From: Candidatus Bathyarchaeota archaeon | GTDB taxonomy: Archaea; Thermoproteota; Bathyarchaeia; 40CM-2-53-6 | Length of the DNA: 64,000 nt | Assembly: GCA_963726255.1 (NCBI GenBank) | Contig: CAVSBL010000002.1 | Span: 352,001-416,000 of the forward strand | Direction of reading: 5' to 3' | Shown: one piece after another, positions 1 to 64,000 of the stretch | How the letters are laid out: each line of letters starts with the position of its first letter | Position numbering within the stretch: the stretch's first letter is position 1 | Made by a program: the position numbers and the translations under genes | Notes under the pieces: model-generated | What the model was told of the DNA's origin: nothing | What the model saw: the letters and a program-made list of their open reading frames with translations, nothing else | Database searches by the model: none

Positions 1-191
1 ACGACTCTCGTAATCAAGTCGCGATCGGTAATTATTCCAACAAGCTCTCCTTGACGTTTCACTAGAACTGACGATATGCCCTTTTCATCCATCAGCCTAG
101 CTGCCTGTATTACGGTCTCCTCCGAATCCACAGAAACGAGACCCCCCGTCATCAACTCCCTCACTTTCACAACAACTTCCTCTCGTTCCAA
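1..191 (-). CDS. CBS-domain protein (5' part; runs off the window edge)
   Basis: Not in ORF track. Hand translation from TTG at 191: MEREEVVVKVRELMTGGLVSVDSEETVIQAARLMDEKGISSVLVKRQGELVGIITDRDLITRV, a typical CBS repeat; GGAGG site just upstream. Confidence 0.85.
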   Translation of the reverse strand, partial: MEREEVVVKVRELMTGGLVSVDSEETVIQAARLMDEKGISSVLVKRQGELVGIITDRDLITRV

Positions 192-603
192 AACTCGTCT
201 CCCTCCAGATCCTCACCAAGATGAAATCGTACTGGTGTTCGCTAAGAAATAAAGCGTCTGGCGGTATAGTGAACGCGGAGCTGGATGGAACAGTTCCGAG
301 ACATACGACCGTCACACCCGTACAGTTGTCTGAACAGTTTCCTATGGGGGTACCGCAATGCACACGAGAAAACTAATCTTGCTAGCCCGCACTAATTCAC
401 TTCCAGAACTAAGGTGTTTCACATTTTTATCGCGAGTGCCCTATAGTAACCTCTCAACGTCTGGGCCACTTATTCGCCTGCAAATCCTACTTCAGTTCGT
501 GAACCCGAGATCCTGTTGGGCTTCTTAATCACCTGCTTGAGAAAGAAGTCGTATCTGACAGAGTTTAGATTCCGGAGGATTCATCTGTCTTCGCTCTTGC
601 GCT

Positions 604-609
604 TTTAAG
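604..609 (+). promoter_or_regulatory. Candidate archaeal TATA box (TTTAAG) for a leaderless permease transcript
   Basis: TTTAAG ends 25 nt before the TTG start at 635; same motif and spacing as upstream of pyrG. Confidence 0.45.
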
Positions 610-634
610 CTAGCTAAACTTCCTAAGGTACTCG

Positions 635-1957
635 TTGATTTCCGTGGGCAAAAACAAGATCAGCACCTCAGCCGCGACAGCGGTGGGACTCGGAGCAATC
701 ATAGGCGCTGGGATTTTCACGTTGAGTGGCACGGCCATTGCGCTCGCTGGAGTCTGGTCGCTCTTTTCGTTCGTTCTGGTCGGATTCGTGGCTATCGTAG
801 TTGCTCTCGAGATAGGCGAACTTTGTTCCATGTTTCCGAACGCGAATGGCGCCAGCTACTCCTATGCCTATGAGGCATTCGGTAGCGAACTAGGCTTCAT
901 CACGGGGGTGCTATTGTACTTCAGCTTCGCGAGCTCAATCTCTGTTGTTGCGCTTGGTTTCGGAGCCTATCTTTCCAATCTTCTCGGGCTCTCGCCGGAT
1001 ACGTATGGTTCCTACTTGGCTATTGTCATAATCGCAGTACTGAGTGCTTTCAACCTCCAGGGGATAAAGAAAGCCGCTAGAGCCGACCTCGGATTAGTCA
1101 TGATAAAGCTAGCCATATTGATAACGTTCATTGCTTTCGCGATGTTCTCACTCCACCACCAAACTCTCTCCAGTATCTCTTCAGCGCCCCCTCCGGTGAA
1201 TGGATACGCCGCGATTTTCAGTGCGAGTGTAGTCATTTTCTTCGCCTACTCCGGCTTCCAGTCAATTAGCACATTTGCTTCAGACGTGGAGGGTGGAGCG
1301 AGGTCTGCGGCAAAGGCGATCCTCGCTGCTGTAGTTATCAGCATGCTACTCTATGTCTTTGTGGATTTAGCTCTCATACTCATTGTCCCTGTGAACAAAT
1401 TCTCAATCAACGCTGACCCGCTTTCTTTCGCCTTGACCGAATCACACGCACCCGGCTATCTGTCCATTGTTGTGGACCTCGGCGCTCTGATTGCCACCGC
1501 ATCGGCCACGCTGGCCATGATTCTGAGCTCTTCTCGCATACTCTACCAGATTAGCACTGACGGACTACTTCCGAAGCTCCTGCGGAATTACAATGCTAAT
1601 AGAGACGTGGCAAGGAATGGGATTCTCGTATCTGCCTTCATTGCGGTTGTAATGCTTTATTCGGGCAACATCTATGTGATGGCCGCGATAAGCAATTATG
1701 GATTACTCTTCTCGTACTTAATGGTCAGTTTCGCACTCATCCATTTTCGCAGACACGGGAGAGGAGGCTCCTTCCGCGTCCCCATGTATCCTTACCTGCC
1801 CGTCCTCGCAATCGTCGTGCTACTCTCATTCATACTCGGACTGCCGAATGAGGCATTGGTCGTAGGAACCATCATGACAATCGGTCTCCTCATGGCTTAT
1901 TATTTCTTGAAAGAGGTGGAAGAGAAAGGTCCGGTAATGGTAAGATTGTTCGAATGA
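635..1957 (+). CDS. APC-family amino acid permease
   Basis: 440 aa, about 12 hydrophobic segments, GAIIGAGIF in TM1, GASYSY, FFAYSGF, SRILY motifs. Confidence 0.92.
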   Translation: MISVGKNKISTSAATAVGLGAIIGAGIFTLSGTAIALAGVWSLFSFVLVGFVAIVVALEIGELCSMFPNANGASYSYAYEAFGSELGFITGVLLYFSFASSISVVALGFGAYLSNLLGLSPDTYGSYLAIVIIAVLSAFNLQGIKKAARADLGLVMIKLAILITFIAFAMFSLHHQTLSSISSAPPPVNGYAAIFSASVVIFFAYSGFQSISTFASDVEGGARSAAKAILAAVVISMLLYVFVDLALILIVPVNKFSINADPLSFALTESHAPGYLSIVVDLGALIATASATLAMILSSSRILYQISTDGLLPKLLRNYNANRDVARNGILVSAFIAVVMLYSGNIYVMAAISNYGLLFSYLMVSFALIHFRRHGRGGSFRVPMYPYLPVLAIVVLLSFILGLPNEALVVGTIMTIGLLMAYYFLKEVEEKGPVMVRLFE

Positions 1958-2053
1958 TGCCTCCAAACTCATCAGCAAGAGCTGAAGGCGAGTTGTATTC
2001 TCTTCTCTTTTTCTACGTCGTTTTCCGGCAAATACAGTTCCTTCGGCGTTTTG

Positions 2054-2449
2054 TCAGATAATTACATCAAGCGCCATTTGGGTTAGATATGATGGTCTAA
2101 ACAACAAGAAACTGTGTCCCAGAGGGATGAAACGCATTCGATTACACACGAGTTGATTCCAGTCTTCCCGACGCCAATTCAAATAGAAAATGGATATCAA
2201 TGCAACTATCCCTGCGACTAGAACTATCTCCAACACGTCGCTGAACATCTCGGCCGTAGCTTCCGTGCCAAACAAATTCTGTACGTCGAGCAGTTTCCCT
2301 AAAGTAAATACTATGAGTGAGATCATCGCGATTTGAACAGGCTTGTTTATTATGTCTCTTCTCGAGATCCAGAACACCCACCCGCATGCAAGAGCTGCCG
2401 CGGTCGCGAACAGAACACCGATTATGTCCAAGCCCGTCTCCACGAACAC
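2054..2449 (-). CDS. Small membrane protein (about 3 TM), unknown function
   Basis: Three hydrophobic stretches in the first ~95 aa; the tail is less convincing. Confidence 0.55.
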   Translation of the reverse strand: MFVETGLDIIGVLFATAAALACGWVFWISRRDIINKPVQIAMISLIVFTLGKLLDVQNLFGTEATAEMFSDVLEIVLVAGIVALISIFYLNWRREDWNQLVCNRMRFIPLGHSFLLFRPSYLTQMALDVII

Positions 2450-2559
2450 TGCCTCTATCTCACCGCATCACGCAGGATTCAAGAAACCTAAGAGTATTTG
2501 ATAAGGGGGATGTACACAAGGCTGAGGATATCAGCCAGAGAAGGGGCGCGAACGGACCT

Positions 2560-3054
2560 ATGGAGAGCGAGACAAGCAGAAACATGCGAACTTCGGGTGG
2601 TGCGGCGTTCGCCAAGATCTTGGCAGCGGTCGATGGTTCGAAAAACGCTGACCGAGCAGCCAAGATTGCTGTTAAGCTAGCCAAGCGTAATGCAGCAGAA
2701 TTGACTGTCATCTCCGTGGTTTCGAGACCGAGCTACCTCTTTGCGCCTGTATCCGGCGCCGGCGTACCGCCGATGGGTCTGGGTGACTACTATAATTATG
2801 CGAGCAGGGATGCTGAGGCGTGGGTCAATGAAGCAGTCTTCTCAGCTAAAGCTCGGGGTGTTGCAGCGAAGGGGCGCGTCTTGAAAGCTGGTTCATCCGT
2901 TGTCAAATCGATAACGGATTACGCTCAAGAGCAGGAAGTGGATCTTATTGTCTTGGGAACTCGGGGTTTGGGCGGTTTCAATAGGCTTCTTCTAGGCAGT
3001 GTATCGAGCGGAGTTGTTGCCCATGCAGGTTGCTCTGTCTTAGTTGTCAGATAG
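2560..3054 (+). CDS. Universal stress protein (UspA family)
   Basis: KILAAVDGS, DLIVLGTRGLGG, LLGSVS..V..A.CSVLVVR. Start moved from 2317 to the in-frame ATG at 2560. Confidence 0.93.
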   Translation: MESETSRNMRTSGGAAFAKILAAVDGSKNADRAAKIAVKLAKRNAAELTVISVVSRPSYLFAPVSGAGVPPMGLGDYYNYASRDAEAWVNEAVFSAKARGVAAKGRVLKAGSSVVKSITDYAQEQEVDLIVLGTRGLGGFNRLLLGSVSSGVVAHAGCSVLVVR

Positions 3055-3116
3055 GCCGGCAAGACAGGATGGCATGTCATGACCGTTCAAGATTCAAGCA
3101 AAGACGCAGGTGACTG

Positions 3117-3299
3117 GTGAGTTTAATGTCCTCGAAATGCCCCTCTTGCGGTGGGGAGGCTCCGAGGGGCCTCTGTCAGTATTGTGATCGATGTTCAACG
3201 TGCTGTAAAATCCTTCAAGAATCTGACTACGAGTCCCGAGCGGTCTTGCCGCATTCATTCACCCCACGAAAGGCAAAGCCGGGGGCAGGAATACCGTGA
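3117..3299 (+). CDS. Small Cys-rich (CPxCG) metal-binding protein
   Basis: CPSCG followed by CQYCDRCSTCC; AGGTGA/GGTGAG ribosome sites before GTG 3117 and ATG 3126. Confidence 0.55.
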   Translation: MSLMSSKCPSCGGEAPRGLCQYCDRCSTCCKILQESDYESRAVLPHSFTPRKAKPGAGIP

Positions 3300-3432
3300 A
3301 GTATTCCTCCGCAGAATGCTTTCGATATGTATGACATGAAATTGCCTTTACGGAGAGGTCGAGGATAGCCAGAGAAGCAACTATGAAAGAGATTTGCTGT
3401 AGGGAAGTGTGCTGACTACGGGGTGACCTATC

Positions 3433-5907
3433 ATGGCTGAGAAAACGAAAAAGGCTACTGTTAGCGAACTCTTTCGCAGGCTCTCGTCAAGCGAGAACGG
3501 TCTTTCCGATGCTGAGGCAAGAAAACGAATTCAAGAGTACGGATACAATGAGATTCCTGAGAAGAAGAAAAACCCCATTCTGAAGTTCCTGAAGTATTTC
3601 TGGGGGCCGATCCCTTGGATGATCGAGGTCGCCGTTGTTCTCTCAGCGTATATCCGTCATTGGGAGGATGTTTGGATCATCACGGCGTTGCTCCTGCTGA
3701 ACGCTGTGGTCGGATTCTGGCAGGAGAAGAAAGCAGACAACGCGATTGAGCTTCTGAAGCAGAAGTTGGCCCTGAAGGCACGGGTTCGCCGCGACAACAA
3801 TTGGCAACAAGTGCCCGCGCGAGAGCTCGTACCAGGCGACATAATCCGCATACGCCTCGGCGACATCGTTCCAGCCGACGCTAAGCTAGTGAAGGGCGAT
3901 TATCTGCAAGTAGACGAATCCGCGCTGACCGGAGAATCTTTACCAGTTGAGAAGGCGACTTCCGATGTTACGTATGCTGGTTCGATTGTTCGGCAGGGAG
4001 AAATGGACGCATTAGTAGCTGCCACGGGTGCCAATAGCTACTTTGGCAAGACTGCTAAACTCGTCGAGGGAGCTCAACAGCATAGTCACTTCCAGAGGGC
4101 CGTTATCAAGATTGGAGATTTCCTGGTCCTTCTCGCAGTCTCATTGGTTGCAGTTGTTTTTCTCGTAGCGCTGTTCCGCCATGAGAGCATACTGGAGACA
4201 CTTCAATTTGCACTCGTCCTCATAGTAGCCGCGATCCCGGTGGCATTGCCAGCGGTCCTAACCGTCACAATGGCCGTGGGGGCAACCGCTCTAGCCAAGA
4301 AGGAAGCGATCGTGAGCAAGCTTGTCGCAATTGAAGAAATGGCTGGCATGGGTATTCTCTGCGCCGACAAGACCGGCACGATAACCAAGAATGAACTTTC
4401 CGTAGCTGAGGTCAATGCGTTCCACGCATTCACCGAGGACGATGTGCTCGTTTTCGGTTCGCTTGCATCAAGGAAGGAAGATCAGGACCCGATAGATAAT
4501 GCGGTGATAAGCAAGGCGGAGACAACAACAGGAGCCGCAGCACGTCTAGGCTCATTTAGGGTGACTGCCTTCCATCCGTTCGACCCCGTGGCGAAGCGCA
4601 CAGAAGCCACCGTAGAGGATACGCAAGGGAACGCATTCAAGGTCTCAAAAGGTGCTCCCCAAGTCATCATGTCGCTGGTAGCCAACAAAGAGTCGATTGA
4701 GGCTACGCTCGACGAGAAGGTCAACTCACTTGCGACAAAGGGCTATCGAGCTCTAGGCGTAGCTAGAACTGATTCCAAAGGAAGATGGCAGTTTGCGGGC
4801 TTAATTCCGCTTTACGACCCTCCCAGAGAAGATTCCGCTGTTATAATCAGGACGGCTCAATCCATGGGCGTGCGCGTCAAGATGGTCACGGGCGACCATC
4901 TAGCAATAGCGAAGGAAATCGCAACGGAGATGAAGTTGGGGAACAACATTGTTCTAGCCTCAGCCTTCGTCGATAAACCAGACAGAGAGGCGGAGCGAGC
5001 TGTTGAGAACGCCGACGGCTTCGCACAAGTCTTCCCAGAACACAAGTACCACATCGTCGAGCTATTACAGCACAAGGGTCACCTCGTTGGAATGACGGGT
5101 GACGGCGTGAACGACGCTCCAGCCCTTAAAGAGGCTGACTGCGGAATCGCAGTTGCAGGCGCAACGGACGCTGCGAAGTCTGCCGCAGACATCGTCCTTA
5201 CCAGACCAGGCCTATCAGTGATTATTGACGCCATTAAAGAGAGCCGGAAGATCTTTCAGAGGATGAATAACTATTCCATCTATCGTATTGCAGAGACTAT
5301 TCGCGTGCTATTCTTCATCACACTATCCATTATCGTATTCGGCTTCTACCCGGTTACCGCATTGATGATAGTTCTGTTAGCTCTGCTGAACGATGCTCCT
5401 ATAATGACGATTGCATATGACAATGTAAGGTACTCTAACCAGCCGGAAAAGTGGGATATGAGGCGTACGTTGGGTATTGCCACTTTTCTTGGACTCATCG
5501 GAGTAGTCTCATCTTTCCTGATCTTATACATAGGCAAACAAGTATTCCTACTTACCCCGGCAGTCCTTCAATCGTTTATCTACCTGAAACTCTCTGTGGC
5601 AGGTCACCTGACGGTGTTTGTTGCTCGGACGAAGAAATCGTTCTGGTCGATTAAGCCTTCAATCCAATTATTCATGGCGGTTGTTGTGACGCAGACTATT
5701 GCGACAATCATCACCGTATACGGCATCCTCCTGCCTGCAATGGGTTGGGGACTCGCCATGTTCATTTGGGCGTATGCATTGATTGCATTTGTGGTAACCG
5801 ACTTTCTGAAACTTCTAGGATATCGTTTATTGAACCACGGCGGAGTGAAATTCAGTCTTCAGCCGAAGTTGGCCCTACAAGGCATGCAACAACCCATAAC
5901 AAGGTGA
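3433..5907 (+). CDS. Plasma-membrane-type proton-efflux P-type ATPase (P3A)
   Basis: FWGPIPWMIE, TGES, IPVALPAV, DKTGT, KGAPQ, DPPR, TGDGVNDAPALK, ALLND: the P3A H+-ATPase signature set; GGTGA ribosome site. Confidence 0.95.
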   Translation: MAEKTKKATVSELFRRLSSSENGLSDAEARKRIQEYGYNEIPEKKKNPILKFLKYFWGPIPWMIEVAVVLSAYIRHWEDVWIITALLLLNAVVGFWQEKKADNAIELLKQKLALKARVRRDNNWQQVPARELVPGDIIRIRLGDIVPADAKLVKGDYLQVDESALTGESLPVEKATSDVTYAGSIVRQGEMDALVAATGANSYFGKTAKLVEGAQQHSHFQRAVIKIGDFLVLLAVSLVAVVFLVALFRHESILETLQFALVLIVAAIPVALPAVLTVTMAVGATALAKKEAIVSKLVAIEEMAGMGILCADKTGTITKNELSVAEVNAFHAFTEDDVLVFGSLASRKEDQDPIDNAVISKAETTTGAAARLGSFRVTAFHPFDPVAKRTEATVEDTQGNAFKVSKGAPQVIMSLVANKESIEATLDEKVNSLATKGYRALGVARTDSKGRWQFAGLIPLYDPPREDSAVIIRTAQSMGVRVKMVTGDHLAIAKEIATEMKLGNNIVLASAFVDKPDREAERAVENADGFAQVFPEHKYHIVELLQHKGHLVGMTGDGVNDAPALKEADCGIAVAGATDAAKSAADIVLTRPGLSVIIDAIKESRKIFQRMNNYSIYRIAETIRVLFFITLSIIVFGFYPVTALMIVLLALLNDAPIMTIAYDNVRYSNQPEKWDMRRTLGIATFLGLIGVVSSFLILYIGKQVFLLTPAVLQSFIYLKLSVAGHLTVFVARTKKSFWSIKPSIQLFMAVVVTQTIATIITVYGILLPAMGWGLAMFIWAYALIAFVVTDFLKLLGYRLLNHGGVKFSLQPKLALQGMQQPITR

Positions 5908-5935
5908 ATGAACGTATCGCGTAGATGGATCAGCC

Positions 5936-7195
5936 ATGTCAATTAGACTCGGAAAGATTATGGGCATACCGATCAGGATTCATTATACCCTATGGTTTGT
6001 TTTCATTCTAATCGCCTGGTCCCTAGCAGTAGGATACATGCCTCATCAATATCCGGGCCTTAGCACCGTGACTTACTGGGCCATTGGTATTGCGTCCGCA
6101 ATAACCCTCTTCGTTTCCGTTCTTGTACATGAGCTCTCTCATTCTTACATAGCGAAGAAGAATGGGCTGCCGATTGCGAGGATTACGCTCTTCTTCTTCG
6201 GCGGTGTCTCTGAGATGACTGAAGAGCCTCAAGACCCTGGCTTAGAGGTTCGTATGGCTGCCGCGGGTCCCTTGATGAGTTTCCTAATCGCAGGCGTTTT
6301 GGGAGCATTATGGTACTTGGGAGGGTCCGCTCATGCACCGGTCGCGATAATTGCTACGCTCGGCTACGCGGCGCTAATCAACGGTGTTCTCGGCGTTTTC
6401 AATTTACTTCCAGCATTCCCGTTGGATGGTGGCAGAGTATTCCGTGGAAGCATCTGGAAGCGTTCGAAGAATTTTGTCGGAGCCACCAGGACCGCTATAA
6501 GAGTTAGTGAGGCCATTTCGTTGCTAATGATGTTTGGAGGGTTCGTATTCATAATCTTCGGAGACTTCGTTGATGGACTCTGGGTAATAGTGCTGGGTTG
6601 GTTCATCAGGTCCGGGGCGCAAACCAGTCTCAAACAAACGCTTGTAGGCGAAGCTCTCTTGGGGGTCTCGGTTGGCGACATCATGACTAGAGAAGTGATG
6701 ACTGTCCCGCCAGAGATCACAGTTCAGCAGCTCGTGTCAGATTATCTCCTTGTGCACCGCCACGGAGGCTACCCTGTTGTGAAGAACGGTGAGGTTCTGG
6801 GCGTAGTCACATTGCAGTGCGTTCGGGCTGTTCCCAAGGAAAAAAGAGATTCTGTGACTGTCCGGGAAGCGATGGTTCCATTCGACCGCACGGTAATGGT
6901 GAAGTCTTCTGTGACCGCCTTGGATGCAATGCAGAAGATGGCTCGGAACAAAGTGGGACGCGTCTTGGTGATCGACGGGGGTCGACTGGTCGGCATAGCA
7001 ACTCGTGAGGACGTTGTCAGCACGATCCAGACGCGGCAAGAGCTCGAACTGGGCCCTGGTCTCGGTCCCTCGGGTCTACCTTCGCCTCAATATCCTCGCA
7101 TTCAAGCAGGGCACTGTGTTCAGTGTGGTGTTCTGCTGCCCGCAAGCGTCAAATTCTGTCCCCAATGTGGGGCGAAGCAATTCGTATCCTCATAG
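5936..7195 (+). CDS. Site-2 protease (M50) with tandem CBS domains and C-terminal zinc ribbon
   Basis: HELSH, NLLPAFPLDGGR, two CBS repeats, CVQCG...CPQCG tail. Confidence 0.93.
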   Translation: MSIRLGKIMGIPIRIHYTLWFVFILIAWSLAVGYMPHQYPGLSTVTYWAIGIASAITLFVSVLVHELSHSYIAKKNGLPIARITLFFFGGVSEMTEEPQDPGLEVRMAAAGPLMSFLIAGVLGALWYLGGSAHAPVAIIATLGYAALINGVLGVFNLLPAFPLDGGRVFRGSIWKRSKNFVGATRTAIRVSEAISLLMMFGGFVFIIFGDFVDGLWVIVLGWFIRSGAQTSLKQTLVGEALLGVSVGDIMTREVMTVPPEITVQQLVSDYLLVHRHGGYPVVKNGEVLGVVTLQCVRAVPKEKRDSVTVREAMVPFDRTVMVKSSVTALDAMQKMARNKVGRVLVIDGGRLVGIATREDVVSTIQTRQELELGPGLGPSGLPSPQYPRIQAGHCVQCGVLLPASVKFCPQCGAKQFVSS

Positions 7196-7216
7196 GTCCA
7201 CAGGCGAGCTGTAGCG

Positions 7217-7582
7217 ATGAGTGAGAAAGATACCGAGGCATTAGGCTTAGAGGAACCGCTTGACAGGAAGAAGCTGCTCGACTACATGCGGAAATTCAGC
7301 ATCATGCCTTATTGGACTGAAGACCGTGGGTTGACCTTCAGACCACATATCGGCATGGACGCAAGGCGGAGGTTTCAGGAGGTTCTGCATCTCCACGGCA
7401 AGGAAGACGTGCAACGTCTCAGGATCGAATTGAGAGTCTCTGTCTCGAGACAACAAAGGAGTGCAGTAGAAGACGACCAAGCCGATTTGAAGGAAGACGA
7501 AATTGAAAATGAGGTCGAAAAGAAGACGGAAGCGCGCAAACGAACTCGTGGTCCGTATCGAAAATCAGCCTCTTTCCCGTAG
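7217..7582 (+). CDS. Hypothetical protein with acidic patch and basic RKRTRGPYRKS tail
   Basis: ATG start 21 nt after the M50 gene, protein-like composition. Confidence 0.6.
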   Translation: MSEKDTEALGLEEPLDRKKLLDYMRKFSIMPYWTEDRGLTFRPHIGMDARRRFQEVLHLHGKEDVQRLRIELRVSVSRQQRSAVEDDQADLKEDEIENEVEKKTEARKRTRGPYRKSASFP

Positions 7583-7718
7583 TCTTTCCTGTAATCGATT
7601 TGAGGTGTGAACTTGGGCTCTACAAGTAGTTATTTAGTAGGATACAAATCCTGATTGGCAGAAGAGGGACACAGACTTGCGTCCGCAGAGAAAAATTCGA
7701 TTGAAATTCGACGAACAG

Positions 7719-8000
7719 ATGCAATTTGACAGGGTGTTCAAGTGGATACTTGTCGCGGTGGACGGATCTGAGAGCTCCTTCAGAGCAGCAAGGGTTGCGG
7801 CCAGACTGGCAAAACGCAATGAAGCGGAATTGCTAGTTGTTTCCGCGATTCAAAGACCAGCATATCCGTTCATGCAGAGTCCCACAGAGGCCCTCTTTCC
7901 CGCGGTTGCCGGGCTGCAGGACTACTACAGATATGCCTCGAAGAATGCGGACGTGTGGATGGTCAGAGAGCGCCTTTAGAGCTTCCAGGGCCAAGCGCAA
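7719..8000 (+). pseudogene. Truncated universal stress protein, followed by the remnant of a second USP start
   Basis: ILVAVDGSESSFRAARVAARLAKRNEAELLVVS is close to the USP at 2560 but the C-terminal half is absent; a second VDG-SESAFRASR-AKRN segment begins at 7955. Confidence 0.8.
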
Positions 8001-8200
8001 CCTAGCGGCCTTCGGACATCATTTCCAAAGCGTTTTCCGGAAGCTTAAGATTCGATTGGGCGTTCGTGAAATGAGGATGTCGTTAAGCTGACCATGGTTC
8101 TTACTAGTGTTAACCGCAGAATGATTCCATGGTCCCTGGGCAGGCAATGAGTGGCGCGACTAAGCATTCAAAAGGCGCGACGGGGCCTCTATTGTAACGT

Positions 8201-8629
8201 GTGGTCAGTGTGAAATTCCATTTCTGGCGGAAACGCAAACGTTCAGAGAAGCGCCGCGGTTTGAAACGAATTGACCCACTGAAGCAGGCCTGCATAGACC
8301 TTCGTAGACCTGAACTGTATGAGCCCTTGAGTCGAGTTTTGATAGCCAATCCGAGAATAGCTGAGAGGTATTTTGGCGATGTCTTGAAGAGGCGTCGTTA
8401 TCGTACGGCAGCAGGAGTAATGCTTTACCGGTCCAATCTCAAAGAAGCAAAACGATACTTCGGGATGGCACTCAAGGCCTCGCAAAGTGATGCGGCAAAG
8501 CAGCGATTGACGGTTTCCCTACAAAATCTTTCGACTGTAGCAAAGATTGCGAGAAGGTTTTGGGAATTAACCGGGAAATACAAGCCCAAGGAGAGGCCAC
8601 GGCTGAAGCATCGAAGGAAACCTCAATGA
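8201..8629 (+). CDS. Hypothetical basic, helical protein
   Basis: 142 aa ORF filling the gap, K/R-rich ends; no family recognised. Confidence 0.55.
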   Translation: MVSVKFHFWRKRKRSEKRRGLKRIDPLKQACIDLRRPELYEPLSRVLIANPRIAERYFGDVLKRRRYRTAAGVMLYRSNLKEAKRYFGMALKASQSDAAKQRLTVSLQNLSTVAKIARRFWELTGKYKPKERPRLKHRRKPQ

Positions 8630-8796
8630 ACGTTGCTAGTTTTGTAAGTATGCTTCAAGAGCTCTCTATCAAGTGCCATGCTATCAACATTGTGAGCAAT
8701 CGAATAAAAGGGTGGGAGAAGATTAGAAGTTGGAATCTAAAGACGGCTAGTACAGTATAGTCGTCTTCAATTCGTACCCGCACCAGAAAAAGACGG

Positions 8797-9003
8797 TTAA
8801 TTTCTTGGGTCTTTAGTGTTCTTGTTGATGATATACGCAGCTATCGCAAAGATTGGCGACAATACGACCGCCGCCACGACAATGTAGAATGAGGTCTTAT
8901 CTATCGTTGGATAAACGAATAGAATTGTAATTCCGCCTGCAACTATCACGCCCACTATCACACTCGTGCTGCTTGAGGATCGTTGCAGACTCATACGTTG
9001 CAC
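8797..9003 (-). CDS. Small 2-TM membrane protein
   Basis: Two clear hydrophobic helices in 68 aa. Confidence 0.5.
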   Translation of the reverse strand: MQRMSLQRSSSSTSVIVGVIVAGGITILFVYPTIDKTSFYIVVAAVVLSPIFAIAAYIINKNTKDPRN

Positions 9004-9280
9004 CCGACCTAGAGGAACCTCAGCATCGTTATACTGATATCAGTACATGATCAGACCTCGAAGACGTCATATTGACATGTCGGGGGGGGGCGACGGTTAT
9101 TCCCCAAGCTTGTTTAGGTAAACTCAATTCAACGATTACTGGAATCGAAACAAGCGTCTTCGTGCGTAGTATCGGTGCCGTGCATACACACAGATAAAAC
9201 CAATTATGCCGATGCTAATAGGGACAAGATAAGGGGAGAGGGGCAAAGGCGCGGGCACTTATGGCCGAAGGAACGAAGAA

Positions 9281-11071
9281 ATGACTACGCGACTACGGAG
9301 TCTTGATTCACGTTCCGGCCTTCTCTATCTAAGAAAGTGGACTGTAGTATCGATTGCCACTGGTATAGTTGCGGGTCTCGGCGCGTTGGCTCTGATTCAG
9401 GGGATTGATTTCTTCACGAAACTTTTCCTCGTAACGATGGCGGGGTATACTCCACCGTTACCCGGTGGCGAGACACAAGCGCGCTTAACAACCGTAGTCA
9501 TCACGCGGCCCTGGCTAATACCCATCTCCACCACTCTCGGAGGATTGGTTAGTGGCCTAATAGTTGCTAGGCTTGCACCTGAAGCCAAAGGCGTTGGAAC
9601 TGATGCCGCGATAGGCGAATTTCACAAGGGACACGCTCTGATTCGGACTCGCGTACCACTCGTTAAACTCCTCACCTCGGCCATCACGATAGGCTCAGGA
9701 GGGACTTCCGGCCGTGAAGGGCCCATCGCTCAGATAGGCGCTGGTCTAGGTACGCAGATTGCTAAGGCATTCAAGCTCACGGAGCGAGAGAGGAGAATCG
9801 CTCTTGCAGCCGGACTAGGGGCGGGTATTGCTGCGATCTTCAAGGCCCCATTGGCCGGGGCAATTCTCAGTGGTGAGATATTCTACAAGCATGATTTTGA
9901 AGCTGAAGCCATGATTCCGGGATTCGTAGCTTCAACAGTGAGCTATTCGGTCGTCGGTTTCGTGACCGGTTGGCAACCGATCTTCAGCACCGGAGTCAAC
10001 CCCATCGCCTTCACACATCCAGAAGCGCTACTTCTCTACGGGATTTTGGGTGTCGTGTGCGCCGCGTTCGCTCACTTACTCTTCAAAGTCTACTTCCGAG
10101 TTAATGACATGTTTGAGAAACTCCGGATACCTGGCTTCGTGAAACCAGCGATCGGCGGACTCATAGTAGGAGTGATCGGCATTTTCGCGCCTTCTGTTCT
10201 GGGCGTAGGTTACGGCTGGGCGCAGTTTGCTCTCAACCAGAATTACCAGATCCTACCCCCAATGATGATTCTCCTGGCGGTTTTCGCCGAGATATTTGCC
10301 ATGTCATTTACGTTGGGTTCAGGGGGCAGTGGGGGGATCTTCGGGCCCTGCGTGGTAACTGGAACGATGATTGGCAGTGTCTTCGGTTACTATGCGCAAC
10401 AAATGTTCCCAGGGACAGTGACGAACCCTTCGAACTTCGCCATAGTTGGGATGATGGCGTTCTTTGGTAGTGCTGCAAAGTCGCCCTTGGCTGTGATCGT
10501 GATGATTGCTGAGATGACTGGGGGTTATGGGCTTCTCGCACCATCCATGGTCGCTGTGGTCGTTGCGTATTTGCTTACGGGAAGTCTGAGCGTGTTCTAC
10601 AATCAAGTGGAGAGCGTGGAGGATTCTCCAGCACACCTTGAGGAATATGAGACATTAGCCCTGAAGAGAATCATGGTCGCCGACATTATGACGAAAAACG
10701 TGCAATCAGTGAAGCCAACCACGAACATCAAGATTGCCCAGGATTTGATGGAGGTGGACCTTGTAGGCGGATTGCCGGTGGTGTCCAATGCACAGTTGGT
10801 AGGGATGGTCACTCGAACAGACCTACTCAAAGTTGAACCTTCGAAACGCGCAGAGAAAACAGTGGGCGATGTTATGAGCACACGTTTAGTCCTCGCATAT
10901 CCGGAGGAAGACCTGTTTTCAGCTTTGACGAGAATGATGACTAAAGGGGTAGGCAGACTTCCGGTCGTTTCACATGAAAACCGCGAAGCAATGATCGGCA
11001 TAATCGCGCGCACTGACATTGCAAAGGCAATTGAAACACATCGTTCCACGCAGGACCCTGTCAGTGAGTGA
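9281..11071 (+). CDS. ClC-family chloride channel / H+:Cl- antiporter with CBS pair
   Basis: APEAKGVGTD, SGREGP (gating Glu present), FKAPLAGA, GSGGIFGP, EMTG, two C-terminal CBS repeats. Confidence 0.95.
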   Translation: MTTRLRSLDSRSGLLYLRKWTVVSIATGIVAGLGALALIQGIDFFTKLFLVTMAGYTPPLPGGETQARLTTVVITRPWLIPISTTLGGLVSGLIVARLAPEAKGVGTDAAIGEFHKGHALIRTRVPLVKLLTSAITIGSGGTSGREGPIAQIGAGLGTQIAKAFKLTERERRIALAAGLGAGIAAIFKAPLAGAILSGEIFYKHDFEAEAMIPGFVASTVSYSVVGFVTGWQPIFSTGVNPIAFTHPEALLLYGILGVVCAAFAHLLFKVYFRVNDMFEKLRIPGFVKPAIGGLIVGVIGIFAPSVLGVGYGWAQFALNQNYQILPPMMILLAVFAEIFAMSFTLGSGGSGGIFGPCVVTGTMIGSVFGYYAQQMFPGTVTNPSNFAIVGMMAFFGSAAKSPLAVIVMIAEMTGGYGLLAPSMVAVVVAYLLTGSLSVFYNQVESVEDSPAHLEEYETLALKRIMVADIMTKNVQSVKPTTNIKIAQDLMEVDLVGGLPVVSNAQLVGMVTRTDLLKVEPSKRAEKTVGDVMSTRLVLAYPEEDLFSALTRMMTKGVGRLPVVSHENREAMIGIIARTDIAKAIETHRSTQDPVSE

Positions 11072-11073
11072 GC

Positions 11074-11469
11074 TCACTGAGGGCAGTTAACCAGTTGATC
11101 CGCGAGCTTCTCTGTTTCCGCGCATACTTCATCAATAGTCCATTTGTGAAGAGGCAACTCGTTGGGGCGGGCTGGGTGTGACCTTTCAAGTTTCCATTCT
11201 CCTCGGCGTGTGTGGTCTGAGGGATGGGCGCAATGGAATCCGAACCACCACAAATCTGTGTTCTTCCAGATTGAATCCTCTGAACCCTGTTTCGCGAATG
11301 TTAAGCCTCCATGAACATCAACCTTTACAATGCTGTGGTCTTTGCCCCAACCCGGATGCCCTCTTGGTACAGCAACATATCCTGAAAACCATTCTTCAAC
11401 AAATTCTTGGTCAAATGCAACGAGGCATTTGAGTCCCCGATGCTCCCATTCCCTTTCGACGACGCGCAT
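11074..11469 (-). CDS. Hypothetical protein with GYV...VHGGLTF...WWFGFHCAH motif
   Basis: Motif resembles a family of unknown function I associate with phage/mobile DNA (usually GFDCAH). Confidence 0.7.
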   Translation of the reverse strand: MRVVEREWEHRGLKCLVAFDQEFVEEWFSGYVAVPRGHPGWGKDHSIVKVDVHGGLTFAKQGSEDSIWKNTDLWWFGFHCAHPSDHTRRGEWKLERSHPARPNELPLHKWTIDEVCAETEKLADQLVNCPQ

Positions 11470-11655
11470 TACAGTCGACCTCGAATTGGTCTTGCTTGCC
11501 CTTTTGCGAGTTCACTAGAAAAGTCTTCGACTCTAGATAATCATGCGGGTTAGTCAAGTAAGGTATATACTCTTGCCAGACCATACGCGAGGTGCGTTGT
11601 TCATCCTACGCGTCCCGTGTTCCTTCGCACAATGGGATTACCACAAAAGGGGTAG

Positions 11656-12855
11656 TTGTGTATGATTGAATCTTCCACGTTCCCCCCATTGACCGTTGTG
11701 CTAATTGTCATTGTTCTGTCGTTCCTAGGAGCCATTCTGAGCGAGAAAATTAGAGTTTCCTACACGACGGTCATGATATCGATTGGGCTTGCACTGTCAT
11801 TTCTGAGGATCGCAGGCGGGCTTAACACTATCCCGCTTGACCGAAGCCTCATACTTGGCGTAATTGTGCCACCGCTGATTTTTGAGGCTGCCATGAGGAC
11901 ACGTTACGAGGTCTTTAGAACTGTCAGAATGACGGTTGTGCTCCTCGCGATCCTGGGTGTTATAATCTCCGCTCTCCTTAGCGGGTTTGTTCTGTCCGTC
12001 GCCTTAGGCTTGCCCCTCATCGTTGCACTGACTTTCGGTGTCATAGTGTCACCCACCGACCCCGTTTCAGTCGTCAATATTTTGAAGCGAACGAAGGCCC
12101 CTGAGCGACTGACTACGATCTTGGAAACAGAAGCCTATTTCAACGATGCAACGGCCGTGATCTTGTACCCTATTGCCATCTCTCTGACTTTCAACCCGAT
12201 TCAGAGCGTGAGCCTATTCGCTTACACTTTTGGCGGCGGCATACTTGTCGGCTTATTAGTATCCGGGATTGCCGAGGTTCTGTATCGGCTCATAACCGAA
12301 CCCTTGGCGGAAACGTACTTCACTATAGCTGTTATGTTCGGGTCGTATGCGTTCGCCGAAAGTATTGGAGTTTCAGGACTTGTGGCCGTAGCCATCGCAG
12401 GCATATACATGGGGAATCGAACAATGAGAATCGCCATGTCTGCGGAAACACGAACAACGATGACGAAGTTCTGGGAGGTAGCGACGTTCATGGTTACTTC
12501 TTTCGCATTCTTGCTTTTGGGCCTCAAGTCCGATTTCTCACTGCTCGTTACCTACGCGCCTTTCATCGTAGCTGCGTTCGTAGTCATACTTCTAGCAAGA
12601 GTTGCCAGCGTCTATCCAATCGTGGGCTTGGCTAGAGTCATCGGAGAGAATATTCCAAATTCGTGGACTAAGGTCCTAGCTGGGGCTGGGCTGCGCGGAG
12701 CCGTTTCGGTTGCTCTGGCATTATCGATCCCTGAGAATTTTCCCTATAGGGCAATCATAATAGCTTTGACTTTCGGCGTCGCACTGCTCTCACTCATCCT
12801 CCAGGGAGAACTCCTCTCGATATACCTGAGAAAATCGAGGCTGCAGCACAGGTAG
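11656..12855 (+). CDS. nhaP: CPA1-family Na+/H+ antiporter (paralog 1)
   Basis: PPLIFEAA, SPTDPV, EAYFND, GLRGAVSVALAL. Confidence 0.93.
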   Translation: MCMIESSTFPPLTVVLIVIVLSFLGAILSEKIRVSYTTVMISIGLALSFLRIAGGLNTIPLDRSLILGVIVPPLIFEAAMRTRYEVFRTVRMTVVLLAILGVIISALLSGFVLSVALGLPLIVALTFGVIVSPTDPVSVVNILKRTKAPERLTTILETEAYFNDATAVILYPIAISLTFNPIQSVSLFAYTFGGGILVGLLVSGIAEVLYRLITEPLAETYFTIAVMFGSYAFAESIGVSGLVAVAIAGIYMGNRTMRIAMSAETRTTMTKFWEVATFMVTSFAFLLLGLKSDFSLLVTYAPFIVAAFVVILLARVASVYPIVGLARVIGENIPNSWTKVLAGAGLRGAVSVALALSIPENFPYRAIIIALTFGVALLSLILQGELLSIYLRKSRLQHR

Positions 12856-12994
12856 TTGCAGGCGATTGTGAATTGGTCAGCGATCTCTCAAACGCTCTAT
12901 TGATTTGCGTTGGAGGGGCCTTAGTCCTAAATACATCTGACCTAATGGCGCGGGAAACCGTTATTATGATCCCAAACCTTGGGCGTGGAGGAGA

Positions 12995-13276
12995 TTGCAC
13001 TTGAAGTTCTCCGAACTGACGAAAATGCTAGTATATGGTAGAGGTATGAAGCGTATTGGCAAGGTCGTAGATATGGAATTCAATCTAGAAAACCGGTTGA
13101 TCAAACACTTGATCGTCAAGGTTGATGGCGATGACGCAAAGAAAGCTTGGAAAGGAAGGCTACATTTGCGTTCCCCCAAGATATTGATCCCAGCTGAATT
13201 TGTATCGGGGGTGAAAGACGCGATTTTGCTTCAGCGTAGTTTAGAAGAAATGAGGGACAGTGTCAAGAAAGCATAG
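12995..13276 (+). CDS. PRC-barrel domain protein
   Basis: FSEL..MLVY...KRIGKVVDMEF...LIPAEFVSGVKDAILL; GGAGG site upstream. Confidence 0.8.
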   Translation: MHLKFSELTKMLVYGRGMKRIGKVVDMEFNLENRLIKHLIVKVDGDDAKKAWKGRLHLRSPKILIPAEFVSGVKDAILLQRSLEEMRDSVKKA

Positions 13277-13388
13277 ACATTTCGCATTTCTGCGCCGCTG
13301 CGCCTACATGCGACGACCATAGTCTCCGACCCATCCAAAACATTGTTAATAGACGGCCTCGATAGGCTTCATTTCACCGTGGTCGTCG

Positions 13389-14486
13389 ATGGCTACTTTC
13401 GAAACTTATGTTCTCGTGGCCCTGTTCGTGCTGGTCACGCTGGTTCTAGCGAAGCTTAGCACTCGATTTGTAAAGCGTCTAACCCAGAAGCTTGTTCTGC
13501 GGGGAAAACTGCCATCCAATCTTGCCGAGTTCACAGGGTCACTAATTCGTGGCGCGATCTGGGTAGTCGCAGCGTTGTTCATCGCCGCGGAAATCTCAGT
13601 GACATTGGAGTTACAGGGATTCATAATTGACTCAATTTCACTATTTCTAAGTGTGAACGCTGGTCGCATTGGTGTAATGCTGATCATAGTGATCGGCGGC
13701 TACGTAGTTCTTAGGATTTTTGGCATTGTCTTCTCTGAGTATCGGAGACATACGAAGCTTGCTCCGATGACTGTCGACCTCTTCCAAAGCGTCGCGCGAT
13801 ACTTGGTTTACGCAATAATCGCTGTAATGTTGCTCACGAATCTATTGGTAATGGCTGGCCTGCAGACCCTCGCCGGGACACTGGTGACACTATTCGCAGT
13901 CTTTATTGGGTTAGTGGTTTCGTTCGCGGCCACCGGGTCTATTGGAAATGCTCTCTCGGGTCTAGTGGTCATGTCGTGGCGTCCTTACAAGGATGGCGAT
14001 CGAGTTGAGGTGGGAGGCAGCGTTTATGGAGACGTGCTAGAGGTGGACGTAATGTTCACTCAGATCAAGACGATCAAAAACGAGGTCGTCCACGTTCCTA
14101 ACTCACAAGTCTTAGCTAACAAGATTGTGAACTATTCCAAGCTGCCTAAAGTAATAGTGCACCAAGAGGTCACGATTAGTTATGACGTCCCCCATGCGCA
14201 TGTTGAGCAGCTGCTGCTGGACGCGGTTGACGTAAACGATGGTCTTCTTGCCGAGCCCAAACCATTTGTACTAATCAGGAATCTGGACAATAATTATGTA
14301 GCATACGAAATCAATGCGTACACTGATAAACCAAACGAGCTGATCACGACATATTCAAGGCTGATGCAGAGAATTCTAGACAGATTCAATGAAGCGGGCG
14401 TGGAAATCTTATCGCCACAGCATGTTGCGGTTCGCAGATCAAACCTCACGATCAACAAAGCACGTAAAAACATGAAACGCAAATGA
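13389..14486 (+). CDS. mscS: Small-conductance mechanosensitive channel
   Basis: GNALSG, RPYKDGDRVEV, VHVPNS, IVNYS, EPKPFV, FNEAGVEILSP. Confidence 0.92.
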   Translation: MATFETYVLVALFVLVTLVLAKLSTRFVKRLTQKLVLRGKLPSNLAEFTGSLIRGAIWVVAALFIAAEISVTLELQGFIIDSISLFLSVNAGRIGVMLIIVIGGYVVLRIFGIVFSEYRRHTKLAPMTVDLFQSVARYLVYAIIAVMLLTNLLVMAGLQTLAGTLVTLFAVFIGLVVSFAATGSIGNALSGLVVMSWRPYKDGDRVEVGGSVYGDVLEVDVMFTQIKTIKNEVVHVPNSQVLANKIVNYSKLPKVIVHQEVTISYDVPHAHVEQLLLDAVDVNDGLLAEPKPFVLIRNLDNNYVAYEINAYTDKPNELITTYSRLMQRILDRFNEAGVEILSPQHVAVRRSNLTINKARKNMKRK

Positions 14487-14498
14487 CTTGGGGATCGG

Positions 14499-15131
14499 AT
14501 GCCTCAGACTTCGAAAGTTCGTAGTCCTCGCCCTAGGATTGAAGGACTCGCTGACCTTGTTTTCGGACTATCCCTCGGCTTAGGCTCTCTATCTCTAGTC
14601 GTAAGTCCACCGAGCAGTATTTCTGAAGTTAACAGTCACATATTGATTTTTGTCTTCACGTTCTTGATCCTGATTACTATATGGATTAACTACACAGCTT
14701 CCATGTCCGTGTTGCCAGTCGAGACGAGGCTGGTCATAGTGCTTAATGTTATGGTGCTGCTTTTAGTGGCACTTGTTCCGTTCCTGTTGAATGCCGTGGA
14801 GCTCTCCAATGGTTCACTTACGGTGGCGAGAAACCTTGAAATCCGCAACTATGCCGCCACACTATTTACCATCGATCTCTTCGGACTGCTGCTAATACTT
14901 GGATTGTTCTACCAAATCCTGGAGCAGAACGAAGCAAAATTGCGTGGCTCACAACTGTTGAGGCTTTACAAAAACGGCCGAAATCTAATGTTGATCTTGG
15001 CCGGAATCATGCTCCTCTCAGCCGCGCCTATCTTCTCCGAAACCATTCTGGGCAACCCAGTAAGGGTGTACCTATGGTACGTCCCGATCATACTTTTTTG
15101 GCTGAGACGATTAACTGGATTTCGTTTCTAG
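14499..15131 (+). CDS. TMEM175-family (DUF1211) K+ channel-like protein
   Basis: RIEGLADLVFGL resembles RLEAFSDGVFAI; TF.I...W..Y and LN...L..V..VPF segments; about 6 TM. Confidence 0.78.
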   Translation: MPQTSKVRSPRPRIEGLADLVFGLSLGLGSLSLVVSPPSSISEVNSHILIFVFTFLILITIWINYTASMSVLPVETRLVIVLNVMVLLLVALVPFLLNAVELSNGSLTVARNLEIRNYAATLFTIDLFGLLLILGLFYQILEQNEAKLRGSQLLRLYKNGRNLMLILAGIMLLSAAPIFSETILGNPVRVYLWYVPIILFWLRRLTGFRF

Positions 15132-15236
15132 GTAGTGTACCCCAATGCTTGCATTTGGTAGATGGCCGTTGGGTAGTTGATTAGCCCCACAAATCTGCGC
15201 AAAGGGATTTCCCGTTTGCTGGTTCGGGTCGGGCAT

Positions 15237-15566
15237 TTAGCTAACGGTTTTGCATGAATATTCAGCCGTTCTTGAGTCGTCCTTGACGGTGTATGAAAAT
15301 TCGTAGATTAAATTCAAGAGGGGTAAGTGAACATGGGGTAAGGTGCATACCCACGTTCCATTCGCCCGCCGAACACATTTCATTTCATTCAGATTCAATT
15401 CGCCGCGATCGAGAGCCCGAACTCCGGCAGTATGCTCCGCGTCAGCATGCGATTCTTTGAATGCCGCGATGGCGCTTTCAACTGCTTCCTTTTCAGATAT
15501 CAATCTCATACGCCATCGGTCCCTAGTCTCAGCGATGCTTTGAAGGTTTGGATTGAGCGTCGTCAT
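15237..15566 (-). CDS. Hypothetical protein
   Basis: 109 aa ATG-started ORF in otherwise empty space. Confidence 0.45.
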   Translation of the reverse strand: MTTLNPNLQSIAETRDRWRMRLISEKEAVESAIAAFKESHADAEHTAGVRALDRGELNLNEMKCVRRANGTWVCTLPHVHLPLLNLIYEFSYTVKDDSRTAEYSCKTVS

Positions 15567-15876
15567 CTGCTATTCGTTGCTCCCCAGCGCCTTATCGAGA
15601 TTGACTGGTGCGCTGAGTATCGCGAAGTGAATGCTGGGGGTAAGTTGCCCAGTGCGTTCCCTCAAGACGCGCAGGTCCTTTGGAGTGGGCTTAGGTAGGA
15701 CATTTCGGGGTCGCTAGAATCCTCGAGAGCTCTTTTGTAACTCACCGAAATTCATCGGTCAGTCACGACGTTTTGCCGATCACCGCCTCGCTTTCTTAGC
15801 GTAATTGTCTTAAGTGCAGGACTGTCTGGGTGAGCGTGGAATTCCAGAACAACGTATCCAATTGGAGAAGAAACGA

Positions 15877-16839
15877 TTGAAGAAGATAGCCGTGGTCACA
15901 ACGGGCGGAGACGCGCCTGGTATGAATGCTGCCATCCGAGGCGTTGTCCGAATCGCCTCTTCAAAGAAGTTTCGAGTTCTGGGATTCAGGAGAGGATGGG
16001 AGGGCTTGATTACAAATACGTTTACACCTTTGACTCCTCGATCAGTTGGAGGCATTCTACACGAAGGTGGTACAATGCTGCATACATCAAGATGTCCGGA
16101 GTTCGAGAAGAAGGAAGGGATCAAGAAAGCTACAGAAACCCTCGTATCGAATCATATTGATGGACTGGTAGTCATAGGCGGTAACGGCTCTTTTAGGGGT
16201 GCTCTGGAGTTAAGCAGATACACGGATACACTCATAGTTGGAGTCCCTGCGTCAATCGACAATGATGTTTTTGGAACAGATGAAACGATAGGTTTCGACA
16301 CGGCTGTAAATACAGCAGTCGCCGAAATCGATAAGATCCGAGACACAGCGGTTTCCCATGAGAGAGTTTTCATGATTGAAGTGATGGGACGAGAAAGGGG
16401 TTTTCTCGCTCTGGAGATCGGCCTCAGCGTTGGCGCGGAAATAATTCTGCTTCCTGAAGTGAACTATCGAAAGGAGAACCTGTTCGATATCGTAAGAGAA
16501 AACATAGCCAAAGGGAAGAAGTCTGGCCTGATCGTAGCGGCTGAAGGAATAGGGGACACACGCGTCCTTGCAGGGCAGATCCAGCGAAACACACACACAG
16601 AAGTCAGACTGAGCATCATAGGCTATGCTCAAAGAGGTGGGAACCCAACGGCGAGGAGCCGGCTCTTGGCGAGTTTATTCGCAAACCGAGCAGTTGAGCT
16701 ATTGTCAAAGAAAGAGGGAAGCAGAGTAGTCGGATTGCAGCGTGGCAGAATTGGATGTGTTGAGCTCAAGAAATCATGCAAGACAGAGAAGGCTTTGGAT
16801 CCAAACCTACTTAGGCTGGCTAATCTACTTGCAACGTGA
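15877..16839 (+). CDS. pfkA: ATP-dependent 6-phosphofructokinase (bacterial PfkA type)
   Basis: TTGGDAPGMNAA, GGT.L..SR, GGNGS, SIDND, TIGFDTA, EVMGR, GYAQRGG; likely TTG start at 15877. Confidence 0.95.
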   Translation: MKKIAVVTTGGDAPGMNAAIRGVVRIASSKKFRVLGFRRGWEGLITNTFTPLTPRSVGGILHEGGTMLHTSRCPEFEKKEGIKKATETLVSNHIDGLVVIGGNGSFRGALELSRYTDTLIVGVPASIDNDVFGTDETIGFDTAVNTAVAEIDKIRDTAVSHERVFMIEVMGRERGFLALEIGLSVGAEIILLPEVNYRKENLFDIVRENIAKGKKSGLIVAAEGIGDTRVLAGQIQRNTHTEVRLSIIGYAQRGGNPTARSRLLASLFANRAVELLSKKEGSRVVGLQRGRIGCVELKKSCKTEKALDPNLLRLANLLAT

Positions 16840-16910
16840 AAGCATTGAGCCAAAGCGTGGTGGCTCGACCCAGTGATTTCGGGCGTATCCCTTGTGAATG
16901 ATGTGATGAC

Positions 16911-17834
16911 ATGAGCATCAAGCTGGTCCGAAGCCCCAACAATCCCATCATTCAACCACGGCACGGGCTGTCATGGGAAAGCATGTCTACCTCTAATCCC
17001 GGAGCAGTAAAGAGCGGTGATATCACTCACATACTCTACAGAGCGGTCAATGAACGTAACATCTCCTCCTTGGGTTATGCAACTACTGTGGATGGCGAAA
17101 CCCTTCTGGAGCGATCCGTGGAACCCGTATTCAGTCCGACCGAGCCTTGGGAGCAGCTTGGCTGTGAAGACCCACGCATTACTGCCTTTGAAGGAACATT
17201 CTACGTTTTCTATACTGCGTATTCGCGACGCGGCCCACGAATCGCCGCGGCTTCGACTAGCGACTTTAGGAGTTACATACGCTACGGAGTTGTAGGACCG
17301 GATCATGACGACAAAGATTGTGCTCTCTTCCCTGAACGTATCGGCGGAGAATTTGCCGCTGCTCACAGGATCGAGCCGAACATTGAACTCGCATTCTTCG
17401 ATAGCATCAAGAAGATTGACCGGGTTTCGCAAAACCCATACTCGAAGAACTACCTCAAACGCATACAAGCAAACGTTATCATGAAACCTGAAAGAAAATG
17501 GGAAGAGAAGAAAGTTGGAATCGGTCCACCACCCATTCGAACTGACGCGGGATGGTTAGTCATCTATCACGGCGTGGATTCGAACATTGTGTACCGTGCC
17601 GGCGCGGCACTGCTTGATCTTGAAAACCCTTGTCGAGTTATCGCGCGAACCCCAGAACCCATCCTCGAACCAGAAGAAGACTACGAGAGAATTGGGGTCG
17701 TTCCAAATGTTGTTTTCCCGGAAGGCGCGGTCGTGATGAAGGATGAGCTCCGAGTTTTCTACGGCGGGGCAGACAGGGTTTGCTGCGTCGCCAGTGTTCG
17801 GATGAAGTTGCTCATGGAATCCCTGGAAGGCTAA
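16911..17834 (+). CDS. Glycoside hydrolase family 130 (beta-mannoside phosphorylase/mannosidase-like)
   Basis: NPII.P, SNPGA, GCEDPRI, DKDCALFP, GWLVIYHGV, PNVVFP, YGGAD. Confidence 0.92.
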   Translation: MSIKLVRSPNNPIIQPRHGLSWESMSTSNPGAVKSGDITHILYRAVNERNISSLGYATTVDGETLLERSVEPVFSPTEPWEQLGCEDPRITAFEGTFYVFYTAYSRRGPRIAAASTSDFRSYIRYGVVGPDHDDKDCALFPERIGGEFAAAHRIEPNIELAFFDSIKKIDRVSQNPYSKNYLKRIQANVIMKPERKWEEKKVGIGPPPIRTDAGWLVIYHGVDSNIVYRAGAALLDLENPCRVIARTPEPILEPEEDYERIGVVPNVVFPEGAVVMKDELRVFYGGADRVCCVASVRMKLLMESLEG

Positions 17835-17844
17835 GCTGGAGATC

Positions 17845-18291
17845 GTGCCGGAAGTCAGTCACAATAAACGCACTGACCACACTAGCCATAAGTACTTCAT
17901 AATGAAAACAATACTGAGTGGAATTGAATTGAAGCATATCAATAAGCCCTGGGGATCATTTGATCAGTATACATTGAACGAACGCTCCACGGTAAAAATA
18001 CTCACGATTAACCCTGGCTCGAGCACGAGCTTACAATCACATAAACACCGGAAGGAATTCTGGGTGGCACTTGACAAGGGAATTCATGTCCAGATCGGAA
18101 AAGAAAAGATTTCGTTGCGGAAGGGATCGAACGTCCTGGTGAAGAAAGGATCAAGACATCGACTCCAATGTGAAGGACGATCAGCCGCACGGATCCTGGA
18201 GATATCATTCGGAGAATTCTCTGAAAACGACATCGTAAGGTATGAAGACGACTACGGTCGTGTGACCCGAAAAATACCTGGTAAACGCTGA
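17845..18291 (+). CDS. Mannose-6-phosphate isomerase, type II cupin domain
   Basis: KPWGSF, SLQSHKHRKEFW, ILEISFG...ENDIVRYEDDYGR. Confidence 0.9.
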   Translation: MPEVSHNKRTDHTSHKYFIMKTILSGIELKHINKPWGSFDQYTLNERSTVKILTINPGSSTSLQSHKHRKEFWVALDKGIHVQIGKEKISLRKGSNVLVKKGSRHRLQCEGRSAARILEISFGEFSENDIVRYEDDYGRVTRKIPGKR

Positions 18292-18451
18292 ATCAAGTTC
18301 TAGGTCCAGATATGCTCTGCGAAAGCCACTCTCTAGTGGTTTGAATCCGCGGCATCAGTTAAGTGAGATGCCTGCCGAGAGGACTGAACTGTGAATCTCA
18401 TGGCGACAAGCCGATTAAATTGTAAGTGCATGATAAATAGCGCTAAGACGT

Positions 18452-19243
18452 TTGACCATGAGTGGCACTGATTCGATATCGCAAAAGAAGATTATCATTT
18501 TTGATCTTGACGGCACGCTAACCAAGAGCAAATCTAGTCTCGATAAGGAGATGGCTTCGCTGATCTGCGAACTGCTCCAACGGAGATACGTTGCCGTGGC
18601 TTCAGGCTGTTCTTTTCAACAGTTCGAAACCCAGTTCCTGAGTAAACTGCCAAAAAGCACGAATTTGCGCAACTTGTTCTTGTTTCCAACATGCTCGGCC
18701 AGCGGTTACTATTATGACACGAGACGCGGCCGTTTCTCTCGAGCATACAGTAATCTCGTGCCCAAACACGCTGCCAAGACAATTGTTCATGCATTCGAAA
18801 CCGTCTTCAAGGAAATCGGCTACGTTCAACCAAAGAAGACGTACGGACCGGTTCTTGAGAACCGAGGGAGTCAGCTTACCTTTTCCGCATTGGGCCAGAA
18901 GGCACCGCTGCATCTCAAACAGAAATGGGATCCCAAACAGAAGAAGCGTCTGAGGATTAGAAGGCTGCTGAAAGAGTACTTGCCAGACTTTGAGATATCC
19001 ATTGGCGGAACGACTTCGATTGACGTCACGAGAAAAGGCGTGAACAAGACCTTATGTGTTAAGAAGTTGAAAGAGCGTCTCGGTGTTGACAAGAAACATA
19101 TGCTCTACGTCGGCGATGCTCTATTCAGAGGCGGGAACGATTACATAATGAGAAGCACAAACATTACGTGCATACCCGTCCCAAGCCCAATGGAAACAAA
19201 GAAACTGATAAGAAGAATAATCGAGAGCGATTCAGACACATAG
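18452..19243 (+). CDS. HAD-IIB phosphomannomutase (eukaryotic PMM-like)
   Basis: FDLDGTL, ENRGSQLTFSALG, GGTTSIDV, GDALFRGGND. Confidence 0.88.
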   Translation: MTMSGTDSISQKKIIIFDLDGTLTKSKSSLDKEMASLICELLQRRYVAVASGCSFQQFETQFLSKLPKSTNLRNLFLFPTCSASGYYYDTRRGRFSRAYSNLVPKHAAKTIVHAFETVFKEIGYVQPKKTYGPVLENRGSQLTFSALGQKAPLHLKQKWDPKQKKRLRIRRLLKEYLPDFEISIGGTTSIDVTRKGVNKTLCVKKLKERLGVDKKHMLYVGDALFRGGNDYIMRSTNITCIPVPSPMETKKLIRRIIESDSDT

Positions 19244-19520
19244 TAAAGCCTAAGCAATTTGAACGCTAATCGTGTCCATGTTCTGGATAAGAACAAGCGA
19301 AGTCAGCAGAGGAAGGCGTTGAAATGCCCAATCCCTGGTGGTGGCACCGTCTAGACATTAATTTCTATGTATTGACTCCGAAAATACGGTTCGGTTCTGA
19401 TGCCCGCACCATTAGACACAAGTGGCGGAAAGTCAAGCGTCCATAGCTTTGTTCTTCTCTGTTTGAAGAAAGGTTGACTTGAATAATACCAGCGTACTGC
19501 ATAATGCAGATGTGTCAGAG

Positions 19521-21131
19521 ATGAGTGACGCTGGCTCATACTCGAAGAAGATTCTTGGTCTGTCTGTAGAAACGGGCATGATGCCTGCGCCTACTGTTTC
19601 TCCGGTAGACATTGTCTCTACAGTAATCAATTTGATGATAAGAGAAAATGTTGAGGCCGTAGTCGTTTTAGAGAACAATAAACCAGTTGGAATCGTGACT
19701 GAACGAGATGTTCTCCAGAGAGTTATTCAGGCCGGAAAAAATCCTGAACTGACGGTCGTCAATGACATAATGTCGTCCAATCCACTTGTGACGATCAAAG
19801 TGGGTCGCACAATTGGAGACGCCTTGGAGTTGCTGCGCAAACACAGCGTCCGAAAAGTGATCGTTACAAGGCAAGGCGCTCTAGTTGGACTCAGCACAGA
19901 AAGAAGATTACTTGAGGTCGCCCACAGTCACTACTTGCTGCAAACTATTTTGCCGCTTAAACCTGTGGATGATTATGATGTTCGCAAGATTAGAATCGCG
20001 TATGTTGGTACATATCCACCACGAGAATGTGGCATCGCCACGTATACCAAACATCTCGTGGACGCTACGTCCACGTTTTGTGTACGGGTTGTGGCTTCCC
20101 CGGTAGTGGTCGCCATCAACGACAGAGGCGGACACTACGATTACGAGTCTCGGGTCAAGTCTCAAATTGAAGCGAATGTTTTCGACTCTTACGAAAAGGT
20201 CGCTCGATACCTCAATGCTTCCAACGTGGACGTTGTGAATTTGCAACACGAGTATGGAATTTTCGGCGGAGAATGGGGAGAATATGTCACTGATTTTCTC
20301 AAAAGTATCCAGAAACCCGTTGTCACCACTCTGCACACCGTTCTCGAAAAGCCAGTTCCCAAGGCAAAACGTGTTCTAGAGCAGGTTCTTGAACACAGCG
20401 ATTTTGTCATCGTGATGGCCAAAGTCGGGATAGAAATACTGGAACAACATTACGGCAGTTCTACGGACAGAATCCGGCACATACCTCATGGATGTCCAAA
20501 TGTGCCTTACATCGAAACTGCAATGACAAAGCAAAACTTGGGATTGCAAGACCGCCCTGTTTTATCGACTTTTGGGTTACTTAGCCGCGGAAAAGGGATA
20601 GAATACGCTATAGAAGCTCTCCCGATGGTAGTCAGAGGGCATCCGGAGACCCTGTATCTCATTATCGGAGAAACGCATCCGGAAATCAGAAAGAGCCAAG
20701 GCGAAGAGTACCGACAATTCCTGCTTAATCTAGTCGAATCACTCGGATTGGAGAAGAACGTGCGTTTCGTGAATCGGTTCCTTGATGAAAACGAGTTGAT
20801 CAACTACCTCCATGCTACAGATGTCTACGTTGTTCCCTATCCTAATCGAGAACAGATCAGCAGTGGAACGCTCACATACGCTCTAGGCACTGGCAAAGCC
20901 ATTGTTACAACGCCCTTTCTACATGCCGAAGAGGTGATATCTCGTGGAGCCGCGATGAAATGTAACTTCGAAGACCCTATCTCAATCACTGAATCCGTGA
21001 ATGTATTGCTCAATGATGATCGGATTCGACAGCGATTTGGAAAAATGGCTTATGAGTATAGTAGATCCATGATATGGCCAAACGTGGCAATGAGTTACGT
21101 AAACGTATTCTATCATGCTCTTGGCCTGTGA
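19521..21131 (+). CDS. CBS-pair fused to a family 4 glycosyltransferase
   Basis: N-terminal PVGIVTERD / LVGLSTERR CBS repeats, then GTYPPRECGIAT, LQHEYGIFGG, IPHG, FGLLSRGKGIE, QISSGTL; likely ATG at 19521. Confidence 0.9.
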   Translation: MSDAGSYSKKILGLSVETGMMPAPTVSPVDIVSTVINLMIRENVEAVVVLENNKPVGIVTERDVLQRVIQAGKNPELTVVNDIMSSNPLVTIKVGRTIGDALELLRKHSVRKVIVTRQGALVGLSTERRLLEVAHSHYLLQTILPLKPVDDYDVRKIRIAYVGTYPPRECGIATYTKHLVDATSTFCVRVVASPVVVAINDRGGHYDYESRVKSQIEANVFDSYEKVARYLNASNVDVVNLQHEYGIFGGEWGEYVTDFLKSIQKPVVTTLHTVLEKPVPKAKRVLEQVLEHSDFVIVMAKVGIEILEQHYGSSTDRIRHIPHGCPNVPYIETAMTKQNLGLQDRPVLSTFGLLSRGKGIEYAIEALPMVVRGHPETLYLIIGETHPEIRKSQGEEYRQFLLNLVESLGLEKNVRFVNRFLDENELINYLHATDVYVVPYPNREQISSGTLTYALGTGKAIVTTPFLHAEEVISRGAAMKCNFEDPISITESVNVLLNDDRIRQRFGKMAYEYSRSMIWPNVAMSYVNVFYHALGL

Positions 21132-21146
21132 GGGTTGATTAGGTGT

Positions 21147-22370
21147 TTAGTCCTTGGGTTGTGTGAAGATTGGTTCCTGCAGTTGCTCTTCCTCCGATTC
21201 TCTTTTCAGATAACGTTTCAGGATTTCTGCTTGAATAACCAATGAAATTAGTACTACGCCAAATACCATCGCTGTAATTATGGCCTTGTAATTGCTTTCA
21301 GGTAGCGAGAGCACCAAGGCCACTGAAACGGCTCCTCGCAGTCCAGCAAACGCCAAGACTTTGTTCCATGAACTCGGCAGCCTCTCTCCTAACATGCGTG
21401 TCAATGCGACAATCGGATAGACGCTGAGTAGTCTAGCAACGAGTATCGCGGCAAAAGCCATGATTACGTATGGAGCATAGGCGTATAGCAATTCGATATC
21501 TGTTTTCAAGCCGATGAGTAGAAAGGCGAAGGAGGTTGCCAGAAAAGTCATCACTTCCCAGAAGTGCGTCATGGTTTTGCGGGTTTCCTCCGACATTGCG
21601 GTTTGCATGGTTCGATTCCCTAGCCATAAGCCCGCAATTGGTACGGCAATCAAGCCTGACATGCCTAGACTCTCTGCGATGATGTAGGAGCCGAACATCG
21701 TGAATATCGTGAGAGACGTTTCGGGCAAAGGGTTCGTGATCTGTCTATGGAGCAGTTCACCTATCCCAGCCACCACAAGCCCCACGGCCAATCCTCCTAA
21801 CAACGTGTAGGCGAATAGTCCTAAGTCTCTCATTGGGCTGAATGATAATGTGACGGCGAAGGAATACAAAATGACAGGCGTAGCGTTGTTGAGGTACGCC
21901 TCAGATTCAAGAATCGTGGTCAGTTTTTCTGGGGCGCGCACTATCTTCAAGACGCTCACTACGGTGACTGGGTCAGTTGGCGAAATTATCAAGCCAAACA
22001 GGAGTGCGGCTGCTAAGGGTAATCGAAGAGTGAGGTTGAGGACAAGAGCAGTTGCGAACGCGGATATTATGACTCCGAATATGGCTAGGCCAATGACCGT
22101 CTTATGCACAGTTCTGAATGTCGGAAAACGCGTTCGCATGGCTGATTCAAAGATGAGGGGAGGAACAACCAGACCTAGAATGAGGTCACCGCTGATCGGT
22201 ATGTCGCTGATGCCCCTTCCAAATTTGAGAATTGATAGGGCAAGGCCGATGCCGATCATGACCGTTGGGTATGGTGCCTTCAGTTTATCACTCAGAAGAG
22301 ACGCAACGAACGAAAGAATTATGACTAGCAGCAGGACCGTCAACGGGGAGCTGACAAGCTCAAGCGTCAT
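21147..22370 (-). CDS. nhaP: CPA1-family Na+/H+ antiporter (paralog 2; ND motif changed to NN)
   Basis: PPLIFESA, SPTDPV, ESEAYLNN, GLRGAVSVAL. Confidence 0.9.
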   Translation of the reverse strand: MTLELVSSPLTVLLLVIILSFVASLLSDKLKAPYPTVMIGIGLALSILKFGRGISDIPISGDLILGLVVPPLIFESAMRTRFPTFRTVHKTVIGLAIFGVIISAFATALVLNLTLRLPLAAALLFGLIISPTDPVTVVSVLKIVRAPEKLTTILESEAYLNNATPVILYSFAVTLSFSPMRDLGLFAYTLLGGLAVGLVVAGIGELLHRQITNPLPETSLTIFTMFGSYIIAESLGMSGLIAVPIAGLWLGNRTMQTAMSEETRKTMTHFWEVMTFLATSFAFLLIGLKTDIELLYAYAPYVIMAFAAILVARLLSVYPIVALTRMLGERLPSSWNKVLAFAGLRGAVSVALVLSLPESNYKAIITAMVFGVVLISLVIQAEILKRYLKRESEEEQLQEPIFTQPKD

Positions 22371-22691
22371 CTGAACGCCCCACGCTCATTCATCCCCCCT
22401 AAGTCCACCGATCACAGGGTCGCTAAGCGTGCGATCAAGGTGTTCGTAGGTGAAGTATTATGTACACAACGATATAGGCCAACAGGATCAGACCAACTGT
22501 TATTCCGATCCGATTTGGATGCGCTTTCAGGTGCGATAATAGTGTCATCTCAGTCCGCTGTTTCAGGAGAAAATGCTTTTTTAACGGTTACTATCGGGTA
22601 GCAACAAGAATGTTGAATGAATGCCATCAAGTCACACAAATCAGCAAATTCTATGTACTTCGCAAGCAGGCGATAGTATTGGGTTGGCTAA

Positions 22692-23228
22692 TTGGTCGGA
22701 GTTACGCGGCGTGTGTCTGTTTTGAGCACTGAGACGTATGTGCCCGATGATCTTGATCTGCTTGTTCTCGAAAAGATGATTGAAGACAGTACTATTACGT
22801 TCAAGCGGTTGGCGATGTTGGCGAAAACCGACCAACGCACAATTGCAAAAAGATACGAGCGTCTGAAAAGGGAAGGCATTGTGAGACGTGCCACTATCGA
22901 TGTGGATTGGTCGAAATTGGGTCTGACGGCGACGGCGTTCATTGGCACTGCCACTTCCCATGGCGATGAAAGCCGGAAGAAACTGTTCGAGTTCATAGAG
23001 CATGAGCCTAGAGTCTTAGAGGCGTACACAATCTTGGGTTCTCATGAGTATTCCATGACAGTGTTGGATACCAACATGGAGAAGCTTAGGGGAGGAGTAT
23101 GCGATAGACTTGAACCGTTGACAATGGGTTTGTCCACCTCAGTTGTTGTGAAATCAGTAAAACGCGCCGACCATAAGGGACTACTACACTATGTCAGGAA
23201 AACTCGAAAGCGCACAACTATGATGTGA
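22692..23228 (+). CDS. Lrp/AsnC-family transcriptional regulator
   Basis: DDLDL.VL...., RYERLKREGIV, VDWSKLG, EAYTILGSHEY; true start may be a little downstream. Confidence 0.88.
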   Translation: MVGVTRRVSVLSTETYVPDDLDLLVLEKMIEDSTITFKRLAMLAKTDQRTIAKRYERLKREGIVRRATIDVDWSKLGLTATAFIGTATSHGDESRKKLFEFIEHEPRVLEAYTILGSHEYSMTVLDTNMEKLRGGVCDRLEPLTMGLSTSVVVKSVKRADHKGLLHYVRKTRKRTTMM

Positions 23229-23250
23229 CCGAGAAGAGAGAATGGATTTT

Positions 23251-23374
23251 AGTCTGCCCGCCGAATGCCGTCACTGCGCCGGCTGAGGGCGCTCTGCACT
23301 TAATGGGCACATCATTTTCGAGTTTGCAGTCCGCTTGCAAACCGCTTGAAGATCTCTATCCATTAAAGCTTCGG
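23251..23374. repeat. Direct repeat copy 1 (about 124 bp)
   Basis: Matches 26085-26206; the core 23276-23367 differs from 26108-26199 at 4 positions by my alignment. Confidence 0.92.
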
Positions 23375-23645
23375 GAGCGCCTTGTGTCTTGACATTTGGG
23401 TCTTGCTGCTTTGTTTTTCTGCAGAGTTCTTACGACTTCTTCTTGTTGTGTGTGTTCCTAGTGTTCCAGGCTTAATTCCATCCTGGAGGAGGTCGATTAA
23501 GAGGTGGATACCCACTCGGTTATCAGAGGGCGAGGTGGTACGCTAGGAGAAAATGATTAATCTCACCAAAAGGATTGACGGTTAGCCACGTTTCGTCCCG
23601 AGTCATTGTGCGTGCGCACCAGGGATCGTCGGAACCTCAAAATCG

Positions 23646-23673
23646 TGGCAGGGTCGGTGGGATTTGAGCCCAA
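23646..23673 (-). other. Degenerate tRNA 3'-end fragment (possible att scar)
   Basis: Minus strand reads TTGGG-CTCAAAT-CCCAC-CGACCCT-G-CCA = T arm, acceptor strand and CCA, with no 5' half. Confidence 0.5.
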
Positions 23674-23866
23674 TATCGTGGGTTCAATAGAGCCAATAGG
23701 CCTGTTCAGGATTCCCATTCGGGGACATGGGCAGCTCAGAAGATACGGCCTGATACCCGCTGAATACAACGCATTACGAGCAGCTCCGATCTTGCCGAAT
23801 GGCAAAGCAAAGAACTAAAAGCTTAAGGCTTGGCTTGGCTATGAAAAATAGTAGCTTCTAGACTAG

Positions 23867-23880
23867 TTAGGTTCATCTAA
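23867..23880 (+). promoter_or_regulatory. Candidate DtxR/MntR operator TTAG-GTTCAT-CTAA
   Basis: Inverted repeat ending 2 nt before the mntH start; resembles DtxR-family boxes; cognate regulator two genes on. Confidence 0.6.
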
Positions 23881-23882
23881 AT

Positions 23883-25214
23883 TTGCGGATCGGGCACTTC
23901 GTTAGCAAGTATCGTGCACTTTTCATCTTCGCGGGTCCGGCGTTGATTACCAGCATGGCGTACATGGACCCGGGGAACTACGGGACAGACATCCAGGCGG
24001 GTGCAGCTTTCAACTACGGTTTGCTTTGGGTTGTCTGGATGGCGAATTTCATGGCGATGTTCCTCCAGTATCTCTCAGGAAAGCTAGGAATAGCAACGGG
24101 CCATGATTTGGCGGGACTTGTCAGAGAATCTCTTAAGAAGTCGAGCAGAAGAAGGTTTGACATTTTTCTGAACTGGATTGGGGCCGAAGCTGCAGTCGCG
24201 TCCACCGACCTCGCCGAGTACCTGGGCACTGTCATCGCGTTGAACATACTGTTCAACGTGCCCCTACTCTACGCGTCGCTATTCGGAGCCGCTGACATCC
24301 TAATTCTCCTAGCTCTAACATCGCGGCGTTTCAGGTCACTTGAATACTTCTTCATGGTGTTCATTTCGATTATCGGTTTCGGTTTCTTGTACGAAGTCGC
24401 GTTGACCGGCCTAGACGTAACTCAGCTTGTTCACGCCTTCGTTTCGCCAGATCTTAACCCCGACAACATAGTCTTGATAGTTGGCATCATCGGCGCGACC
24501 GTGATGCCGCATGCACTGTACGTACATTCCACGCTGACTAGGGATAAACTGGTGGACCGAACCGGTGAAGAAAAGAAACGATTATTGAAGCTCCATACTG
24601 GCGAAAGCCTCGTTGCTTTCACGATCGCTGGAATGGTCAACGCGGCCATTCTCATCGTGAGTGCCCAGGCCTTCTACCCGAAGTTCAGCAACATCTCAGC
24701 AGTAGACGAGGCGTATCGCATAATGATACCCATCTACGGATCGCTTGCCGCCATTATGTTCGCTGTGACGCTGCTATGCTCCGGGATTGCCTCCTCGACG
24801 ACCGGAACATTGGCCGGCCAAGCGATCATGGACGGGTTACTGGGAACAAAAGTAAACAAGACCGTTAGGAGGGTTATTACGAGAGTCATCAACGTTTTCC
24901 CAACAACGATAGCGGTGCTCCTAGGTTTCGACCCGTTGTTCCTGTTGGTCTACAGCCAAGTACTCCTCAGCCTGATGATCGCGTTACCCATGATACCGTT
25001 GATAACCTTCACCGCCAAGAAGGACCTCATGGGGGAGTTGGTTAACAGACGCTCAACCACGTTCCTCGCTGTGCTAACTGGGTCGGTAATTGTGGTGCTA
25101 AACACGTACCTGATCTACTATCTTGTTGCTCAATCTAGCGTCTACCTGCAGGTTTTGGTTCTAGGCGCTTATGGCGTCTATCATCTGTACCTTGTCTACG
25201 CCATGCTGCGATAA
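23883..25214 (+). CDS. mntH: Nramp-family Mn2+/Fe2+ transporter
   Basis: AYMDPGN, GIIGATVMPH, GTLAGQ.IM.G, LVYSQV.LS. Confidence 0.95.
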   Translation: MRIGHFVSKYRALFIFAGPALITSMAYMDPGNYGTDIQAGAAFNYGLLWVVWMANFMAMFLQYLSGKLGIATGHDLAGLVRESLKKSSRRRFDIFLNWIGAEAAVASTDLAEYLGTVIALNILFNVPLLYASLFGAADILILLALTSRRFRSLEYFFMVFISIIGFGFLYEVALTGLDVTQLVHAFVSPDLNPDNIVLIVGIIGATVMPHALYVHSTLTRDKLVDRTGEEKKRLLKLHTGESLVAFTIAGMVNAAILIVSAQAFYPKFSNISAVDEAYRIMIPIYGSLAAIMFAVTLLCSGIASSTTGTLAGQAIMDGLLGTKVNKTVRRVITRVINVFPTTIAVLLGFDPLFLLVYSQVLLSLMIALPMIPLITFTAKKDLMGELVNRRSTTFLAVLTGSVIVVLNTYLIYYLVAQSSVYLQVLVLGAYGVYHLYLVYAMLR

Positions 25215-25277
25215 ACTGGCTTGCCAAGAACAAACTGACAAGTGACAATGATGGTGAAAGAAGGTTGTTGAGATGTA

Positions 25278-25409
25278 AGGGATGAGAAAATGATGAAAGA
25301 ATTCGTCAACAGAAGAATCGCACTAGTCCGAGCTTTGATCTCAGCCGGCAGAATGATTCAGCCTAATGTCTACGTGTTTTTCTCATCATTATGGGAAGTG
25401 GCAATGTGA
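25278..25409 (+). pseudogene. 3' remnant of a second Nramp gene
   Basis: Hand translation RDEKMMKEFVNRRIALVRALISAGRMIQPNVYVF aligns with the mntH tail KKDLMGELVNRRSTTFLAVLTGSVIVVLNTYLI; its TGA overlaps the regulator ATG (TGATG, 25407-25411). Confidence 0.6.
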
Positions 25410-25879
25410 TGACTAAAGGTTCGCGACTGAAACCGCCTTTCGACCTCACACGAGTTGAAGATTACCTTGAAGTCATCTACGAACTCATACAGAAGAAGGG
25501 CTACGCTAGATCAGCAGACATCGCAGAACTTCTTGGTGTCAAACCATCTAGCGTTACAGTCATGCTTCAGAGATTACATGCTAAGGGATTCATCGTCTAT
25601 GTACGTTACCGAGGCCTCACCCTGACAAGCAGTGGAGAACAGTTAGCGAAATCTGTGCAGCAGAGACATCGTACGATCCTCAAATTCCTTAGAATTCTCG
25701 GCGTCGAGGAGAAAATCGCCAAATCAGACTCAGAAGGCATCGAGCATCACGTCCACAAGGATACTATAAATCATATGGAGCGCTTTGTTGACTACGCCGA
25801 GCAGCACCCCACTTGGCTTCAACAACATGAACCTCCAACCCGGAGACAACGAAATTCCAGGCCGAAGCGCAATGAGTGA
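25409..25879 (+). CDS. mntR: DtxR/MntR-family metal-dependent repressor
   Basis: EDYLEVIYEL, DIAELLGVKPSSVT.ML.RL, RH..I..FL, EGIEHH; start 25391 or 25409. Confidence 0.92.
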   Translation: MTKGSRLKPPFDLTRVEDYLEVIYELIQKKGYARSADIAELLGVKPSSVTVMLQRLHAKGFIVYVRYRGLTLTSSGEQLAKSVQQRHRTILKFLRILGVEEKIAKSDSEGIEHHVHKDTINHMERFVDYAEQHPTWLQQHEPPTRRQRNSRPKRNE

Positions 25880-26030
25880 ACAGCAGTTAAGGCCTCTACG
25901 TCGTGGACTGGTGATCGAGTATGTCAGCCTCGCTTGGATGACAGTTGAAGCGGCGGGGGCTGTGCTTGCTGGAGTCTTCGCTGGGAGTCCTGCCCTCATG
26001 GCATTTGGGGCGACAGCATAGTCGAGCCAG
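25872..26030 (+). pseudogene. 5' fragment of a cation-diffusion-facilitator-like transporter
   Basis: LRRGLVIEYVSLAWMTVEAAGAV.AG..AGS.AL.AFG then, one base out of frame, DSIVE; sequence ends shortly before repeat copy 2. Confidence 0.7.
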
Positions 26031-26082
26031 GTATGTTCTAAATTGGCTCTGAATCGCGGGAGGGTCGACGGGAGATAATGAA

Positions 26083-26147
26083 TCAGTCTGCCCGTCGAAA
26101 CATCATAGCGCCGGCTGAGGGCGCTCTGCACTTAATGGACACATCAT
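26083..26147 (-). ncRNA. Candidate box C/D guide sRNA inside repeat copy 2
   Basis: Minus strand: ATGATGT - 12 nt - CAGA - GC hairpin - ATGATGT - 13 nt - CTGA. Boxes are imperfect and no target was established. Confidence 0.3.
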
Positions 26148-26206
26148 TTTCGCGTATGCAGTCCACTTGCAAACCGCTTGAAGATCTCTATCCATTAAAC
26201 TTTCGG
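26085..26206. repeat. Direct repeat copy 2
   Basis: Matches 23251-23374. Confidence 0.92.
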
Positions 26207-26377
26207 AAGTGAAGCATTGCATCTTCTTTCACGTTCGTCGAACTAGTCCATATTCAAGTTCTAACAAGTTTTCAGTTAACACACAGCGATGCAGAAAATA
26301 GCCTTGTGAGTACTTGTGGCTCTGCTACGAATTGTTTGTTGTTCGAATCCTCACACGCTGCTGGATATTAGCAATTC

Positions 26378-26406
26378 GTGGGTTCAGATCCCACCGGCCT
26401 GCACTA
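26378..26406 (+). other. Degenerate tRNA 3'-end fragment (possible att scar)
   Basis: GTGGG-TTCAGAT-CCCAC-CGGCCTGC-ACTA; similar to the fragment at 23646 but on the other strand. Confidence 0.45.
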
Positions 26407-26585
26407 TATGTGGCACACATATTCTTGCTCTACACCCTCACATACGTGATAACCCACCAAAAGTCCCCTAGACGGAATCCTTAAGCTATTCACTTGCTAC
26501 CGACTAGAAGACCCCTTTAGTTGAGTAAGGAGCGGGTACTCACCTCATAAGAGTCAGATGGACTTGTGCAGACTGCTGTTGTGAC

Positions 26586-27052
26586 ATGCCCATCGCCGAG
26601 TCTCCGGTGACTGTCATGTTGTTTGTGATTGTGCTTTCTTTTGCGGCGGCCATCGTAAGTTCCAAACTGAGGGTATCATACCCGACGGTAATGATTGCCA
26701 TTAACCTTATACTATCACTTCTCAGATTTGGAGGCGGGTTCAGTAGTGTTTCCTCCGGCAGCAATTTGATACTCGGCATTGTTGTTCCTTGATATTTGAG
26801 GCCGCTATGCGAACTCGCTTTGAAGTTTCCAGGACTGTTCAGAAGACAGTCATAGGTTTGGCGATATTCGGGGTTGTGATCTCCGCTTTCGTGAGCGCCT
26901 ATGTTCTCAACGTCACCTTAGGATTGCCTTTGGCGGTTTCGCTCCTCTCTGGAGTCATTGTCTCGCCTACCGACCCAGTGACGGTCGTGAGTGTCTTGAG
27001 GAGAGTACAGGCGCCGGAGAGGCTGATGGCAAACGGTCCGACTGACTCCTGA
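26586..27052 (+). pseudogene. nhaP: Frameshifted and truncated NhaP (paralog 3)
   Basis: ORFs 26586-26792 and 26789-27052 join at ILGIVVP / LIFEAAMRTR; homology stops after APERL, so about two thirds of the gene is missing. Confidence 0.9.
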
Positions 27053-27057
27053 GGCTT

Positions 27058-27864
27058 TCATATTTTTCGGATCGTGAGCAAGACGTTTTCATCCGTCCAT
27101 CTGACATTTCTTAGATCGTTGAAGTCATTTCTGACATTCTTCTCAAATCGCAGTAGGCATGCTCGAAACTCACTATTGGAGTACTTGGAGAACGTCGAGT
27201 AGTGACGATGCCTCGCCAGTTCAAGGAGCCTTCTCAGGGTGCTAACACGTCGATAAGTGAAGAACTGAACGTGCTCAATTTTCAATGTTGGAATCGCGCC
27301 AATCTTCTTCTCTAGTTCGTCGAACTCGTAGAGGCGCGTTTCCTTTTCGCAAAAACGCGGAAAATACCTGCCCCAGATGTTACGGGTATTCTGACTCCTG
27401 AACCGAGTGTAAACAAATAGGCGTCCTCCAGACTCCAAGAGCCTCGAGACTTCTCTCAGAAATCCCAAGACGTCGAAATGATGGATTGAATTGAAACTGA
27501 ATATGCAATTCAGATGTTCGGGCGGAAACGGAAGATGTGCAGCAGCCGATCTAACTACTTCGAAATAACGTATCCGATGTCTTGCAAGATAGTCTTTGAC
27601 TTGTTCCAGCATTCTGTGAGTCAAGTCCACGCAATAGAGGTGTTCAATCTTGCGACCTAGGTGCTGGAACAGCTTCAGGTCATATCGTCCGGCGCCGCAA
27701 CCAACATCGGCTGCCCTTACAGGCGAGGTTCCACGTAGCCTTCTCGAAATGTGGAGGATTGGTTCCAGATCGGTTGTCCTCAGATCCCGATACCCTCCTG
27801 CAATTTCTGAGAAATGCTCGTTCGCACTGCGAAATGTCATAAAGAGCCATCTCAAGTTTCTCAT
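27058..27864 (-). CDS. Class I SAM-dependent methyltransferase
   Basis: ADVGCGAGRY motif I, LPF, SIHHF, RLLESGG. Confidence 0.88.
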   Translation of the reverse strand: MRNLRWLFMTFRSANEHFSEIAGGYRDLRTTDLEPILHISRRLRGTSPVRAADVGCGAGRYDLKLFQHLGRKIEHLYCVDLTHRMLEQVKDYLARHRIRYFEVVRSAAAHLPFPPEHLNCIFSFNSIHHFDVLGFLREVSRLLESGGRLFVYTRFRSQNTRNIWGRYFPRFCEKETRLYEFDELEKKIGAIPTLKIEHVQFFTYRRVSTLRRLLELARHRHYSTFSKYSNSEFRACLLRFEKNVRNDFNDLRNVRWTDENVLLTIRKI

Positions 27865-27921
27865 TGGTCGCGCATAGAGGACAGATTTCTGTTACTTGTC
27901 ATAGAAAATGATCCTTTGACT

Positions 27922-29130
27922 TCAATTCTTATGCCCGCGAAATACGAGTCGCTGTCTTTTCAGATATACCTGAAGTAGTTCCCCTTGCACTATGAGAGAC
28001 AACAGTGCAACTCCGAAGGTCATCGCGACTATGGCTTCCCTGTGCGGAAAGTTGTTGGGAAGTGAGAGAGCAAGCGCGACTGAAATCACTCCCCTCAAGC
28101 CCGCCGCTGCGAGGATACCTTTCCAGGAGTTCGGAATTCTTTCTCCGATTAGCCCCGCAAGCGTCACGATTGGATAAACGCTGGCCACTCTGGCCAAGAG
28201 TATCGCGATGAACGCGGCAACTATGAACGGAGCAAAAGTAACAAGCAAGGAGGGGTCTACCTTCAGTCCCAAGAGTAGAAAAGCGAATGATGTCACTACG
28301 AACGTGACGACTTCCCAAAACCTTGTCACAGTCGTACGGGTTTCCTTGGACATTGCGGTCCGCATGGTTCTGTTTCCCATATACAGACCTGCTATCGCAA
28401 CCGCAATCAATCCTGAAGCGCCTAGACTTGCAGCGAGAATGAAGGAACCAAACATTACTGCTATGGTGAAGTATGTCTCAGCCAAGGGTTCCGTGACCAA
28501 GCGATAAAGGAGTTCAGCTATTCCAGAGACAACTAGGCCTATTATGACACCCCCTCCGAGAGTATATGCGAACAATGTCGTGCTCTCCAACGGACTGAAA
28601 ATAAGAGAGATAGCAATAGGATACAGGATTACCGCTATAGCATCATTGAAATACGCCTCGGTTTCAAGGATCGTAGTCAGTTGCCTTGGCGCCTTGGTGC
28701 GCTTCAAAAGGCTGACGACCGAAACTGGGTCAGTTGGCGACACAATGACACCGAATGTCAATGCTACCCCAAGAGGCAAACCCAAAGAAATTCTCAAAAC
28801 CAATCCAGTGACGAGAGCAGAGATGATAACACCAAAGATCGCCAGCGACAGCACGGTCCTCCTAGTAGCCTTGAAATCCTTGAAGCGTGTTCGCATAGAA
28901 GCCTCGAAGATCAATGGAGGAACCACCAATCCGAGTATTGTAGATCTGTCAAGTGGAATTGTGCTAAGTCCACCAGCAAGCCTAAACAATGACAAGAAGA
29001 AGCCGATCGCGATCATGACTATGGTGTAGGAGATCCTTAGCTTCGAACTCAGAAGGACTCCTACGAACGACAGAACAATAACGACCAGTACAACCGTCAA
29101 CCACGGCATGGTAGGAGAGAGATCGAGCAC
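27922..29130 (-). CDS. nhaP: CPA1-family Na+/H+ antiporter (paralog 4)
   Basis: PPLIFEAS, SPTDPV, EAYFND, GLRGVISVALAL; long identical stretches with paralog 1. Confidence 0.93.
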   Translation of the reverse strand: MLDLSPTMPWLTVVLVVIVLSFVGVLLSSKLRISYTIVMIAIGFFLSLFRLAGGLSTIPLDRSTILGLVVPPLIFEASMRTRFKDFKATRRTVLSLAIFGVIISALVTGLVLRISLGLPLGVALTFGVIVSPTDPVSVVSLLKRTKAPRQLTTILETEAYFNDAIAVILYPIAISLIFSPLESTTLFAYTLGGGVIIGLVVSGIAELLYRLVTEPLAETYFTIAVMFGSFILAASLGASGLIAVAIAGLYMGNRTMRTAMSKETRTTVTRFWEVVTFVVTSFAFLLLGLKVDPSLLVTFAPFIVAAFIAILLARVASVYPIVTLAGLIGERIPNSWKGILAAAGLRGVISVALALSLPNNFPHREAIVAMTFGVALLSLIVQGELLQVYLKRQRLVFRGHKN

Positions 29131-29368
29131 TAGTCGTCACTCATCGCGTATGCACGCCCTGCTCCGAGCTCTTTCCTAGAATCCAAGCTACCAAGCAGTA
29201 GGCCATCCCCACAGCTGCCGCCATGGAACCGAAAGCTAGGAGAGTATAGACTTCGTCTGGATTCATTCTACTTTCTAATGTCTGACCTCACCGCGGTGAT
29301 TTCACCATGATGGACCACGCGTACGTACTCTGGGTTTACAGCGTTGAATGAAGTGCGATGTTGTCTCC

Positions 29369-29659
29369 TTACACTAGACCGAAGCGGCTCATAACCTCCG
29401 AAAATCTCCTGTACTCGGAAACAAACTCTCTTCCCTTGCTCGTAATTGAGAGAGTGTTCTGAAAATTCACAAGTCCGAGTTTCTCCATCTCTCTGAGATG
29501 TCGCCTCAACCTGTCTGAAGGCACATTAACACGATTCTGAACCCTTGTGATCCTCACAACGTCTGAAGATCTCTCTTCCTTCAGGATGGAACGCAGAATG
29601 TCATAGTAAATTCTTGTACGTTCCCTAGGCCACTGCCTGCTTGAGCCTGAGGGATTCAA
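29369..29659 (-). CDS. Archaeal winged-helix DNA-binding protein
   Basis: R.R..IYYDIL, ITRV...VN.....L..HL.EM.KLGLV, ITSKGREFV. Confidence 0.85.
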   Translation of the reverse strand: MNPSGSSRQWPRERTRIYYDILRSILKEERSSDVVRITRVQNRVNVPSDRLRRHLREMEKLGLVNFQNTLSITSKGREFVSEYRRFSEVMSRFGLV

Positions 29660-29665
29660 TCCAAT

Positions 29666-30352
29666 TCACTTGCGATGAAATCCTTCAAGCGCAATAGCGC
29701 CCAGACCGAGAAGTCGTGACAAGTGCGCGAAGGCAAATGACCAGAAGCCCGCATCCAATGACCAAAGCAAAAGGCTGTACTGTTCTATGGCTAGAAGAAC
29801 GAAGCCAGCCAGTACAATCGCTCCCAGCTCGTAGGCCTTCGCCTTCAGAATCTGGTACATGCTAAAGAGAACATATGCTAAGAGGCCTAGGTTTGTGATT
29901 CGAAATACTTGGTCAGCCACTCTGTGCGGAGGAAGGACCATGACCGGGGGAACGACAACTATCAGGACAGCCACGACTGCAAGAACTACGAGTAGAGAGA
30001 AGAGCCAATTGGACATCCGACCAAGGCGATGCGCTAAGCTCCTTCTCCTCAGAAAATAGGTTGTTCCTAGAAAAGCGAACCCATAGCACCCGATGAAAAG
30101 TTGCAGCCAGCTTGCTTCGTCCCCTAATGAGGAGATGACGTAGGACGTGCCAAGTAGCAAATACGAGAAGCCCAAGAAACTGAAGCCAATTGGAAAGCCA
30201 AGGAGATAGTCTCTTCGAAGCACTCTGAATGACCTGAGCATCAAATATGCGATAGCAAAGGCCAAACATGCCGACAGAAGTTCGCTGGCCAAAAACGGGA
30301 CGGTTTCATTTCCTAAGAATGAGGACATTTTCGCTGTTGCTCCAATTTGCAC
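29666..30352 (-). CDS. About 7-TM membrane protein, putative sensor
   Basis: Seven hydrophobic segments, no soluble domain; ends 6 nt before the wHTH gene. Confidence 0.75.
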   Translation of the reverse strand: MQIGATAKMSSFLGNETVPFLASELLSACLAFAIAYLMLRSFRVLRRDYLLGFPIGFSFLGFSYLLLGTSYVISSLGDEASWLQLFIGCYGFAFLGTTYFLRRRSLAHRLGRMSNWLFSLLVVLAVVAVLIVVVPPVMVLPPHRVADQVFRITNLGLLAYVLFSMYQILKAKAYELGAIVLAGFVLLAIEQYSLLLWSLDAGFWSFAFAHLSRLLGLGAIALEGFHRK

Positions 30353-30601
30353 GACGGTTCCCTTGACTCATGCAAGATAAAAGATCGCGTGCATCGCGAG
30401 GTAGATTTGGAATTGAAATGCCTGGGAACGCTCCAGTTGCGCTTGGGCAAGGAGTACGCAGCATGATATGGAGGGATGGTACTAGTGGTGCGCACTCCCC
30501 CAGAAGAAGGTACCACTGGTGCGAGCAGTCAGTCTGAACCGTCGTCGTTCGTCCTCAAAGAAAGTGTCGGAAAACCTTTCCGCCAGACTTCCCAAAGCGG
30601 G

Positions 30602-31123
30602 CTAAAGCTTTGAGGGAAGTAGCGCAAGAATTTCCTTGGTCTCAGAGAGAGGGTTAGGTTCGTAGGAGATTCGAAGCACCCGTTTGAACAGGTCTCTCTC
30701 AGTGGCTATGCCAACAAGCTTTCCTTTGTCAACTAAAGGCAGTTGGTGAATACCATGCTAAAGCATCGTCTTGTTCGTCTCCTGATTAGGAGTGTCAGAA
30801 GATATGGAGATAACAGGACTTGACATTACTCTTCCAGCACGACTTTTAAGCGCCCTCGCGCCCTTGGCTACGCTACTCAATACGTCACGCTCCGTTATGA
30901 TGCCAACAGGCCTCCTTGACTGAGTAACCACAACGCTCCCAATGTTCTGCCCGACCATCTTCTTCAAAGCCTCCGTCACAAGGTCGTCAGGCTTGATGGT
31001 CTGGACATGTTTACTCATTATCGATCTGACAAGGTCCGACAAAACTGCCCAGTCGCAGACTATCCCACTTTGTGACATTAAAGCCTCGGCCCATTTGATA
31101 CCGCAATAGTCAGGAATGAGCAT
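30602..31123 (-). pseudogene. CBS-pair protein interrupted by an in-frame TAG
   Basis: After KTML* (TAG 30760-30758) the same frame continues HGIHQLPLVDKGKLVGIATERDLFKRVL... to a stop at 30602. Confidence 0.8.
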
Positions 31124-31174
31124 TCTGATTCCGTTTTCGCAGACACTCCAGTCCTGAGTCCAGAAGCAGATTTC

Positions 31175-32335
31175 CTAAACCAATCCCCACGTGTGTTCGC
31201 AGTTGCAGTAGCTTTTGCCGAAATCGTGATTGTTTGCGCTGCGATTGTTGCTTTTGAATTTGAAATTCCTGACCGTCGCCGGGTACTCATTGTAGAATAT
31301 CCAAGACCAAATCGGCCCAATGAGGGGTTGCGATATCTTCCAGCAGCATCTCGCGTATGTTGCCATCTCTATGCTAAGCTCAGTTTGACCAGAGGTTGCG
31401 CTCACATTGAATATGGGGAGGCCATTCTCGTAGCGCTTGGTAATCTTAACGTCTTCGAAGGAATACTCCTTCCCCTCCCCGGGGTCGTAGAAGTTGAGCG
31501 TCTTTGAAATCATTCTTTCACCCCAATCCATCGTACTCTCATGGGATATTGAATGTCTGAACATTGGGATACCGATGTGGGGCAAGAAGTATTGTAGGTA
31601 GCCACCATTGTCCCATTGTACTGTGCCCCAATACCAACAGGGGGTTATCGAAGATATTCGCACTTTCTGGAAATACGATCTGCCCTTTACTGGTGTTTCG
31701 ATGTCGCCTACTCGGATCCTTCCCGATGACGACAGTCCCCTGTATTTCAGCATCGAATACCCCATGTTTCCAACGAAATTCTTCCCTGTGGGCAGTAGTT
31801 CCGCCATCACGTCTTTCCATCTCTCCATTGACAGCTCGATTCCGACGTTGTCCGTTTCTATCTTCAGCCAGAAATCCGCGCGGCTTCCGCCGTATGAATA
31901 GACCCCTTTGTGGCCTTCCATTCTGATTCTTCCAGAGTGGTCGTCGCGTTCGGTCTCGGTCTTCCCGTGATCGAGGAGGAGAGGTTCATGCATTCTCTTA
32001 CCGTCATAGTACCAGGAGGCCACCATCGTTTCGAAAGCAGCGTGCTTCCCATTGATTTCCACTGGGATTGTTGGCTCCCAACAATAGTCGTTCACACGGA
32101 CTTTTCTGCAATTTCGGGTGCCCCAAAGGATCATGAGCTGTTTCGGGAATTCGGGGGCATCAGGGTTTTCGAAAAAGTGAATCCACCACCACCAGTGCCA
32201 CGTGCGGTTCTTGAGCATGTTTTCAGGATAGATTCTCCAGATATCATCGAAGACTTTGTGCATGGAGGTCTGCAAATCAGACGGCCTCAGCGTTAATTGG
32301 ATATGTGAACGTTTTGCGGATGTATCGGTTATCAA
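31175..32335 (-). CDS. Conserved-looking Trp/Tyr-rich hypothetical protein (possible AttH/tocopherol-cyclase-like beta fold)
   Basis: 386 aa, TWHWWWWIHFF, V.GRSYFQKV, PCWYWG, EHTWG; fold guess is inference only. Confidence 0.7.
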   Translation of the reverse strand: MITDTSAKRSHIQLTLRPSDLQTSMHKVFDDIWRIYPENMLKNRTWHWWWWIHFFENPDAPEFPKQLMILWGTRNCRKVRVNDYCWEPTIPVEINGKHAAFETMVASWYYDGKRMHEPLLLDHGKTETERDDHSGRIRMEGHKGVYSYGGSRADFWLKIETDNVGIELSMERWKDVMAELLPTGKNFVGNMGYSMLKYRGLSSSGRIRVGDIETPVKGRSYFQKVRISSITPCWYWGTVQWDNGGYLQYFLPHIGIPMFRHSISHESTMDWGERMISKTLNFYDPGEGKEYSFEDVKITKRYENGLPIFNVSATSGQTELSIEMATYARCCWKISQPLIGPIWSWIFYNEYPATVRNFKFKSNNRSANNHDFGKSYCNCEHTWGLV

Positions 32336-32445
32336 TGGATAGTATGTTCAGTAAGGTGGATTCAGCCGTGTCAGATACCGGCGGACGAGCCTTCGTTTCG
32401 TAGAATCTACTTAGCCCATATATGGGGGACCTGATCCGCAAGGCG

Positions 32446-32967
32446 TTACCTCTGGAGTTCGAAAACGAATTCTTGGGCTCCCGCGAGAACAATCAACGCA
32501 TGCATGGAGCCAGGCGTAGGCGATGAGACGCCTAGGAAAAGCGTAACGAACCCATTAGGCTGAATTGTGGGTAGGTTCCCGCCCCCGGTGAACATGTTCC
32601 AGCGGTAACTAGCCGGGAACACAATATCGTTTGAAGTGATCGAAAGGTTTCCTTGTGGCTTAGCTCCGATAATTGTGGGATCCGTTGGCGATCCAACTGT
32701 TCCTTTTGTGAGTTTCACATTGTCGAAGTAAATTGCAGTTATGTTCAGAGGGCTCGTACCTCTGTTCCATAGCGTGACTGAGACTTGCACGAGATCTCTG
32801 TTGAAATTGTAGCCCACTAATTGCAGGCCCGAGACATCGGGCAACGAGGATTCGAGTGATGAGCGGTGGCTGGTGAGCCATACGGGCACGATCTGAGTTT
32901 GTGTGAAGGCCACCATTATGACGAGGAGTATGAGCGGTGTAATTAGGGCTAAGTGTTTATCGTTCAT
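32446..32967 (-). CDS. Membrane-anchored exported beta-rich protein
   Basis: ATG at 32967 overlaps the upstream stop (ATGA); N-terminal TM, then V.VTL.N.G...LNITAIYFD. Confidence 0.75.
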   Translation of the reverse strand: MNDKHLALITPLILLVIMVAFTQTQIVPVWLTSHRSSLESSLPDVSGLQLVGYNFNRDLVQVSVTLWNRGTSPLNITAIYFDNVKLTKGTVGSPTDPTIIGAKPQGNLSITSNDIVFPASYRWNMFTGGGNLPTIQPNGFVTLFLGVSSPTPGSMHALIVLAGAQEFVFELQR

Positions 32968-33941
32968 TTGTCTTCCTCCATCGTTTTGCCAGCCTTCCAA
33001 ACCCCCACTACTTCCTTCAAGACGAGTGCATATACGCACCACACAGATAGAACAACGATCAAACCCAATGTTACGATGATCAATGAATGGACGGGTAGGA
33101 TACCCGCGAGTCGAAGGTCGACGCTTGGTGCTTGTCCGTTGACGTAAGGGGTCTCAAGGGTTGGTTCGGTTTGCCAAGGCGGAGGATAGAACGAGGTTGA
33201 GGTCTGGCTCTGCAAGTATTGACCGCTGCCGGCAAAGTGTGCTGTCACAACGATTGCTCTAGGGGCAGTCAACGGAAAGGAAAGTTTGGCTGTTCCATCG
33301 GAGCCAGTCGTATTCTGGCCCATCTTCACTGGTCCAAAGTCGCTGCTTACAGAGAATTCCACGATTGCACCAGATATCGGGGCCCCGTTTTTGTTGGCAA
33401 GAAATACTGAGACGGTGATGACATTTCCACGTGCTGCGACATCTAACTGGCTAAGGTTAGTTGAGACGGGTGCTGTCCGCGTTGAAGCGCTCACGACGAG
33501 GAAGCCCTGCTGCAGGTTCTCCATGCCGAAGCATGGAATAATGCAATAAAACTGAAAACTCCCAACTTGACTTGCAGTAAAGTTCACTTCCTGCACCGGT
33601 ATCAGTTTATCAATATTGCCCGTCACAATATTGTATCCGCCAATTATCATCTTGTGAGGGTTATCGAAGGAGAGGTCTTGGTCGGCATAGAGGAACCGGA
33701 TATCGACTCGATCGCCCTGAGTTACCTGAAGGTAGAATGGGTTAGATGAGCCGTTAAACCCTGAGGAGCTGACGAGGACTGTGAAATACCTAACTCCTGT
33801 TTCGTTGCTGCTTGGCGTAAGGTTGAAGACCGTGAGGTTTCCGGAAATGTCCGTTGATAGACCCGGCGGTGCTGTTGCATTTGCGAATTGGAGGATTAAG
33901 AAAAATGTGACCAGCGCAACTAAAGCAACCGTGCCACGCAC
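32964..33941 (-). CDS. Exported cupredoxin + Ig-like domain protein with C-terminal TM anchor
   Basis: Signal peptide, LQVTQGDRV, PH, FTASQVGSFQFYCIIPCFGM, then PISGA.VEF...TTGSDGTA Ig-like repeat, C-terminal helix. Confidence 0.8.
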   Translation of the reverse strand: MRGTVALVALVTFFLILQFANATAPPGLSTDISGNLTVFNLTPSSNETGVRYFTVLVSSSGFNGSSNPFYLQVTQGDRVDIRFLYADQDLSFDNPHKMIIGGYNIVTGNIDKLIPVQEVNFTASQVGSFQFYCIIPCFGMENLQQGFLVVSASTRTAPVSTNLSQLDVAARGNVITVSVFLANKNGAPISGAIVEFSVSSDFGPVKMGQNTTGSDGTAKLSFPLTAPRAIVVTAHFAGSGQYLQSQTSTSFYPPPWQTEPTLETPYVNGQAPSVDLRLAGILPVHSLIIVTLGLIVVLSVWCVYALVLKEVVGVWKAGKTMEEDK

Positions 33942-33942
33942 C

Positions 33943-35871
33943 TTAGAGCGCCTCCATCGATTCTGCGATCTTCATCATCTCGTTAATCGTGCTGTTAGCG
34001 AATATGGCATAACGGACCCCGTTTCTCCACCATTGAAGTTGGCCAGGCTCAATTACACCACCCGAGACTTGGCTTGGCTCTCTTGCGAAGCCAATGTTTC
34101 CCGCGACATTAACTCGTGTAAATTCAGATGGCAAATAGGCTGGAGAAGTGACATTAAGCGAGTCCTCCGCTTGGATGATGACGAATGCTACATCTTCACT
34201 GTACAGGGAAAGTGGCCTAGTCAACGGATTCTCGTAAATTAACGACACGATATGATCGTCTCCGGAAACCCTCACATCCTTCAGCTGGCTTCCTAGCGGA
34301 AATTCAATTGGCTTTGAAATTGAGAACCCGACAGTTTTCCTTGCTTCGGCGAGCGAGACACTTAGTCCGAGGTTCGACAAAGGCACTACAGGTATGGAAG
34401 AACGATTTCCGTTCGAGTTCAGTGATTTAATTGGAAGTTGTATTGGAGCAAATCCCAATGCGAAACCCGCGATTGCAAGTGATCCGTATTTCAGAAAGCT
34501 TCTCTTGGACACAGCGATTGACGATTTAGGCTTAGTTTGCAGTGCCAACCCAGTTGACTTTGCCGAGAAAGCTGTTGCACTTGTCTCACTTGGCTCTTGT
34601 GTTTCCCAGATTGAGATTACCGGGAACAGGTGACTGAAGGTGAGGTAGATGAGAGTGAAACCCGCGAAGGTGCCGGCGACAATCGAGAGTTCCACCCAAG
34701 TCGGTACGTACGATCCCGATGAGTAACTTAGCTGTGGAAGAGCTAGAGTTGGTACAATAATGTTGAAGCGTTCAATCCACATCCCAACGTCGACAAGCAG
34801 AGATGCGACGAGATATCCGGTTAGAGTTCTTGTGCGAGGTAGCCCTATCAGAAATGCTGGAATCACGAGTCCGCCGATGAGTTGAACCCAGAAGAATGTC
34901 GCGTACTGACCCCAGAGCAGGGACGCCATCCATTGTCCTTCAGGGCTTGATGAATCGAAGAACTTGTAACCGGGGACAAGATTCTCGTTTATCGTGAAGT
35001 AGATGACGATGATGTCAAGGGCTATCAGGAGTTTTCCGAGATTATCAAAGTGGCGTTTTGTTATATAGGCGTCTAAATGGTAGAACTTGGTGAGAAAAGC
35101 CATCACCAAAATTACGGTTGCTACGCCAGACAACAATGCTCCCGCCACGAAGTAGGGGCCGAATATTGTGCTGTTCCAACCCGTCCTGAACAGCATTGCA
35201 AAATCCCAAGATACGACCGTGTGTACCGAGATGGCGATGGGTATAATGATGATCGACATCATCTTAATCGCCTTCTCAAGGTGACTCCACTGGTCAGATG
35301 AACCGTTCCAGCCTAAGGAGAGCCTCCCGTAAAGCCACCTGCGAAACTTAGACGCGTCTTCCAATTTGTCCCTGCATGATGCGATGTCTGGAATCATAGG
35401 GAGATACAAGAAGATGGTGCTCCCGATCATGTAAGTCCCGATTGCCATAAAGTCCCAAGTTAACGGGGACTGAAGTCTAGCGAACACAATCGTGTTCAAC
35501 AATCTATCTGGCCTTCCGAGATCGGTTAGTGGCATCATGACCGCCATCATCAATGACGCGAAGGTGACTATTTCGGCAATCCTAGTGATTGGTTTCCTCC
35601 ATTCCGCGTTTGTGAGTCGAAGGATTGCGGACATCAAGGCGCCGACATGGCTTATGCCTATGAAGAAGACGAAGTTGATTATGTAGAACGCCCATGACAC
35701 GACGGACCTCATTCCCGTAACTCCCAGTCCAGTCGTCACCTGGACATAGTATGCGTAAACCCCCCACAGAGCAACGGCGAGAAGCGAGCTTCCTAGGGCA
35801 TAGGAGGACGAAGAGTGGTTCTTGACTGGTCCGAAAAGTATGTCGCTCTTCGAGGTCGAACTTGAGCTCAC
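33943..35871 (-). CDS. nrfD: NrfD/PsrC/ActC-family quinol-interacting membrane subunit with long C-terminal extension
   Basis: GLGVTG...WAFYI.NFVFFIG.SH.G, PITRIAE, DLGRPDR, SPLTWD, SVHTVVSWDFA, GW.STIFGPYFV.GA, GMWIERF.I. Confidence 0.92.
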   Translation of the reverse strand: MSSSSTSKSDILFGPVKNHSSSSYALGSSLLAVALWGVYAYYVQVTTGLGVTGMRSVVSWAFYIINFVFFIGISHVGALMSAILRLTNAEWRKPITRIAEIVTFASLMMAVMMPLTDLGRPDRLLNTIVFARLQSPLTWDFMAIGTYMIGSTIFLYLPMIPDIASCRDKLEDASKFRRWLYGRLSLGWNGSSDQWSHLEKAIKMMSIIIIPIAISVHTVVSWDFAMLFRTGWNSTIFGPYFVAGALLSGVATVILVMAFLTKFYHLDAYITKRHFDNLGKLLIALDIIVIYFTINENLVPGYKFFDSSSPEGQWMASLLWGQYATFFWVQLIGGLVIPAFLIGLPRTRTLTGYLVASLLVDVGMWIERFNIIVPTLALPQLSYSSGSYVPTWVELSIVAGTFAGFTLIYLTFSHLFPVISIWETQEPSETSATAFSAKSTGLALQTKPKSSIAVSKRSFLKYGSLAIAGFALGFAPIQLPIKSLNSNGNRSSIPVVPLSNLGLSVSLAEARKTVGFSISKPIEFPLGSQLKDVRVSGDDHIVSLIYENPLTRPLSLYSEDVAFVIIQAEDSLNVTSPAYLPSEFTRVNVAGNIGFAREPSQVSGGVIEPGQLQWWRNGVRYAIFANSTINEMMKIAESMEAL

Positions 35872-36686
35872 GTACTTGTACCTCCTCTGGGTGGAAGGTA
35901 TAGGACGCTTGGGCTCGTGCCCAACTCATCTTTGAACCGGTAAGCCCCTCTTCCCTGAATCATGGTGCTCAATCTGGCAGTATCTACACCATTGCTCACA
36001 ACATCCTGAGCCGCATCACCGAACCAAAGCGCCTTCATTCCTGCCCTTGTGCAGGCTTCAACACAGGCAGGCACCATACCCATCTTGGTTCGATGTCTGC
36101 ACCAGACGCATTTTTCAGCAACGCCTCTCCTGTGAGGGATGTTGTAATCAGGCGAATATGGTATCTTCTTCTCCTCTTCGGTGACCGGAGGATCGTACCA
36201 GTTGAAGAATCTCCGCTCATAGGGACATGATGCTAGGCATATTCTGCAGCCTATGCATCTATTTTGATCTATCAGTACGATGTTGTCTTCGCTATAGTAA
36301 GTCGCCCCGACGGGGCAGACTTTTGTGCAGGGCGAATTCTGACAGTTCTGACAAGGAACTGGCATGTGGGTCCCGTCAGCGAGATCGAAGACTTGTATCC
36401 ATGGCTGCTTGCCCTCATAGTTTGGCTCTCCCCAAGCAGGTGGGACGTGCATCTCCGTGTGACAGCCTTCGGTGCATTTTCTACAGCCGTCACATTTGTC
36501 CAGGTCAATTACCCAGATGTATCGTCTTCCAGGTTCATTCCCTGTAGCCTCATTTCCCGGCGCTTGTGAACTGACGGGCTCGAACCCATTTAGAAGAGAA
36601 GAAAATACGAAACCGGCCGTAGCGATGGCCGTGCCCTTCAGCAATTGCCTACGCTCAACCTTCAATCGTTTCCTCGACATTATCAT
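35868..36686 (-). CDS. nrfC: Tat-exported 4Fe-4S dicluster protein (NrfC/PsrB/ActB2-like)
   Basis: ERRQLLKG signal; CDGCRKC...C, CQNC...PC..VCP, CIGCRIC..SCPY, KCVWC...PACVEAC. Confidence 0.93.
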   Translation of the reverse strand: MIMSRKRLKVERRQLLKGTAIATAGFVFSSLLNGFEPVSSQAPGNEATGNEPGRRYIWVIDLDKCDGCRKCTEGCHTEMHVPPAWGEPNYEGKQPWIQVFDLADGTHMPVPCQNCQNSPCTKVCPVGATYYSEDNIVLIDQNRCIGCRICLASCPYERRFFNWYDPPVTEEEKKIPYSPDYNIPHRRGVAEKCVWCRHRTKMGMVPACVEACTRAGMKALWFGDAAQDVVSNGVDTARLSTMIQGRGAYRFKDELGTSPSVLYLPPRGGTST

Positions 36687-36741
36687 TCCTCAAGGAAACA
36701 TGAGAGCGCGATCATAATTCTCTGACTTCATTGATCTGATG

Positions 36742-37376
36742 TTACCCGACAATTACGTATCCATTCATGTAACCTACGAGCCCCATTCCCGGTCCGCAAG
36801 GAGTCTCACACATGTACTCGTACACTCCTGGTACGATGAAGGTATACGTGAAGGTGACAATCGTGTCTGGAGGTATCGGGATGTCAATGTTGAGGCTGAG
36901 AACAGAGAATGTGTGGCTTATCTCAAGTGGAGAAATTGCTTGTCCTTGAGAGTAATGAGATACGACCTGTCCGCTATCGGTGTTATTGTAAATAGTGAAC
37001 TCTACCGAAGCGTTGCCTGTGTAGTTTTCGAGGACTGCGGTATCTAAGTTGGTAATTACGAATGTAACTGGGACACCCAACGGTATTGTTAGATTGTTGT
37101 TACTTGGTCCTGGACCGGATGCGTTCGTTCCTCGCGGGGTGCGGTACCATTTGCATACGAGGGGATTATGAATGCGTCGTAGCCGCCTCCACCCCAATCA
37201 GGAACGATATCAAGATTGACTACTTTCACGGGCGCGGATTCAACGGGTAGGCTTACACTCGTTGTCTGAGATGGGGTTTTAGCTCCGAATGAATTCATGC
37301 TTCCCCCAATCCAGCCCGCGGTAAGGCCCATCAACAGAATTCCGATAAACAGGACAGCCTCTAGTGAGCTCCTCAA
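36742..37376 (-). CDS. Membrane-anchored cupredoxin (sulfocyanin/oxidase-subunit-II-like), split by a single-base frameshift
   Basis: ORF 37089-37493 gives the TM anchor and VPDWGGGGYDAF; ORF 36742-37197 gives SHTF and PGVYEYMCETPCGPGMGLVGYM; one extra C in the C4 run (37136-37139) would join them. Start uncertain. Confidence 0.75.
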
Positions 37377-37491
37377 TCTGCTGTAACGCCTCTCGCTGCG
37401 GCAACCGAGAGTGAACCCTGCTGGAATCTGACTTATATGGGAGAGCACGTTTTCCAACAATGACTTCCAGGTTTGGAAATCAGGTTTTCTC

Positions 37492-37854
37492 ATGCGAGTA
37501 GACGATGAGGATCACAAGAAGGCGGTGATCCGGACCTTGTTGGATGATCACTCAAGGCTAATACTGCTATCGTCTATGCTCGTTCCTAAATCGGTGGTTG
37601 ACATCACACGCGAGCATAGTATTCCAATGACATCCGCTTATAGGAAGGTTAAGGAGCTCAAAGAGTTCGGGTTGCTGAAAGTCGACCGCATTGTGTTGAC
37701 CGAGGATGGCAAGAAGTACGAGCTGCTAAAGAGCACGATACGATCGGCTAGTGTCCAATTCAGCAAGGGGATGTTGGACGTGGATGTAACGGCAAACGTC
37801 GAAGCAGACGAGAAACTCGTGAAACGGTTCTTTGCACTTAAAGAGGTGAAATGA
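37492..37854 (+). CDS. Winged-helix (ArsR-like) transcriptional regulator
   Basis: L.D.HSR.IL, PKSV.DI.RE..IP.TSAYRKV.EL.E.GLL, EDGKK. Confidence 0.88.
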   Translation: MRVDDEDHKKAVIRTLLDDHSRLILLSSMLVPKSVVDITREHSIPMTSAYRKVKELKEFGLLKVDRIVLTEDGKKYELLKSTIRSASVQFSKGMLDVDVTANVEADEKLVKRFFALKEVK

Positions 37855-38132
37855 CGATGCAAGAAATCTACATACTTCGATCCTTCAAACTAGTAATAGT
37901 TCTTCTGGGCGCCGTCCTAATCTATTTGGGACTCAAGGGTTACCGTCGGAACCAAAGCCAGGAAATGATATTCTTAACGCTCGGATTCGCGCTGATTACC
38001 GCAGGCTCAGTCGCGGCAGGCGTGCTGTTCGAATTCCTTGGATTCCAACTGGTTGACGTAGAGATAGTGGAGTCTGCAATGGTCATCCTCGGGTTCGCTT
38101 CATTGATTTACTCAATTTATGGATTCGACTGA
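37851..38132 (+). CDS. Small 3-TM protein (type found beside ArsR-like regulators in haloarchaea)
   Basis: ATGA overlap with regulator, GAGGTGA ribosome site; GYRR...M..L..GF.LIT.G, VES....GF...IYSI. Confidence 0.8.
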   Translation: MTMQEIYILRSFKLVIVLLGAVLIYLGLKGYRRNQSQEMIFLTLGFALITAGSVAAGVLFEFLGFQLVDVEIVESAMVILGFASLIYSIYGFD

Positions 38133-38400
38133 CTTGACTGATCTCTTCGAATTTGCAAGCTTCCTTCTCATGCTCTACACAGCTGGAATTTCACTCTACA
38201 TTACCAAGCGAGCAACACGAGTGGGCTGGCGTTACCTCTTCCTCTCCTTTTTGTTGTCTTTGATGGTTCTTTTCCATGGCTTTCATCATCTCTTCGCCTT
38301 CATCGAGTACCCGTTCATGGAGCAAGCTTTCGAATTCGGTGCATCAGTTTCAGCGCTTTCCCTAGCGGTCGTCTACGTTTACGTGTGGAGCCATGGCTGA
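38119..38400 (+). CDS. Small 3-TM protein with HGFHH motif
   Basis: Overlaps previous gene by 14 nt; three hydrophobic helices. Confidence 0.72.
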   Translation: MDSTDLTDLFEFASFLLMLYTAGISLYITKRATRVGWRYLFLSFLLSLMVLFHGFHHLFAFIEYPFMEQAFEFGASVSALSLAVVYVYVWSHG

Positions 38401-38686
38401 AACAATGTCGCAGTTGATCGCTCAGGCCACATTAGTCATATTTACATTAGCTGCATTGGTCTTCGCATTCCAAGCTATTCGCCAAAGAAGAGCAAGGGAG
38501 CTTTCGCCATCGAGTTTCCCAACCCTTCTCCTTCTGATGATAGTTGGCTGGATAGCTACGGAAGGGGTCACTGACGCTAGCGGAACTTCACTTGGAGCAG
38601 CAGGAGAATGGGCACACCTAGCAGTGATGGCCCTATTTGCCGCAGCTATAACCTTGCAATTGAAGCGCTCCCGTAAGGAAACCTAA
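38393..38686 (+). CDS. Small 3-TM protein with WIATE / EWAH motifs
   Basis: Overlaps previous gene by 8 nt; three hydrophobic helices. Confidence 0.72.
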   Translation: MAETMSQLIAQATLVIFTLAALVFAFQAIRQRRARELSPSSFPTLLLLMIVGWIATEGVTDASGTSLGAAGEWAHLAVMALFAAAITLQLKRSRKET

Positions 38687-38881
38687 ACAGTCTCAACTTT
38701 TGCGACGAAGTTGCATAAAGCGTGCACAAGACATGATTCTTGACCTACGAGACCTCACGGAGGCGTCCTAAAGGTTCCTTTTCGGTTGGGGAAGAGTATT
38801 CGCTAATGCTTCGTGTCGAGGGAGCTGGAAGTCAAGCACACGACTTATCTTCTGGTTGACCTCGACGTATCGCGGTTGACA

Positions 38882-39214
38882 TTGCACAAAGTGAACGTGA
38901 GTATTGTGCCCGATGCTCCTGTTACGGAGGAGGATTCTAAGGGAGCAAGGATAAAGTGGCTCATCAATGAGAAGGATGGAGCTCCGACCTTCCTAATGCG
39001 CCAGTTCACTGTTGAACCAGGAGGCTTCACTCCTTATCACAAGCACGACTGGGAGCACGAGGTGTATATCCTCGAAGGCCAAGGCAAGGTTCGATACGAA
39101 GGCCGCGAAGAGCGAATCCAACCGGGGGACGCCATCTTGATTCCGCCTGGCAAGACGCATCAATTCCAAGCTGGTGCAGAGACGTTGAAGTTCCTCTGCC
39201 TAGTGCCCAAATGA
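38882..39214 (+). CDS. Cupin domain protein
   Basis: DGAPTF.MRQF...PGG.TP.H.H.WEHEVYILEG, IPPG..HQF; likely TTG start at 38882. Confidence 0.9.
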   Translation: MHKVNVSIVPDAPVTEEDSKGARIKWLINEKDGAPTFLMRQFTVEPGGFTPYHKHDWEHEVYILEGQGKVRYEGREERIQPGDAILIPPGKTHQFQAGAETLKFLCLVPK

Positions 39215-39265
39215 ATGACGCAGGAAAATTGGTGCGAGTACTAACGTAGCTAGTTGATTTTTCGT

Positions 39266-41344
39266 TTACTGGCTCCTTAGAGTCATTGATTCGAGTGGGA
39301 TAGGTGTTTCGCGTAGTCTTTTCCCCACAATCTTCTCTATCGCCCGTATTGCCGCGGGTGGAACACCCATGGTCGGGCTCTCTCCTACTCCCTTCGCCCC
39401 GTGTGGAAGAGGGGATGGGATGTTGGCAAGTTTGACAACGACATTAGGCATTGTCAATGCACTTGGTATTCCTGCGTCTGCTATGGTAGCCGTTAGGAGC
39501 TGTCCATCTTCGTTGTACTTCGCCTCTTCAGTCAACGTTTGACCTATGCCCTGCGCAGATCCGCCAATGACTTGGCTCTCAATCATGGCCGGGTTAAGCG
39601 CTCGACCAACATCATAGTAAGCGATGCATTCTTTCAATCTCACAGTTCCAGACTTGTCTAGGTAGGCTGTTACGAGGTTCGCCCCGAACGCGTTCAGCTG
39701 ATCCTTCTGAGAAGTGAAAACTGTCACATCGAACTCGTGCCTCAACAGATCTTCAGGGGAGTACTTTCCAAGTCTCGTGGCGGCCTCATTCTTGATCTTC
39801 CGTGACGCTTCAACGAGCGCCGCTCCTCCTACAACTGTTGTTCTGCTCCCCCAGGTTCCCACACCTTCGTTCAGTTCGTCGGTATCAGACTTCTCGACTT
39901 CGATAACGGATTGAGGAACGCCCAGCTCCTCACTCACCAGGATTCGGGCGAACACGTCGTGCCTCTGCCCATGCGAGCTGCCTCCCATCCACACCTTGAC
40001 CCTCCCCTGCTTCACGGCGATTCTGGCGGATTCTCCAGGCTGCGCGGCTGGGATGAGTACGAAGCACGAGAAGCCAACACTCTCGCTTTCCCTTATGTCA
40101 TAATAACCCAGCTCCTTCACCGCAGATTCAAGAAATGGTTTGAAGGGATCAAGCTTCAGACCGAGCGGAGAAACAAACGAGTCGGCACTTGCATTTCTTA
40201 GCCTCACTTCCACGGGATCCATTTTCAATTCGTCGGCAACAAGGTCCATCATTCGTTCGATGAACATGGCCGCTTCGGGTCTTCCAGCCCCTCTGTAGGG
40301 ACCCAGCGGAACCTTGTTAGTGTACACCGATTTCGCGTCAACAAAAACGTTCTGAATCGCGTACGGTCCAGTTATCTGAAACCCTATCCACCTTGGAGCA
40401 AACTCCCCCATGCCATGAGCGTAAGCGCCTGCATCTATCAGCAGCTCAGTCTTCAGGCCGAGGACCTTCCCTGTCCTATCTGCGAAGATTCTCATCTTCG
40501 CTCGGGCGCCTCTACCTTGATTTGTCGCTGTCAAGTGTTCCATGCGAGTCTCAATCCACTTCACAGGTCTTCTCGTTTTCATAGAGGCGTGGCATGCGAT
40601 CACGTATTCTGGGTAGCTGTCTCCCTTGCTGCCAAATGCGCCCCCAGTGTCCATCTGAATGACTCTCACTGAACGCGGGCCTAGTCCCAGCGACTCGCAC
40701 AACCCCTCTTTCCATGAGTACACAGACTGGGTTGAAGCCCACACAGTAAGCCGCGAACCGTCATAGTGCACCACAATTCCTCGAGGTTCCAACGGGTTGG
40801 GGGATATTCTCCTATTCAACAACGTGTCTTCAAGAACGAGAGGCGCGTTGGGCAGATTGAATTCCTTCCCAAGTTGGAAGGCTGCGAGGATGTTCGAGTC
40901 CGTTCCCGGATGGATCGGGGGTGAGACGAGCGCTTCTTCCGGGTCGATTACAGGATTCAAAGGCTCGTAGTCTACTTCCACCTCGTCCATCGCATCGACG
41001 GCTTTGTACAAATCCTCCCCTAACACAGCTGCGACAGGTTGGCCAACGTAATTCACGTAATCCGCGGCAAGCACAGGCAGGATAGCTCCGGATCCCTCTG
41101 AGGCTCCCTCCCCCACCGAAGCCATAGTTGCCTTGAGTTCTGAATGATTGATTCCGCCCTTGACCTTGAGCAGTTTAGCTCGTGCGTGAGGACTGCGCAC
41201 AATCGCCAAATGTAACATGTGGGGCAAGCGGAGGTCGCTTACGAACTGCCCGCGCCCTTCGACAAGTTTCCTTGACGAGTCTTCCATAGAGACCAGCTTG
41301 CCTGATGCTATCAATAACTCTTCGGCGGGTGCTCTATCCGACAA
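39266..41344 (-). CDS. coxL: Xanthine dehydrogenase family molybdopterin subunit (CoxL/CutA-like; not form I CODH)
   Basis: RSPHARA, GGAFGSK, RPVKW.E.R.E, PYRGAGRPEA, GTWGSR, GAKGVGE; probable start TTG 41314. Confidence 0.9.
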   Translation of the reverse strand: MSDRAPAEELLIASGKLVSMEDSSRKLVEGRGQFVSDLRLPHMLHLAIVRSPHARAKLLKVKGGINHSELKATMASVGEGASEGSGAILPVLAADYVNYVGQPVAAVLGEDLYKAVDAMDEVEVDYEPLNPVIDPEEALVSPPIHPGTDSNILAAFQLGKEFNLPNAPLVLEDTLLNRRISPNPLEPRGIVVHYDGSRLTVWASTQSVYSWKEGLCESLGLGPRSVRVIQMDTGGAFGSKGDSYPEYVIACHASMKTRRPVKWIETRMEHLTATNQGRGARAKMRIFADRTGKVLGLKTELLIDAGAYAHGMGEFAPRWIGFQITGPYAIQNVFVDAKSVYTNKVPLGPYRGAGRPEAAMFIERMMDLVADELKMDPVEVRLRNASADSFVSPLGLKLDPFKPFLESAVKELGYYDIRESESVGFSCFVLIPAAQPGESARIAVKQGRVKVWMGGSSHGQRHDVFARILVSEELGVPQSVIEVEKSDTDELNEGVGTWGSRTTVVGGAALVEASRKIKNEAATRLGKYSPEDLLRHEFDVTVFTSQKDQLNAFGANLVTAYLDKSGTVRLKECIAYYDVGRALNPAMIESQVIGGSAQGIGQTLTEEAKYNEDGQLLTATIADAGIPSALTMPNVVVKLANIPSPLPHGAKGVGESPTMGVPPAAIRAIEKIVGKRLRETPIPLESMTLRSQ

Positions 41345-41347
41345 ATC

Positions 41348-41354
41348 TTTAAAA
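41348..41354. promoter_or_regulatory. Candidate bidirectional TATA box TTTAAAA
   Basis: The most TATA-like run between the divergent TTG starts at 41314 and 41385, roughly equidistant. Confidence 0.45.
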
Positions 41355-41384
41355 CGCTTCTTCGGTCTGCCCAGAAGAACAACT

Positions 41385-42257
41385 TTGCGTCCCAGGCCCT
41401 TCGAATACTACGCCCCATCCACCGTGAACGAAGCATTGACTCTTCTCTCCTCCAAAGAGGAAGCGAAGGTATTGGCAGGCGGGCAAAGTCTCGTCACCCT
41501 CATGAAGCTCCGTCTCGCAGCTCCCAAGGCTCTGATAGACATCAACGGAATCACGGAACTAGCGCACATACGTGAAGAAGGCGGAGTAATCGCTGTCGGT
41601 GCCCTGACTCGCTATGATCAACTTTCAGAGAGTAGCTTGATCCGTGAAAAGGTGCCCTTGCTCGCAGAGGCTGCGAGTATGGTTGCTGATCAGCAAGTCA
41701 GAAACCGAGGAACCATAGGAGGGTCACTGGCACACGCCGATCCAAGCGCTGATCTTCCAACGGCATGCACGGCCGCCGACGCGAAGATAGTCACAATGAG
41801 TCTCAATGGCTCGCGGTCGATAGAAATGTCAGATTTCTTCCGTGACTACTTCATAACCGCGCTTAGAGAGGACGAGATTGTCAAGGAAGTGAGAATTCCC
41901 ATTCCTCCTCAGCGATCAGGATCCGCATACCTGAAACTCACCAGGGGACACAACGATTTCGCAATCGTTTCCGTAGCGACTCAACTGACGGTCGACAACA
42001 ACCACCTGTGTCAAGCTGTGAATGTAGTCTTTGGAGGTGTTGCTCCCGCCCCCCTGCATGCGAAAGAGACTGAAATACTGCTGAAGAACCGCAAACCCGA
42101 CGAGAACTTGCTCAATGAGGCAGCTCAGGTCGCAGCAAACGGGTTGAGCCCAACTTCTGACATTAGGGCATCCGCCGACTACAAATTAGAGATGGCCAAG
42201 GTTCTGACGAAGAGGGCGCTCAAAACATCATTAGATCGGGCGATGGGAAGTGTTTGA
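41385..42257 (+). CDS. coxM: FAD-binding subunit (CoxM/CutB-like)
   Basis: [42 protein letters not shown]; start moved to TTG 41385. Confidence 0.92.
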
Positions 42258-42744
42258 CTTGACGAACGAATCGACGATTAGCGTGAGAGTGAATGGTAAG
42301 CAGTATCGGCGCAGAATCGAATCTCGTATGTTACTCGTCGACTTTCTTCGCGATGAGTTGGGTCTGACTGGTACTCACATTGGGTGTGACACAGGTCACT
42401 GCGGCGCCTGCACCGTTCTAATGAATGGCGTGACCGTCAAGTCATGTCTGCTACTCGCAGCCCAGGCCAACAATGCTGACATTCAGACAATCGAAGGTCT
42501 AGCAGTTGAAAATGAGTTGCATCCAATTCAGGAAGCGTTCCTTGAACATAATGCTTTGCAGTGTGGTTACTGTACGCCGGGAATGATACTCTCAAGCCTA
42601 TTCCTGCTCGAGAGAAACCCGAACCCGAGCGACGAAGAGATCAGGAGGGGTATCGACGGAAATCTCTGTCGATGCACGGGTTATCTGAACATCGTGGAAG
42701 CTGTCAAGGCTGCGGCTTTCAAGATGAAGCGAACCGGCACTTAA
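42250..42744 (+). CDS. coxS: 2Fe-2S subunit (CoxS/CutC-like)
   Basis: [29 protein letters not shown]. Confidence 0.95.
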
Positions 42745-42808
42745 GCCGTCTTTGTCTAAACTCTCGTAACGCACTGCGGGTTCAATCGCAAACTGGGCGA
42801 GCACGGGC

Positions 42809-43267
42809 TCATTCAAGCTGTATCTTCACGCACTCGAAGACTCCCGTCACGGTCTTATTCGCGGTATCCTTCATCATTCGTTGTCCGAGGCCAGCCATCA
42901 TACCGCCCACCTTTACGTCTGATTTGTAGGAAATCGCACTTCCTCCAGGAATTTCCTTAAGCTCAATCGTGGTGTCCAAATTGATGCTGCCCCCTGAACC
43001 GCTGCCGACCGCCTTGAGTCGTACATGACTTATTGGTTGCTTGTCCACAATTTCGATTCTGAATTTGAAGTCTGCCCTTATAGGCCCGACTCCGACGCGG
43101 ATGATCGCGGTAAACTCGTTCTCATTTTCGACGTCCAAACTCTTGAGATCGGGTAGGCACCTGCCCATTGTAGTAGGGTCAGTGATGAATTCCCATAGCT
43201 TTTCTCGCGGCGCAGTGAACTCATAGGTTCCTTCGGTAATCATGCCCAATCCTTCACGAGGCACCAT
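42809..43267 (-). CDS. coxG: CoxG/SRPBCC accessory protein
   Basis: APRE.LW.F.TDP....CLP, VGVGPI, V.VGG.MA.LG.R. Confidence 0.88.
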   Translation of the reverse strand: MVPREGLGMITEGTYEFTAPREKLWEFITDPTTMGRCLPDLKSLDVENENEFTAIIRVGVGPIRADFKFRIEIVDKQPISHVRLKAVGSGSGGSINLDTTIELKEIPGGSAISYKSDVKVGGMMAGLGQRMMKDTANKTVTGVFECVKIQLE

Positions 43268-43378
43268 GACGCAATATTTGTTTCAGACTTGGACCTGTTG
43301 CCAGACAACGGGTCCGCCGGCGCACGTAATTGGTTTGTTGGGTGGTCTGCTTCAAGTCTAACGATGATGCTCTTGGTC

Positions 43379-43666
43379 TCATTTCAGTTCTTGGAGTCTG
43401 TCCTCCTCGAGCTTGCGGAGAATAGCTAAGCCGAGGGGAGTGAGGGAAAGGAATTTGTGGTCGCTTGAATTCGACTGTTCGACGAAGCCCTGGTTCGTGA
43501 GAGTCTGAATTGCCCCTGCGAGGTTTTGAGCCATCTCATTCGGCAATTCCGTTTGCAGACTGCTCTCGTCAACCCCGTTCTTTCCTATGCCCTTGAGTTT
43601 CCATATGGCTAGGAGTACTCGTTGCTCGAGGTCTGCGAGGCCGCTCGTTTCGGGCATGGGTGGCAT
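43379..43666 (-). CDS. Small winged-helix-like protein
   Basis: LEQRVLLAIW...L...GFVE...LSLTPLG; GAGGTA ribosome site upstream. Confidence 0.7.
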   Translation of the reverse strand: MPPMPETSGLADLEQRVLLAIWKLKGIGKNGVDESSLQTELPNEMAQNLAGAIQTLTNQGFVEQSNSSDHKFLSLTPLGLAILRKLEEDRLQELK

Positions 43667-43769
43667 GGGTAACTACCTCTGATTTATCCATCTTCCATAT
43701 GAAACTATAGTGTATGGAAAAGCGAACATTAATATACCAACCTCTTTCCCATAGCTACCTGAACAACCA

Positions 43770-44450
43770 ATGGCAGCCGACGAAGCTACAGCATTCATGG
43801 AAGTTCTATCGAAGAGCCCACAATTCAAAGTCCTCACTATACTCGCCCAACGGCCACAAGAGGAACTAACGAAGACCGAGATCGCACAGAAGGCCGGAAT
43901 CGGGCGAACGACACTCTACCGAGTGTGGAACGACCTCGAACGAATGAAAGCCATAGCGCCTTCACGCCACGTTGGCGCAGTAACCCTGTACCGAATGAAC
44001 TCGCAAAGCCCGGTCGTACAATCATTCCTTAGCATAACCAAGAGCCTCACGACGGTCACAGACGCGGTCTCGAGGATAGAGCAACTTCGCAAACTACAGG
44101 ACTCGGCTAGGTCCGAATTCGGAGAAACCGTGCCAGCTGGGCCGAGCCTATTAGTGAAGCTCCTCAGAGCGAACGCCGTCTCGGCCGAGAGTGCGAAGCC
44201 AAAAGTAGATCTGCAGTTATCTTCGAACGAGGCAGAGGCGGTACGCGGACTCGCCAGCGCTGGCTTAGTATTCGAAAACGGCGCAAGCTTCTACCTTAGT
44301 CAACTCGGAGCACAAACCGCTCAGGGCGCAGCTAAGATATGGGCCGCAGAGAGTTCAGAATCATTGGACCAAGCAATCTCAACTGCGCGAATAGCTTTGA
44401 ATCTCATAAACCAAGAGATTAGGAAACTCAAAACTCAAGTACCGAAGTAA
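43770..44450 (+). CDS. Protein with N-terminal HTH, second wHTH-like segment and coiled-coil tail
   Basis: LTKTEIAQKAGIGRTTLYRVW..LE, later L...GLV.....YLS.LG. Confidence 0.8.
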   Translation: MAADEATAFMEVLSKSPQFKVLTILAQRPQEELTKTEIAQKAGIGRTTLYRVWNDLERMKAIAPSRHVGAVTLYRMNSQSPVVQSFLSITKSLTTVTDAVSRIEQLRKLQDSARSEFGETVPAGPSLLVKLLRANAVSAESAKPKVDLQLSSNEAEAVRGLASAGLVFENGASFYLSQLGAQTAQGAAKIWAAESSESLDQAISTARIALNLINQEIRKLKTQVPK

Positions 44451-44512
44451 AGCAATCGGTTCGCGTCCTTCACCGTTTCTTCGAATTTTCTGTGATGTCT
44501 TATCGGAGAAAC

Positions 44513-44518
44513 TTTAAG
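44513..44518 (+). promoter_or_regulatory. Candidate TATA box of pyrG (GAAA-C-TTTAAG)
   Basis: Purine-rich BRE-like run plus TTTAAG about 25 nt before ATG 44543. Confidence 0.5.
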
Positions 44519-44542
44519 TTACACGATTGCTTCGTGTCAGTT

Positions 44543-46198
44543 ATGCCGACAGATACGAGGTACCTTTTCATCACCGGCGGCGTCATGTCCGGAATAGGCA
44601 AAGGCATAACCACCGCTTCAATCGCAAAACTTCTGCAACTCAGGGGCTTCAAAGTTTCTGCAATGAAGATCGACCCGTACCTGAATGTTGACGCCGGGAC
44701 AATGAATCCTGTAACCCATGGTGAAGTCTTTGTTACGGAGGACGGCGGCGAGATTGACATGGACTTGGGCACGTATGAGAGGTTCCTCGACATCAATCTA
44801 TCACGAAGCCACAACTCCACGACTGGCCAAATCTACACCACAGTCATAAACAAAGAACGACGTGGTGATTTTCTCGGCCAATGCGTCCAAATCATCCCTC
44901 ACATAACCGATGAAATCAAGTCAGTTGTCAGGGGCATCGCGGAGAAGGCGCGCCCGGACGTTCTTCTCGTAGAAGTAGGAGGCACCGTCGGAGACATTGA
45001 AAGCCTCCCCTACCTCGAGGCCGCACGCCAACTGAGACTCGAGGAGGGAAATCAGAAGGTCCTCTTCGCTCACGTCACACTCGTTCCAGTGCTAGACGTC
45101 GTAGGCGAACAGAAAACGAAACCGACACAACACAGCGTACAGGAGCTGCGAAGGATAGGTATTCAGCCCGACCTCATCGTGGCCCGAACCAAAGGGTCAC
45201 TTAACCCAAATCCTCGAAAGAAGATAGCTCTTTTCTGCAACGTCGAGGAGCGCGCAGTCTTCGCATCGCCAGACCTCTCAAGCATATATCAAACCCCAAT
45301 CGAACTTGACTCACAAGGTATGGGAGTTTTTCTAGCTGAGCGATTCGCTCTAGGCAAGCGCGAAGCCGATTGGACGCCGTGGAAGCGGGTCGTTGACAGG
45401 CTCTCAAACCCAGGTCAAGTTGTTCGCATTGCACTCTGCGGAAAATACGCTGAGCTGGCCGATTCCTATGTGAGCGTAAACGAGGCTTTGAAGCATGCTG
45501 GCGGAGCTTGCGACGCACGAGTCGAAATTGAGTGGATTGAAACCGAATTGTTCGAGAAGGATGCTTCCAATTGCTCAATACTCTCTCGCTTTAACGGAGT
45601 CCTAATACCCGGTGGATTCGGATCCCGCGGCACTGAAGGGAAGATAGCTGCACTGTCCTATGCGCGGGAGAGCAATATCCCCACACTCGGGATATGCTTC
45701 GGCTTCCAGCTAGCCGTTGTAGAATTCTGCAGGCACATCGGCCTTAAGAATGCGAACAGCGCCGAAATCGACCCCAAAACCCCTCACCCCGTCATCAATC
45801 TCATGCCTGAGCAGCTGGGTGTGGATTCGAAAGGTGCAACGATGCGGCTGGGTGCGCATGAAGTGCGCATCACACCGAACACTACTGCGAGCTTCCTATA
45901 CGGCCGCGAGATAGTATCGGAGAGGCACAGGCACAGGTGGGAGGTAAACCCTGACTATATTGACCGAATTGTAAGAGCGGGAGGAGTATTCTCAGGGCGG
46001 AGTATGGACGGGAGAAGGATGGAGATATTTGAGCTACCTGGCAAATTCTTTTACATGGGGACCCAATTCCACGCCGAATTCAAATCCAGGCCTGCCAGGC
46101 CTTCGCCGCCGTACTACGGCTTGATTAAGGCTGCGCTCGACAAGAAGTTAGGGAAGCCTTCACCGGAACTAGTGCCGTTAATCCGAGAAGCTGCCTAA
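44543..46198 (+). CDS. pyrG: CTP synthase
   Basis: [50 protein letters not shown]. Confidence 0.98.
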
Positions 46199-46211
46199 CT
46201 GAACCCGACAA

Positions 46212-47069
46212 TCATCCTTTGTCCAAGAACCCTAGTGCATAGTTAGCTTCCCGCCTGTCAATCCGAGGAATCTCTCCGAAGAACATGCGGTAACCATAAC
46301 TCATCGTTCGAAACCCATTCTTTCCGAGGAGGGCGAAGGCCGGGTGATGTTGAAAGCATGAAACTTCGACTGGTTTTCCGGTTGTCTTGGCTAGGGCTAG
46401 ACTAAGCATCTCTCTTGGCTGGCCGTTCGGCGGGTCAATGCAGATCCATGGCCCGAGCTCGAACATATCCTTGAATTTCTTGACTAGCAAGTAAGAGCCG
46501 GCATTGGGGCCGTTGGAACAGCCGAGGTACCATGCAGTCTTAGTTCGAAGCACCATTCGGATTAGTTTCGATCGGTCAGCGCCGAATGCTTTCTTGTCGC
46601 TGGCCAAGACCGAACGCAGGGGTAGCCTTTGGTAAGTGGCACTTGCACTTGCGGGGGGAGTGGAAGGGAATGGTTTCGGTTTTCGTCTCAGTCTGACGAA
46701 CGGGGCATCACTTACGAAGCCTAGCCTGCGATAGAAGGTGACGTTTTCGTTGAAGCAATAGAGAGCGATGTGTTCGGCCTTTGACCGATGCAGGTATTCT
46801 ACCGCTTTCTGGACCAAAGAGTGTCCGATGCGTTTTCCTCGGTGTTTTCTGTCCACAATTACGTTCCCAATCCAAGCAAGTTCTCTACCGTACCGCGTCG
46901 TTGTGATTAGGCCGATTCTGTGGGGGCCTTCGTTGGCAATGAAACTTCCCGCGGGATTCAGCTTCAGAATTCTGGTGAGGTCGCTACGTGTGACGCCCCA
47001 TTTTTCTTGGTCCGTCAGCCTAATGGCAAATGGAATGTCTTCGAAGCGCATCGTCCTGATTTGCAACAT
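46212..47069 (-). CDS. GNAT-family acetyltransferase (tandem domain)
   Basis: AWIGNVIV..HRGKRIG..LV, FYRRLGF, AFGADRS. Confidence 0.85.
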   Translation of the reverse strand: MLQIRTMRFEDIPFAIRLTDQEKWGVTRSDLTRILKLNPAGSFIANEGPHRIGLITTTRYGRELAWIGNVIVDRKHRGKRIGHSLVQKAVEYLHRSKAEHIALYCFNENVTFYRRLGFVSDAPFVRLRRKPKPFPSTPPASASATYQRLPLRSVLASDKKAFGADRSKLIRMVLRTKTAWYLGCSNGPNAGSYLLVKKFKDMFELGPWICIDPPNGQPREMLSLALAKTTGKPVEVSCFQHHPAFALLGKNGFRTMSYGYRMFFGEIPRIDRREANYALGFLDKG

Positions 47070-47089
47070 TGCCGGCAGCTTCGGTGGGG

Positions 47090-48406
47090 CTATGGATAGA
47101 TTCGGTTTATCAAACGTGGAAAGGCGATCGCGTCCCTGATGTGTTCTAGCTTACAAATCCAGGCGAGTGTTCTCTCGACCCCCATCCCGAAACCCGAGTG
47201 TGGGACGGTACCATAGCGCCGTAGGTCCACATACCACTTGTAGTCTTCAGCGCTCAGCCCTTCCTCTTTGATTCTTGAAAGGAGCTGTTTTAGGTCGTGG
47301 ATGCGTTGGCCCCCACCCGTGATCTCCCCGTACCCTTCGGGTGCGAGTAAGTCCGTCGAGAGTGTTACCTTGGGGTTCTTCGGGTCGGGCATGTGGTAGA
47401 ATGCTTTAACGCTTTTCGGGAAGTGGCTAACGAAGAATGGAAGGGCAAAGTGTTCGGTAAGCACTTTCTCTTCTTCGTAGGCTATGTCCGTTCCCCATTT
47501 GAAGCCGGATCTAGATTTTCCGATCAACTCAACGGCTTCGTCGTATGTTATTCTGGGAAACGGAGGTTTAACCTTCGCAAGTTCTTCAGGGTCGCGTCCG
47601 ATGGACTTTAGCTCCTCGGGCATCTTCTCTCGAATCTGTTGGCACATGTGGGTGACCAGTTCCTCTTCGAGGCGCATGAGGCCATCGAGCTCCATCCAAG
47701 GTGCTTCCACTTCAAGGTGCCAGTATTCAGTCAAGTGCCTTCTAGTTCTCGACTTCTCTGCACGGAATGATGGTGCGAGCGTGAAGATTTTTCCTACGCT
47801 AGAAATCATTGCTTCAGCGTACAGCTGCCAGCTTTGCGTTAGGTAGGCTTTCTCGTCGAAATACTTGACAGAGAAAAGTGTCGAACCACCTTCAACCGCC
47901 GCAGTTACCAGTATTGGAACTTGAACTTCTAGGTAACCGTGATCGATGAGCCATCTGCGCGCTTCATCAATAAGGCGCCCACGCACTCGCATAATCGCCT
48001 GCATCTTCTGGCTTCTCAACCATAGGTGCCTGTGGTCTAGAAGGAAATCTGGTCCATGAAGACGCCGACTCTTTTCGGCTGCAATCGGAAACCCTTCTTC
48101 CGCCGCGAAGGCCACCGTGACTTTCTCCACCTGGATCTCATAGCCACGAGGTGCACGCGGGTCTTTCTTGACTTCACCGGAAATTTCGATTGTACTCTCT
48201 ATGGGAGTGGCGCTTAACCGCTCGAATTCCGCGGCATCCACCTTATCCTTCTTCAAGGTGCACTGTATCACGCCAGTACCGTCCCGCAATTGAAGGAAGA
48301 GTATGCCGCCGCTACTTCGTATGTGGTGCAGCCACCCCTTGAACACAACATGTGCGCCGTCGAGCTTTCCTGAGAAAATATCCGTGATAGTAGGGACCTC
48401 ATCCAA
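47090..48406 (-). CDS. asnS: Asparagine--tRNA ligase
   Basis: FLQLRDGTG..Q, RHLWLR, AYLTQS.QLY, FRAEKSRTRRHLTEY, LRRYGTVPHSGFGMG.ER. Confidence 0.95.
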   Translation of the reverse strand: MDEVPTITDIFSGKLDGAHVVFKGWLHHIRSSGGILFLQLRDGTGVIQCTLKKDKVDAAEFERLSATPIESTIEISGEVKKDPRAPRGYEIQVEKVTVAFAAEEGFPIAAEKSRRLHGPDFLLDHRHLWLRSQKMQAIMRVRGRLIDEARRWLIDHGYLEVQVPILVTAAVEGGSTLFSVKYFDEKAYLTQSWQLYAEAMISSVGKIFTLAPSFRAEKSRTRRHLTEYWHLEVEAPWMELDGLMRLEEELVTHMCQQIREKMPEELKSIGRDPEELAKVKPPFPRITYDEAVELIGKSRSGFKWGTDIAYEEEKVLTEHFALPFFVSHFPKSVKAFYHMPDPKNPKVTLSTDLLAPEGYGEITGGGQRIHDLKQLLSRIKEEGLSAEDYKWYVDLRRYGTVPHSGFGMGVERTLAWICKLEHIRDAIAFPRLINRIYP

Positions 48407-48588
48407 CGCATGAACCTCCTAGAGAAATTGTCGGTACCACGGAGTCTAATGTATGTAAACTACGGGCGAAGGTTTGACTGGTTAAAGCCGTCACCCATGG
48501 GTCGGGCACCGGCGCAAATCAACGCTCCCTTCGTATTTAAATCGATTCGAGGGGGCACCTTCCAGGGACTGATATCGACGCCAATCGG

Positions 48589-50474
48589 TTAGCGTCCTGC
48601 GGTTATGAATTTCTCTAACTCAGTTTCCGAGTTATCCGCGGTTATGAATATGGGGACATTCTCCATCCCAGTCGCGATATAGCTAGAAAGCAACCATTGG
48701 CCAGGAGCAAATTCTAGTGTCTTCTCAAGAATACTCTGATCAATTGTGAACGTGCTGCTCACTAGGCTTCGGTCATAAGGCCGCGGTAGGGGACCTACGA
48801 AGTATGTGTGCAATTGTTGCAAGGCGTTCGTGTTGAGGTACGCAATTCTCTGAGTTGCGACGCATCCACCCAACCCATACTTTCTTCCTTGTCTTAGTAA
48901 TGTCTCTATGCGCTGTGTGCAAGTCGAGTCTATCCCCCTCGCCTTCTCGTAGGCCGGAATGAACTCTTGAGCCTCATCAAAGACGAAGAGAACCTGTGGA
49001 TCGACCTGAAATTCGCGCTTCCTGTGCCGCAACATGTCGGAGGTCAGCGTGATGGCCAGCTGTTTAATTACACTGGGTTCCGCGATTGAAAGACACAAAA
49101 GCCTCACGTCGCCTTCGAGAAGCTGGGCTATTCTTTCACTCCCGAAAGATTTGTCATCTTTCACTTTCTCTTCGGGTTCAATGAGTGTTGCGAGTTCAGA
49201 TCGTGTTGAAGCCCACGCGTAGAGCCCACTGTTCTTCCACACCCTGAACCTGTCAAGAATGCTTAGCGCCTCAGTTTGCAAGTATTCAAGAAACGGCTGC
49301 GTTACGGTCTGTGAACGTTCCGCATGCTTGTCCTTGACCCATTGCAACACCTTAAGCCTGATCTGGTTAATCGCGTTTAGATTTACTGCCTTCTTTACAT
49401 CGTCCATGGCCAGGAGCTTGATTTCTTCAAGTATGTCTTCATAGGCTGGTGGATGTTCGCTTCCTTCCGCAAATGGCCCACACGCCCCATCGCGAGAATC
49501 GACTTCAAAGTCGGCGTGACGTCCGCTTTTTCGAACTTTCTTGGAGTCACGATGATCTTCCTGAAATGTTCAGCGTCCGCGATGGGGACCTCGGTAATTA
49601 TCTTGCTGCTAATCGACCTATCAGAAAAGACGTCCTGAAGCAGGAAAGGATACTCCATCGAGATGTCGAAGATGACAACTTTAGTTGTCTTCGTGTGGTA
49701 CATTATCCTTCGTAGGATGTTGGAGACTAGGTTGCTCTTTCCACCACCCGTGAAAGAGAAGATCCCGAAGTGATATCTGGCCAGCCTTTCGAAGCTGACG
49801 TAGATTGGAATCCGGTCCTTCTCCTCTTGGAACATTTTGATTACGCCAATCCTTGGGTCTTTACGGGCTTCAGCAATGGTTGAGATTCTATTCTCGTTCC
49901 AAGTTAGGCCAAGTTCTTCGAGCAGTCGTCGGTTGTACATCCTGTGAATGGTGTTCTTGCTTAGGATGAATACGCGTTCACCCACAATTGGATAGGTGAA
50001 GCCTTTCAGATACTCTTGGTCAAGGCCGGACAGAATCAAATCATAGTTGAGGGGAATGGCCGCTAGTTGGATCATCATGGTTGCCTTATCGTCTGTATCC
50101 CAGTCTGAGACACTCTGTTCGATTATCTCAAATTGGTAGGGGTAGTAGCTCTGGTCGGAGAGCCCTCTTAGTCCGAAGTGCTCTGGTCCGATGCGCGAAA
50201 TTTCGAGGAGCGTGAAGCGGTTGCCGTCGTGTTTCTTTGCTTTGAAGTTGCGCACCGCCAGCAGCATACCCTCTTCGAGAAGGCCCATCAAGTCTTTCTG
50301 GTACTGTGCTTTCACACGGCATTCGTATTTTGCTGAGAAGCCTGTCGTCTCAGCCGAAAGCTCAGCTCGTCTTATGGCCAAAACTGCCGATAATCTCGCA
50401 TCGAACCGATTGTCCAGGTCTGTGAAGTGGCGATTAAGCTCTTCTTGCACTTTCGACTTCGCTCCTTCTTGCAC
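48589..50474 (-). pseudogene. herA: HerA-family ATPase split by a -1 frameshift (pseudogene or sequencing error)
   Basis: 5' ORF has HAS-like region, HFGIFSFTGGGKSN (Walker A) and IFDISMEY; 3' ORF has FVFDEAQEF (Walker B) and RQGRKYGLG...ATQR; the two frames overlap stop-free between about 49395 and 49565. Confidence 0.85.
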
Positions 50475-52290
50475 GAAAAGTGTTCATGTAGAATGAAAAC
50501 TTCCTAAGCTTTGGATGGGTTACCAGCCAGTGGCCAGTGGCTTTGACTATTTCTGCTGCGCGGTCCCTCTGCTCCTTGACGATCTTGTCAGCAATGTACA
50601 GGGGTTTGTTGTGCCCAAAGATCTCGGGGATGCTTTGTTGTGTCATCGCCTTCAGCGTTACCATGGCGAGCTCTTGGACATGATTCGCCAACAGTTTCGA
50701 GTCCCAGAGGACAGGGTGTATCTCCTCTGTGGTGCTTGCGTATTCATGCTTGAGTTTCAATGTGGGAGCGTTTTCGGTATCATGGTACAAACGGTCAATG
50801 AACAGGACGTTGCTTCTGAATTGGTCATCAGACTTGGCTTTGTCGAGTTGGATGTAGGATTTCACGAACCGTTGCTCAAGGATGATACGGTTGCTGATCG
50901 CTCCAGAAACGTAGGTCATTCTATGCTGAAAGTCAGGGACTATTGTCTGAAAGGCAGTGTCGTACTCAAGCGTAGCCCAAGGTATGGGTAACTCGTTGTG
51001 ATGAAACATGCTGATGGCCTGCAGCAGCATTCGGTCGGTCGTCGCCACATGCTTCACTCTTTGGGTCCAAATTCCCTGGTTAAGTGATACTGGAATGAGG
51101 TGGTTGATGAGATCCCTTGCTGTCGTGTCTTTCGTAATGCCGAGCAGCAGAATATGGTTTCCTTGCGATTCTTCTATCAGAAGGTTGAAAGCGAATAGGC
51201 AAAGGAACGCAAGGTCAAGCGTTGTCACCCACCGGGTTTCAGCGTCATTAGAGATCCGGAGTGGGTTTCCTGTGCTACTGGCAAAGAATCGGACGCCGAA
51301 CAGTTCGACCAGTTTTCGCAGGCGGTTCCATGTCTTGGAATATCGGGGGTTCGCGCTGTACTTTCCATCAGACTCTTGGAGGTAGCCCTCCTGAGTTGAC
51401 TTTTTGATGAAGCGGGTCAATCGGGTGATTTGATCTTTGGCATTGTAATTCAGTTCATTCGCAATCTCGGATACGCTCAGCGGTTTGTTGCTTTTCTGCA
51501 ACAGGAAGACAGTGGAATAGCGGAGGTAATCCCCTCGTGGTGGTAAGGAGTCGTCTAATTTTGGTGTGCGATATCTACTGTAGGCTAAGTCTTGCTCGTC
51601 AATTGGAACGTTATCAATCTCAAGACCGAAGATTGCGCATTGACGTTTCCACAGGGGACGCTTTGCAGTATCGTATATCAGGTTGCTCAAAGTTCCGGAG
51701 AGGGACCTGTCGAGAAGAATGATCTTGTACTCCTTTGTTTTCGCAAGCTGGTATGCGAGGTAGATTTCTGAGAATAGCATTATCCAATCTGCAATCGTCG
51801 AGTTGTCAACGGTCGACTCCTCCGTCATCGGTCCGGAAATAGTGACTTGCTGCCCCCCCTTCTGTGATGTTGATTGCGGGTCAACTTCGGGGAGTGCGTC
51901 GATGTAGATTGGGACACAGCTCGCTAGACCTTGACCCCTTTCGACGAAGCCTGTATCGTATTCCACCTCGGGCTTCTGATCCTTGTGAAAGGTGATTGAC
52001 CCTGTTGCGGCATAAGAGCCAGCCCAGAACACAGCCAGCCCTCCTAGCAATTTCTGGTCCTCCGATCCGTCCACCGCCGCGAATCGGACTTTGTCTGCGC
52101 TAAACATTTTCAGAGCAGTTTCATACGAGCGATCAAATCTGAACTCAGTAACCAGTAACTCGCGGATGAGGGGCCAATAGTTATCGCTTGCTGTTTGAAG
52201 CCGTCCCTCACTTTCTCCGACTTGGTCTTCGGCACCATCCTTGAGAATCTGTCCGAGTCTCTTGACGCTCATGCTGAGAGGGGAGGACAA
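50434..52290 (-). CDS. nurA: Large NurA-family nuclease with a winged-helix-like insertion
   Basis: FAAVDGS, IILLDRSL, LLGITKD, TDRMLL, G..KPLYIADK; insertion PLSVSEIANEL...GYLQE.DGKY; overlaps the herA start. Confidence 0.75.
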   Translation of the reverse strand: MSSPLSMSVKRLGQILKDGAEDQVGESEGRLQTASDNYWPLIRELLVTEFRFDRSYETALKMFSADKVRFAAVDGSEDQKLLGGLAVFWAGSYAATGSITFHKDQKPEVEYDTGFVERGQGLASCVPIYIDALPEVDPQSTSQKGGQQVTISGPMTEESTVDNSTIADWIMLFSEIYLAYQLAKTKEYKIILLDRSLSGTLSNLIYDTAKRPLWKRQCAIFGLEIDNVPIDEQDLAYSRYRTPKLDDSLPPRGDYLRYSTVFLLQKSNKPLSVSEIANELNYNAKDQITRLTRFIKKSTQEGYLQESDGKYSANPRYSKTWNRLRKLVELFGVRFFASSTGNPLRISNDAETRWVTTLDLAFLCLFAFNLLIEESQGNHILLLGITKDTTARDLINHLIPVSLNQGIWTQRVKHVATTDRMLLQAISMFHHNELPIPWATLEYDTAFQTIVPDFQHRMTYVSGAISNRIILEQRFVKSYIQLDKAKSDDQFRSNVLFIDRLYHDTENAPTLKLKHEYASTTEEIHPVLWDSKLLANHVQELAMVTLKAMTQQSIPEIFGHNKPLYIADKIVKEQRDRAAEIVKATGHWLVTHPKLRKFSFYMNTFRARRSEVESARRA

Positions 52291-52491
52291 TCTGAATCAA
52301 CCTAGGTTTGGTCAGTTTCACTAAAGTGGGTTATGTCTGATGCTACTCGTTGAGGAACAGGGGAGGAGAAAGTAAGTAATTGTGAGCAGCAAGGCTCACA
52401 GCAAAGACGGTGTTGCTTACAAATGAAGCCCTAGCCTATATGGGCGGCCTTTAATTCATGAAGCTACAAATAACTGGTCCGAAATGTATCG

Positions 52492-53073
52492 GTGGTTGTT
52501 TTGTCTTCGTCTGATCAACAATTAACCAAGAAACTCGCTGAAATGAAGACCTTCCTGGAGCGGCGCCTAAAGCAGCAGGAGGAGGAAGTAGGATACCTGC
52601 GCTCCTTCTTAGAAGTCGTAGATTCCCTCCTCGCAGAGAGAAGTTTCAGACCGGTTGAAATCGGCACACCAACTGAAACGACCGCGGTGAAACCAAAGGT
52701 CGTCGCTAGAACAGGGGATAGTGTTCCCATCATGACTGTTGATGGCGTGCGAATCGGGTCTATTCAGATTGAACAAGGCGCTCTACACGTAACCCCTGAG
52801 CCCAATGTTAGCTTGGATTCTGATTCGCCGCCCCTCCGGTCATTTCTGTTAGCCAAGGTTCTTGAACCTATGCAAGGGAAAGACAAGGAAGCGGCTTCCG
52901 CGGGGGTTATTCTACCGGATCGCATCCTCACTTACAACGTTGAGCAGGAAGACGGTCGACTGAAGGTCATTCATATACAGAATTACGGTGACGACCGCCG
53001 CCTCCTCGAACTGAAGAATGCGATAAGGTGGACCTTGCGAAGAATGTACGAGAAAACAGGCAGCAAGAAATGA
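52492..53073 (+). CDS. Conserved archaeal hypothetical protein (N-terminal coiled coil)
   Basis: VDSLLAERSFR, PP.RSFL..KVL..M, I.NY.D.RRL.EL...IRWT..RM.EK; resembles a TACK conserved protein. Confidence 0.8.
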   Translation: MVVLSSSDQQLTKKLAEMKTFLERRLKQQEEEVGYLRSFLEVVDSLLAERSFRPVEIGTPTETTAVKPKVVARTGDSVPIMTVDGVRIGSIQIEQGALHVTPEPNVSLDSDSPPLRSFLLAKVLEPMQGKDKEAASAGVILPDRILTYNVEQEDGRLKVIHIQNYGDDRRLLELKNAIRWTLRRMYEKTGSKK

Positions 53074-53230
53074 ACAGTCTCATGCTGTCACTTGTGTGGA
53101 GCTGTTGACGCCCTCAACGTTTCGCTTTAGTAGAAATGTGGAACTTTCTCCCTTTTAGACTTCTTCTCCAAGCCCCGTTAAATACCTAGACGGCTAATCT
53201 ACTGCTGTTGATGTGTGGAGGTGAGTTGAG

Positions 53231-53317
53231 ATGGCGAAGAAACGCAAGGTCAAGATGAAGCTTGCTGAGAGTGGTCACGTTAAATCTGAGACGGGACAAA
53301 CTGAATACGTAGCTTAA
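53231..53317 (+). CDS. 28-aa small basic protein
   Basis: MAKKRKVKMKLAESGHVKSETGQTEYVA; GGAGGTGA ribosome site 6 nt upstream, TTAAATA near 53178, T-rich tract downstream. Confidence 0.6.
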   Translation: MAKKRKVKMKLAESGHVKSETGQTEYVA

Positions 53318-53350
53318 GGCCGTCGAGCACGGCAGGCGTGCAGTCCCGTC

Positions 53351-53368
53351 TTTCTTCTTGTTTTTCTT
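53351..53368 (+). terminator. Oligo-T archaeal terminator candidate
   Basis: TTTCTTCTTGTTTTTCTT 33 nt after the small ORF, between convergent genes. Confidence 0.45.
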
Positions 53369-53383
53369 ATCTCGAAATCTGGT

Positions 53384-54931
53384 TCATGGGGCTCTGCTTC
53401 TTCTAGCTATGGCGGAGAGTGCTTCCGTGGTTTCCTTCTCAGCCTGTTTCTGGATGGCCTCAACCTTCGTTCGCACTCGTCCCCGGTAGTCCTCATCTTT
53501 TGTGCTAGCTAGGTTTATGGTGACGTTGGAGATCGCTCCCAGCGTGCTTGCGTGTGCGAGATAGATTGCGGTTTGCAGGTCGGAAAGCGCGTTCTCATTC
53601 GCAAATTCAGCTAGCTTGTTGGCGATGGAGAGTATCCTGGATGCTTGTTCAGCGGTCTTTAACGGGACGTCTGCGGCTCCTTTCAGTCGGTTTTGGATTT
53701 CCTCCGCCCTCTTACGCTTCTCCTGCTCGTTCTCCTTTGGAAGGCGGTAAGCTTGCATTAACGCTGTGAAGCTTTGCGAATCCTCATCGACTAGAAGCAG
53801 AAGACCCTTCTGTAGAGATTCGCTCTCCGCGAGCACCTCTCCGGCCATTTTCCAGTTCTTCTCTTGTTCGGGTTTCTTGAGTGTCAGGCGAGAGACCATA
53901 CTCACAAGGCTTGCCGCCAGGGACCCGACGAATGCTGATACGCTGCCGCCCCCGGGTACGGGTTTGTCTGACGCTACTTCACTACCGAAGGTTGCCAAAC
54001 TCAGATCGATTAGCCTGTTGCCTTGAGCCTCTCCTAGCCTTCTTTCAATTATCTGGCTCTTGTTGAAGCTCCGCAACCGTAGGTAGAATTCTGCAGCATC
54101 AGTCAGGGCTTCCATTGGCACGAGTCCGACGATTTCACTTTCGAGCACTCCAACGCCTTGCTGCTGTGCGAGGGCCTTCGTGAGTTCGAAGGCTTTGAAA
54201 AGTTGGCTAGCTTTGTAGTCAACCATATTCATGGAGACTTGAACGATACCCCGGTCCTTCAAGTCGAAACCTAGAGCCTTGACGGCTGATAGGCCGCCGT
54301 CCCTTCCGCGTACTTGTTTGGCTATCTTCTTAGCTACGTCAAGGTTGTTCGTCGCTAGGTTAACGTTGTAGGCTATGAGAATCTGTCTCGCCCCAATGGC
54401 TGTAGCCCCCGCGGTTGCATGAATCGCGTTTGGGCCAAAGTCCGGCTTCTTGTCTGGATTCTTTCCGATTTCATCCCTAAGCCCCTCGAACTCTCCCTTC
54501 CTTACGTCGGCTAGGTTCCGTCTATCTGGACGCGTCGCAGCTTCCTCGTAGAGGAATACTGGAACCTTGAAGCGTAATGCAAAATCGTTCGCGAACTCCT
54601 TCGCAAGCTGCACGCATTCGGCCATGGTGACATCGGAGATGGGAACGAAGGGTATGACGTCGACCGCGCCCATCCGTGGGTGTTGGCCCTGGTGCTTGTT
54701 TAAATCGATGAGCTCGATCGCCTTTGCGCTGACCGCCAGTGCGGCTTCCTCGACTGCTTCTGGTTCCCCGACAAATGTTAAGACGGATCGGTTGTGGTCT
54801 GCGTCGGATTCAATGTCGAGCACCTTCACGTTTCTTGATTTGGCTTCCCCAACAATCGAATCGATGGCCTCTTTTCTTCGGCCTTCACTGAAGTTCGGGA
54901 CACATTCAACGAGTTTCAAAATTACCAACAC
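53384..54931 (-). CDS. ftcD: Glutamate formiminotransferase / formiminotetrahydrofolate cyclodeaminase (bifunctional)
   Basis: ECVPNFSEGR, DHNRSV, HPRMGAVDV.PF, LIAYN.N, QVSMN, then PVPGGGSVSA cyclodeaminase domain. Confidence 0.96.
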   Translation of the reverse strand: MLVILKLVECVPNFSEGRRKEAIDSIVGEAKSRNVKVLDIESDADHNRSVLTFVGEPEAVEEAALAVSAKAIELIDLNKHQGQHPRMGAVDVIPFVPISDVTMAECVQLAKEFANDFALRFKVPVFLYEEAATRPDRRNLADVRKGEFEGLRDEIGKNPDKKPDFGPNAIHATAGATAIGARQILIAYNVNLATNNLDVAKKIAKQVRGRDGGLSAVKALGFDLKDRGIVQVSMNMVDYKASQLFKAFELTKALAQQQGVGVLESEIVGLVPMEALTDAAEFYLRLRSFNKSQIIERRLGEAQGNRLIDLSLATFGSEVASDKPVPGGGSVSAFVGSLAASLVSMVSRLTLKKPEQEKNWKMAGEVLAESESLQKGLLLLVDEDSQSFTALMQAYRLPKENEQEKRKRAEEIQNRLKGAADVPLKTAEQASRILSIANKLAEFANENALSDLQTAIYLAHASTLGAISNVTINLASTKDEDYRGRVRTKVEAIQKQAEKETTEALSAIARRSRAP

Positions 54932-55026
54932 GAAAGTGACCCACCGGAGCTAATTTGGTTTCGGTTGATTTCCATCAGGTCTATCGTTCTTTAAGGCGGA
55001 ACAACATTATCCATTGTCACTTCGAG

Positions 55027-55938
55027 TTGACGAATTTGCCTGGTAAAATGATGGACGGGCGCCCGGTGGCCCAACAGGTACGGTCAAAGGTCAAGGAGCA
55101 GATCAGCGTTCTAAGAAAGCAGCGAGTAGAACCTAATCTTGCGACCATTCTCGTTGGCGACAACCCCGCGTCCAAGGCGTACCTGAGGAACATACACGCC
55201 GCATGTCAGGAGGTCGGAATCAACTCTCATAGCACTGACCTCCCTGCGAGTTCCTCTCAGGAAGAGTTGGGAAAAGTCATCAGGAAACTGAACGAAGATC
55301 GGAAAGTGACAGGGGTGTTGCTTCAACTACCTCTTCCCAAAGGCCTAAACGAGCTCGCTGCCACCTCCGAGATACGTGTGGAGAAGGACGTAGACGGGTT
55401 GAACCCGCGCAACCTTGGCCTGCTGTTTCAGAAGGCACCGAGAATTGTTCCCTGCACGCCCAAAGGGGTTATGGTGATTCTGAGGTATTACGGTGTGAGA
55501 ACTGCGGGTAAACATGCGGTAATAATTAACCGAACCAAGCTGCTCGGAAGGCCACTGTCGCAGCTGCTGCTCAACGAAGACGCCACTGTAACCGTTTGCC
55601 ATTCGAAGACTGAAGGGCTTGGCGGAATTGCGAAACAGGCAGATCTTCTGTTTACGGGGATTGGCCGCCGTAAGGAATTCACAGTGGACGCGAATATGAT
55701 TAAACCGGGGGCAACTGTAGTTGACATCGGAACCACTGGCATAGACGGAAAATTGGTGGGCGATGTAGATTTTGATTCGGCCATTCGGGTTGCTTCCCTG
55801 GTTACTCCTGTACCGGGCGGGGTGGGACCTATGACAATTGCCATGCTTCTGTACAATGCATTGCTAACCGCCTGCTTGCAGAAGGATGTGCCATTAGCAT
55901 TCAACCCTGATGAGTTGGGCTCTCCTGCAGCCGTATGA
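55027..55938 (+). CDS. folD: Methylene-THF dehydrogenase/cyclohydrolase
   Basis: VGDNPAS..Y, LLQLPLP, KDVDGL, PCTPKG, TPVPGGVGPMT; start uncertain (TTG 55027 or 55036). Confidence 0.96.
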   Translation: MTNLPGKMMDGRPVAQQVRSKVKEQISVLRKQRVEPNLATILVGDNPASKAYLRNIHAACQEVGINSHSTDLPASSSQEELGKVIRKLNEDRKVTGVLLQLPLPKGLNELAATSEIRVEKDVDGLNPRNLGLLFQKAPRIVPCTPKGVMVILRYYGVRTAGKHAVIINRTKLLGRPLSQLLLNEDATVTVCHSKTEGLGGIAKQADLLFTGIGRRKEFTVDANMIKPGATVVDIGTTGIDGKLVGDVDFDSAIRVASLVTPVPGGVGPMTIAMLLYNALLTACLQKDVPLAFNPDELGSPAAV

Positions 55939-56521
55939 GAGAAAACGTCAACTACGAGCGCAGATGCTCGCCCTAAGGAATAGCCATCCTTCGTCCGAAC
56001 TAGATTCTCTAAGCTCCAAGATCGAGGCGAAGTTAATCGAACTTCCGGCCGTGAAGAATTGCAGAACGATATCGACCTATCTGCACATTGGAAGTGAAGT
56101 AAGGACCAACGGTGTTGTCCAGTGGTCGATCCTCAACGATAAGAGAGTGATTGTGCCTATTACCGACAGAACAAGCAAACGGCTAACCTTCTGCGAACTT
56201 AAGGACCCGGAACGAGAACTTGAGAAGGGAAATTACGGAATTCCAGAACCGAAACCAGAATTCCGCCGTCCAGTCCCTCTGGAAGAGGCGGATGTAGTTC
56301 TCGTTCCCGGCGTCGCATGGGACCTGCAAGGGTTCAGGATCGGTTATGGAGCCGGGTACTACGATCGAAGCATTAACTCATTGCACACGCCTGTCATTAA
56401 ACTGGGGCTAGCCTACGAATTCCAAATGCTCTCGAAAATCCCGAGATCTCCTTTCGACCGACGAGTCAACAAGATCGTGACGGAAGAGAGAATTATCGAC
56501 ACAGATCCCCGGCCTCTATGA
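55910..56521 (+). CDS. 5-formyltetrahydrofolate cyclo-ligase
   Basis: K..LR..M...R, SEV.T, YGIPEP, VPGVAWD..G.RIGYGAGYYDR, IVTE. Confidence 0.95.
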   Translation: MSWALLQPYERKRQLRAQMLALRNSHPSSELDSLSSKIEAKLIELPAVKNCRTISTYLHIGSEVRTNGVVQWSILNDKRVIVPITDRTSKRLTFCELKDPERELEKGNYGIPEPKPEFRRPVPLEEADVVLVPGVAWDLQGFRIGYGAGYYDRSINSLHTPVIKLGLAYEFQMLSKIPRSPFDRRVNKIVTEERIIDTDPRPL

Positions 56522-56876
56522 CGTAGGTGAGGTGTCTCCAGCGTTGCTGCTAACCTTCGCAATTAAGAGGGTGGATCCACCCGTCTTGGGGTGGTGCCAA
56601 ACGGTGCCAAGCGAAGGTAACCCTCGGCTTGTTTTACGTCTCAATCCCCCCATACGAAGCGGTCTACAGGCCCGGGCCATGTCGAGGATTCTACCCGTGC
56701 GTGCACAACGGTATTTGTAGACGGTTAGTCGCTGGTAACTAACTGTATCGTTGAAATGCCTGCCAGCTCCGATACCCCAGGTTCATGTCATTTGAGCATC
56801 GTATTTGTGACTGTCTTCATCGCTAACAGGCGGATTGGTTCTATGATAACGAATCCAATGAGTGTTTTGCAGCCGC

Positions 56877-57749
56877 TCAGCGTTTGGACTTCTTAACGGC
56901 ATATTCAGCTATTTTCTCGGCCGCATTTAGGCCGGTCGCCGCCAAGAGGCCGCGAAAGCCTGGTGAGGCATTGACCTCGATCACGTAAGGTTCCGCGTCG
57001 ACCGAAATGAGATCGACGCCCGCGATTTCAACGCCAACGGCCTCAGCCGCCCTGACCGCGGTTTCTGCCTCCGCCCTAGAGGGCTTGTGCGGGATGCCTT
57101 GACCGCCTATGTGGATGTTACTTCTCCACTCGTGTGGGGCTGCCTTACGCTTCATAGCCCCAACAATTTCCTTATCGATCACGAATACTCGAATATCTTC
57201 ACCCGGATTGGGCAGGAATTTTTGAAGGCAAATCATCTGGTCAAGCTCGGAGAGGGTATCGATTATGGGTCCTGCCTCCTTTGCGTCTCTTACACGCATT
57301 ACGCCAATCCCCTGAGTCCCGCTCAGGAGTTTCATCACGAGCGGGGGTGAAAGGTACTCTGTTGGTTCTTCACTCTTGTTCCGAGAAGCGATGAGAACGC
57401 TTTCAGGAATCTTCACTCCTGCCGCATGGAGAGCCTGAAGGGCTAGGTACTTGTTTCTGGCAGTCAGCAGGCCGTTCATCGAAAGTGTTGAGGGAATTTT
57501 CATCAATTCGAAATGTTTGAGAAGCATAATGCCCAGCTGTGTGAGGCTGCGCCCAATTCTAGGTATTACAGCGTCTAGGCGAGAGAGCGATTTCTTCTCG
57601 TAAATTGCATCAACTTTCGATCCTTCCAACATCAGGTGTATCTCCGGCGTCTTGACATAAACTGCTTCAGAGCCCTTTGCTTTGAGCGCCCTCATGATTT
57701 CCGTCGTTGCCCAGAACTCTGGGTTCTTTGATAAGACCCCAATTTTCAT
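56877..57749 (-). CDS. rimK: RimK-family ATP-grasp alpha-L-glutamate ligase
   Basis: DAVIPRIG, GTQGIGV, EDIRVFV, WRSNIH.GG, AGVDL, VIEVNASPG. Confidence 0.92.
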   Translation of the reverse strand: MKIGVLSKNPEFWATTEIMRALKAKGSEAVYVKTPEIHLMLEGSKVDAIYEKKSLSRLDAVIPRIGRSLTQLGIMLLKHFELMKIPSTLSMNGLLTARNKYLALQALHAAGVKIPESVLIASRNKSEEPTEYLSPPLVMKLLSGTQGIGVMRVRDAKEAGPIIDTLSELDQMICLQKFLPNPGEDIRVFVIDKEIVGAMKRKAAPHEWRSNIHIGGQGIPHKPSRAEAETAVRAAEAVGVEIAGVDLISVDAEPYVIEVNASPGFRGLLAATGLNAAEKIAEYAVKKSKR

Positions 57750-57814
57750 AAAATTCTTCCACTTGTCGATGTGAGCTTAATACTTGGTTTGCTCATAAAG
57801 CGCTCGCCGCCGTA

Positions 57815-58225
57815 GTGGTTTCATTGAAGGCGAAGAACAAGATCATTATCGGCCCAATTGAGTATGTGAAAGTGATCGGACACCACGGCGAGGCTAGGGT
57901 CAAAGGGAAAGTCGACACGGGAGCGAGCAGAACTTCAGTGGACGTATGGCTGGCGGCAAACATAGGCCTAGGGCCCACAGTAGACGTCGCCAAGCTGAAA
58001 TCCGCGTTTCTAGACAAAGTACGCACCCGACCCTTAGTGCGCGGCATTGTAGAAATTGCAGGCGAAAGGTTCGCTCTGCCTGTTACGGTTAATGACAGGT
58101 CGGACATGAGGTACCCTGTCCTCATTGGAATGGACATCCTAAAGTCGGGGCGGTTCCTAATTGACCCGAAGAAGAAAGCACCCCCAAGATATCGGGGCGT
58201 CGTAAAGGCAAAGAACTCAACGTGA
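57815..58225 (+). CDS. RimK-associated retropepsin-like protease (RimB-like, 'ATP-dependent zinc protease' family)
   Basis: IG..E.V, KVDTGA.RTS, DRS.M.YPVLIG, FLIDP. Confidence 0.85.
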   Translation: MVSLKAKNKIIIGPIEYVKVIGHHGEARVKGKVDTGASRTSVDVWLAANIGLGPTVDVAKLKSAFLDKVRTRPLVRGIVEIAGERFALPVTVNDRSDMRYPVLIGMDILKSGRFLIDPKKKAPPRYRGVVKAKNST

Positions 58226-58295
58226 CATTCGATGACGGAATTAGGCTATAGTGTTTTTCAGTAGCCCTTGAGCAAAACGCGGCAAGTGGTCCTAC

Positions 58296-59231
58296 TTGTT
58301 ATCTGGCAGAGACTTTCTTTCAATGAGCGACCTAACCGGCGCGGACACTCAGTGGCTATTAGATCTAGCGGTAAGGCTCAAATCAGATGCAAAGCAAGGA
58401 ACGCTCAAACCTTCATTATCCGGCAAAGTCATTGGATTACTCTTTGAGAAACCCTCCACCCGAACCAGGGCTAGCTTCGAGACGGCTGTTTACCAGCTAG
58501 GTGGCCAGGCAATGTACCTTCGCGCTGATGAGCTTCAGCTGACCCGAGGCGAACCTCTGAAAGATACCGCGAGAATTCTCGGGGCTTACCTGAGTGGGAT
58601 CGTCATCCGAACGTACGCCCATCAGAATTTGGTGGAGTTCGCTGAGTATGCACCGGTGCCCATCATTAACGCTCTCAGCGATCTCGAGCACCCAACCCAA
58701 ATCATCTCGGACATGTTAACAGTTCTCGAGGCCAAAGGTAAGTTATCGGGCCTAAAGTTCGTGTGGGTTGGAGACGGGAACAACGTATGCAATTCGTGGC
58801 TGCTGGGCGGCGCAAGCATGGGCATGAATCTGTTCGTTTCCTGCCCCAAGGGCTATGAGCCGGACAGGTCTGCGGTTGAAAGGGCTCGCAGGCTTGCAAA
58901 GGAGTCCGATGGGGTCGTCGAGCTTGTGGCGAACCCGCAGAAAGCCGCTGAAGACGCGGATGTCCTCTATACTGATGTTTGGGTTAGCATGGGTCAGGAG
59001 AAGGAAGCCAAGAAGAAGGAGTTGACGTTCAAGCCGTTTCAGGTTAACGCCAAGCTTGTTGCAAAAGCCAAAGATGATGTTGCAGTCATGCACTGCCTCC
59101 CCGCCCACAGGGGACTGGAGATAACTGACGATGTGTTGGAGGGGCCGCAAAGCGTCGTGTGGAAGCAGGCTGAGAACAAGTTGCACGGAGCTCGGGCCGT
59201 TTTAGCTGCTTTTCTCGGCGTCCCCGAGTAG
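58296..59231 (+). CDS. argF: Ornithine carbamoyltransferase
   Basis: FEKPSTRTR, HPTQ, GDGNNV, YTDVWVSMG, MHCLPAHRG.E, QAEN. Confidence 0.97.
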   Translation: MLSGRDFLSMSDLTGADTQWLLDLAVRLKSDAKQGTLKPSLSGKVIGLLFEKPSTRTRASFETAVYQLGGQAMYLRADELQLTRGEPLKDTARILGAYLSGIVIRTYAHQNLVEFAEYAPVPIINALSDLEHPTQIISDMLTVLEAKGKLSGLKFVWVGDGNNVCNSWLLGGASMGMNLFVSCPKGYEPDRSAVERARRLAKESDGVVELVANPQKAAEDADVLYTDVWVSMGQEKEAKKKELTFKPFQVNAKLVAKAKDDVAVMHCLPAHRGLEITDDVLEGPQSVVWKQAENKLHGARAVLAAFLGVPE

Positions 59232-59654
59232 CGGCTGCGCCTGTAACTTCTCTAAGTGCTCGTGCGCCTTCCGCAGGGTGTCCTTCGCGTTCTTGTAGGT
59301 CAATCGTTCGTAGGCCTTCTCATAGGACATCCAATCGAAGCCCACATGCTCTCTCGAAAGTCGCACTGTGTCCGTTTTAGATTGCAGGAGGTAGAAGACA
59401 ACTTCTTTGTAGACGGTCTCGCCTGCCCTTCTGTAATAGTAGCTTATTGGGTTGCGGTAACCCTCAATGAACTTTGGGTCCGTTATTCCTGCTTCTTCCT
59501 CTGTTTCGCGGAGAACGGTTTCCCTTTCAGTTTCGCTATTTTCCACATGCCCTTTGACGAAATCCCAGTGTCCGCCTTCATAGTGAAGAAGGAGGTACTT
59601 CCGAACTCCATTAGCTTTGAAGATCACAGCTCCGCATGACTTCTCTGAAGGCAT
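59202..59654 (-). CDS. Nudix hydrolase, Ap4A tetraphosphatase type
   Basis: EKSCGAV, GHWDFVKGHVE..E.E.ET.LRET.EE.G, LS.EH. Confidence 0.9.
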   Translation of the reverse strand: MPSEKSCGAVIFKANGVRKYLLLHYEGGHWDFVKGHVENSETERETVLRETEEEAGITDPKFIEGYRNPISYYYRRAGETVYKEVVFYLLQSKTDTVRLSREHVGFDWMSYEKAYERLTYKNAKDTLRKAHEHLEKLQAQPLLGDAEKSS

Positions 59655-59752
59655 AGGCTTGCACTCGAGTGATTATGAACGGCGGTAGAACCTCAACAGA
59701 AACGCTCGGGTTAATCTTCCTTTGCCTTGAGGATAGTCCTCGTATTCTTGGC

Positions 59753-60682
59753 CTAAACTAGGCCGGCAAACAGGAATGCCAGAACTGCCCCTAAAAGCGG
59801 GGCAAGTGTCCAGCCGATTATTATTTCCCATATTAGGCGGTTATTGCGGACGACTATTTTGCGAGGAATAGCGGCACCAAATACGCCTCCTACCACCGCT
59901 TGGGAAACAGACACGGGAATTCCGGCCTCGGTGAATCCATGGACCGTCAAGGCTCCTCCCATCTGCGCCGCGAAGGATGCTGAAGGGCTCAAACCTACGA
60001 TATTTTCTGAGACGCTCCTAGTGGTAGCCTTGCTGAGCATAACCATCCCAAGAATTGTCGCTAACCCAAGCGCGATGGAGGTAAGAGGTTCAATGCCCGC
60101 TGAACTTACCATGCCAATAATGAGTCCCACTGTGTTTGCCCCGAGCGTGTAGGCTGCGTAGATTCCGCTGAAAATGGTTAGGTACGCGTAGAGCATGTTC
60201 AAAGTGAGTACTCGTCGAACTCGTTTCGTGATCGCTTTTGTGATGAGAGTTAAGCCGATGGCTAACGCCAACCCTGCCAATGGTGTCAAAAGCCAGGATG
60301 ATGCCACGAGCAGAGTGAACCTCCAATTGACTGGTATCCCCAAGGCGAATGCGGCGCCTACGGCAGCCCCAATTGCAACCTGTGACAGGCTGATTGGAAG
60401 CTTGCGGAAAGTCAAGAACGCCATTATGACAAAGCTCGAAGCGGCCACCGCGAGGGTGAACCGGGGATTCGTTGAGGAAACTATGCCCGATGTTATTGCG
60501 TGGGACAGTTTGGTTCCCTCGAGAAGAATTCCGGCGAGAAGTCCGATTGAGGCAAGTGCGAGCGCTTGTCGGTACCGCAGTGCACCGGCCCCGACAGATG
60601 TTCCGAGGCAAGTGGAGAGGTTGTTAGCACCGAGCATGACGCACAACGCAAACCCCGAAATCAGTTCAAGATAGAATGGCAT
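59753..60682 (-). CDS. PiT-family inorganic phosphate transporter
   Basis: GANN..., PISLSQ, GANTVG, GIPVSVSQAVVGG, GW..AP. Confidence 0.88.
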   Translation of the reverse strand: MPFYLELISGFALCVMLGANNLSTCLGTSVGAGALRYRQALALASIGLLAGILLEGTKLSHAITSGIVSSTNPRFTLAVAASSFVIMAFLTFRKLPISLSQVAIGAAVGAAFALGIPVNWRFTLLVASSWLLTPLAGLALAIGLTLITKAITKRVRRVLTLNMLYAYLTIFSGIYAAYTLGANTVGLIIGMVSSAGIEPLTSIALGLATILGMVMLSKATTRSVSENIVGLSPSASFAAQMGGALTVHGFTEAGIPVSVSQAVVGGVFGAAIPRKIVVRNNRLIWEIIIGWTLAPLLGAVLAFLFAGLV

Positions 60683-60739
60683 ACTAGTCAAGTACGATTC
60701 CGGCGATACAACTTGCCGAAGAATAACCGTGCCCTAGGT

Positions 60740-60916
60740 TCAAGCTCTCTTGGCGATCTGGTCGACCTTGTCCTTCAGGTCAGTGTACTTGTTCATAACG
60801 CCATGCTGTCTGCAGAAGTAGAGAGTTTCTTGTCTAGGCGCTGGCAGCGATGGCGAGTCCGCGGCCGGGCTTTCGGTCATCCGAGTCATCTCTTTTCCGC
60901 AGAGCGGGCATTTCAA
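60740..60916 (-). CDS. 58-aa zinc-ribbon protein
   Basis: Below ORF-track cutoff. Hand translation MKCPLCGKEMTRMTESPAADSPSLPAPRQETLYFCRQHGVMNKYTDLKDKVDQIAKRA (CxxC...CxxH). Confidence 0.65.
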   Translation of the reverse strand: MKCPLCGKEMTRMTESPAADSPSLPAPRQETLYFCRQHGVMNKYTDLKDKVDQIAKRA

Positions 60917-61016
60917 AACAAGATCAAACCTTCAATGCACATGATTGGAGTCCTATCCGACATTTAGCGATACCTAAAACCCTTTTATTAAAACTCTTCA
61001 AACTGAAGCGCTCTGC

Positions 61017-61706
61017 CTAAGCTTCCGCTTTAGCTACCAACGATATCACTAGGTCGGAAGAATCCTCTGCGGCGTCCGCTATCTCATCGAGTTTGAGAAC
61101 AACATCGCGAAGCTGAAGGAGCGTCAGCACTTCAAGGTCTGATTTGTGTGCGAAGATACGCTTTAGCAGGTGGTCCTTCACTTCGTCTGCCTCCTCTTCG
61201 GCGCGCTCAACGAGAAGTGATTTGCTAACAGCAAGCTTTGAATCGCTTTCAAGCGCTGCTACTGATTCTCGTAATAGTCGCACCGTTGATTGGAGCAAGT
61301 TGAAGAGGTCGCTCAGGGTGGCTTTGGGTTCTTCATATAGAAGGAGGAAGGAGGGGGCATCGATTGGCGATTCAGCAAGTATTCTTCCAGCGTTGTGTGC
61401 TGCGTCGGCCACTTCGTCATTCTCCTCCATGAGCTCGAGGAAGTCATCCCTAGTCCCCGCGAAGAATGCACCTTGAGATATTGCGAGCACCGCGTCCCGG
61501 TGCAACCCATCAGCCAGCGTCTCGAACTCGCCAATTCTGTCGCTCATTTCTTCAACTCTCTTCCAGTCACCGCTCTTCGCGGCTTCCAGTAGGAGCGCCA
61601 ATCCTTGGATTGTCTTATCCACGATCTCCAAATGGTCGGAAATGAGTTCTAGGACACGCCTTTCCTTCCTTCCAACCAACCGAAAGCGTCCGAAGAATCC
61701 TTTCAT
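61017..61706 (-). CDS. DUF47 / PhoU-like phosphate transport regulator
   Basis: E..AD...RD, R.DF..L....D.VAD, EEEAD, D.IADAAED; near the pit gene. Confidence 0.9.
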   Translation of the reverse strand: MKGFFGRFRLVGRKERRVLELISDHLEIVDKTIQGLALLLEAAKSGDWKRVEEMSDRIGEFETLADGLHRDAVLAISQGAFFAGTRDDFLELMEENDEVADAAHNAGRILAESPIDAPSFLLLYEEPKATLSDLFNLLQSTVRLLRESVAALESDSKLAVSKSLLVERAEEEADEVKDHLLKRIFAHKSDLEVLTLLQLRDVVLKLDEIADAAEDSSDLVISLVAKAEA

Positions 61707-61719
61707 TCTGACCCGCCAG

Positions 61720-62598
61720 TTATGGGGAAGACACGTATTGGTCAAGAGTTCCTGGGGGCGGCAACCCAGTCAATTCCCTGTCAATGTAATTCTGTAGCCG
61801 TTTCAGAGTTTTCAGATGGGTTGGAGTCGCTATGCCCAACATCTGCATGGTCTGAATGCAGTTCTCCGGCGCGTATCCGTGAAAGTGGTTGTTGAAAATT
61901 CCAAAAGTTTTCTTCGTGTTCTGCTGAACCTCTTTGACCTTAGGCGCCCACTCCTGAAGCTGCTGTTGCGTATAGCGATAATCGTACCATGGTCGTTCCC
62001 CGTGGCCGTGCCACCTGATGTATCCTATCGATGAAGTAACGTGAATCTCAGGTGGCAAGAGTGGTTCATCAACGATACAATAAGCGGCTTCGTATTTCGA
62101 TAGGATGCGCCATGTCGCATCATCCATCCATGACTTGTGCCGGAACTCAACAACGTAATCATAACGATGTGGGAGCGCGGCCAAGAAGTTCTCAAGCAAC
62201 TTGTCGTTCTTTTTGAGAGAGGGTGGGAGCTGGACGAGGAAACATCCTAACCGATCCTGAGTCAACAAAGGGTCGAAGAGTTGCACGAAACTTTCCAATT
62301 CCTCTTGAGAATCTTCGTTTAACTTAAGCCGCAATTCATGTGTAAACTTCTGGTTAACCTTCGCACTGAACATAAACCCCCTTTTAGTATACCGAGTTAG
62401 ACCGAGGATTGTTCCTTCATCAGGTTGCTTGTAAAAGGATGAATTGAGCTCTACAGTATCGAAAACGGAGGCATACTGTTGAAGCATGCTCTTGCCGGGG
62501 TCGTAGAGCGGCCCCTCCCATTCCTTGTATGACCAACCGGCACATCCGAAATACAATCGAGCAGGTGATACCGCCGTCTCGCTATGCCTCCGAAGCAT
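61720..62598 (-). CDS. DUF72 family protein
   Basis: GCAGWSY.EW, TVELNSSFY, LVQLPPS, VEFRH.SW, YIRWHG, FNNH..G.A..N. Confidence 0.92.
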   Translation of the reverse strand: MLRRHSETAVSPARLYFGCAGWSYKEWEGPLYDPGKSMLQQYASVFDTVELNSSFYKQPDEGTILGLTRYTKRGFMFSAKVNQKFTHELRLKLNEDSQEELESFVQLFDPLLTQDRLGCFLVQLPPSLKKNDKLLENFLAALPHRYDYVVEFRHKSWMDDATWRILSKYEAAYCIVDEPLLPPEIHVTSSIGYIRWHGHGERPWYDYRYTQQQLQEWAPKVKEVQQNTKKTFGIFNNHFHGYAPENCIQTMQMLGIATPTHLKTLKRLQNYIDRELTGLPPPGTLDQYVSSP

Positions 62599-62748
62599 CC
62601 TCGAATCCGTTCATGGGAAGCTACCATGTGCGGCTTTATTTCTCCATTGCGGGGAATGGCCGCCTCCATCACTCAAACTATTCCTGTGGGACCATGTCAC
62701 CGCCGCGTGAATGATAACCGCTAATAATTCGTCAGTGCTTTCAGTTCA

Positions 62749-64000
62749 ATGAGTGTAGAGTCAAAATCTCCAGATGTGGCGTCTTTGAAGTTCAGTGAGG
62801 TAGCCAACGTTTTCGAAAAGATAGAGGCTACCACGAAACGCTTGGAGATGACCAGCCTACTTGTGGATTTGATCAAGGAGACCCCGAAGGATGAGATTAG
62901 CAAAGTAGTCTACCTGATTCAAGGAAAGCTATACCCTGACTATGTTGGCGTCGAACTTGGCCTCGCCGAAAAGCTCCTGATCAAGGCTGCTGCAGAGGTA
63001 TCTGGCAAAACAGAGAGGTTGGTTGAGAGCGACTACAAGAAGACCGGCGACCTAGGGTTGACCGTAGAGAAGTTGCTCGAAAAGAAATCGCAAGCCTCCT
63101 TGGTCAAAAGGTCTCTAACTGTCAAGACGGTATACGAAACATTCGACAGGATCGCGAAGGCGACAGGGGCAGGTTCAGTTGAGACGAAGGTACGTCTACT
63201 GATAAGCCTCTTGAATGATGCTACGCCGCTAGAAGGGAAGTTCATCGCCAGGATGGCTGTGGGGAAGCTGAGGCTTGGCGTTGCCGATATGACCGTTCTA
63301 GATGGGCTTGCGATTGCGTACGGAGGCGACAAGGTTGCAAGGGAACCTGTCGAAAGGGCCTACAACCTTTCATCAGACCTAGGGTACGTTGCAGAAGTGA
63401 TCGTACACGAAGGCCTCGAAGGTATTAGGAAGTTCAAGATCACGGTCGGGCGTCCAATTAGGCCGATGCTCTGCGAGCGCTTACCTGCAGCCAAAGATAT
63501 TCTGGAGAAACTTGGAGGCGAGGGAGCTGCAGAATACAAGTACGACGGCCTCAGGATTCAAGCGCACCTAAGCTCGAGGCCAGTCCAACTCTTCTCACGT
63601 AGACTCGAGAACATTACTGACCAGTTCCCTGACGTCGCCAAACTACTGCAAAGTTGCATCAAGGCCAAAGAGGCGATCGTGGAGGGCGAATGTGTAGCCG
63701 TGGACACCAATACCGGTGATATGCTCCCTTTCCAAGTGATTTCTCAACGGCGCGGAAGGAGATACGAGATTCAACGAATGTCCGAAGAGATACCTGTAAC
63801 GGTCTTCCTTTTCGACACTCTCTTCCTAGACGGCCGCGACCTTACTCAGTCGCCGTACCTCGAGAGAAGAAAGGAGCTGGTGAAAATTACGAAACCGTCG
63901 GATCATGTTGTGATCGCTCAGCAATTCGTAACAAATGATCCGAAGAAGCTCGAACAACTGATGGACGAGGCAGTTGCCGCGGGATGTGAAGGCTTGGTTG
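62749..64000 (+). CDS. lig: ATP-dependent DNA ligase (5' part; runs off the window edge)
   Basis: Not in ORF track. Hand translation ...LKFSEVANVFEKIEATTKRLEMT...TGDLG...KLRLGV...PIRPML.ER...EYKYDGLRIQAH...FSRRLENIT.QFPD; start ATG 62749 or TTG 62785. Confidence 0.97.
   Translation, partial: MSVESKSPDVASLKFSEVANVFEKIEATTKRLEMTSLLVDLIKETPKDEISKVVYLIQGKLYPDYVGVELGLAEKLLIKAAAEVSGKTERLVESDYKKTGDLGLTVEKLLEKKSQASLVKRSLTVKTVYETFDRIAKATGAGSVETKVRLLISLLNDATPLEGKFIARMAVGKLRLGVADMTVLDGLAIAYGGDKVAREPVERAYNLSSDLGYVAEVIVHEGLEGIRKFKITVGRPIRPMLCERLPAAKDILEKLGGEGAAEYKYDGLRIQAHLSSRPVQLFSRRLENITDQFPDVAKLLQSCIKAKEAIVEGECVAVDTNTGDMLPFQVISQRRGRRYEIQRMSEEIPVTVFLFDTLFLDGRDLTQSPYLERRKELVKITKPSDHVVIAQQFVTNDPKKLEQLMDEAVAAGCEGLV

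Follow-up and report, generated by a model that had tools for sequence, protein, structure and literature searches.

A NrfC-NrfD gene cluster with two CuA-related cupredoxins in a Bathyarchaeia contig, pointing to an undescribed respiratory complex

Results

Organization of the gene cluster

The window, as we call the whole 64-kb stretch of DNA analysed here, carries on its minus strand (32446-37376) five co-oriented and tightly packed genes, a layout that was taken from the ORF listing with its translations and that agrees with an earlier, sequence-only reading of this DNA. In the direction of transcription, they encode cupredoxin-1 (Cup1; 36742-37376 for the gene as a whole, which is broken by a frameshift), the Tat-exported ferredoxin NrfC (35868-36686), a NrfD protein with an ActC-like core and a C-terminal extension (33943-35871), the cupredoxin-Ig subunit CupIg (32964-33941, assigned on profile, TM, and Pfam evidence), and an exported or anchored protein of 173 aa (32446-32967). 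Cup1 is separated from nrfC by 55 nt, and the last four genes are joined, as had been claimed, by a GTGA overlap (nrfC/nrfD), a 1-nt gap (TAA G GTG, nrfD/cupIg), and an ATGA overlap (cupIg/fifth gene). The genes other than Cup1 are unbroken and share 85-97% identity with relatives of equal length.

What the cluster had been said to lack was also confirmed: the CxxCH haem motif occurs in none of the five products, nor in any of the 66 ORFs that reach 80 aa in the window, and Pfam and NCBIfam scans found no molybdopterin subunit (PF00384) in the cluster. Genes for a terminal oxidase, Rieske/cytochrome b proteins, or quinone biosynthesis were likewise absent from the 64-kb window, of which 61 of the 66 ORFs were scanned. 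A sigma-70 promoter scan, whose consensus is not suited to archaea, gave 5 sites against 7.3 expected, and a terminator scan gave 8 against 6.6.

Divergent from the cluster, on the plus strand (37492-38132), Pfam identifies a TrmB/HTH_20-like regulator of 120 aa and a DUF7521 membrane protein. The same pair adjoins the cluster in the related locus L001 (5482-6122), and a HTH protein lies upstream of it in L003; the pair is possibly associated with the cluster. Two further neighbours were considered as partners and rejected. A molybdenum protein of the xanthine-dehydrogenase/CoxL family (PF02738; 39266-41344) lies 2 kb upstream of the cluster; as a missing molybdenum subunit, it belongs to the wrong (cytoplasmic) family and to another transcription unit, with divergent genes in between. 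The 386-aa ORF downstream is not syntenic and had no match in the related loci.

The frameshift in cupredoxin-1

The earlier reading treated Cup1 as one gene and missed a 1-nt frameshift, across which the frames differ: the TM anchor and linker are found in one ORF (37089-37493) and the cupredoxin domain in another (36742-37197). The N-terminal part (37138-37376) has a TTG start at 37376, a TM helix at residues 5-23, and the linker, and it aligns with the N-termini of the intact 208-213-aa homologues P0157, P0159, and P0160. The break falls in a run of four C at 37136-37139, where the intact homologues imply five (…GTAPPRGT…); these homologues, of 208-213 aa, read ...ANGTAPPRGTNAS... through it, and the copy in L001 is a single continuous frame. 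Homopolymers are a common place for assembly errors, and the missing C reflects either such an error or a real pseudogene. A search for a second frameshift, as a measure of assembly quality, covered coxM, which is intact, and the short Usp ORF at 7641-7979.

NrfC and NrfD

NrfC has 272 aa, a Tat motif (RRQLLKG), and four Cys4 motifs with 16 cysteines in total, a combination that identifies it as a NrfC-type ferredoxin; 15 of these cysteines are invariant in a 12-row alignment, in which Cys147 is replaced by Thr in L001. The Pfam family Fer4_11 is matched at 3.4e-15 (56.5 bits, cutoff 26.2), and among solved structures PsrB (3e-25) and ActB (2e-24) are recovered. The best NCBIfam model is DsrO, with 173 bits against a cutoff of 200, while QrcC gives 134 against 400.

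The ten-helix core of NrfD (residues 1-430; 34582-35871) belongs to PF03916 (1.5e-31; 110.7 bits over residues 51-376, gathering cutoff 25.8). At E<=1, its PDB matches comprise only four ActC chains (1.3e-64 to 3.3e-58) and three ActF chains, and PsrC is not among them. The NCBIfam models DsrP (120 bits, cutoff 350) and QrcD (54 bits, cutoff 570) fall below their thresholds. The motifs SVHTVVSWDFA and STIFGPYFV, on which the resemblance to ActC had originally been based, are present and align with the ActC segments svhsvvsfdfa and tifppyfv. When the set of ActC key residues from Table 2 of PMC8076601 was placed on the HMMER alignment, three of the four quinol-site residues were identical (S135, D140, and D223), as were 16 of the 19 residues of the proton path (12 of 13 on the N-side and 4 of 6 on the P-side). 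The exception at the quinol site is His139, which corresponds to Asp117 in the window protein and is His in some relatives; Asp at this position is the state described for DsrP, Qrc, and Hyb (PMC8076601). By sequence comparison, then, NrfD is ActC-like.

The C-terminal extension of NrfD (33943-34581) contains an internal Tat-like S-[KR]-R-x-F-L motif and an eleventh TM helix, as well as a domain of ~150 aa predicted to be extracellular. Its match to DUF4367 is weak and below the cutoff (E 0.0056), and its alignment contains no conserved Cys or His.

The cupredoxins and the fifth protein

The cupredoxin domain of Cup1 lies in the C-terminal part of the gene (36742-37137). As a single sequence it matches Pfam Cupredoxin_1 at E 7e-4, below the cutoff, but its profile matches solved cupredoxin folds at about 1e-6, the best being the CuA domains of Thermus ba3 oxidase. 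In place of the canonical CuA ligands, His…Cys-x3-Cys-x3-His-x2-Met, it has H…C-x3-C-x3-M-x5-M; His and both Cys are in register with ba3 CuA and Met replaces the second His. The residues H75, C110, C114, M118, and M124 are kept in 121 of 121 rows.

CupIg is arranged as a signal/TM segment, a cupredoxin head, a Big_1-like Ig domain, and a C-terminal TM anchor, and it contains eight N-x-S/T sequons. The full-length profile gave 14118 matches (E<=1e-3), a count inflated by giant Big_1 repeat proteins that match the Ig part; the alignment was therefore built from the best 150, of which 75 giants were dropped and the 75 representatives of <=625 aa were kept, making 76 rows with the window protein. 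The ligand-like residues of the head are H96, C133-x3-C137-x2-M140, and Q144. H96, C133, and C137 are kept in 76 of 76 rows and Q144 in 58; at position 140, 45 rows have His, 30 have Met, and one has Asn. The head thus departs from the canonical CuA set, having H…C-x3-C-x2-M-x3-Q. Its profile nevertheless recovers cupredoxin folds among solved structures: the cupredoxin domain of Cu nitrite reductase (3e-8), NosZ CuA (1e-6), auracyanin A (7e-6), and the ba3 CuA domain (2e-4). Although the window proteins do not reach the curated Pfam cutoffs for cupredoxins and Big_1, these profile comparisons identify both cupredoxins as relatives of CuA domains rather than ordinary blue copper proteins.

The fifth protein has one N-terminal TM helix, is beta-rich, and belongs to no family. 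A homologue occupies the same place in L001 (43% identity), and a weak one was found in L002 (E 8e-4). No conserved redox ligands are seen in this protein or in the C-terminal domain of NrfD, and both are probably structural.

Distribution of the cluster in related loci

The survey covers 80 loci listed out of 589 confirmed NrfD relatives; in 15 of the 80, which are high-GC, NrfD was located by tblastn and plus-strand ORF lists. A molybdopterin subunit together with multihaem cytochromes is present in 26 of the listed loci, and Pfam confirmed the molybdenum subunit in all five of those that were scanned. The remaining 54 have no molybdenum subunit and span at least eight phylum labels, so that a molybdenum-free NrfCD family is widespread among the listed loci. 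In the tree of these loci, which comes from a fast method and contains several long branches, the 26 loci fall on one side of a single branch with a SH-aLRT value of 98. It had been considered that homologous loci might usually include a molybdenum or multihaem subunit that is merely displaced here; the separate clade formed by these loci indicates that their subunits are not displaced partners of the cluster.

All 54 loci without molybdenum encode NrfC and NrfD, and in at least 36 of them the pair precedes an Ig-like subunit with a C-terminal anchor. Three kinds of head occur on this subunit: cupredoxin (10 loci), monohaem cytochrome c, and DOMON. CupIg stands directly after NrfD in 10 of the 80 listed loci, labelled Bathyarchaeia, archaeon HR01, Thaumarchaeota/Nitrosopumilales (three), Chloroflexota (four), and a Symbiobacterium MAG. 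The cupredoxins are therefore syntenic elsewhere, the recurrence of the NrfC-NrfD-cupredoxin-Ig order in archaea and bacteria exceeds chance, and the arrangement is not only archaeal. In 16 of the 54 loci without molybdenum, family-specific cupredoxin HMMs found matches no more than 3.5 kb from NrfD; in the 26 with it, they found none.

The other head types occupy the same scaffold. A cytochrome c-Big_1-TM subunit is encoded in six Chloroflexota loci, whose sister (99 SH-aLRT), L024, combines cytochrome c, a cupredoxin, and Big_1. DOMON-Ig-TM subunits are found in four archaeal loci, and in two more DOMON loci the domain is encoded upstream of nrfC. All head types have in common a [VI]W.[TS][YF] motif in the C-terminal helix. 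This exchange of cupredoxin, cytochrome c, and DOMON on one Ig-stalk and C-terminal anchor supports the earlier suggestion that copper replaces the cytochrome.

Discussion

Proposed function

The composition of the cluster suggests a membrane complex that ties the quinone pool to copper proteins of the outer face, most likely a quinol:cupredoxin oxidoreductase, a reading to which we give a probability of roughly 0.55. This activity was already proposed in the sequence-only reading. The ActC-like NrfD, the lack of haem c and molybdenum proteins in the cluster, and the exchange of heads speak for it, while its picture of the copper proteins has to be amended: one cupredoxin gene is frameshifted, and neither product is of the ordinary blue copper type. 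We infer an electron path in which the direction of transfer, copper occupancy, subunit contacts, acceptor, and proton coupling are all predicted features. Quinol would be oxidised at the outer-face site of NrfD, and the electrons would then run through the four FeS clusters of NrfC to a putative CuA-like centre in the CupIg head, which the Ig-like stalk and the C-terminal helix would hold beside NrfC. The next carrier after CupIg would be Cup1, of CuA type and anchored at its N-terminus, followed by a terminal oxidase whose gene would lie elsewhere; with Cup1 frameshifted in the window, the chain may here be without its second carrier. That ActC proton-path residues are kept in NrfD suggests a coupling between turnover and proton movement.

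Some of the evidence points the other way. The same complex could run in reverse, as a cupredoxin:quinone oxidoreductase that passes electrons from outer-face donors through copper and FeS centres to the quinone pool, with the ActC-type proton path supplying protons or using the membrane potential, as in Qrc and DsrMKJOP. The best NCBIfam models, DsrO/DsrP and QrcC/QrcD, describe quinone-reducing complexes, although all score below cutoff, and Asp117 is shared with such systems and not with ActC. The gene context of some relatives also fits an input towards quinone: in L045 and L006, the cupredoxin loci sit amid EB_dh haem-b and PQQ-propeller genes beside NrfC-NrfD-CupIg, and a gene for EB_dh directly follows the Ig subunit in L005 and L016, with a match ~5 kb further downstream in L021. 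However, among the flanking ORFs of the window cluster, L001, and L002, no dehydrogenase gene adjoins the cluster, and in overall sequence NrfD lies much nearer to ActC, which oxidises quinol, than to QrcD (E 1e-64 versus 54 bits). The potentials of CuA and type-1 copper, about +200 mV or higher, are well above that of menaquinone, so electron transfer from cupredoxin to quinone would be uphill. We regard the reverse direction as rather unlikely.

An incomplete NrfCD module, with a Mo-bisPGD or multihaem partner elsewhere and cupredoxin-like proteins that are accessory or unrelated, seems improbable. The genome is represented here by 64 kb, and such partners do occur in the 26 molybdenum loci; those loci, however, form the clade described above, tblastn, with Pfam on part of the flanking ORFs, found no molybdenum subunit in the 10 CupIg loci, CupIg always directly follows NrfD, with frames that overlap or nearly abut in the window, and cytochrome c or DOMON heads fill its slot in relatives. 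We attach a very small probability to the idea that the cupredoxin folds bind no metal and serve as structural domains, like ActB1, a molybdopterin fold without cofactor, or that the locus is decaying. The Pfam scores below cutoff, the absence of the canonical second CuA His from both window proteins, and the broken frame of Cup1 would agree with this idea. Against it stand the invariance of His, Cys, and Cys throughout both alignments, the restriction of the remaining ligand position to His or Met, residues that can each bind copper, in 75 of the 76 CupIg rows, the intact state of the other four genes, and the location of the break in a homopolymer.

Significance

The described role of NrfCD modules is to anchor molybdoenzymes or haem proteins. 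A 2021 review of the NrfD family distinguishes 15 complex types, does not contain the words copper or cupredoxin, and places ActC and ActF only in bacteria. No such complex was found among the openly available papers that pair NrfD/NrfCD or polysulfide reductase with cupredoxin, blue copper, or DOMON, nor among those listed on alternative complex III (ACIII) in Thaumarchaeota and archaea; an article on non-ammonia-oxidising Nitrososphaeria (PMC10833072) contains none of six relevant terms. These results point to the copper-wired NrfCD cluster as an undescribed respiratory complex. If quinol:cupredoxin oxidoreduction is indeed its function, it would account for the way in which some archaea that have no c-type cytochromes link quinol to oxidases, and copper biochemistry would gain a new CuA-like ligand set. 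Cupredoxin, cytochrome c, and DOMON on one scaffold would also offer a natural series for the exchange of electron-exit modules in respiratory complexes. A broader formulation, which we put forward tentatively and with more doubt than conviction, is that of a copper-only third route for quinol oxidation beside bc1 and ACIII: a proton-motive NrfCD with a new Met-for-His CuA-type exit, belonging to a cross-domain family in which a single Ig-stalked subunit would bear interchangeable heads (cupredoxin, cytochrome c, or DOMON haem b), and replacing complex III in archaea free of haem c.

Comparison with known systems

The cluster can first be compared with ACIII (reference structures 6f0k, 6btm, 6lod, and 8k9e). 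The cluster shares with it an ActC-like NrfD (E up to 1.3e-64), with the ten-helix core, three of the four quinol-site and 16 of the 19 proton-path residues, and an outward-facing FeS protein that resembles the ActB2 domain. Nevertheless, it is not a member of ACIII: beyond the ActC-type NrfD, it has neither the pentahaem ActA nor the monohaem ActE (no CxxCH), no molybdenum-like ActB1 domain fused to the FeS domain (ActB has about 1000 aa, whereas NrfC has 272 aa and Fer4 only), and no second NrfD-like ActF, since the 61 of 66 window ORFs that were scanned include a single PF03916 protein. In turn, ACIII lacks the two CuA-type cupredoxins, the Ig-stalk subunit, and the C-terminal NrfD domain of the window cluster.

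Clusters of Mo-bisPGD, NrfC, NrfD, and multihaem proteins, such as L029 and L047, have homologous NrfC-NrfD pairs (45-50% identity in NrfD), and their outer-face FeS wiring is common to the window cluster and to PsrABC (2vpw). These sister loci differ in having PF00384 subunits and cytochromes with four or five haems; likewise, the window operon does not have the three-subunit composition of Psr, Ttr, and Dms, as it contains no PF00384 protein. With DsrOP and QrcCD, the cluster shares its best NCBIfam models, DsrO and DsrP, and Asp at the quinone protonation position, but all scores are below the cutoffs, and the window ORFs scanned include no DsrMKJ or QrcAB genes, whose products are the haem-protein partners in those complexes.

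As for the copper proteins, Cup1 resembles the CuA subunit of Thermus ba3 oxidase in its single TM helix followed by a cupredoxin and in its His and Cys-x3-Cys in register, and CupIg matches the CuA domain of N2O reductase. They differ from CuA in that Met takes the place of the second His in Cup1 (121 of 121 rows), while in CupIg the His or Met lies one position earlier (C-x3-C-x2-H/M) and Gln is found where CuA has Met. Unlike subunit II of haem-copper oxidases or NosZ, neither protein is attached to an oxidase or NosZ catalytic domain. Auracyanin, a cupredoxin that accepts electrons from the ACIII of Chloroflexus, is a separate substrate downstream of the haems; the window cupredoxins, in contrast, are encoded within the operon, and one of them occupies a subunit slot, with no intervening haem.

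Gene organization of the cluster

The sequence-only reading described five co-oriented, tightly packed genes, and they do follow one another in tandem on the minus strand at 32446-37376, in the order Cup1 (the first cupredoxin), nrfC, nrfD, cupIg (cupredoxin-Ig) and a gene for an exported protein. The last four are joined as described, by a GTGA overlap between nrfC and nrfD, a 1-nt gap between nrfD and cupIg and an ATGA overlap between cupIg and the fifth gene, while 55 nt separate the Cup1 gene from nrfC. The reported absence of haem c and of a molybdoenzyme also holds: CxxCH occurs neither in the five products nor in any of the 66 window ORFs of at least 80 aa, and Pfam and NCBIfam reveal no molybdopterin oxidoreductase within the cluster. 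No haem-copper oxidase, Rieske protein, cytochrome b or cytochrome c maturation protein was found among the 61 of these 66 ORFs that were scanned.

The first gene does encode a cupredoxin domain, but it is broken across two frames instead of forming a single open one. The TM anchor and linker are found in ORF 37089-37493, where the TTG start at 37376 had been placed, and the cupredoxin domain in ORF 36742-37197. The closest Cup1 homologues (P0157, P0159 and P0160; 213 aa, 86-92% identical) are unbroken, reading …ANGTAPPRGTNAS…, and the copy in L001, one of the related loci described below, is likewise continuous. The C-run at 37136-37139 has four C in the window, and five are implied by the homologues; the frameshift is either an assembly error or a real mutation.

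Upstream, a CoxL/XDH-family molybdenum hydroxylase (39266-41344, minus strand) is accompanied by a CoxM-like FAD subunit and a CoxS [2Fe-2S] subunit, both on the plus strand, and by CoxG (39266-43267 overall). The hydroxylase belongs to a cytoplasmic family, and the set is a unit separate from the NrfCD cluster, divergently arranged. A cupin gene (38813-39214) lies between it and the small membrane-protein genes flanking the cluster. Divergent from the cluster, the plus strand at 37492-38686 encodes a 120-aa TrmB/HTH_20-like regulator, a DUF7521 membrane protein and two more membrane proteins of small size, of which one contains an HGFHH stretch. The regulator and DUF7521 pair flanks the cluster in L001 too (5482-6122), and the regulator may be dedicated to the cluster and perhaps metal-responsive. 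Directly downstream, on the same strand and after a 110-nt gap, is a Trp-rich 386-aa ORF (31175-32335, minus strand), for which neither Pfam nor NCBIfam gave a match and which was found in none of the 80 related loci.

Other features of the window

The region 635-29130 holds a dense set of ion-homeostasis genes, including three Na+/H+ exchanger paralogues (11656-12855, 21147-22370 and 27922-29130), a P-type cation ATPase, a ClC channel with CBS domains, MscS, a TMEM175-like K+ channel, and Nramp adjoining a DtxR-type repressor. A folate one-carbon cluster of adjacent genes (formiminotransferase-cyclodeaminase, FolD and 5-formyl-THF cyclo-ligase) is located at 53384-56521. On the minus strand at 48589-52290 are two ORFs without a Pfam match, of 618 and 272 aa; the gene for a HerA-type ATPase domain protein (49395-50474) overlaps the former and precedes the latter. 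Across the whole 64 kb, ARAGORN detected no tRNA gene, and no Rfam family reached its gathering score.

NrfD and NrfC

The 642-aa NrfD proved to be ActC-like, as had been claimed from its motifs. Its only PDB matches at E<=1 are four ActC chains from solved alternative complex III (ACIII) structures (1.3e-64 to 3.3e-58) and three chains of ActF, the other NrfD-like ACIII subunit; PsrC is not among them. The ActC residues listed in Table 2 of PMC8076601 were mapped by hand via the HMMER alignment to the ActC chain 6f0k_C. At the quinol site, Ser135, Asp140 and Asp223 are identical, and His139 is replaced by Asp117, this position being His in some relatives. Twelve of the 13 N-side proton path residues are identical (the exception is Thr100, replaced by Ala), as are four of the six on the P-side, where Tyr323 is Thr and Glu338, in a poorly aligned stretch, is Gln. 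This ActC-type path for protons points to energy coupling.

The stretch from residue 430 to 642 is an extension shared with the archaeal 640-aa homologues. Besides an eleventh helix and an internal Tat-like S-[KR]-R-x-F-L motif, it comprises a domain of roughly 150 aa that lacks conserved Cys or His and has only a weak DUF4367 match. Since ActC is described as ending on the cytoplasmic side (PMC8076601), this C-terminal domain should face the cell exterior.

NrfC carries the signal RRQLLKG along with four Cys4 motifs, and 15 of the 16 Cys are invariant across 12 rows; its best NCBIfam models, DsrO and QrcC, score below cutoff. In the L001 NrfC (552-1361), the third cluster motif has Thr in place of its second Cys (window Cys147), which all 11 other rows retain; a 3Fe-4S cluster, as in ACIII, may be housed there.

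Copper-type proteins

CupIg (325 aa) consists of a signal/TM segment, a cupredoxin head, a Big_1-like Ig domain and a C-terminal helix, and it carries eight N-glycosylation sequons. It was compared with 75 representatives (50% identity level), namely the shorter half of the best 150 matches, the other 75 being giant Big_1 repeat proteins that were left out. His96, Cys133 and Cys137 are present in all 76 rows; position 140 is His in 45, Met in 30 and Asn in one, and Gln144 is kept in 58. Against the PDB, the head profile (A4) matches the additional cupredoxin domain of a copper nitrite reductase (3e-8), the NosZ CuA domain (1e-6), auracyanin A (7e-6) and the ba3 CuA domain (2e-4).

The best match of the Cup1 profile is the ba3 CuA domain (~1e-6), with His, Cys and Cys in register and Met at the second His position; His75, Cys110, Cys114, Met118 and Met124 are invariant (121/121 rows). 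In an hhalign comparison, the two families align with each other at the His and the Cys-x3-Cys (E 3e-4, probability 39%). Based on these profile matches, ligand positions and mutual alignment, both are relatives of CuA domains with a non-canonical ligand set, and we infer that both bind copper.

Distribution among related loci

A genome scan confirmed 589 NrfD relatives, and neighbourhoods were obtained for 80 of them. In 26 of these loci, tblastn with module queries revealed a subunit of 730-840 aa together with 4- or 5-haem cytochromes; all five such subunits scanned with Pfam have molybdopterin oxidoreductase domains and are adjoined by multihaem cytochromes. NrfD cores from the 80 loci, the window and 12 database proteins, 93 in all with none left out, were placed in a quick maximum-likelihood tree rooted only at the midpoint. 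There, the 26 Mo loci fall on one side of a single branch (98 SH-aLRT). The window NrfD belongs to a group of eight archaeal rows (support 100), and CupIg is present in all three members with genomic context (window, L001 and L002).

In at least 36 of the 54 non-Mo loci, an Ig-like protein with a C-terminal helix ([VI]W.[TS][YF] motif) follows NrfD, and its N-terminal head varies. The search for the NrfC-NrfD-cupredoxin order elsewhere found a cupredoxin head in 10 of the 80 loci, in archaea (L001, L002, L003, L006, L045), Chloroflexota (L009, L022, L024, L078) and L043. The head is a monohaem cytochrome c in six Chloroflexota loci and a DOMON domain in four archaeal ones (L008, L054, L055, L058); in L007 and L077 the DOMON protein is instead encoded upstream of nrfC. 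Headless forms are followed by a separate cytochrome c in eight loci and by an EB_dh haem-b protein in four (directly in L005 and L016, ~5 kb downstream in L021, cut off in L011). L024 combines cytochrome c, cupredoxin and Ig in a single protein. Its sister group is the cytochrome c-Ig clade (99 SH-aLRT), and the next branch leads to the cupredoxin loci L009 and L078 (83); L024 thus looks like a case of ongoing head replacement.

Additional small cupredoxins are encoded beside NrfC in L001, L002, L009, L078, L054, L007, L033 and an Armatimonadota-type clade (L013, L023, L037, L070), with divergently oriented ones in L045 and L006 and one with a canonical C-x3-C-x3-H-x2-M loop in L073. HMMs of the two cupredoxin families match near NrfD in 16 of the 54 non-Mo loci versus none of the 26 Mo loci, a contrast that does not amount to a statistical test, the loci being phylogenetically related. 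A merely displaced Mo or multihaem subunit, which would have spoken against a separate system, is not supported: the Mo loci stand apart in the tree, and around the 10 CupIg loci neither tblastn nor the flanking ORFs scanned revealed a Mo subunit.

Two of these neighbourhoods have further features. In L073 (6682-11065, a Terriglobia MAG), the 138-aa cupredoxin with the canonical CuA loop precedes NrfC, the 679-aa NrfD has a C-terminal extension with the anchor-helix motif at its end, and a pentahaem protein is encoded after it. In the Symbiobacterium-labelled MAG of L043, a CopA-type copper P-type ATPase with HMA and E1-E2 domains (10993-13278, minus strand) adjoins the NrfC-NrfD-CupIg-cytochrome c genes.

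Proposed electron path and its direction

In the simplest model, NrfD, NrfC and CupIg would form one complex. Its redox head, a single domain, would be kept by the Ig stalk and C-terminal helix where the chain of NrfC clusters reaches its far end. This head is exchangeable among relatives and is therefore most likely the electron exit or entry point. In this archaeon, with both the head and a second carrier, Cup1, of the copper type, a haem-free wire could lead from quinol to an oxidase encoded elsewhere. We assign a probability of roughly 0.75 to the existence of a quinone-to-copper complex of this sort.

As to direction, we lean only slightly towards quinol oxidation. The main rival is electron flow in reverse, which the DsrOP/Qrc-like scores, Asp117 in NrfD and the dehydrogenase-like neighbours in L045 and L006 favour. 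In these two groundwater Nitrososphaerota-labelled MAGs (L045 at 10558-17105 and 509-2770; L006 at 2034-6038 and 10612-11869), the NrfC-NrfD-CupIg genes lie amid EB_dh (haem b) and PQQ-type beta-propeller proteins, and upstream there is a plastocyanin-type gene; this arrangement may connect a dehydrogenase system on the outer face with the quinone pool.

Comparison with known systems

No description of an NrfCD-cupredoxin complex was found in openly searchable full text, subscription journals and supplements aside. The 2021 review of the NrfD family (PMC8076601) covers 15 complex types with zero mentions of copper or cupredoxin, and reports ActC/ActF from bacteria only. The cluster is none of the Psr/Ttr/Dms, Dsr or Qrc complexes. 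It resembles ACIII at the membrane core but departs from it in four of the five features of ACIII membership, and the NrfCD-copper cluster is apparently both widespread and undescribed.
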